Shown here: piece by piece, positions 1-20,352 of the stretch | Position numbering within the stretch: the stretch's first letter is position 1 | How the letters are laid out: the number at the start of each line of letters is the position of its first letter | Assembly: GCA_016840855.1 (NCBI GenBank) | Contig: JAEORO010000167.1 | Coordinates: 1-20,352 of the forward strand | Source of the DNA: Candidatus Thorarchaeota archaeon | GTDB taxonomy: Archaea; Asgardarchaeota; Thorarchaeia; Thorarchaeales; Thorarchaeaceae | Reading direction: 5' to 3' | Length of the DNA: 20,352 nt | The notes under the pieces: generated by a model | What the model was told of the DNA's origin: nothing | Seen by the model: only the letters and a program-made list of their open reading frames with translations | Database searches by the model: none | Translations under genes and position numbers: made by a program

Positions 1-98
1 CCTCTGTAAGCGTTAAGACTTCGGTTCATATGGAACCAACTATCTGCAACATGCGGTTTAGATAGCAGAGACTTTGCTTTGATGCATTCATATTGCAT
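1..98 (-). CDS. Partial gene (5' end only, runs off the window): probable radical SAM protein of the SplB/spore photoproduct lyase-like family (COG1533)
   Basis: Not in the ORF track. Manual translation from ATG at 98 on the - strand gives MQYECIKAKSLLSKPHVADSWFHMNRSLNAYRG..., with an in-frame TGA upstream at 111-113. This matches the family N-terminal pattern 'KS.L....D.WF....S.N.YRG' that precedes the CxxxCxxC motif. The motif itself would lie just outside the window, so it is not seen. Confidence 0.7.
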   Translation of the reverse strand, partial: MQYECIKAKSLLSKPHVADSWFHMNRSLNAYR

Positions 99-235
99 TT
101 CGAAATACGCTCATTCAATTTCTAATGAAATTCAATTGGCTTGAATAATCTCTACTTGTCTTAAAAATCGAATGAAGACTCGCAACATTTGTTTATGTGG
201 ACTTATGTAAACAGTTTGGAGTGCAGGTGTCACTG

Positions 236-1966
236 GTGACAAGTGATAATCACGAAACCTCATGGCTACTCAAGGTAATGGAAGTAGTTCGTGATGGATT
301 TGTGGTTATCCAGGACGAAGACATCATCCTCACAAATACCGCCTTTGTAGATATGCTGGGCGTTGAGAAGGATGATCTTTTGGACACTCCTTTTGATGAT
401 ATAATCGACCCAGTATCTCGAAGACGTGATCAAGATATGATTGAGGCTCTTGTGACTGGTGAAAATGCAACACAATTTACTACTCGTCTGGCATCGAAAG
501 ATGGCAACATCCTCCATGTTGAAATTTCTCCAACAGAAATTAAGTTGAATGGAGAACCTGCAATTATTGCTGTCGTTCGGAATATCACTTCACAGATGGA
601 ACTTGAAGCTGCTGTGACAGAGCTTGAAAACCGTTTTGCGACGCTTTACGACATGTCGCCAGTAGCCTATTTCACCTTGAATCGGAATGGTATCATCGAA
701 CAGGTAAATGCTGCAGCTGAGGAATTACTTGGTTCTGATGCTGAAAATCTCATTGGAAAATCGCTATCAGAATTCCTCCCCGACCCAGAACCTCGTTATG
801 ATCCCGGTGCTGATATCGTAAAGGAAGCTCTACGAGGAAAAAGTGTCAGTGGTCTTGAAATCCAAATGAAACGGGGCGACAATAAGGTAATCTGGGCAAA
901 TATCTCTTCTAGCCCTCTAACATCAAGTGGTGAGAAATTAAGTGAAATTGGTCTCACTGCTTTTGATGTGACATCTCGTCGTGGTGTCGAACAAAGACTC
1001 AGGCAAGAGAGTGAAAGAGCAAACTTGTACATGGAAGTCATGAGCAGTGACTTGAACATGACAAATCAGAATGTTCTTTTTGCACTAGAAGATCTGAGCA
1101 TCTCACTAGACCTCCCAGATCGTCTTCGGGGATTGCTCAGCGAAACTGCTTGGAGTGTTCGTAGTGCAGGACGGATGATTGCCAATATGGGCGTGTTGAT
1201 TTCTTTGGGGCAAGCTCCGCCAGACAAAGTACAAACAAGACTTCAGCCGCACTTCAAAAAAGCTGTTAGGGAAGCCACTCGTGATTTTGAATGGAAAACT
1301 ATTAACATAAACTCAAATATCGCTGAACAATCATTTGATGTAGTAGGGCATGCTTTCATTTGGTACATATTCTTCAACATAATTCATTACTGTGCTAGTG
1401 AAGATTTGAGTACAACTGTCGAACTTGAGATAAATGCGAATATGACTGAAGATGAAGACCATGTCCGCATAGAATTTCTGGACCATGGTCCTGGGATTCC
1501 AGATGAACAGAAAGATCAGATTTTCAGGCGATCTGGTGGACCTGAGGAGCAGTTGGCAGGAAAAGGACTTGGACTAACAGTCGTTGATAGGTATATTGAC
1601 CATCTCGGTGGTAGGGTATGGGTCGAGGATAGAGATAGTTCCAATCCTTCTTTGGGAAGCAAGTTCATTGTGCTTTTGCCAGCGTGGAAGGAAGAACTCA
1701 AGATACCTCCTATTATGTTCTATAAGTCAGACCACTGTGTATTCTGTGGTCCTGTTCTTGAATCATTAAACGCTGTTCTTAAAGAAATGAACATTAGCCC
1801 ATCGAACATTCAACTGATCAATGTTGATGACCCCAATTCAGAAGTGAGTGAGGAAGAGTTGCCTGCCTTGCCTACAATCTACATGGGAGCAAAGCAACTT
1901 GCAGGCTTCGTATCAGAAGATGACTTGAGAGTAGAAATCTCCACGATGCTATTAATGTCTGGCTAA
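236..1966 (+). CDS. Soluble PAS-PAS histidine-kinase-like protein (probable pseudokinase) with a C-terminal thioredoxin-like CxxC domain
   Basis: The ORF is open from GTG 197; GTG 236 follows an AGGTG SD-like motif and gives an N-terminus closer in length to the paralog's. It has two PAS/PAC repeats, a degenerate H-box (EVMSSDL), a degenerate N-box (FNIIHYC), G1 DHGPGI and G2 GKGLGL. The C-terminal ~85 aa read FYKSDHCVFC...INVD...ALPTI...GF, a thioredoxin fold pattern with a cis-Pro motif. No TM segments are apparent. Confidence 0.88.
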   Translation: MTSDNHETSWLLKVMEVVRDGFVVIQDEDIILTNTAFVDMLGVEKDDLLDTPFDDIIDPVSRRRDQDMIEALVTGENATQFTTRLASKDGNILHVEISPTEIKLNGEPAIIAVVRNITSQMELEAAVTELENRFATLYDMSPVAYFTLNRNGIIEQVNAAAEELLGSDAENLIGKSLSEFLPDPEPRYDPGADIVKEALRGKSVSGLEIQMKRGDNKVIWANISSSPLTSSGEKLSEIGLTAFDVTSRRGVEQRLRQESERANLYMEVMSSDLNMTNQNVLFALEDLSISLDLPDRLRGLLSETAWSVRSAGRMIANMGVLISLGQAPPDKVQTRLQPHFKKAVREATRDFEWKTININSNIAEQSFDVVGHAFIWYIFFNIIHYCASEDLSTTVELEINANMTEDEDHVRIEFLDHGPGIPDEQKDQIFRRSGGPEEQLAGKGLGLTVVDRYIDHLGGRVWVEDRDSSNPSLGSKFIVLLPAWKEELKIPPIMFYKSDHCVFCGPVLESLNAVLKEMNISPSNIQLINVDDPNSEVSEEELPALPTIYMGAKQLAGFVSEDDLRVEISTMLLMSG

Positions 1967-2200
1967 TGCGAGCTACTTTTCGAAGGCATTAGTGCGAGTA
2001 TGCTGTCTATTACATTGATGAATTCATAGGTGGTTTACCTGGTACACTTCTAGCACTACTAGGTTTAATTGATTTCATCGTGATGACTTATCTCCCCTCA
2101 GGTCACTGACTCCTTTTAAGACATCGAGGTACACTTAGATTTACATGCAGTCAAATCAATTTGTGAAATGAGTCTACTTGAATTAGCAGAGGTGAGTTAT

Positions 2201-2638
2201 TTGGAGTTTGTAATTCAACAAATTGGTCATGTTAAGAAGGATGAGTCAGGTATCTATCTTGTTATTGATTTGAAATACTGGGATGCTACGATACATGTTG
2301 ACTTATTCTCACACCTAATCGTTCTCTGGTGGATACATGAACGTGACACAATCGAGGATCGAAGTACGTTGATATCGTTTCCTCCCCGAAACAAGGGCAA
2401 TGAACCGTCAGGAGTTTTTTCAAGCCGCTCCCCATCGAGACCAAACCCAATTGGACATACCATTGTTAGACTCTTAGAAGTAGATAATAGAAACAAACTT
2501 TTGAAAATTGACCATATGGATGCCCATGATGGCTCTCCTATTATTGATATCAAACCATACTTGCCATCTTCTGATAAAGTTGATAATGCTGGAGTTGCAC
2601 CATGGTTTAAAGACCTAGAACGACGATATACTATCTAG
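2201..2638 (+). CDS. trmO: TrmO/YaeB (TsaA, UPF0066)-like SAM-binding protein; putative tRNA t6A37 N6-methyltransferase, single-domain form
   Basis: Motifs GVFSSRSPSRPNPIG and DAHDGSPIIDIKPY. TTG 2201 follows the SD GAGGTGA (2189-2195); the ORF track starts at ATG 2168. Confidence 0.88.
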   Translation: MEFVIQQIGHVKKDESGIYLVIDLKYWDATIHVDLFSHLIVLWWIHERDTIEDRSTLISFPPRNKGNEPSGVFSSRSPSRPNPIGHTIVRLLEVDNRNKLLKIDHMDAHDGSPIIDIKPYLPSSDKVDNAGVAPWFKDLERRYTI

Positions 2639-2639
2639 C

Positions 2640-3563
2640 TCATTTTGGGACTCCAAGATAGGCTTGGAGAAGGTCTTCCATAAACTCTGAGGTCTTCTTG
2701 ATTATCATCATAGGGTCATCGACAATATAGGTAAAACGATAAGTGATAGCTGCAACTGGTTTAGCCCAAATTTGATATGTTGGGAGAGCAAGAAACACAT
2801 TTTCATAATCTTTACACACTTTATCGAAATGACGCTGCATTGCGCGTTGGTCATAACTCATGTGGATATTCATATCAAATGTGTATTTGTATGCGTTAGC
2901 ATCACCAGCCATGAACCGAAGTTTACCAATAGCTTTGTCAATGGAACGGATGTAGGATTTCTTTTGCTTCTCCTCCTTTACTTCCTCTATCTCTTCTTCC
3001 TTATCCTTTAGTAAATCAGCTACAGCAACTCGAAAATTAGTGACCTCACTACTCACGACTTTACTATTTGGGAGTAACTGCCTTGTTTCATCACCAAGAA
3101 GAATTCTTGTGTAATTCAGAGTAATTTCTCTGACTATTCCCTCAACATTTCCTACTCTTACATAATCACCAACTCTGAATGGTCTCGCTGCAAGAACATA
3201 TAACCCACTTACTATGTTACCGAGTGCCTGCGAGAATGCAAGACCAAGTGCAGTACCAAAGATAGCTGTGATTGATAGCAGTGTGGCAACACTTGCTTCA
3301 AATGCACCCACTATAATCATCACTCCTGCCATGAAAAAGATTAACCTTAGAACCAGTACAATTCCTGTAGCTGCTTCAACTCCCATTCCAATTGAGATAA
3401 GGGATCTTTTTACAATGCGGGTGATTGCAACATATGCTATCAAAAGTATAACAAGGTAAATGCCAAGCATTATGAGTGGAAGCAATAGATTGATGTAATA
3501 GAATAGGTAGCCAAGTGGGTCTGTAAAGAAATCAGGTGGGGGTAAAACCGTAGTAGTTTGCAT
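2640..3563 (-). CDS. mscS: Small-conductance mechanosensitive channel family protein
   Basis: About three N-terminal TM helices followed by the MscS signature GLAFSQALGNIVSGLYVLAARPFRVGDYVRVGNVEGIVREITLNYTRI...LPNSKV. Confidence 0.9.
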   Translation of the reverse strand: MQTTTVLPPPDFFTDPLGYLFYYINLLLPLIMLGIYLVILLIAYVAITRIVKRSLISIGMGVEAATGIVLVLRLIFFMAGVMIIVGAFEASVATLLSITAIFGTALGLAFSQALGNIVSGLYVLAARPFRVGDYVRVGNVEGIVREITLNYTRILLGDETRQLLPNSKVVSSEVTNFRVAVADLLKDKEEEIEEVKEEKQKKSYIRSIDKAIGKLRFMAGDANAYKYTFDMNIHMSYDQRAMQRHFDKVCKDYENVFLALPTYQIWAKPVAAITYRFTYIVDDPMMIIKKTSEFMEDLLQAYLGVPK

Positions 3564-3657
3564 AATATTCTCAACCTGTAAAATGCATTCACTATATGAA
3601 TAATGTCCTGTGTCAGTATTCTAAAAGCTGAATTTTCCATATCATTATTAGGAGTAT

Positions 3658-4782
3658 TTGATAGATAATGATGTGCCGATGACAGAGTTTGCTCTTCAGA
3701 TAAAACGCAATGTAACTTTCATTATCAAGATACTTGTAGTGCTGTCTTTCCCTCTAGTAGCTCTTGTTGGCATACCATACTTTGGGTGGATTTCTGTCCT
3801 GCTTGTTGTTGGAGATGTTTCAGTTTTTCAATTTACTTCATTCGTATCGGTCTTTGTAGGTTTAATTATTATGTTTCCATGCATAGTATTTGAATTATAT
3901 CTAAAATCTAGACCAATTACAAGATCAGTACGTTTTCTAGCGATAATTGCTTCTGTTACGTGCTGGGTTCTCAGTGTTTCTTTTCCATTCAGTATTATAA
4001 TCCCCCGAGATGTTTATATTCCGTACTATATCCCTTCATACTATACTATTAATTATGGACCAGTCCTAGCCATTACATTCTTTGTCGTACTACCATTAAT
4101 CACTCGAGAATCAATCCTGCATAGCATACCAAATGAATTACGCTCTAAGAACTATTCTTTAATCAAGTCATTAGCTGGTAAAAAGATACGACGTGAGAAG
4201 GTTCTATCTGGACTTCTTTGGTTTGGTCTCATGTTCTGTCCCTTCTTGATGATTCCAATTTATCCGAACCAATTCCAGTACATGTCTATCTTTTACATAT
4301 ATTCTCCATATTCTCTTTATAGCATTATTGAGGTATTAACTCCCTATTTTTCTATGGAACTAACCGCTATGATTGCAGTAGGACTACCAATCGTTCTTCT
4401 TTTGTCTGCAATACGTTTTGTGTTTATAAGAGATGTACTTCGGTTCAAAATTACTAGAATTGCGAAATCTAGATTGGTGTCAGTAGCAATATTGGGTGAA
4501 ATTCTACCTGCTGCTGTCATAACATTAATTGGTCTAATTTTTTTCCAACAAGGTTACTGGCCGTTAGTTTTTCCATCACCAATTCTCCCAATCCTTGGTT
4601 TTGCTTATATAAGATTAAATAGAGCAATACCCATCAAAGATGAGATTTGGGATGATCAAGAAAATAGAATGTGGTTTGAAAAAGAACGAGAACCATTCAT
4701 TACGCAACCCGGAGATGAATCAATTAAGGTACCAATAGCATATCTCTTGGTTTCGCAAGTTCGTAGGCTTCTCAAGCAGTAA
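3658..4782 (+). CDS. Hypothetical polytopic membrane protein (about 8 TM segments)
   Basis: 374-aa ORF with AGGAG before TTG 3658, many hydrophobic segments and a short soluble C-tail. No family motif was recognised. Confidence 0.7.
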   Translation: MIDNDVPMTEFALQIKRNVTFIIKILVVLSFPLVALVGIPYFGWISVLLVVGDVSVFQFTSFVSVFVGLIIMFPCIVFELYLKSRPITRSVRFLAIIASVTCWVLSVSFPFSIIIPRDVYIPYYIPSYYTINYGPVLAITFFVVLPLITRESILHSIPNELRSKNYSLIKSLAGKKIRREKVLSGLLWFGLMFCPFLMIPIYPNQFQYMSIFYIYSPYSLYSIIEVLTPYFSMELTAMIAVGLPIVLLLSAIRFVFIRDVLRFKITRIAKSRLVSVAILGEILPAAVITLIGLIFFQQGYWPLVFPSPILPILGFAYIRLNRAIPIKDEIWDDQENRMWFEKEREPFITQPGDESIKVPIAYLLVSQVRRLLKQ

Positions 4783-4789
4783 TGAAGAA

Positions 4790-6229
4790 TTATGTGGAAT
4801 CGAAAACTAGTGTCTTTATTACTACCGGAACCACAACATCTTCTATAATTGGTTCACCAATATCAATAAAATCCCCTTCTTTCAACTTAATTTCATCTAT
4901 GGAAAGCAATTCATTCTGAATTCCTGTTTCTCGTTTTATGACATTGCCAACACTGTTGCCAATATCTGCATCAAAACACATGAAGATAGGCGTCTTGTTT
5001 TTGACGGTGTTAGGTAGTGCACCAATGACGCCTATTGCGAACTCTTTGAGGATTTCATACGACGGTTTGACAGAATTATTAAAGGCTAGAATTAGAGGAT
5101 CAACGCCTTCAGCTAAATCAAATCTTGAAAGAGCTCGTTCAATTGCTATCTTCACATCTACCGAGGATGGCTGCCTGCTGAGAATGAATGGCTCAACAAC
5201 TGGTAAGTTACGTAGAGGATATTCAAGACCCGTTGAAAGGAAAGTCGTCGACCCGCTAACCTGAAGACTGAAATTACCTGCTCCTATGACTGTGGCTCGA
5301 ATTCCATGCTCTGGTTTTCCTATTGGGATTTCCAGTTCAGAACTCTTCTCTTTTATCGCCATAGCCAATGAAACGCCAAGATCATTAAACACCCGCTCCT
5401 CGTTTCCATAGATGTATTCAGCAACACCTCCAGAGAATGAAATGCTGTCAATTGATCCCTCATAATGAAGCGGAGGTGCCATCATGAGCATACTTGCTAT
5501 GCTGGAAAGAGGTTTCTGTTGCATGCATTGAATTAAGGCTTCAGCAAGAGCATCTGCTAAAATATTCTGACATGATTCTGAGAGGACTTGCCCTAATTTT
5601 AGACTTAACCCCAACTCTTTTGCTATGTTTTTACCTGTGTCTTCTAGGCGAGTGATTTGTCTATTATCATCAAGAGCTATTAACCTCCCGCCCACATTAA
5701 TAGCAGTCGTAGCAACAACTCGCCCCTCCCTACAAATAGCAATATTTGATGAACCGCCACCGATATCAACATTCATTATTGTTATACCTAAATCAGCTGA
5801 CTTGGTGACAGCTCCCGAACCATATGCTGCAAGAACAGATTCGAAATTTGGTCCTGCAGTTGCAGCTACAAACTTACCCGCTTCCCCTGCGAGGGCACTA
5901 ACAATCCATTCCGCATTCTCCTTCTTGGCTGTTTCACCAGTGATGATAACAGCACCTGTATCTATCTGTGAAATGGAAAAGCCTGCGTTCCTATAATCTA
6001 TTAATAGCAAGTCTCTGAGCTGCTCAAAGTCGATGTTTCTTGAGTCCTTGAATGGTGTCAGATGAATAGGTCCTGAATGTAGGATACTTCGCTCCTTGAT
6101 TTCGAACTTCTCAGCACGAGAGTTCTCATCTCTTTCAAGTACTATTTTGCTGAACACGATATGGGAAGTGGAAGAACCAATATCGACACCTACACTAGTG
6201 AGTTCCTTTCGTTTTGTGAGAATAACCAT
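4790..6229 (-). CDS. eutA: EutA-family ethanolamine ammonia-lyase reactivating factor (ASKHA/actin-like ATPase)
   Basis: Motifs SVGVDIGSSTSHIVFS, TGAVIITGETAKKENA, FVAATAGPNFESVLAAYGSGA, NVDIGGGSSN, SFSGGVAEYIY, IRATVIGAG and the C-terminal GDFIDIG...VPVVIKTLVF. ATG 6229 follows GGTGA; the ORF is open to GTG 6241. Confidence 0.92.
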   Translation of the reverse strand: MVILTKRKELTSVGVDIGSSTSHIVFSKIVLERDENSRAEKFEIKERSILHSGPIHLTPFKDSRNIDFEQLRDLLLIDYRNAGFSISQIDTGAVIITGETAKKENAEWIVSALAGEAGKFVAATAGPNFESVLAAYGSGAVTKSADLGITIMNVDIGGGSSNIAICREGRVVATTAINVGGRLIALDDNRQITRLEDTGKNIAKELGLSLKLGQVLSESCQNILADALAEALIQCMQQKPLSSIASMLMMAPPLHYEGSIDSISFSGGVAEYIYGNEERVFNDLGVSLAMAIKEKSSELEIPIGKPEHGIRATVIGAGNFSLQVSGSTTFLSTGLEYPLRNLPVVEPFILSRQPSSVDVKIAIERALSRFDLAEGVDPLILAFNNSVKPSYEILKEFAIGVIGALPNTVKNKTPIFMCFDADIGNSVGNVIKRETGIQNELLSIDEIKLKEGDFIDIGEPIIEDVVVPVVIKTLVFDST

Positions 6230-6344
6230 ATTGAATTTCACCGTTCAGCAATAACGAGCGCCAAGTATTTCGTCCTTTTAGATTTATGATAGCGCGCAAT
6301 ATTTTAGCGGGTTCGTTAATTGACAGAGCAGGAGACTAACAAAG

Positions 6345-6857
6345 ATGGAAACACTTAAGGCGATTAGAAACCGACGAAGTATTAGAAAATACAAATCTAA
6401 TGATGTCAGCGAACAAGACCTTTTCACAATATTAGAAGCTGGTCGTTGGGCTCCTTCTGCTTCTAACAAACAGCCTTGGCACTTTATCATCATTCGAGAT
6501 AAAGAGATGAGAAAGAAACTTTCTGATATTCATGACTATGGTCGGTTCATGAAAGAGTCACCAGTAGTATTTGTTGTTCTTGGGGATCCGTCAAAGCATC
6601 CGAGATTTCACCTTGCAGATCCTCATCAAGCAGTACAGAATATGTTACTTGCAGCCTACTCTCTAGGGTTGGCAACTTGTTGGATGGGAGTAAGAGACAC
6701 TAATCTTGAACCACAATTCCGGGAGGTTTTGGGTGTACCTGAAAACCTTCGAGTCATCTGTTCAATATCTCTTGGGTATGGTGATCAAGAACGTAGTAGC
6801 ACTCGTTTTCCTTTAGAAGACATAACATCATGGGAAAAATATGGTGCGAAGAAATAA
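6345..6857 (+). CDS. Nitroreductase family flavoprotein
   Basis: RRSIRKY, AGRWAPSASNKQPW and QNMLLAAYSLGLATCWMG; SD AGGAG upstream. Confidence 0.93.
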   Translation: METLKAIRNRRSIRKYKSNDVSEQDLFTILEAGRWAPSASNKQPWHFIIIRDKEMRKKLSDIHDYGRFMKESPVVFVVLGDPSKHPRFHLADPHQAVQNMLLAAYSLGLATCWMGVRDTNLEPQFREVLGVPENLRVICSISLGYGDQERSSTRFPLEDITSWEKYGAKK

Positions 6858-6874
6858 TCGTGTGGTTTTCCAAA

Positions 6875-7276
6875 ATGGTTGGAGAAACTGACCTGAAGAA
6901 ACTCCTACGAAATATGGAGCCAGTGGTTGTTCAAGGAGAATATGTTTTTTGCTCTATCGAAGAGGGTCAATTGGATTATCTTGAAAAACCGTTACTTGTA
7001 TTTAGAGAGAATGAAGGACCAACAGTCATTGTTACTAAACAAGCTGCTGTTCAACATGGGTTTTCATTTGATACTATTTGGGGTCTCATTTCCCTCTCTA
7101 TTCATTCAAATCTACAATCTATAGGTTTCTTAGCAGCAATTACCACACAGCTCGCAAAGGCTGGCATAAGTGTCAATGCAGTTTCGGCATTTTACCATGA
7201 TCATCTTTTCGTTCCACATGAACGAATCGATGATGCGCTTTCACTGCTCATAGATCTTTCAAAATCACATCTATAA
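6875..7276 (+). CDS. Small tandem-ACT-domain protein (DUF2241/ACT_3 plus ACT_7-like)
   Basis: N-terminus MVGETDLKKLLRNMEP, FRENEGPTVIV, and HSNLQSIGFLAAITTQLAKAGISVNAVSAFYHDHLFVP. ATG 6875 is preferred over 6830, which overlaps the nitroreductase. Confidence 0.85.
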   Translation: MVGETDLKKLLRNMEPVVVQGEYVFCSIEEGQLDYLEKPLLVFRENEGPTVIVTKQAAVQHGFSFDTIWGLISLSIHSNLQSIGFLAAITTQLAKAGISVNAVSAFYHDHLFVPHERIDDALSLLIDLSKSHL

Positions 7277-7762
7277 TGAAATTATGACTTCCTTTGATTT
7301 CTTACCAGTCATATACTCTATGTCAATCCTACCAATATTGACACGCTTCACAGATTTCTCAGTAATTTGCTCTTTAACCACTTTCTCGGGGTCTGACTCT
7401 AGTGCATGAATCATGATGCCAAGAGCTCGTTTTTTCTCATCTGAATCTTTGATAAATGTAACACGACCTCTAAATTGCACAGTGGCATAAAGATGATCAC
7501 ACGAGCCATCTACATAACCCAAATCATCAAGTGCTTGCCCCCAGATGATATTGTTCTTCTTGAGTATGTCAATCTTCTTGCCTTCTTGAGCGCAGTGGAA
7601 ATAGATACAATAATTCTCAGGATCGTAACCATGACTCAACGTTGCTAGATATGGCTCATCATTAAGACTCATTGCGATCGTGATGTGCTTTGTTTTCCTT
7701 ATGATAGCAATGACTTCATCTTTACTTTCTATGGCCTTCTCTTTCCTACGTATTCCTCTCAA
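7271..7762 (-). CDS. Pyridoxamine 5'-phosphate oxidase-like flavin-binding protein (NimA/NimC-like, COG3467)
   Basis: IRRKEKAI N-terminus, EPYLATLSHGY, IYFHCAQEGKKIDIL, YATVQFRG and the terminal MTGKKS, all typical of this split-barrel family. Confidence 0.85.
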   Translation of the reverse strand: MRGIRRKEKAIESKDEVIAIIRKTKHITIAMSLNDEPYLATLSHGYDPENYCIYFHCAQEGKKIDILKKNNIIWGQALDDLGYVDGSCDHLYATVQFRGRVTFIKDSDEKKRALGIMIHALESDPEKVVKEQITEKSVKRVNIGRIDIEYMTGKKSKEVIISL

Positions 7763-7844
7763 TTTGCATCATCCCTCTCTGCAATCAAAGCTACGTTAAA
7801 GATTTCGAGTAACGTTTTTGTGTCACAACAATCAAACACTATCC

Positions 7845-8792
7845 ATGATAGGGCTTCAAGACATCTATGACGCTCATCATAGAATTAGAGACTATGCGCT
7901 TTGGACACCAGTTATGACTTCATCGACAATAGATAAGTTGACTGATTCTCAAGTCTTCTTTAAGTGTGAGAACTTTCAACGTGCTGGTGCTTTCAAATTT
8001 AGAGGAGCTCTAAATACTCTAACACAATTAACTCAAGAGGAACGTGATAGAGGCGTCATTGCCCATTCATCTGGAAATCATGCTCAAGCTGTTGCTCTTG
8101 CAGCTTCTCTTTCAGGTATGAAGGCAACAATAGTGATGCCCAAGAATTCACCAAAAGTAAAGGTTGATGCGACACGAGGATACGGTGCTGAAATAGTGTT
8201 TTGTGAAAACTCAATTGAGAGCAGAGTTCAAGTTGCAAACCAATTAATCGAGAAACACGACTATGTGCTAATTCATCCTTACAATGATGAACGGATTATT
8301 GCAGGAGCTGGAACAGCTGCTTTGGAGCTCATTGAAGAAGTTAAAGAATTAGACTATATCTTTGCTCCCGTAGGTGGTGGGGGTCTTTTAAGCGGAACAT
8401 CAATTACTACAAAGGGACTTTGTACTGGAGCTAAAGTGATTGGTGTTGAGCCAAAGAATGCTGATGATGCATATCGATCTTTCAGAGATGGGAGAATCTA
8501 CCCAAGCATCAACCCAAATACAATAGCTGATGGTCTCAGGACTCAACTTGGGGAAATAACCTTTCGAATAATCAGAAAAAATGTTGATTCCATCATTACT
8601 GTTTCAGAAAAAGAGATTGTAAATGCAATGCGACTACTCTGGGAACGAATGAAAATTCTAGTTGAACCATCTGGAGCAGTTTCACTTGCTGGGACTATCA
8701 AGATGAATGATAGCTTTTCTGGAAAGAGGGTTGGTGTTATCATCAGCGGAGGTAATATCGATCTCTCGGAGTTCTTCTCAAAATACTCATGA
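7845..8792 (+). CDS. PLP-dependent fold-type II enzyme: serine racemase / serine-threonine dehydratase / threo-3-hydroxyaspartate ammonia-lyase-like, without a C-terminal ACT domain
   Basis: FKCENFQRAGAFKFRGA (PLP Lys), HSSGNHAQA, PVGGGGL, EPKNADD, TIADG, VEPSGA and ISGGNID. ATG 7845 is used; the ORF is open from 7818. Confidence 0.88.
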   Translation: MIGLQDIYDAHHRIRDYALWTPVMTSSTIDKLTDSQVFFKCENFQRAGAFKFRGALNTLTQLTQEERDRGVIAHSSGNHAQAVALAASLSGMKATIVMPKNSPKVKVDATRGYGAEIVFCENSIESRVQVANQLIEKHDYVLIHPYNDERIIAGAGTAALELIEEVKELDYIFAPVGGGGLLSGTSITTKGLCTGAKVIGVEPKNADDAYRSFRDGRIYPSINPNTIADGLRTQLGEITFRIIRKNVDSIITVSEKEIVNAMRLLWERMKILVEPSGAVSLAGTIKMNDSFSGKRVGVIISGGNIDLSEFFSKYS

Positions 8793-11072
8793 AGAATTGT
8801 TACGTTCTTGAGCACTTGGTAGCCAAACTACGAACTCTGCTCCTTTGGTAGGCTCTCCTTTTACACGGTCTCTTACATCAATGCGACCCCTGTATTTGTC
8901 ACAGATTTGTTTTGATTGGTGAAGCCCAACTCCTCCATAACGACGTGACAAATCAAAGATGGCAGCTTTAAGCGAACCTGAAATTCCTTGTCCATTGTCA
9001 CTTACTGCAATTTCATATCCCTCTCCGCTGTCCTTGAGTGAGATCCAGACAATTCTTTCCTCTCTGGGATTGTGCTCTATTGCATTTTCAATAAGATTTC
9101 CAAGAAGTTGTTCGAGGAATTGGTCAGCTTCTACAAGCGCATTATCTACCTTTAGTGATAAATCAAAAGCAACATCTCTATGTTGATTTTTATATGATTC
9201 AGCAACAGACTCTATTGTTGTACTCAGTTTTCTTATCCTCAATGGGACTGACATTAAGGGTTCTGTCACTTTTACTTTTGATATCATACTTTGACATCTT
9301 TCAACTGAGGAAACAATTTGTCCTAGCAATCGACGCGCTTCAGGGTCTTGAAGATTCATCTCCATTACCATAGTGCTTCCTAAAATAATCTGAAGTTGAT
9401 TTCGAAAGTCATGAGCCATTAAATCAATAAGATGCATCGCCCGTTCCTTTTGGGTTTCAATATGTTTCTCTGCGTCAAGACGATCAGTCACATTCATAGT
9501 AACGATTTGGAGTGCTGGAGCTTCTTCATACTCGACACGTCTGCCAAAAATTTCTAACCATTGCATGTCTCCATCTTTTTGGAAGACACGAATGAGCATT
9601 GGTATCCTCTGAGGTGGTTCTCCTTTCATTAATTCCTCTAATCGCTTCATGGCGGGATCCCAATCATCGGGATGTATCATGCTTTGAATTTCCTTTGGAG
9701 ATAATGCGAGTACTTCATCAACTGTTCTTTCGAGAAAACCAGCAAAAGCCGGGTTTGCGAACTTGATTTGCAGAGGGAGGGTTTGAATAATCATGAAACC
9801 CTGAAATGATTGGTCTATTAACGCACGATATTTTGCTTCTGATTTTATCAGAGCTTTTTGGCTTTCTTTCCTCTCTTCTATATTCCTAGCTACTCCAAGT
9901 ATGCCTGTCGGAACTCCATCAGAATCTCTTGTAAAGGTTCTTGCAACTTCAACCCATACCATAGAACCATCTTTTCTTTTGAGATGTATCTCTAATGGTG
10001 GTGAATCGCCGCGGATTAATGAACCAGCTGCATCCTTTTCTTCATCAAGAGCGAGCTTAACTGCCTCAATAGCTGTCCAGACTGACTCTGGAGCCATTAA
10101 CTCAATCAATGATTTTCCAGTAACTTCTTCAACAGAAAAACCCAGAAGCAATTCTACTGAAGGACTAACATAAGTGAGGTTTAATTCCATATCGGAAGTA
10201 AAAATAATATCAATAATGTTGTCAGCGAGAAGTTTGTATCGTTTCTCAGTATCTTCTAGAGCAGCTTCTTTCCGTTTCTCCTCTGTAATCTCAAGGAGCT
10301 GGCTCAAATATCCCTTAAGTTCTCCTCCATTTTCTAATCCTAATGGCGTCACCCACGTGTCTAATATTATTTTACCCGATCGAGAAGTTGGATAGAGTTC
10401 TTTCTCTTTCACTTTTTCGAAGTCAAACGTGGTTTCATACTTCACAGCTTCTCCTCTGATTAATTCAGCCTTGAACTCGTTTGGTACGTTTGGATCGTCA
10501 AAAAGACTGAATCCTATGAGATCATTAAGATCCGAAATTCCCCCTATATCCAATGCTGCTTGATTTGCGGCAATAAGAATTCCATTTGGATCAAACAACT
10601 CAATCCCTAATTGAGACTCCTCGAAAATTCTTCGCATCATCTCTACATTTTCTTCTAGAGCTTTTCGAGAAGCTTTCAGTTCAGTGATATCAGTAATCAC
10701 AGCAAAAGACCCTCGATGACCTCCTTCACGATTTAGCAGAGGAGCTCCTGATACTATTGTAGGTACCTGCTCACCTGTACTTCGACTCCATGCAACCTCA
10801 TATTGGGTGGCTTCACCTTTAGTTCGTCTTCTGATATTTTCACGAATGATTTTCTTGTTTTTTTCGTCAACAAAATCAAGGAGATGCCTGCCAACCATGT
10901 CGTCTACAGAATAATTGAGCATATTTGCAAAACGTGAATTAACGTAAGTGAAAACACCGTCTATATCAATAATTCCAAATCCATCGTTCATCGAGTCCAC
11001 TAGTGCTCTGAAAAGTGTAGCTTCCTCTTCTTGCGAGATTAAGTGATTTGATATAGGTTCTGGGTCTTTCAT
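8787..11072 (-). CDS. Cytoplasmic multi-PAS (four PAS/PAC) sensor histidine kinase
   Basis: Four PAS repeats ending in DITE, EITE, NIEE and NVTD, an intact H-box LMAHDFRNQL, N-box NLIENAIEH, G1 DNGQGI and G2 GGVGL. No TM helices. Confidence 0.93.
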   Translation of the reverse strand: MKDPEPISNHLISQEEEATLFRALVDSMNDGFGIIDIDGVFTYVNSRFANMLNYSVDDMVGRHLLDFVDEKNKKIIRENIRRRTKGEATQYEVAWSRSTGEQVPTIVSGAPLLNREGGHRGSFAVITDITELKASRKALEENVEMMRRIFEESQLGIELFDPNGILIAANQAALDIGGISDLNDLIGFSLFDDPNVPNEFKAELIRGEAVKYETTFDFEKVKEKELYPTSRSGKIILDTWVTPLGLENGGELKGYLSQLLEITEEKRKEAALEDTEKRYKLLADNIIDIIFTSDMELNLTYVSPSVELLLGFSVEEVTGKSLIELMAPESVWTAIEAVKLALDEEKDAAGSLIRGDSPPLEIHLKRKDGSMVWVEVARTFTRDSDGVPTGILGVARNIEERKESQKALIKSEAKYRALIDQSFQGFMIIQTLPLQIKFANPAFAGFLERTVDEVLALSPKEIQSMIHPDDWDPAMKRLEELMKGEPPQRIPMLIRVFQKDGDMQWLEIFGRRVEYEEAPALQIVTMNVTDRLDAEKHIETQKERAMHLIDLMAHDFRNQLQIILGSTMVMEMNLQDPEARRLLGQIVSSVERCQSMISKVKVTEPLMSVPLRIRKLSTTIESVAESYKNQHRDVAFDLSLKVDNALVEADQFLEQLLGNLIENAIEHNPREERIVWISLKDSGEGYEIAVSDNGQGISGSLKAAIFDLSRRYGGVGLHQSKQICDKYRGRIDVRDRVKGEPTKGAEFVVWLPSAQERNNSS

Positions 11073-11246
11073 TTACAATTCTAGTATTGTCTAATGAGTA
11101 CATATAGAACTCTCTAGGATGTACACGCTTTTCTATCTGAGGAAATTATATTCGGATATCTCTCTAAGACTCTGTGATTCAATTAAGAAGACATCATCTT
11201 ATGGAAACTTCTAATGATAATTGATCTACATCTTACAGGGTCCCAA

Positions 11247-12347
11247 ATGTCACGCTGGATTATGCATGTCGATATGGATGCATTTTTTGCTTCAGTAGAG
11301 CAGTATAGAAATCATCCGGAACTTGTTGGACGTCCAGTATGTGTTGGCCACGATCCTAAGGGAGGAAAAGGTCGAGGAGTTGTTCGCGCTGCTTCTTACG
11401 AAGCTCGTGAAAAGGGCATTCATGCGGGCATGCCTGTTTCTAAAGCGTATCGACTTTGTCCTGAGGCTGCTTTTGTTGAAGGTGAGTTCGAGAGTTATGG
11501 TGTTGCATCCGATGAATTCATGGATATCTTACATGAGTATGCTGATGGCGGACGTGTGCGGCGAGCAAGTATTGATGAAGCCTACATAGAAGCGACAAAC
11601 AGTGTAGACACCTTTGGTGGACCATATAATACAGCTTTGTCTATTCAAAACTCAATTTGGCGCGAAGTTCTGTTGCCTTGTTCCATCGGTGTTGCTCCGA
11701 ATATGTCTGTTGCTAAAATTGCTACAGGAATCAAGAAACCCAAAGGCATCACGATCGTTGGACCTGATCCTGTAGATGTTTTGAAGTTTCTAGAACCTCT
11801 TCCTGTGTCTGCAATCAACGGAATTGGATACAAAACAGCTGCTCGTTTAGAAAAGTTCGGAATTACTACATTAGGACAAATTCAAATGATGACAATACCG
11901 GAGTTATGGCCTTCAATGGGTCGTGGGTCTGTCTGGTTATATCAACGAGCTAGAGGTATAGATGAACGACCTTTGGTTGATAATGGACCAAGAGTTAGAA
12001 AATCAATATCAAAGGACCGCACTTTTATGGAGGATGTAGAACCTGACGCAACTGAGTATATTCATGAAGTCTTGTCTACGATGTGTGGAAGAATTGGTGA
12101 AAGACTCCAGAAAAAATCTCTCCGATTTAAAACAGTCACAGTCAAAATGCGATACAGTGATTTTTCGACGATACAGCGAAGTAAAAGCATTCCAGTTGAA
12201 ACAGATAATGCAAATATTCTCTCTCGTCTGGCAATGGAGATATTTGACCACCAACGAGATCGAGAAAAGTCCATACGTCTAGTTGGTGTCAAGGTTTCTG
12301 GCTTGAGTGAATCTTCAGAACAACTTTGTCTAACTGAGTTCATCTGA
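11247..12347 (+). CDS. dinB: Y-family DNA polymerase IV (DinB/Dpo4-like)
   Basis: HVDMDAFFASVE, AASYEAR..G...GMP, SIDEAY, the HhH motif GIGYKTA, little-finger KSISKDRTF and IRLVGV, and a C-terminal PIP-like QLCLTEFI. ATG 11247 is preferred; the ORF is open from 11214. Confidence 0.95.
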   Translation: MSRWIMHVDMDAFFASVEQYRNHPELVGRPVCVGHDPKGGKGRGVVRAASYEAREKGIHAGMPVSKAYRLCPEAAFVEGEFESYGVASDEFMDILHEYADGGRVRRASIDEAYIEATNSVDTFGGPYNTALSIQNSIWREVLLPCSIGVAPNMSVAKIATGIKKPKGITIVGPDPVDVLKFLEPLPVSAINGIGYKTAARLEKFGITTLGQIQMMTIPELWPSMGRGSVWLYQRARGIDERPLVDNGPRVRKSISKDRTFMEDVEPDATEYIHEVLSTMCGRIGERLQKKSLRFKTVTVKMRYSDFSTIQRSKSIPVETDNANILSRLAMEIFDHQRDREKSIRLVGVKVSGLSESSEQLCLTEFI

Positions 12348-12350
12348 AAA

Positions 12351-12974
12351 TCATCCTAATTCACTTAGGTGACCATCATCAATTTCAGTAACTGCTGCTT
12401 TTACTCTATTTTTTAGTTTCACCAAAAGTCTACTGATTCCGTTAACATAATCTGGATTATTCTCTTCTTCCAAAAGAGTGGCATATCCCATTATATTGTG
12501 TGCAATACCTGTGATATCATGAGAGAGTTTATGGATGAACTTGCTTGCAACATCCTGTTGTATCATAGATTGCTTGAATCGTGACTTTCTATTTACCAAA
12601 TGCAATATGATCTCCCTGATGGCAGAGAACTGATTTCGATAATCTTGACTTTTTAGTATATAATAGTCTGCACCTAGATTCAGTGATTTAATGGCAATAT
12701 CCTCACTCGAGTGTCCCGTCCATATCGCAAATGCTGTATTATTTCCAGCTGCTCGAATTGCTTCTAGCATTTCCAATCCCGAAGAATCAGGCATCAAGTA
12801 ATCTGAGATTATGACATTGAATTCTTCTTTCTCCAATTTTGCCAAAGCGTCTTTAACAGATGTTGATACAACAATTTCCAAATCCGGGTCCTTCTGCTCA
12901 AGAAGGATCCTTGTTATATCAAGAAGTTCTACATCGTCATCTACAAGTAGAACGCGAATTACCAACCAAATCAC
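12351..12974 (-). CDS. Response regulator: receiver domain plus a C-terminal HisKA-like helical hairpin with no HATPase domain
   Basis: REC motifs VLLVDDD, IISDYLMP (phospho-Asp), WTG and ILK. The C-terminal part reads FIHKLSHDITGIAHNIMGYATLL. The true start may be TTG 12965, after GGGAG. Confidence 0.87.
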   Translation of the reverse strand: MIWLVIRVLLVDDDVELLDITRILLEQKDPDLEIVVSTSVKDALAKLEKEEFNVIISDYLMPDSSGLEMLEAIRAAGNNTAFAIWTGHSSEDIAIKSLNLGADYYILKSQDYRNQFSAIREIILHLVNRKSRFKQSMIQQDVASKFIHKLSHDITGIAHNIMGYATLLEEENNPDYVNGISRLLVKLKNRVKAAVTEIDDGHLSELG

Positions 12975-13088
12975 TCCCTAAAAGACAGTCACAATTATAC
13001 CTAAACAGGATGTTTAATGTTGCAGCTGTAAAAGGTTTTCGTGTTAAAATCATGCAAAGGGTTTAGGATATTTAGGAGTCAAGTAATT

Positions 13089-13799
13089 GTGAGTACAACA
13101 CCAGTAATTTCCAAGGCAATTCTAATCGATAGACCAAATAGATTCCTCGGCAGAGTTAGTCTTAACGGAAAAATGACTGAAGTGTTCATCCCCAATCCTG
13201 GACGAATGTATGAACTTATGGTTCCAGGTCATGAGGTCTTCGTTAAAGAAAATAAAGGAATACATAGAAAGACAGACTATACAATGATTGGTCTTTTTCA
13301 TGATGGTGTAATTATTTCAATTGATTCGAATCTACCGAATCGATTTATCAAAAGGTTACTCACTGCACATGAACTTCCATTCTTTGCAGACTATCACACA
13401 GTAATTCCAGAACCACGCACAAAAGGGGGCCGCTTTGATTTCAAGATACTGGGTGAAAAAGAGTCTTCATTCATTGAAGTGAAATCCTGTACTCTTGTAC
13501 AAAATGGTCGAGCTATTTTTCCTGATGCACCCACTGTGAGGGGGTCAAGGCATGTCCGAGATCTGACGGACGCACTAAGTAATAATCAGATAGATCGAGC
13601 AGCAGTGGTTTTTGTTATTCAGAGGCCTGATGCAAGAGTCTTCTCCCCAAATGATAAGATGGATTCAGATTTTGGTGATGCTTTGCGCCGTGGTCACATA
13701 AATGGCCTTGAGATTTATCCGCTTGTGACACAGGTAGTAGACTGGGACTTGAAGTTCATTAAGCTGATACCTTTCGAACTTGAGTATTTCATGCAATGA
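13089..13799 (+). CDS. sfsA: SfsA family DNA/RNA nuclease (sugar fermentation stimulation protein)
   Basis: RPNRF, PNPGRMYEL, RFDF, IEVKSCTL, FPDAPTVRGSRH and FVIQR. GTG 13089 follows AGGAG; the ORF is open from 13041. Confidence 0.93.
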   Translation: MSTTPVISKAILIDRPNRFLGRVSLNGKMTEVFIPNPGRMYELMVPGHEVFVKENKGIHRKTDYTMIGLFHDGVIISIDSNLPNRFIKRLLTAHELPFFADYHTVIPEPRTKGGRFDFKILGEKESSFIEVKSCTLVQNGRAIFPDAPTVRGSRHVRDLTDALSNNQIDRAAVVFVIQRPDARVFSPNDKMDSDFGDALRRGHINGLEIYPLVTQVVDWDLKFIKLIPFELEYFMQ

Positions 13800-13899
13800 A
13801 CCAAAACAGGAATTCTACTCAAACCACTGACTTATTATTGGCTGAAGTTAAAAGCGCTCATGTAGATTTCATAGTAACAAGGTGGGAGCGTAAATTCAG

Positions 13900-14811
13900 A
13901 TGACTCAGCGAACAAGCATTGAACGAATGCCTGGTGATGAGCTTATTCGTCTAGCTCGTGTCTTGAAAGTGCCTATCGTCAAAAGGACCATTAAACGGAG
14001 TTGGCTGATTGATGAAGTAATTAAGGAGCTAGACAAGCGAAATGAAAAGCATGCGCCTCCAACAAAATTGCAATCTCCTGCTATTCTGATAGAGAACGTA
14101 ACCAAGCAATTTGGCAAGAAAATCGCTGTTCGCTCACTCAACCTCAAAGTCCATCCAGGTGAGATTGTTGGCTTAGTTGGACCCAATGGAGCAGGAAAAA
14201 CAACAACGCTGAGAATGTTAACCGGCATCATCCGTGCAAGAAGTGGAAAAATTACTGTGGATGGACATGATATACAAAAGAATCCCCTTCTGGCAAAAGA
14301 ACGAATTGGATACATCCCAGAAAAGCCAACCTGCTATCCTAGTTTAACTGCACGAGAGTATGTTATGTTCACTGCACGTATCTATGGAGTCCCTCATGAA
14401 ACAGCATTGATTCGGATGAGAGAGTATGTTGAGTTGTTTCAATTCGACGAGTTCATTGATACCTATGTTGGGACACTTTCTAAAGGAAATCTGCAACGTG
14501 CTTTATTGATCGGTATATTTACACGAGAGCCCCCATACATTCTGGCTTTAGATGAACCCATCTATGGACTGGATCCTCGTGGTGCGTGGAATTTAAAGAA
14601 GCTGCTACGTCAATTAAGAGATGATGGATCTGCTATTCTAATATCAACACATATCCTGGAAGTAGCAGCAGACTTGTGTGATAGATTCGTGATAATGAAC
14701 GAAGGCGATGTTGTTGGGAAAGGTACTCTGCAGGAACTTCAAAGTCTCTTTCCAGAAGCCTTGAGTCTCGAGGAAGTCTTTCTCAGTTTAACTGGTGGCA
14801 TTCCTGAGTAA
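13900..14811 (+). CDS. ABC exporter ATP-binding subunit with an N-terminal extension of about 55 aa
   Basis: Walker A GPNGAGKTT, signature LSKGNLQR, Walker B ILALDEP, H-loop STH and C-terminal SLEEVFL. Confidence 0.93.
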   Translation: MTQRTSIERMPGDELIRLARVLKVPIVKRTIKRSWLIDEVIKELDKRNEKHAPPTKLQSPAILIENVTKQFGKKIAVRSLNLKVHPGEIVGLVGPNGAGKTTTLRMLTGIIRARSGKITVDGHDIQKNPLLAKERIGYIPEKPTCYPSLTAREYVMFTARIYGVPHETALIRMREYVELFQFDEFIDTYVGTLSKGNLQRALLIGIFTREPPYILALDEPIYGLDPRGAWNLKKLLRQLRDDGSAILISTHILEVAADLCDRFVIMNEGDVVGKGTLQELQSLFPEALSLEEVFLSLTGGIPE

Positions 14812-14825
14812 GAGGTGCTTTCAAT

Positions 14826-16403
14826 ATGTCAACATACAAACTCGTGAGAAACGAAATACGTATGTTGTTTAACCAATTTAAGCTAGCCATCACTACGCCT
14901 TCAATGCTCCTCTTCTATGGCATTTCTTTTTTTGGTATTTATTTTATAAGCTATGTAGTTTCAAGTTTTGTATCATTTGCTCCTCTTCTCTCTAGTTTTG
15001 GAAACTTGCTAGAGGACACGATTGATAGAGAAATGATTTTCGCAGCAACAGCTGTTATAAGTGCATCATCAGTTGCTAGTGGCTATTTTGGTTTAGGCCC
15101 TGGAGCGGTTCTTACTCCGACAGATGAGAGTTTGATGATGTCTGCACCAATTAAGCCACATCAAATTTTCTTAGGTCGATATGTTCAGCGAGTAATTCGA
15201 AAACTTTCTTTCCTCCTTATTGGTGTTCTCTCGGTTTTACCTCTTTTAACTTCTGCAAGTCTACTATTCTTTGCAGTCATTTCTTTATTGGCCATAATTA
15301 CTATTTTCTTTGAAATCAACTATTTTCTTGGAGCGATTAGTTCATTTATTCGATTGAAATTGTCGCAAAGAACTAAGAGTCGTTTTCGCAATCTTGTTGT
15401 TCTCTTTTTAGGAGCGCTAACACTTCTTCCTGCTCATCCATGGCTTCTCTCGAATGCAATTGCTATTCATATAATACCTTCAAACGCAGTTGCTTTGCTT
15501 CTGACTGAATTCACTGGAATTTTCTCTCAAGGATTCAATCCAATGCACGCATTTGTATTCATCATTCTAGGTTTCTTAATCTGTCTCCTTCTCACAGCTA
15601 ATATCTGTGGTTATGACTACTATGAGTTATTTTCTGCTAGCAAAGGACGAGAAGAAACTGAAGGCAAATTTAGCAAGATAATCCGTGGTGAGGTAGACTT
15701 CTCAGAGTCAAGGTTCAATGATCCAATGGTCTGGATAATAATGAAGGACTTTTGGAGCCGTCTTCGGTCCCCCCTTCAGATTTGGAAATATATCTATGCC
15801 ATTATTGGCACTGCATTTGTTGTATATCTAAACATTGTACGACCATTTTGGTTTCCTCCAGTGATTGTGCCAATTGGTCTATCATTTGCTCTTGTTCCCG
15901 CTTTCATCTTGATGATGATATTATTTGTCCAAATGGCAAGTGTAACGTCAATGCTTAGCTTTGTAGATGAACAGGAAAATGTGTACTTACTCAAAGTTTC
16001 TCCGTTTAACCCCAGGGATATCATTCTATCAAAATACTTGTTGAGTCTATTTGAAATAATAATAGTAGTAATCCCTGCATGCGGAATTCTTGTGTATTTC
16101 ATTCATATTGAGGGATACCTAGCTATAATCACTCTGGTTGCTCCATTGACGATTCTTTTCGCTGCAAGTGGTAGTGCCGTAGGTGCTTATGTTCCTGTCC
16201 TGACAAACGATCCAAAGACACTGCCAGTTCCCCTAGCTTTCTCCTTTCCAGTTATAAATCTAGGATTAGGAGCAGTAATGGTGTTCCTGGTAGCAGTATT
16301 TGCTGAAAGCATCTTAATTATGATAGTACTTCCTCTCTACACACTTTCGTTAGTCTGTTTCTTTCTTGCACTTTCAGTTAGAGCTCTTAATAATTATATA
16401 TAG
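14826..16403 (+). CDS. Putative ABC exporter permease (multi-TM, two-repeat ABC-2-like)
   Basis: Starts 14 bp after the ATPase stop with SD GAGGTG. It has about 12-14 hydrophobic segments and an internal repeat of a cytoplasmic motif (LMMSAPIKPHQIFLGRY / LLKVSPFNPRDIILSKY). Confidence 0.8.
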   Translation: MSTYKLVRNEIRMLFNQFKLAITTPSMLLFYGISFFGIYFISYVVSSFVSFAPLLSSFGNLLEDTIDREMIFAATAVISASSVASGYFGLGPGAVLTPTDESLMMSAPIKPHQIFLGRYVQRVIRKLSFLLIGVLSVLPLLTSASLLFFAVISLLAIITIFFEINYFLGAISSFIRLKLSQRTKSRFRNLVVLFLGALTLLPAHPWLLSNAIAIHIIPSNAVALLLTEFTGIFSQGFNPMHAFVFIILGFLICLLLTANICGYDYYELFSASKGREETEGKFSKIIRGEVDFSESRFNDPMVWIIMKDFWSRLRSPLQIWKYIYAIIGTAFVVYLNIVRPFWFPPVIVPIGLSFALVPAFILMMILFVQMASVTSMLSFVDEQENVYLLKVSPFNPRDIILSKYLLSLFEIIIVVIPACGILVYFIHIEGYLAIITLVAPLTILFAASGSAVGAYVPVLTNDPKTLPVPLAFSFPVINLGLGAVMVFLVAVFAESILIMIVLPLYTLSLVCFFLALSVRALNNYI

Positions 16404-16409
16404 ACAACA

Positions 16410-18320
16410 CTATTGCTTTCTAACAAGTCGGAGTGCGTTGGCAATGACTGCGAAGGTGAGGCCCATATCTCCGATGCCAATTGCCATCCAGAGATTAACA
16501 AGACCGAGAGCTGCCAATATCCCAATTACGAGTTTAACTGATATCGATACGGTGATGTTTTGACGAACAATTGTCATAGTCTTCTTTGCTTTCTTGATGA
16601 GAGCTGGAACTTTTCTCAAGTCTTGTTGCATCAACGCAATATCTGCAGTTTCAAGAGCCGCATCTGAAGACACTGCACCCATAGCAATTCCTACGTCAGC
16701 TACTGCTAAGGCTGGAGCATCATTAATCCCATCGCCAACCATAACTGTAGATCCAGAAGCTGAGAGGTCTTCAATGGCTTTGACTTTCTCTTGAGGTAGA
16801 AGCTCTGCCATATAATGGTTGACTCCAATTTCTTCTGCGATTTCCTTTGCGACAATTTCGCTATCGCCAGTGAGCATTGTTGAGTTTATGCCCATGCTTT
16901 TTAATTCCTGAATTGCATCGATTGCACCTTCTCGCAGTGAATCTGACAGGATGATTGTTCCAAGATGCTCGTGGTTTTTAGCGACATATACCATTGTTCC
17001 TACGCCGCACTTGTGTTCTGTGAGTTTTTCCAACTCTATTTCCTGTTCGATGAGGAGTCTTCGATTACCAACAAGATAGGTGATATCTCCTATTGTTCCC
17101 TCTGCGCCTAAACCTGGTATAGCTGAAAACCTATCTACTTCACGCATCTGGAAATCCTCATCCGCAACAGCAGCAACCAAAGCTTTTGCAATGGGATGTT
17201 CTGACATCTGCTCAAGTGCTGCTGCAGCTGTCAGTACATCTGATTTTGTGTAATTATTATGAAGGCATACTTCTTTGACAGCTAGTATTCCTTCTGTAAG
17301 GGTGCCTGTCTTATCAAAAGCAACATTCTTTGTCTTACTAACCTGTTCAATATGAACACCACCTTTTACTAGGATTCCCTCTCTTGCAGACCCTGCGATT
17401 GAAGATACCATGCTAACTGGGATAGAGACTACAAATGCGCATGGGCAGCTAATCACCAAGAGAGTTAAAGCTCGATAAGTTGCTTCAGTTATAGATGAAC
17501 CAAGTAATAATGAGATTAATCCTAGAAGGACTGTAAGAGTAACCATGACTGGAGTGTACTTTCGAGAAAAGCGTGTTATCAGTTTCTCAGTAGGGGCTTT
17601 CTTATTCTTTGCCTCTTCTACTAATTCGACAATTCTTGACAAAATCGTTTCATTTGACTCTGATGTGACTTCAACCTCAATGTATCCTTCTTGGTTTATT
17701 GTACCAGCATATACCTGATCTCCAATAATCTTTGGAACTGGAACTGATTCACCAGTGATAGGTGCCTGGTTCACTGATGTTTCTCCATTCATTATCACTC
17801 CATCAAGGCCGATTCTAGAACCCGGACGAATAATCAGGATATCTCCACGCTTGACCTCAGATGTTGGAATACACGCCTCTGATCCCTTCACTAGAATTGT
17901 AGCTGAGCGCGGCTCCAGTTCTATGAGCCCCCATAATTCTTTCTTTACCTGGTCTTCGGCTCTTTCTTCAAGTAGCATAGAAATGAAGAAGAGGAACATG
18001 ACAGCAGCGCCTTCTGCAGGAGCCCCAATTATGAAAGCTCCAATAGACGCAGATGACATGAGAAAATGCATATCCAATCTGAGCTTCAGAAGTCCCTGAA
18101 CACCACGAGGAATAATGAATTGACCAGCAGACAGCATCGAGATGAGGAATACGCCATACACAATTAGAACATCAAAATTAAGCGCCTCAACTATTATGCC
18201 CAAGGTGAGCATAATGGCTGAAAGGACCGCCATCCGATATTTGAAGCGCTTTGGCTTCACTGGTTCTAATTCTGTGGGATCCGCACAGGTAGTACATATC
18301 TGATTATCTACCTGCGACAT
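16410..18320 (-). CDS. cadA: Heavy-metal-translocating P1B-type ATPase (Zn/Cd/Pb, P1B-2-like; CadA/ZntA)
   Basis: TGES, CPC, DKTGT, SEHP, MLTGD and GDGINDAPAL, plus a Lys in the penultimate TM (SVKL) and GDMG in the last TM. It has an N-terminal CTTC and overlaps the arsR 3' end by 17 nt. Confidence 0.93.
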   Translation of the reverse strand: MSQVDNQICTTCADPTELEPVKPKRFKYRMAVLSAIMLTLGIIVEALNFDVLIVYGVFLISMLSAGQFIIPRGVQGLLKLRLDMHFLMSSASIGAFIIGAPAEGAAVMFLFFISMLLEERAEDQVKKELWGLIELEPRSATILVKGSEACIPTSEVKRGDILIIRPGSRIGLDGVIMNGETSVNQAPITGESVPVPKIIGDQVYAGTINQEGYIEVEVTSESNETILSRIVELVEEAKNKKAPTEKLITRFSRKYTPVMVTLTVLLGLISLLLGSSITEATYRALTLLVISCPCAFVVSIPVSMVSSIAGSAREGILVKGGVHIEQVSKTKNVAFDKTGTLTEGILAVKEVCLHNNYTKSDVLTAAAALEQMSEHPIAKALVAAVADEDFQMREVDRFSAIPGLGAEGTIGDITYLVGNRRLLIEQEIELEKLTEHKCGVGTMVYVAKNHEHLGTIILSDSLREGAIDAIQELKSMGINSTMLTGDSEIVAKEIAEEIGVNHYMAELLPQEKVKAIEDLSASGSTVMVGDGINDAPALAVADVGIAMGAVSSDAALETADIALMQQDLRKVPALIKKAKKTMTIVRQNITVSISVKLVIGILAALGLVNLWMAIGIGDMGLTFAVIANALRLVRKQ

Positions 18321-18627
18321 GATCTCTAGCCCTCTTCATGATGTCTGTGATGCAAGCGTCATCAAGACTATAGAAAACATGTTTTCCAACTCTTTTCTTC
18401 GTTACAAAACCTTGCATCTTCAAGATGCTCAACTGATGACTTACAGCACTTATCTCCATGTTCAGTCTGTCTGATATGTTGCCAACCGAAAGGCTCTCTT
18501 CTTTACTAAGGGTTGATAGAATTTTCACTCTTGATGGATCTGAAAGAGTTTTGAAAATTGTAATGACCTCATCTAGCTCGCTTTCTTTGAAATCTACTCC
18601 TTGGGTAGATGTTCTAGCTATTTTCAT
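18304..18627 (-). CDS. ArsR/SmtB family metal-responsive transcriptional repressor
   Basis: FKTLSDPSRVKIL, SAVSHQLSILK and RVGKHVFYSL. ATG 18627 follows AAGGTG. The longer 18675 start would run through the operator and TATA box. Confidence 0.92.
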   Translation of the reverse strand: MKIARTSTQGVDFKESELDEVITIFKTLSDPSRVKILSTLSKEESLSVGNISDRLNMEISAVSHQLSILKMQGFVTKKRVGKHVFYSLDDACITDIMKRARDHVAGR

Positions 18628-18640
18628 AGAATGCACCTTT

Positions 18641-18658
18641 CTTGAACATTTGTTCAAG
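18641..18658. promoter_or_regulatory. ArsR/SmtB-type operator inverted repeat
   Basis: Perfect 8-2-8 palindrome CTTGAACA-TT-TGTTCAAG containing the TGAA-N6-TTCA core known from SmtB/CzrA operators, 13 bp upstream of the arsR ATG. Confidence 0.8.
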
Positions 18659-18664
18659 TAATCA

Positions 18665-18672
18665 AATATAAA
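18665..18672 (-). promoter_or_regulatory. Putative archaeal TATA box for the arsR-cadA operon
   Basis: TTTATATT on the - strand immediately upstream of the operator. The usual ~25-bp spacing would put the transcription start inside the palindrome. Confidence 0.5.
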
Positions 18673-18791
18673 CATTCAGATGATGTCTAAATTTGGATTT
18701 ACACAAGCAATCTATATGTGGGCAATTCTGGAAGGAATCGTAGGATATAAGCAGATTCAGCGACTATCGATAGGTCTAGGCGGAAAACGAT

Positions 18792-20352
18792 TTGCAGGAT
18801 CAGCACAACAAGAAAGCCAATCTAGAAGACGAATACTTCGGAATGGTGATGTTAGCAAATGATGGTATTGTCATTTTACAGGATGATAGAATCGTTATGG
18901 CTAATCCCGCATTTCTTGAGATGATGGGATATGATTTTGCGAATCTTGAAGGCAAACCAATTACTGATTTACTAGAGCCAACAACAGCTGGTCAGTTCTC
19001 TGATGTTCACAAGAGGTTGAACTGGGGTCAGAGTGGGCAACCTCCTTTTAGAGCACGTTTTCTAAAGAGTGATGGAAGTCTAGTGCATGTTGAAATGAGC
19101 ACGTCTGATTTTGCCCTCTCTCGAAAACCTGCTATAATGGGTATTGTAAGAGATATTACTCATCAAGTCGAACTTGAATCAGCTATTGATGCATCTGAAA
19201 GTAGGTATCGAACGCTATATACTTCATCACCAATCGCATATTTTTCGCTAAGCTTGATGGGCAATATCTTGCAGGTGAATCAAGCAGCAACTCGATTATT
19301 GGGATATAAAGAGGAGGACCTCATTCGAAGAAATTTCTCATCATTTCTTCCAAATGGAGTGGGAAAAGAGATAGTTGGCCAAATGCTTTCTGAAGTAGCT
19401 AATGGAAAGAGTGTTGAAGATTTTGAGATTCAACTGAAAACAGCAGATGGTCGGTCAACTTGGGTTAGTGTGACAGCAAACTTACTTGAATATCCCGACC
19501 AATCATCAACAATTGCTCTGCTCGCTCTCGATATTGACAGACGCAAGAATGCAGAAGCTAGAGAACAAGTGGAACGAGACCGAGCGAATCTGTATCTAGA
19601 AGTCATGACACATGATCTCAATAATGTGAATCAGAGTCTTCTTTTTTCAACCGGACTTCTTGAGAACTCTAGCGATATTCCTGAACAATACCGTCCATTA
19701 TTGCATGAATCTAGCTGGAATGTCCGACGAGCAGCCAGAATGATTGCGAATTTGAGGTTTCTATTTCGTCTAGCAAATGATCCTCCAACGAGGACAAAAG
19801 TCGATATCTACAACTACTTTCAATCCTCCCTTGCATCAGTTCAAGCAGACTTCCCATGGAAAAGGTTGGAATTGACGACCAATATCGAGAAAGGTAAATT
19901 CGAAGTAGCAGGGCACCAATATCTTGAACAAGTGTGCTTTAACATCCTACACAACACAATGACTTTTGACGAGAAGGATGTCGTTGTTGTTGAAGTAAAT
20001 GCTGAAATTGTTGATGAGGTTAAGATGGTTCGTATCGAGTTCTCTGACCACGGACCTGGTATTCCTGATACTGCAAAAGAATTCATTTTTAGAAGAACAG
20101 GCAGTCCGGATGACCAAATTGTTGGTCGAGGTCTTGGTCTTACACTTGTCGATAGGATTGTAAGGAATATCGGTGGCAAGATCCGGGTGGAGGACCGTGT
20201 AAAGGGCGATCACTCACAAGGTGCGCGCTTTGTTCTTATGCTTCCCCTATGGGCTGAAACGCCCGAACTCCATTGTGGTCGAAATACTTGCATAACTTTC
20301 TATAAATCAAATCACTGTGTGTTTTGTGAGCCTGCAATGGAAATCATGACCG
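18792..20352 (+). CDS. Partial gene (3' end truncated by the window): PAS-PAS histidine kinase with a C-terminal thioredoxin-like CxxC domain; paralog of 236..1966
   Basis: Missing from the ORF track because there is no stop in the window. Manual translation from TTG 18792 (in-frame TAG at 18777; alternative ATG 18843) is open to the end: MQDQHNKK...DGIVILQDD...VRDITHQ...ANLYLEVMTHDLNNVNQ (His at 19611-13)...FNILHNT...DHGPGIPD...GRGLGL...LPLWAETPELHCGRNTCITFYKSNHCVFCEPAMEIMT. Confidence 0.9.
   Translation, partial: MQDQHNKKANLEDEYFGMVMLANDGIVILQDDRIVMANPAFLEMMGYDFANLEGKPITDLLEPTTAGQFSDVHKRLNWGQSGQPPFRARFLKSDGSLVHVEMSTSDFALSRKPAIMGIVRDITHQVELESAIDASESRYRTLYTSSPIAYFSLSLMGNILQVNQAATRLLGYKEEDLIRRNFSSFLPNGVGKEIVGQMLSEVANGKSVEDFEIQLKTADGRSTWVSVTANLLEYPDQSSTIALLALDIDRRKNAEAREQVERDRANLYLEVMTHDLNNVNQSLLFSTGLLENSSDIPEQYRPLLHESSWNVRRAARMIANLRFLFRLANDPPTRTKVDIYNYFQSSLASVQADFPWKRLELTTNIEKGKFEVAGHQYLEQVCFNILHNTMTFDEKDVVVVEVNAEIVDEVKMVRIEFSDHGPGIPDTAKEFIFRRTGSPDDQIVGRGLGLTLVDRIVRNIGGKIRVEDRVKGDHSQGARFVLMLPLWAETPELHCGRNTCITFYKSNHCVFCEPAMEIMT

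Follow-up and report, generated by a model that had tools for sequence, protein, structure and literature searches.

The window, by which we mean the whole analysed stretch of 20,352 nucleotides, encodes two paralogous soluble PAS-PAS sensor-kinase proteins in which a thioredoxin-like tail is joined directly to the ATP-binding domain. Structure prediction and comparison show this tail to be a true thioredoxin-fold domain of small size and of the MJ0307 or Thioredoxin_3 kind, with a CxxC motif that is invariant in both paralogues. The first protein (type A) has lost its phospho-accepting histidine and, judged by its sequence, is a pseudo-kinase, whilst the second (type B) keeps the histidine and all of the ATP-binding boxes and carries four further invariant cysteines in its tail. 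We infer that the tail functions as a thiol or metal switch.

The thioredoxin-like tail of the type-A protein

The type-A gene lies at positions 197–1966 of the forward strand and encodes a PAS-PAS-DHp-CA-thioredoxin-like protein of 589 aa when read from GTG 197 (stop codon 1964–1966). Many of its orthologues are 562 or 576 aa long and the true start may therefore be GTG 236 or ATG 278. No membrane helix was detected, as no 19-residue stretch is sufficiently hydrophobic (maximum Kyte-Doolittle value 1.43). Two PAS domains at 275–973 (residues ~27–139 and 145–259) are picked up by Pfam PAS_9 (92.4 bits) and by TIGR00229, each model matching two stretches. These are followed by the DHp helical hairpin at 971–1213 (helices 259–303 and 308–339), which is the most conserved part of the protein (mean column identity 0.81), and by the catalytic ATP-binding domain at 1229–1687 (HATPase_c, 55.1 bits against a cut-off of 26.4), whose N (1373–1390), G1 (1481–1495) and G2 (1559–1576) boxes are intact in the window's gene. 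The HATPase_c match covers residues 394–496 and the frame runs on for about 90 residues beyond it. This extension consists of a linker (residues 498–505) and a domain with the order strand-helix-strand-strand-strand-helix, together spanning 1694–1963, and contains the motif CVFC (C514 and C517) at 1736–1747 and an LPALPT loop at 1859–1876, in which P559 directly precedes strand 3.

A preliminary description of this DNA, made from the letters alone, had proposed that a tail of some 85 aa with a CxxC motif follows the HATPase_c domain and that it adopts a thioredoxin fold laid out as in MJ0307. Both of these points held when examined further. AlphaFold2 modelled the isolated tail (61 sequences) with a pLDDT of 92.1 and a pTM of 0.83, and its secondary structure matches that of the tail in the full-length type-A model (pLDDT 83.9). 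A Foldseek search of the PDB with the tail returned 32 matches at E≤1e-3 and, among the matches listed, almost all were thioredoxins or their relatives, the thioredoxins being matched with a probability of 1.00 and TM scores of 0.55–0.75. Alignment to thioredoxin 1v98 with VIA gave Z 10.9 and an rmsd of 2.4 over 85 residues. A search of PDB sequences with the tail profile ranked the MJ0307 thioredoxin 1fo5 first of 25 matches (E 0.0026), and it aligned nearly end to end with the CxxC and Pro-Thr loop coinciding and P559 opposite the proline of 1fo5. C514 is placed in the loop before helix 1 (517–530) and C517 in the first turn of that helix. In solved thioredoxins the proline that precedes strand 3 and faces the CxxC is in the cis form, and P559, immediately ahead of strand 3 (560–563), occupies this position according to the predicted structure and the sequence.

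The tail therefore shares with the MJ0307-type thioredoxins (1fo5, TIGR00411 and Thioredoxin_3) a length of ~85 residues, the order of the fold, the CxxC and the Pro-Thr loop. However, those proteins are free-standing rather than fused to a kinase, their cysteines are preceded and separated by other residues, and the tail falls under every curated family threshold, scoring far below that of TIGR00411 (13.2 bits against 92.75, E 0.07). In a Pfam scan of the tail at E≤1, Thioredoxin_3 was not among the matches, whilst Glrx-like reached E 0.2. A weak match to AhpC-TSA (E 0.08) was read as general likeness to the thioredoxin fold, and a peroxiredoxin identity was rejected.

Conservation of the tail was assessed in an alignment of 88 type-A orthologues, where its last 84 residues hold 16 of the 40 invariant columns. 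C514, C517, S511, H513, F516, P519 and the stretch L555–T560 are each invariant (88/88), and G570 is kept in 87. Given this invariance of the CxxC, its flanking residues and L555–T560, the alignment indicates that the conserved CxxC tail is not a product of chance. The CxxC is equally invariant among the sequences taken from genome loci (50/50 type A and 20/20 type B), and in type A C514 and C517 are the only conserved cysteines (50/50). Two loci, from a Methanobacterium (L050) and a member of the Nitrospiraceae (L051), match the PAS and kinase part only and have no tail; they were left out of the family.

The tail has been missed by public annotation. All 87 database relatives are labelled with PAS and HATPase_c families only, making the architecture invisible to domain-based surveys, and a protein atlas query with type-A residues 345–589 returned plain HATPase_c clusters only. 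The preliminary description knew of no account of a PAS-PAS-kinase-thioredoxin architecture and we likewise found none in the literature, where the kinase tables of a metagenome study (PMC5847659) might list such proteins.

The type-B paralogue and the loss of histidine in type A

The preliminary description had also noted a paralogue with the same junction and motif, and this is borne out. The type-B gene occupies 18792–20351 of the forward strand, where the end of the contig cuts it after 520 codons (orthologues are 588–641 aa). It is colinear with type A (40% identity over 511 aa, E 4e-135) and matches HATPase_c with 60.6 bits against the cut-off of 26.4. Alignment places its H-box histidine (His274) at 19611–19613, its G1 box at 20046–20060 and its G2 box at 20124–20141. 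The thioredoxin-like domain begins within 20274–20327, with CGRNTC (20274–20291) supplying two accessory cysteines in the linker ahead of CVFC (20316–20327), and the other two accessory cysteines fall past the contig end. In the two paralogues the linker between the ATP-binding and thioredoxin domains measures just 8–12 residues. Full-length type-B orthologues have exactly six conserved cysteine columns, all of them in the C-terminal domain (19/19). Deduced from thioredoxin topology and the predicted secondary structure of the type-A tail, the four accessory cysteines would sit at the other pole of the domain from the CxxC. Both type B and a sister family of free-standing proteins differ from the MJ0307-type thioredoxins in adding four or more cysteines.

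The position of the H-box in type A was set by alignment with the paralogue and with the third kinase of the window, whose H-box region matches Pfam HisKA. At this position (1046–1048) type A has Ser284 in place of the phospho-accepting histidine. Across the 88 sequences the residue is S in 79, T in 6 and Q, N or R in one each, and is never His; among the genome-locus sequences the histidine is found in 0/50 of type A versus 20/20 of type B. The G1 glycines have also drifted in type-A orthologues (G431 kept in 54/88 and G433 in 58/88), whereas the G1 and G2 glycines of type B are present in 20/20. Although the histidine is replaced, the full-length type-A model retains the DHp and CA folds. 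Phylogenetic analysis shows that type A is one derived clade (48 rows, SH-aLRT 100) nested within type B. This clade lost the histidine and, later, the four extra cysteines. The term 'two-component system', which had been applied to both genes, therefore stands for the paralogue at 18792 (His274, 20/20 orthologues) and fails for the gene first flagged (Ser284, 0/88). With its histidine lost, type A probably relies on binding and on thiol or metal chemistry to signal. Moreover, the tight constraint on its tail after the loss of phosphotransfer suggests that the tail has a function of its own.

Caulobacter offers a precedent in DivL, a pseudo-histidine kinase put to a new use (PMC4211667). As described there, DivL resembles type A in having PAS domains and a replaced phospho-accepting histidine, and it uses its transmitter core to sense by binding; a matching binding role for type A is inferred by analogy. 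So far as that account describes it, DivL differs in lacking a thioredoxin tail, in the replacement residue and in lineage.

Range of the fusion and genomic neighbourhoods

A search of 1.84 billion representatives with the tail profile gave 110 matches at E≤1e-3, in which kinase fusions ranked first, followed by Cys-rich free-standing proteins of 105–131 aa. More distant matches pass Pfam Thioredoxin_3 or Thioredoxin (P0170 and P0172 pass Thioredoxin_3). In the window's family 84 of 85 genomes contain a match, in frames of ~575–640 aa, whereas outside it the frames, among the matches listed, are below 300 aa. These data show that the fusion is limited to one family of the sampled phylum (Thorarchaeota) and that the tail has its origin in Cys-rich thioredoxin-like proteins that stand alone in the same lineage. 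Such free-standing relatives have up to ten cysteines, arranged in CxxCxC, CxC and CxC groups, and this genome encodes two of them. Other Asgard lineages have related thioredoxin domains as fusions with Ras and Arf GTPases and with V4R domains. The neighbours of the two free-standing genes include peptidases, a Holliday-junction-resolvase-like nuclease, a Cys/Met PLP enzyme and MarR-type regulators, and offer no clear lead.

Divergent from type B, on the reverse strand, lies a gene for an ArsR/SmtB-type metalloregulator (18304–18675; NF033788, 80.4 bits against a cut-off of 55). The internal Met at 18627 probably marks its true start, as orthologues are 99–131 aa long. Operon-like with it is the gene of a heavy-metal P1B-type ATPase of the Zn/Cd family (16410–18320, reverse strand; TIGR01525, 559.9 bits, cut-off 346.25; TIGR01512, 475.4 bits, cut-off 313.5), which has a Cys-Pro-Cys membrane motif and an N-terminal CxxC. 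Between the ArsR and type-B genes an 11-2-11 inverted repeat (18638–18661, 91% complementary) is a candidate ArsR operator. The same intergenic region was scanned in 11 relatives, and similar TGAAC-spacer-GTTCA palindromes were found in the same place in L085, L089, L093 and L095 and, loosely, in L090. Type B is divergent to ArsR and the Zn/Cd-type ATPase in 10 of 14 relatives' loci, with the ATPase alone retained in 11; these loci represent six to seven genera and type-B identities down to 36–50%. Downstream of type B the relatives encode a 135 aa protein of unknown function, a bPH_2 membrane protein and an LRR protein, and no receiver domain was found there.

The block around type A (TrmO, MscS, an unknown gene, EutA-like, nitroreductase, ACT, PALP and the third kinase) is kept only where type-A identity is at least ~60%. 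It was rejected as an operon: in 18 divergent loci selected from the 49 Asgard loci, no neighbour recurs in more than 6. No response regulator is conserved beside either type A or type B in the relatives' loci examined, although this genome has receiver proteins, one of them encoded at 12351–12974. Among 20 sequencing runs listed, no RNA run was found. Thioredoxin reductase, KaiC and V4R genes, which the preliminary description had named as neighbours to look for, are absent from the 16 window genes scanned.

Possible functions of the tail

We consider it about an even chance that the CxxC is a thiol switch in type B and that type A has a DivL-like binding role, the two taken together. Either a disulfide would form or a thiophilic ligand would bind, shifting the tail on the ATP-binding domain, and this altered seating would set the kinase output of type B. 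In the latter protein, a metal with a structural or sensory role (Zn or an iron-sulfur cluster) might be bound by the four accessory cysteines and pin the linker. Type A would not autophosphorylate on histidine; acting as a DivL-like pseudo-kinase, it may read the same thiol signal and relay it by binding type B or a shared response regulator, a relay suggested by the DHp hairpin being its best-conserved part. The kinase core offers no conserved cysteine for exchange with the CxxC and any coupling must therefore be conformational or proceed via a partner. A complex prediction with two type-A cores (259–497) and two tails (498–589) as separate chains scored 0.00 and was uninformative either way. 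In ArcB, RegB/PrrB and SrrB, too, thiol oxidation governs the output of the kinase. However, these use single cysteines within PAS, DHp or CA domains, in place of the appended thioredoxin domain seen here.

The link of type B to ArsR and the Zn/Cd-type ATPase points to metal over disulfide chemistry. A tentative alternative, which we regard as rather unlikely, is accordingly that the tail is a metal or iron-sulfur sensor: His-Cys-x-x-Cys and the type-B accessory cysteines would bind Zn, Cd, Cu or a cluster, occupancy of the site rather than a disulfide would set the signalling state, and type B would belong to the adjoining metal-efflux circuit. The divergent arrangement in 10 of 14 loci fits such a sensor, the type-A neighbourhood, in contrast, being kept in close relatives only, as do the invariant H513 directly before the first cysteine, the lack of a proline between the two CxxC cysteines and the cysteine-rich free-standing relatives. 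Moreover, 1v98 and 7d6l, which we take to be Trx2-type thioredoxins with a zinc site, are among the best VIA and Foldseek rows. Like type B, they combine an active CxxC with an accessory four-cysteine group, but in Trx2 the accessory cysteines form an N-terminal zinc finger, whereas those of type B are spread over the linker, the turn between strands 3 and 4 and the C-terminus. Against a metal sensor, ArsR would already sense the metal, gene order shared by kin is weak evidence, and type A has a CxxC that is equally constrained although it lacks the four accessory cysteines.

A KaiB-like docking module, which the invariant CxxC makes less likely, is in our view improbable. Here the tail would bind a protein as the KaiB-like domain of SasA does, its cysteines being structural and not sensing. 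Fold-switched KaiB (5jwo, 5jyt) is indeed structurally close, 5jwo_B giving Z 9.8 and an rmsd of 2.6 over 81 residues, within 1 Z of the thioredoxins, and SasA likewise places a thioredoxin-like fold on a histidine kinase. The CxxC, proline loop and G570 are elements of the thioredoxin substrate groove that would equally suit a fixed partner, and the fusions to GTPases and V4R domains may be read in the same way. However, the SasA domain is N-terminal and neither it nor KaiB is known to carry a CxxC, whereas the tail is C-terminal with both cysteines invariant in all three sequence sets (88/88, 50/50 and 20/20); Pfam KaiB does not match it and the 16 window genes include no KaiC. An enzymatic output is similarly improbable. 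On this view the tail would be active in reducing disulfides, and the PAS and kinase part would govern how it reaches a specific substrate. The thioredoxin catalytic hallmarks all appear intact in sequence and model, and tight constraint on the tail persisted once kinase function had gone from type A, but no gene for a reductase partner or a substrate is linked to it, free-standing thioredoxin-like genes already exist in the genome, and we know of no precedent for a kinase scaffold controlling thioredoxin activity.

A wider reading, which we think doubtful, makes type A and type B one device, both reading the cytoplasmic thiol or metal state via their tails, with type A relaying by binding or disulfide exchange, and not through phosphate, to type B, a regulator common to both or this genome's free-standing thioredoxin-like proteins rich in cysteine. 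Since small thioredoxin domains are fused to kinases, Ras/Arf GTPases and V4R domains, they would on this reading be a general Asgard signalling module.

To our knowledge, the last domain of a sensor kinase is nearly always the ATP-binding domain or a receiver, and signalling in Asgard archaea, where the present family occurs, is almost unstudied. A kinase family with a redox-type thioredoxin end would newly wire thiol or metal chemistry into two-component signalling, and the pair of live and dead paralogues provides a natural experiment.

Architecture and fold of the shared C-terminal domain

The type-A gene (197-1966, + strand) encodes 589 residues, and its paralogue, type B (18792-20351, + strand), leaves the contig still open, being truncated at position 20352 about 70 codons short. 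By tblastn, none of the assembly's other contigs carries the rest of the gene. The two products are colinear with 40% identity over 511 residues (E = 4e-135), and both lack any segment of sufficient hydrophobicity to form a membrane helix. Pfam recognised two PAS domains and HATPase_c in type A, the latter at residues 394-496 (55.1 bits, cut-off 26.4). Over the final 90 residues its strongest match, Glrx-like (E = 0.2), is not significant. This tail matched the NCBIfam MJ0307 thioredoxin family nearly end to end, at E = 0.07 and 13.2 bits against a cut-off of 92.75. By curated score cut-offs, it belongs to none of the named thioredoxin families. The preliminary description of two paralogues sharing the HATPase-tail junction and a CVFC motif (nucleotides 1736-1747 in type A, 20316-20327 in type B) was correct as written.

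A full-length type-A model, built on a set of 87 relatives (pLDDT 83.9), shows a strand-helix-strand-strand-strand-helix arrangement past residue 505. The tail was also modelled by itself from 61 sequences, namely the window's own and 60 drawn from 67 further distinct tails at the loci (six near-duplicates and one aberrant sequence were left out), giving a pLDDT of 92.1 and a pTM of 0.83. Foldseek returned 32 PDB matches at E≤1e-3 and, among the matches listed, almost all were thioredoxins or close kin. VIA-align superposed the tail on Thermus thioredoxin 1v98 with Z = 10.9 (rmsd 2.4, 85 residues). Fold-switched KaiB (5jwo_B, Z = 9.8) came to within about one Z unit, and fold alone therefore cannot tell thioredoxin from KaiB. 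In a profile search against PDB sequences, the MJ0307 thioredoxin 1fo5 was the first of 25 matches (E = 0.0026, positions 5-83 against 4-82), and the CxxC and Pro-Thr loop of the tail aligned to those of 1fo5. Taken together, the tail model, Foldseek, VIA-align and the 1fo5 match support the earlier reading of the tail as an MJ0307-like thioredoxin fold.

C514 lies immediately before helix 1, C517 in its first turn and P559 immediately N-terminal to strand 3; they occupy the places of the thioredoxin active-site cysteines and cis-proline. Among 88 aligned orthologues S511, H513, C514, F516, C517, P519 and all of L555-T560 are invariant, G570 is kept in 87, and 16 of the 40 invariant columns fall within the last 84 residues. 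A type-A tail encoded on a short contig (L049: 324-599) deviates in its N-terminal part before the CxxC, leaving strand 1 unrecognisable, which may reflect a frameshift or assembly error.

Loss of the phospho-accepting histidine

The helical hairpin (DHp) holding the H-box position was aligned for both paralogues, with a third PAS kinase of the window as anchor. This 761 aa protein (8787-11072, - strand) is encoded between the paralogues, has a normal H box whose region matches Pfam HisKA, and lacks a thioredoxin tail; its synteny is kept among close relatives. At the phospho-accepting position type B has His and type A has Ser284. Across the 88 orthologues this position is S in 79, T in 6 and Q, N or R in one each, and never His. 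The division into types rests on 70 distinct frames from related loci, all complete or nearly so: the His and the G1 and G2 glycines are present in 20/20 type-B frames, whilst type A has His in 0/50, G431 in 43/50 and G433 in 45/50. Over all 88 orthologues the two glycines are kept in 54 and 58 respectively; no ATP-binding box is missing from the type-A gene of the window itself. The hairpin is the most conserved region of type A (mean column identity 0.81). The proposed pair of two-component histidine kinases thus holds for type B but not for the flagged gene, which, judged by its sequence, is not a true histidine kinase.

A maximum likelihood tree was built from 68 frames with the third kinase as outgroup, two frames below 540 aa being left out; the search was quick and support is SH-aLRT only. 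All 48 type-A rows grouped into a single clade (support 100) that lies inside type B. The rooting is weak, since the deep type-B branches lack resolution and a long branch leads to the outgroup. Conserved Cys columns number exactly six in type B (19/19), all within the C-terminal domain: two in the linker just before strand 1, two forming the CxxC, one in the turn that follows strand 3 and one near the C-terminus. In type A only the CxxC is conserved (50/50), and neither type has a conserved cysteine outside the tail. Nine early-branching type-A rows retain all six. The window gene has the 2-Cys form, 38 of whose 39 rows make up one clade (support 99); this form of type A is derived. Since the start of strand 1, the turn between strands 3 and 4 and the end of the last helix share the pole opposite the CxxC in thioredoxin topology, we infer a metal site there formed by the four accessory type-B cysteines.

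Range of the fusion

Of 271 candidates from a word-indexed search with residues 500-589, 87 proteins reached E≤0.001. With few exceptions their length is 560-615 aa, all 87 carry PAS and HATPase_c as their only family labels, and those named are Thorarchaeota, apart from single Hodarchaeota and Promethearchaeota labels. Against 1.84 billion representative proteins the tail profile gave 110 matches at E≤1e-3 (41 of them ≤1e-10), headed by kinase fusions or fragments of them. A second tier of proteins, 105-131 aa long and free-standing, shares the pattern and is richer still in cysteines; one of them is named Thorarchaeota. The window's own genome encodes two (contig 86: 24330-24659; contig 110: 8469-8786; covered by L098 and L099), each of about 110 aa with up to ten cysteines. 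They represent a sister family of the kinase tails that matches no Pfam family; the genome also has one plain two-Cys thioredoxin-like gene on contig 161. Remoter matches, which clear the Pfam Thioredoxin_3 or Thioredoxin threshold, are joined to other signalling parts (P0165, P0172, P0184, P0198). Fusions of small thioredoxin domains in Asgard lineages include PAS-thioredoxin-PAS-kinase, thioredoxin with two V4R domains (Jordarchaeales), a thioredoxin-Arf protein and a Ras-thioredoxin protein (Heimdallarchaeota).

Within the phylum, 248 of 400 genomes have a tail match at E≤1e-3, as do 84 of 85 in the window's own family. Frame lengths and copy numbers were counted by hand on the 150 matches listed; 351 further matches exist. 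Among those listed, 127 strong rows came from 76 genomes of the window's family, at least 50 of them with two or more, in frames of some 575-640 aa where no contig end intervenes; outside the family all fall in frames below 300 aa. At least eight genomes of the genus carry both copies on one contig, 17.6-20.4 kb apart, as in the window. In the passages retrieved by a full-text literature search, among them some of PMC11237479, no kinase is described as ending in a thioredoxin domain. The main-text passages of a census of archaeal two-component systems mention receiver-thioredoxin-reductase fusions only (PMC5847659).

Genomic context and possible function

Sixteen genes of unrelated function separate the paralogues: TrmO, an MscS channel, an unknown protein, an EutA-like protein, a nitroreductase, an ACT protein, a pyridoxamine-oxidase-like protein, a PALP enzyme, the third kinase, a Y-family polymerase, a receiver, SfsA, an ABC pair, a P-type ATPase and ArsR. 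KaiC, V4R and thioredoxin reductase are absent from these sixteen. The block adjoining type A is retained in close relatives only. It is the EutA-like gene (4790-6241, - strand; Pfam EutA, E = 6e-137) that adjoins the unknown one, which encodes a conserved 374-aa protein without a family match (3658-4782, + strand); the window holds no other ethanolamine-utilisation gene. The only receiver in the window (12351-12974, - strand, 207 aa, the last ~90 residues without a Pfam match) is adjacent to neither kinase and is a candidate partner.

The main rival to a thiol switch, sensing of a metal or iron-sulfur cluster by the tail, seems doubtful to us; it draws on the type-B neighbourhood, the Cys-rich sister family and the invariant His that immediately precedes the CxxC. 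Beside type B lie a heavy-metal P1B pump of the Zn/Cd family (16410-18320, - strand, 636 aa), with a Cys-Pro-Cys membrane motif, a CxxC near its N-terminus and no separate metal-binding domain by Pfam, and the ArsR gene (18304-18675, - strand). In 14 of the 20 fetched type-B loci, picked to span genera (six to seven, with type-B identity down to 36-50%), ArsR and the ATPase are divergent from type B in 10 and the ATPase is present in 11. As kin are not independent, this is a lead to a functional link, not proof. The ArsR frame is 123 aa against 99-131 aa in orthologues, and its real start is probably the internal Met at 18627, which would place an 11-2-11 inverted repeat (18638-18661) upstream of the gene, in the intergenic region common to ArsR and type B. 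Similar palindromes occur at the same place in L085, L089, L093, L095 and, more loosely, L090, among 11 relatives' regions scanned; the repeat is a candidate ArsR operator. That the tail serves for docking only is improbable, and an enzymatic output equally so.

We give an even chance to the CxxC tail being a thiol switch acting on the type-B ATP-binding domain, with type A as a pseudo-kinase. The tail would sense the cytoplasmic thiol state or a thiophilic ligand, and in type B its state would change the freedom of the ATP-binding domain. Type A might pass its signal by binding, as described for the pseudo-kinase DivL (PMC4211667). Known kinds are combined here, namely sensor kinase, pseudo-kinase and small archaeal thioredoxin: an intact thioredoxin-type active site is tethered by a short linker to an ATP-binding domain and has been kept under strong constraint in a lineage that has lost the phospho-acceptor.

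Follow-up and report, generated by a model that had tools for sequence, protein, structure and literature searches.

Pseudo-histidine kinases are known from few bacterial cases, namely DivL and PsmA. A thioredoxin fold is found in the cyanobacterial SasA, which is an active histidine kinase with a KaiB-like thioredoxin-fold domain for protein binding. DivL, as described in PMC4211667, carries Tyr in place of the phosphoacceptor His, binds DivK~P on its response-regulator docking face, and signals in reverse. In the account given of PsmA (PMC12963549), E/D-x-x-T/N is the phosphatase motif that follows the His. We found no archaeal pseudo-histidine kinase described in a full-text literature search, and a search for a histidine kinase fused to a thioredoxin-like domain gave, as far as their available text goes, unrelated papers only. 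In the available text of an archaeal two-component census, thioredoxin is mentioned only in REC-thioredoxin reductase fusions.

We analyzed a stretch of 20,352 nucleotides from a thorarchaeotal contig (the window), which encodes a kinase-like protein, P0001, and its paralog, P0002, with the following features:

197..1966, + strand: P0001, whole open reading frame, 589 aa from GTG 197
278..601, + strand: P0001 PAS domain 1, approximately aa 28-135 (Pfam PAS_9/PAS_3)
629..982, + strand: P0001 PAS domain 2, approximately aa 145-262 (Pfam PAS_9/PAS/PAS_4, best stretches 146-262)
983..1213, + strand: P0001 DHp helical hairpin, aa 263-339 (helix 1, 263-303; helix 2, 308-339)
1019..1069, + strand: P0001 degenerate H-box ANLYMEVMSSDLNMTNQ, with Ser284 for the His and Met288 for the H+4 Asn
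1229..1687, + strand: P0001 CA (HATPase_c) domain, aa 345-497 (Pfam PF02518, E=1.2e-14)
1361..1396, + strand: P0001 degenerate N-box WYIFFNIIHYCA, with Tyr398 aligned with the second Asn of HK853 LLNLLNNG
1481..1498, + strand: P0001 G1 box DHGPGI, intact
1559..1576, + strand: P0001 G2 box GKGLGL, conserved
1709..1963, + strand: P0001 C-terminal thioredoxin-like domain, aa 505-589, about 10 residues after the CA domain
1736..1747, + strand: P0001 CxxC, reading CVFC (Cys514, Cys517), with the cis-Pro loop LPALPTI further downstream
12351-12974, - strand: protein with a REC domain and an H-box, without a CA domain
18792..20351, + strand: P0002, active-type paralog, 3' end open, cut at aa 520 by the end of the window

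Two other possible starts of P0001, GTG 236 and ATG 278, give the 576-aa and 562-aa forms seen in most database homologs. Pfam HisKA had no match in P0001, and the bounds of the DHp helices were taken from a predicted model of aa 262-589 (model helices 2-42 and 47-78). The kinase core was modeled with a pLDDT of 85.4 as a pair of long helices with an alpha/beta domain after them, and its top Foldseek matches were the class I histidine kinases HK853, WalK, and CpxA (best E ~1e-12). The CA domain also matched HK853 in a PDB profile search (E=3.4e-14). An F-box (IFRR) is present along with the G1 and G2 boxes. The ATP lid, just before G2 (model residues 186-194), has a pLDDT of <50 and has lost its conservation.

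For the final 96 residues of P0001, neither Pfam nor NCBIfam returned a family at E<=0.01, so we took the thioredoxin assignment from PDB profile and fold searches. The profile search gave weak thioredoxin matches (6mos, E=1.3e-3; 1fo5, E=5.3e-3). The predicted model of this domain (pLDDT 83.6) has the elements E13-17, H24-37, E45-49, E67-70, E73-76, and H81-95, with CVFC preceding helix 24-37 and LPALPTI aligned with the a-V-P-T-i loop of 1fo5. Foldseek gave 34 PDB matches at E<=1e-3, and those listed were thioredoxins, glutaredoxin-like proteins, or thioredoxin-fusion constructs. The first-pass annotation had called this part of the protein "Trx," a label that the fold supports but the family models do not; the domain is thus thioredoxin-like by predicted fold, not by family model. 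Four more conserved Cys residues were observed in the active paralog clade and in the early-branching His-less lineages (SNN, QSN, and KYN).

In the H-box of P0001, the position of the phosphoacceptor His is occupied by Ser284 (AGT, 1046-1048), and in its N-box, FNIIHY, the position of the Asn that coordinates Mg-ATP is occupied by Tyr398 (TAC, 1388-1390). The corresponding residues of P0002 are His274 in the H-box ANLYLEVMTHDLNNVNQ (CAT, 19611-19613) and Asn388 in the N-box FNILHN (AAC, 19953-19955). These codons and residues had all been reported before, as had the intactness of G1, G2, the reading frame, and the CxxC, and we recovered every one of them from the sequence. P0001 had accordingly been described as doubly inactivated. 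Both of those losses stand, but the count was too low: the H+4 position, an Asn in the HDLNN of P0002, is Met288 in P0001 (1058-1060), whose phosphatase motif reads S-D-L-N-M, with the H+1 Asp kept and Met at H+4. Judged from the residues, the inactivation is at least triple (the His, the H+4 Asn, and the N-box Asn), and aa 263-345 (DHp) contain no His at all. P0002, which keeps its H+4 Asn, carries CGRNTC and CVFC.

The two proteins share 40% identity over 511 columns (BLASTP), and because residues 257-316 align without a gap, the register of the H-box is unambiguous. When the 57 best library representatives were aligned with the two window proteins, the His column contained His in 50 of the 52 covering rows and the N-box Asn column contained Asn in 55/58, so that both substitutions of P0001 fall in columns that are otherwise near-invariant.

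The losses extend well beyond the window. The His was found in 0/120 protein homologs of P0001 (52-93% identity), and the closer ones, 104 of the 120, also lack the N-box Asn. Among the 121 His-less proteins (P0001 and the 120 homologs), the position is held by Ser (97), Asn (13), Thr (6), or Gln (5). At the genome level, the His was absent at 54 of 55 readable loci (Ser 43, Gln 7, Asn 2, Arg 1, and Lys 1), with Ser codons of both families (AGC 22, AGT 19, TCT 2, and TCG 1); two N-terminal fragments (L035 and L038) were excluded from the motif counts, and bacterial PAS-only matches (L060-L066) were not used. Within P0001's own sub-clade, the N-box position is Y, F, or H in 105/105 sequences and the H+4 position is Met in 98 and Leu in 7, and the adenine-binding Asp429, the F-box, and G2 remain conserved. 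The paralog-type proteins keep the His, the N-box Asn, and the G1 glycines in 121/121 cases and the H+4 Asn in 120/121. The question had been raised whether the Ser and Tyr substitutions mark a conserved clade, a view that close orthologs retaining His and Asn would have contradicted; the counts bear out such a clade, as close and distant orthologs alike are devoid of the His. In the protein homologs and genome loci searched, the family was found solely in Asgard archaea, mainly Thorarchaeota, and it is single-copy in each species genome where it was found (59 loci, including three pairs that are halves of one gene).

A 69-row tree placed an Asn-less clade (16 rows, support 100*) within a His-less clade (28 rows, support 100*), and a 45-row tree nested them likewise, running from KYN/SNN through SLN/SIN/RES to SMY/NMF/QLH. 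Since the Asn-less clade is nested in the His-less clade, the loss was stepwise. A single origin of the His loss was not rejected (p-AU 0.451, with trees from quick searches), and the His may have been lost once or twice in the family. The N-box Asn is kept in 16/16 deeper His-less proteins. The G1 glycines are retained throughout the active group (121/121) and the His-less, Asn-keeping group (16/16) and drop to 59/101 and 72/103 in the Asn-less group, in which the ATP-lid residues T446, P449, Q452, and V454 have also lost conservation; G1 and the lid were relaxed only after the loss of the N-box Asn. None of the three groups (105, 16, and 121 sequences) shows any variation in the CxxC or the cis-Pro. 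In PAS domain 1, N32, P48, W87, R95, and S111 are variable in the P0001 clade and near-invariant in the active paralog clade.

Synonymous saturation was common, with dS >2 or undefined in 84/91 close-group pairs, and omega was 0.042-0.153 in the 32 pairs of 1176 that had usable dS (0.05<dS<1.5). For the window gene and L001, dN was 0.030 and dS was 0.634. Every domain had an omega of <0.27, and the thioredoxin-like domain had 0.017-0.19. These values lie far below the dN/dS of 1 that had been set as a benchmark and agree with the earlier proposal that this copy is maintained rather than decaying, as do the intact open reading frames and the His-less orthologs. When the pseudo copy was compared with the active paralog at the protein level in 14 contig-matched genomes, a pairing inferred from identical lengths of the longest contigs, the ratio of evolutionary rates was 1.04 overall, 0.73 for the DHp, and 1.14 for the CA domain. 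The DHp of the pseudo copy is thus more conserved than that of the active paralog, evolving faster in just 6/91 pairs, which are phylogenetically non-independent. Six DHp residues, L268, S272, A296, E298, D299, and G332, are fixed where the active clade has E, R, S, G, L, and R, respectively.

Taken together, the best explanation is probably that P0001 is a selected pseudo-histidine kinase acting as a non-phosphorylating transducer, and signaling without kinase chemistry appears most likely from its sequence. The His-less orthologs, the nested clades, and the low dN/dS all favor the non-catalytic reading offered by the first-pass annotation. The gene would have arisen as an old duplicate of a PAS-PAS-DHp-CA-thioredoxin-like kinase that shed its phospho-chemistry in steps: the phosphoacceptor His may have gone first, followed by the H+4 Asn of the phosphatase motif and, in the window's sub-clade, by the N-box Mg-ATP Asn, with subsequent drift of the G1 glycines and the ATP lid. 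Strong purifying selection has kept the two PAS sensors, the unusually conserved DHp hairpin, the CA fold, and the CxxC and cis-Pro site. Retention of G1, G2, the F-box, and Asp429 may mean that P0001 still binds nucleotide to some extent or that these motifs serve a structural purpose. We envisage P0001 as a dimeric transducer in which PAS input, the redox state of the CxxC, or both would shift the DHp/CA conformation, and whose output would be partner binding through the conserved face of DHp helix 1, i.e., the face on which real kinases, and likewise DivL, dock response regulators. Such binding could modulate either the pathway in which the co-resident active paralog acts or that paralog's regulator, with no His phosphorylated by P0001.

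The neighborhoods of the gene vary between sub-clades, and no response regulator was adjacent to it at the 57 loci examined. In the window's sub-clade, a downstream block is conserved that comprises TrmO, MscS, a membrane protein, EutA-like, nitroreductase, ACT, PNPOx-like, a PALP enzyme, a 761-aa PAS kinase, and DinB. It has the look of simple conserved gene order, not of an operon that includes the pseudokinase.

The alternative that survives best is a thiol-based output, in which the dead core would be a PAS-controlled dimeric scaffold that gates thiol-disulfide exchange between the CxxC and a target protein, implying a switch of signaling from phosphoryl to redox chemistry. The CxxC is the only chemically competent site left, it starts helix 1 of a thioredoxin-like fold, and its invariance together with that of the cis-Pro and the low omega of the C-terminal domain would fit this role. 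Moreover, in one His-less sub-clade (L039, L042, L043, L045, and L047), the gene adjoins an HdrC/HdrB/HdrA-like/MvhD-like cluster. However, this cluster is not present in the neighborhoods of the window's own sub-clade, no linked target was found, and no thioredoxin reductase was adjacent to the gene in the neighborhoods examined. The added constraint falls on the DHp, not on the C-terminal domain. The CxxC is not peculiar to the dead copy, as it is also found in the active paralog, and it could serve for sensing instead of output. We therefore regard a thiol-based output as possible but improbable. Similarly doubtful is the idea that an ancient duplicate gave up phosphoryl chemistry and became a PAS- and redox-gated pseudo-kinase with the CxxC as its sole live active site. 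If true, it would be a natural example of a two-component sensor turned thiol-based or purely allosteric, working beside a still-active twin and probably on that twin's pathway, and those deeper His-less lineages in which the ATP site is intact would represent surviving intermediate stages of the conversion.

On the other hand, the dead copy might pair with the active paralog through the DHp, giving a half-dead dimer or inhibition in trans. The shared architecture, the 40% identity, and the stronger constraint on the dead copy's DHp are compatible with such pairing, as is the location of both genes on one contig, which is seen in the window and, by inference from matched contigs, in 13 further assemblies, one of them also backed by locus tags of the same series (DRP09_05780 and DRP09_05675). 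However, the six clade-specific fixed DHp differences include E298/D299 versus G/L close to the hairpin, where helix 1 ends. Divergence in the dimer-specificity region of kinase paralogs usually insulates them, and this end of helix 1 is reportedly, from the 2011 work of Ashenberg et al. on kinase paralogs, the region that sets dimer specificity. A complex prediction for the DHp of P0001 (alignment columns 1-86) with that of P0002 (residues 250-335), run without controls, scored 0.19 against a mark of 0.32, a value that weighs neither for nor against a heterodimer. A heterodimer is, in our estimation, less probable still than a thiol-based output.

P0001 might also be an enzyme by another route, phosphorylating another residue or a separate DHp-only protein, or being phosphorylated at Ser284. 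The conserved D429, F-box, and G2 and the intact G1 of P0001 would allow for this; the deeper His-less sub-clades, with the N-box Asn and G1 in 16/16, might still bind ATP, and the window encodes the REC and H-box protein without a CA domain at 12351-12974. However, the Mg-binding Asn is replaced in 105/105 sequences of the sub-clade, G1 and the lid are relaxed, and the DHp of P0001 is free of His. Position 284 is S, N, T, or Q in the sub-clade and Q, R, K, or Y in deeper lineages, a spread that makes Ser phosphorylation unlikely, as the first-pass annotation had supposed in ranking it the lesser alternative. We consider any such enzyme very improbable. A strain lesion, an assembly error, or a decaying pseudogene, to which only the disrupted frame at one locus of 57 (L027) lends itself, is refuted as the same substitutions occur in independent assemblies of many sources with intact open reading frames and an omega of 0.04-0.15, and its likelihood is negligible.

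The family, single-copy and with an active twin alongside, offers a clean natural series of successive inactivation stages for studying the route from kinase to pseudo-enzyme and the roles left to the remaining domains. Several database entries label these proteins "sensor histidine kinase," which overstates their chemistry. Asgard two-component counts built on HATPase_c matches will take in these proteins.

Compared with class I HisKA-type kinases such as HK853 and WalK, P0001 has the same DHp hairpin and CA fold but has neither the phosphoacceptor His nor the H+4 Asn/Thr nor the Mg-binding Asn. Its thioredoxin-like domain is C-terminal and has a CxxC, whereas the thioredoxin-fold domain of SasA is N-terminal without a CxxC. 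This domain resembles Methanocaldococcus-type small archaeal thioredoxins, as represented by M. jannaschii MJ0307 (PDB 1fo5), in being an ~85-aa beta-alpha-beta-beta-beta-alpha domain in which the CxxC precedes helix 1 and a cis-Pro loop is present; the profile match (E=5.3e-3) spans 79 residues, and Foldseek TM-scores to thioredoxins are ~0.5-0.7. Unlike those thioredoxins, it is attached C-terminally to a kinase core, has the motif C-V-F-C, and reaches no Pfam or NCBIfam model.

With DivL of Caulobacter crescentus, as portrayed in PMC4211667, P0001 shares a multi-PAS, DHp, and CA architecture, replacement of the phosphoacceptor His throughout the orthologs, conservation of a patch on DHp helix 1 that surrounds the former His site, and a non-catalytic function, the last being predicted for P0001. 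The DivL structure 4q20 ranked 22nd of 344 Foldseek matches to the P0001 core, but DivL was absent from the 32 PDB profile matches of P0001, and no specific sequence relationship was seen. DivL keeps N, G1, F, and G2, whereas the N-box Asn is gone from P0001's sub-clade; at the His position, DivL carries Tyr, whereas the P0001 family has small polar residues; and DivL is alphaproteobacterial, has DivK and CckA as partners, and is without a thioredoxin-like tail. We rejected orthology to DivL, as Ser, Asn, Thr, or Gln, not Tyr, occupies the His position, the match is one of fold only, and the family is Asgard. The Streptomyces histidine pseudokinase PsmA, in the description given in PMC12963549, likewise combines tandem PAS domains with a DHp and a CA domain, and it has a His position that varies among orthologs, ATP-binding motifs that are not conserved, and no D/ExxT/N phosphatase motif; on that description, the P0001 clade has the same three kinds of loss. 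However, PsmA as described is a bacterial hybrid with a long disordered linker and a REC domain, binds DivIVA, and is without a thioredoxin-like domain, and the P0001 family keeps the D at H+1 and loses H+4 only. By its sequence, P0001 is most likely a conserved Asgard-archaeal pseudo-histidine kinase, in kind closest to DivL and PsmA but of a separate family.

Two related genes of the window encode PAS-PAS-kinase proteins with a C-terminal CxxC domain:

197-1966, forward strand: P0001, a 589-aa protein, here also called the dead copy
18792-20351, forward strand: P0002, its paralog with the same domain layout, the ORF being open at the window end

In P0001, Pfam recognized two PAS domains and HATPase_c (E=1.2e-14) and returned no HisKA match, and the last 96 residues matched no family in Pfam or NCBIfam. 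Its start codon is uncertain (window 197-280): GTG 197 gives 589 aa, and the majority of homologs in databases have 576 or 562 aa, as expected from GTG 236 or ATG 278. The two proteins are 40% identical over 511 columns (BLASTP), and the H-box register is certain because this stretch aligns without gaps. The first-pass annotation had reported the loss of the H-box His and the N-box Asn from P0001, and both residues and their codons proved right when re-read in the window.

Residues and codons at the two catalytic positions
H-box His position: P0001, Ser284 (AGT, 1046-1048); P0002, His274 (CAT, 19611-19613)
N-box second Asn position: P0001, Tyr398 (TAC, 1388-1390); P0002, Asn388 (AAC, 19953-19955)

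It had missed a third change, Met288 at H+4, where the HDLNN of the paralog has Asn; according to PMC12963549, the H+4 residue belongs to the E/D-x-x-T/N phosphatase motif. All three residues are gone from P0001: the canonical phosphoacceptor, the Asn for Mg-ATP, and the residue of the phosphatase motif. It departs from a competent HisKA kinase in three defining features.

The orthologs, whose state the first-pass annotation had proposed as a test, lack the His as well. A word-indexed search gave, as its best 120, P0001 homologs of 52-93% identity, the named ones being nearly all Candidatus Thorarchaeota MAG proteins, with single Promethearchaeota and Hodarchaeota entries. None of these 120 has His at the H-box position, which in the 121 proteins including P0001 is occupied by Ser (97), Asn (13), Thr (6), or Gln (5). 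The N-box Asn is replaced by Tyr, Phe, or His in 104 of the 120 and kept by the 16 most distant. For P0002, the same search listed 120 homologs (51-92% identity); with P0002 included, His and the N-box Asn are present in 121/121 and the H+4 Asn in 120/121. A scan of species-representative genomes yielded 66 loci, L001-L059 on Asgard archaeal contigs (best match 94% identical) and L060-L066, which were bacterial, PAS-only matches and were left out. An ORF spanned the kinase core in 57 loci, L035 and L038 being N-terminal fragments only. The H-box column was readable in 55 of these, and 54 lacked His (Ser 43, Gln 7, Asn 2, Arg 1, Lys 1); the sole exception, L058, is an active-type gene. The N-box position held Tyr, Phe, His, or Ser in 28 loci and Asn in 27. 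There was one copy per MAG, three locus pairs being halves of a single gene over two contigs, and only L027 had a disrupted ORF. At this locus (2770-4149), the ORF stops in the G2 region at a length of 459 aa, and the tblastn frame holds 13 stops; an assembly error and a genuine loss are both possible.

The surmise that the dead copy is maintained rather than decaying, with dN/dS below 1 in its clade, agrees with the rates observed. Synonymous sites were saturated in most ortholog pairs: among the 14 closest orthologs, dS was <2 in only 7/91 pairs (omega 0.047-0.078 there), and among 49 full-length His-less genes, 32/1176 pairs had 0.05<dS<1.5, with omega of 0.042-0.153. The window gene and L001 gave a dN of 0.030, a dS of 0.634, and an omega of 0.047, and the per-domain omega was never above 0.27. 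Purifying selection acts strongly on all domains of the gene. Serine codons at position 284 come from both codon families (AGC 22, AGT 19, TCT 2, TCG 1), which fits selection on residue type. We also compared dead and active copies at the protein level in 14 assemblies: the window and 13 others in which the two copies were matched through equal lengths of the longest contig. In one of the 13, the locus tags DRP09_05780 and DRP09_05675, from a single series, support the match too. The mean dead/active distance ratio, from non-independent pairs and inferred pairing, was 1.04 overall and 1.05 for PAS1, 1.07 for PAS2, 0.73 for DHp, 1.14 for CA, and 1.03 for the C-terminal domain; in DHp, the dead copy was faster in only 6/91 non-independent pairs. 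Clearly, the dead copy is not drifting, and constraint on it is highest in DHp. The two clades have different fixed residues at 23 positions, six of them in DHp (dead versus active: L268/E, S272/R, A296/S, E298/G, D299/L, and G332/R). The DHp of the dead copy has acquired both constraint and clade-specific residues. In PAS1 (window 278-601), N32, P48, W87, R95, and S111 are 95-99% conserved in the active clade and variable in the His-less clade; a lost or altered ligand of this PAS domain is conceivable. A reading of P0001 as a lesion or pseudogene is excluded.

A model of the DHp-CA-C-terminal part, built from a 50-row alignment (mean pLDDT 85.4), predicts two long helices with Ser284 as residue 23 of the first, then a CA alpha/beta domain with a low-confidence lid (residues 186-194), and a small end domain. 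Its best PDB matches by Foldseek were the class I kinases WalK, HK853, VicK-type, and CpxA (E about 1e-12), with DivL (4q20) at rank 22. The profile of the same alignment matched HK853 at E=3.4e-14 and aligned position 398 with the latter Asn of NLLNN, the residue that coordinates Mg-ATP. The C-terminal domain alone was predicted as beta-alpha-beta-beta-beta-alpha (pLDDT 83.6) and matched 34 structures in Foldseek at E<=1e-3. The matches listed, with TM-scores of about 0.5-0.7, are thioredoxins, constructs fused to thioredoxin, or glutaredoxin-like proteins. Against thioredoxins, its profile gave weak matches (6mos, E=1.3e-3; 1fo5, E=5.3e-3) in which the CxxC and cis-Pro loop line up. The earlier label "Trx" thus holds for the fold and the weak profile match, though no Pfam or NCBIfam model backs it. 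The DHp-CA-C-terminal part was searched exhaustively with HMMER against 1.84 billion cluster representatives, yielding 15,220 proteins at E<=1e-3 and just 26 at E<=1e-30. Among the best 57 representatives plus the two window proteins, 50 of the 52 rows covering the column have His, the exceptions being P0001 and one representative with Tyr (P0243), and 55/58 rows have the N-box Asn. The C-terminal CxxC occurs in only 19 of the 57, which makes proteins that fuse kinase and thioredoxin a small family within a large set of ordinary archaeal-type kinases.

The CxxC and Pro of the C-terminal domain are invariant in both clades. A first alternative to a pseudokinase that signals by partner binding is a thiol-based output of the dead copy, via the CxxC. 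In one His-less sub-clade (L039, L042, L043, L045, and L047), an Hdr-like cluster adjoins the gene on the same strand, with a 4Fe-4S protein (HdrC-like), a CCG-domain protein (HdrB-like), two HdrA-like flavoproteins, and, at some of these loci, an MvhD/FlpD-like protein; these neighbors hint at a link with thiol/disulfide metabolism. The deeper His-less sub-clades, these five loci included, have neighbors that differ from those in the window's own sub-clade. In the latter, a radical-SAM gene or an MFS transporter lies 5′ of the dead gene, and a conserved run of unrelated genes lies 3′, ending with a bona fide PAS kinase of 761 aa and DinB. No response regulator was next to the dead gene at any examined locus. 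Four extra Cys surround the thioredoxin-like domain in the active clade and in the early His-less lineages SNN, QSN, and KYN, named by their H-box, H+4, and N-box residues (window 20270-20351 and the alignments). Two are in a P-C-G-R-x-x-C motif that precedes strand 1, one in I-x-I-C following the cis-Pro strand, and one close to the C-terminus. They could form a metal site or an additional disulfide. From the SLN/SIN level upward, the His-less lineages, the window's sub-clade among them, have lost all four, and the 5-residue segment with the first Cys is deleted (ELKIP-----PIMFYKS).

The active twin co-resides with the dead copy, and direct heterodimerization of the two is a second alternative to a pseudokinase that signals by partner binding. 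The gene order between them (window 2168-12347: TrmO-like, MscS-like, membrane protein, EutA-like, nitroreductase, ACT protein, PNPOx-like, PALP enzyme, PAS kinase, and DinB) is conserved in L002, L004, L007, L008, L026, L029, and others, which makes the paralogs a stably linked pair some 17 kb apart. The PAS kinase in this run is a third kinase (8787-11072, reverse strand; 761 aa) with several PAS domains and with its H-box (MAHDFRNQLQ) and N-box (NLIENAIEHN) both intact; at least 13 related loci have it in the corresponding place. The EutA-like gene (4790-6241, reverse strand), a full-length family match in an Asgard archaeon (Pfam E=6.3e-137), is conserved in 20 of the examined loci, and no further ethanolamine-utilization genes were seen near it. 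A 207-aa protein (12351-12974, reverse strand) has a REC domain, then a stretch resembling an H-box (KLSHDITG), and last a short helical tail. It has no CA domain, Pfam matches Response_reg only, and a role in phosphotransfer is possible. An ArsR-family regulator (18304-18675, reverse strand) and a P-type ATPase gene (16410-18320, reverse strand), whose start the former overlaps by 17 bases, are divergent from the active paralog, which starts at 18792.

The first-pass annotation had asked whether the Ser and Tyr substitutions define a clade, and a 69-row tree (quick IQ-TREE, C20 mixture model) shows a clade for each of the two losses. The fusion family forms one group, with a His-less clade of 28 rows inside which a His-less and Asn-less clade of 16 rows, including P0001, is nested (support 100 for each). 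A quick 45-row tree (LG+G4) with deeper genome loci added recovered an active clade and a main His-less clade of 19 rows each (both 100). Among His-less rows, those keeping both the H+4 and N-box Asn branch first, those losing H+4 next, and those that also lost the N-box Asn last. Another two His-less rows, with Gln or Tyr in place of the His, form a small pair near the root of the family, where the tree lacks resolution. Constraining all 21 His-less rows to one clade, a group named post hoc, cost 1.65 log-likelihood units (p-AU 0.451), and a single His loss is therefore not rejected. Motif conservation is consistent with a two-step history.

Retention of G1 glycines (His-less Asn-kept, n=16; His-less Asn-lost, n=105; active clade, n=121)
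Glycine 431: Asn-kept 16/16; Asn-lost 59/101; active 121/121
Glycine 433: Asn-kept 16/16; Asn-lost 72/103; active 121/121

Conservation of ATP-lid T446, P449, Q452, and V454 is also lost in the Asn-less group, and the adenine-contacting Asp429, the F-box Phe, and G2 are conserved throughout all three groups. The ATP site of the dead copy has lost constraint. From this pattern we infer loss of Mg-ATP-dependent catalysis in the Asn-less group, where some nucleotide contact may persist; residual or alternative enzymatic activity is the third alternative.

Judged from sequence, the dead copy most likely works as a pseudo-histidine kinase. It would be a dimeric transducer acting without phosphorylation, in which PAS input and/or the CxxC redox state would set the DHp/CA conformation and the output would be partner binding at the conserved DHp face, as in DivL. 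No description of archaeal pseudo-histidine kinases or of kinase-thioredoxin fusions turned up in the openly available full-text literature, and the available part of an archaeal two-component census (PMC5847659) describes neither. The main value of the family is that stages of inactivation are preserved in series beside an active twin. DivL of Caulobacter binds DivK~P on its regulator-docking face and returns the signal through its PAS domains (PMC4211667). By loss pattern, PsmA of Streptomyces is closest, with a variable residue at the His position, unconserved ATP motifs, and no D/ExxT/N (PMC12963549). The dead family resembles both in kind and belongs to neither family.
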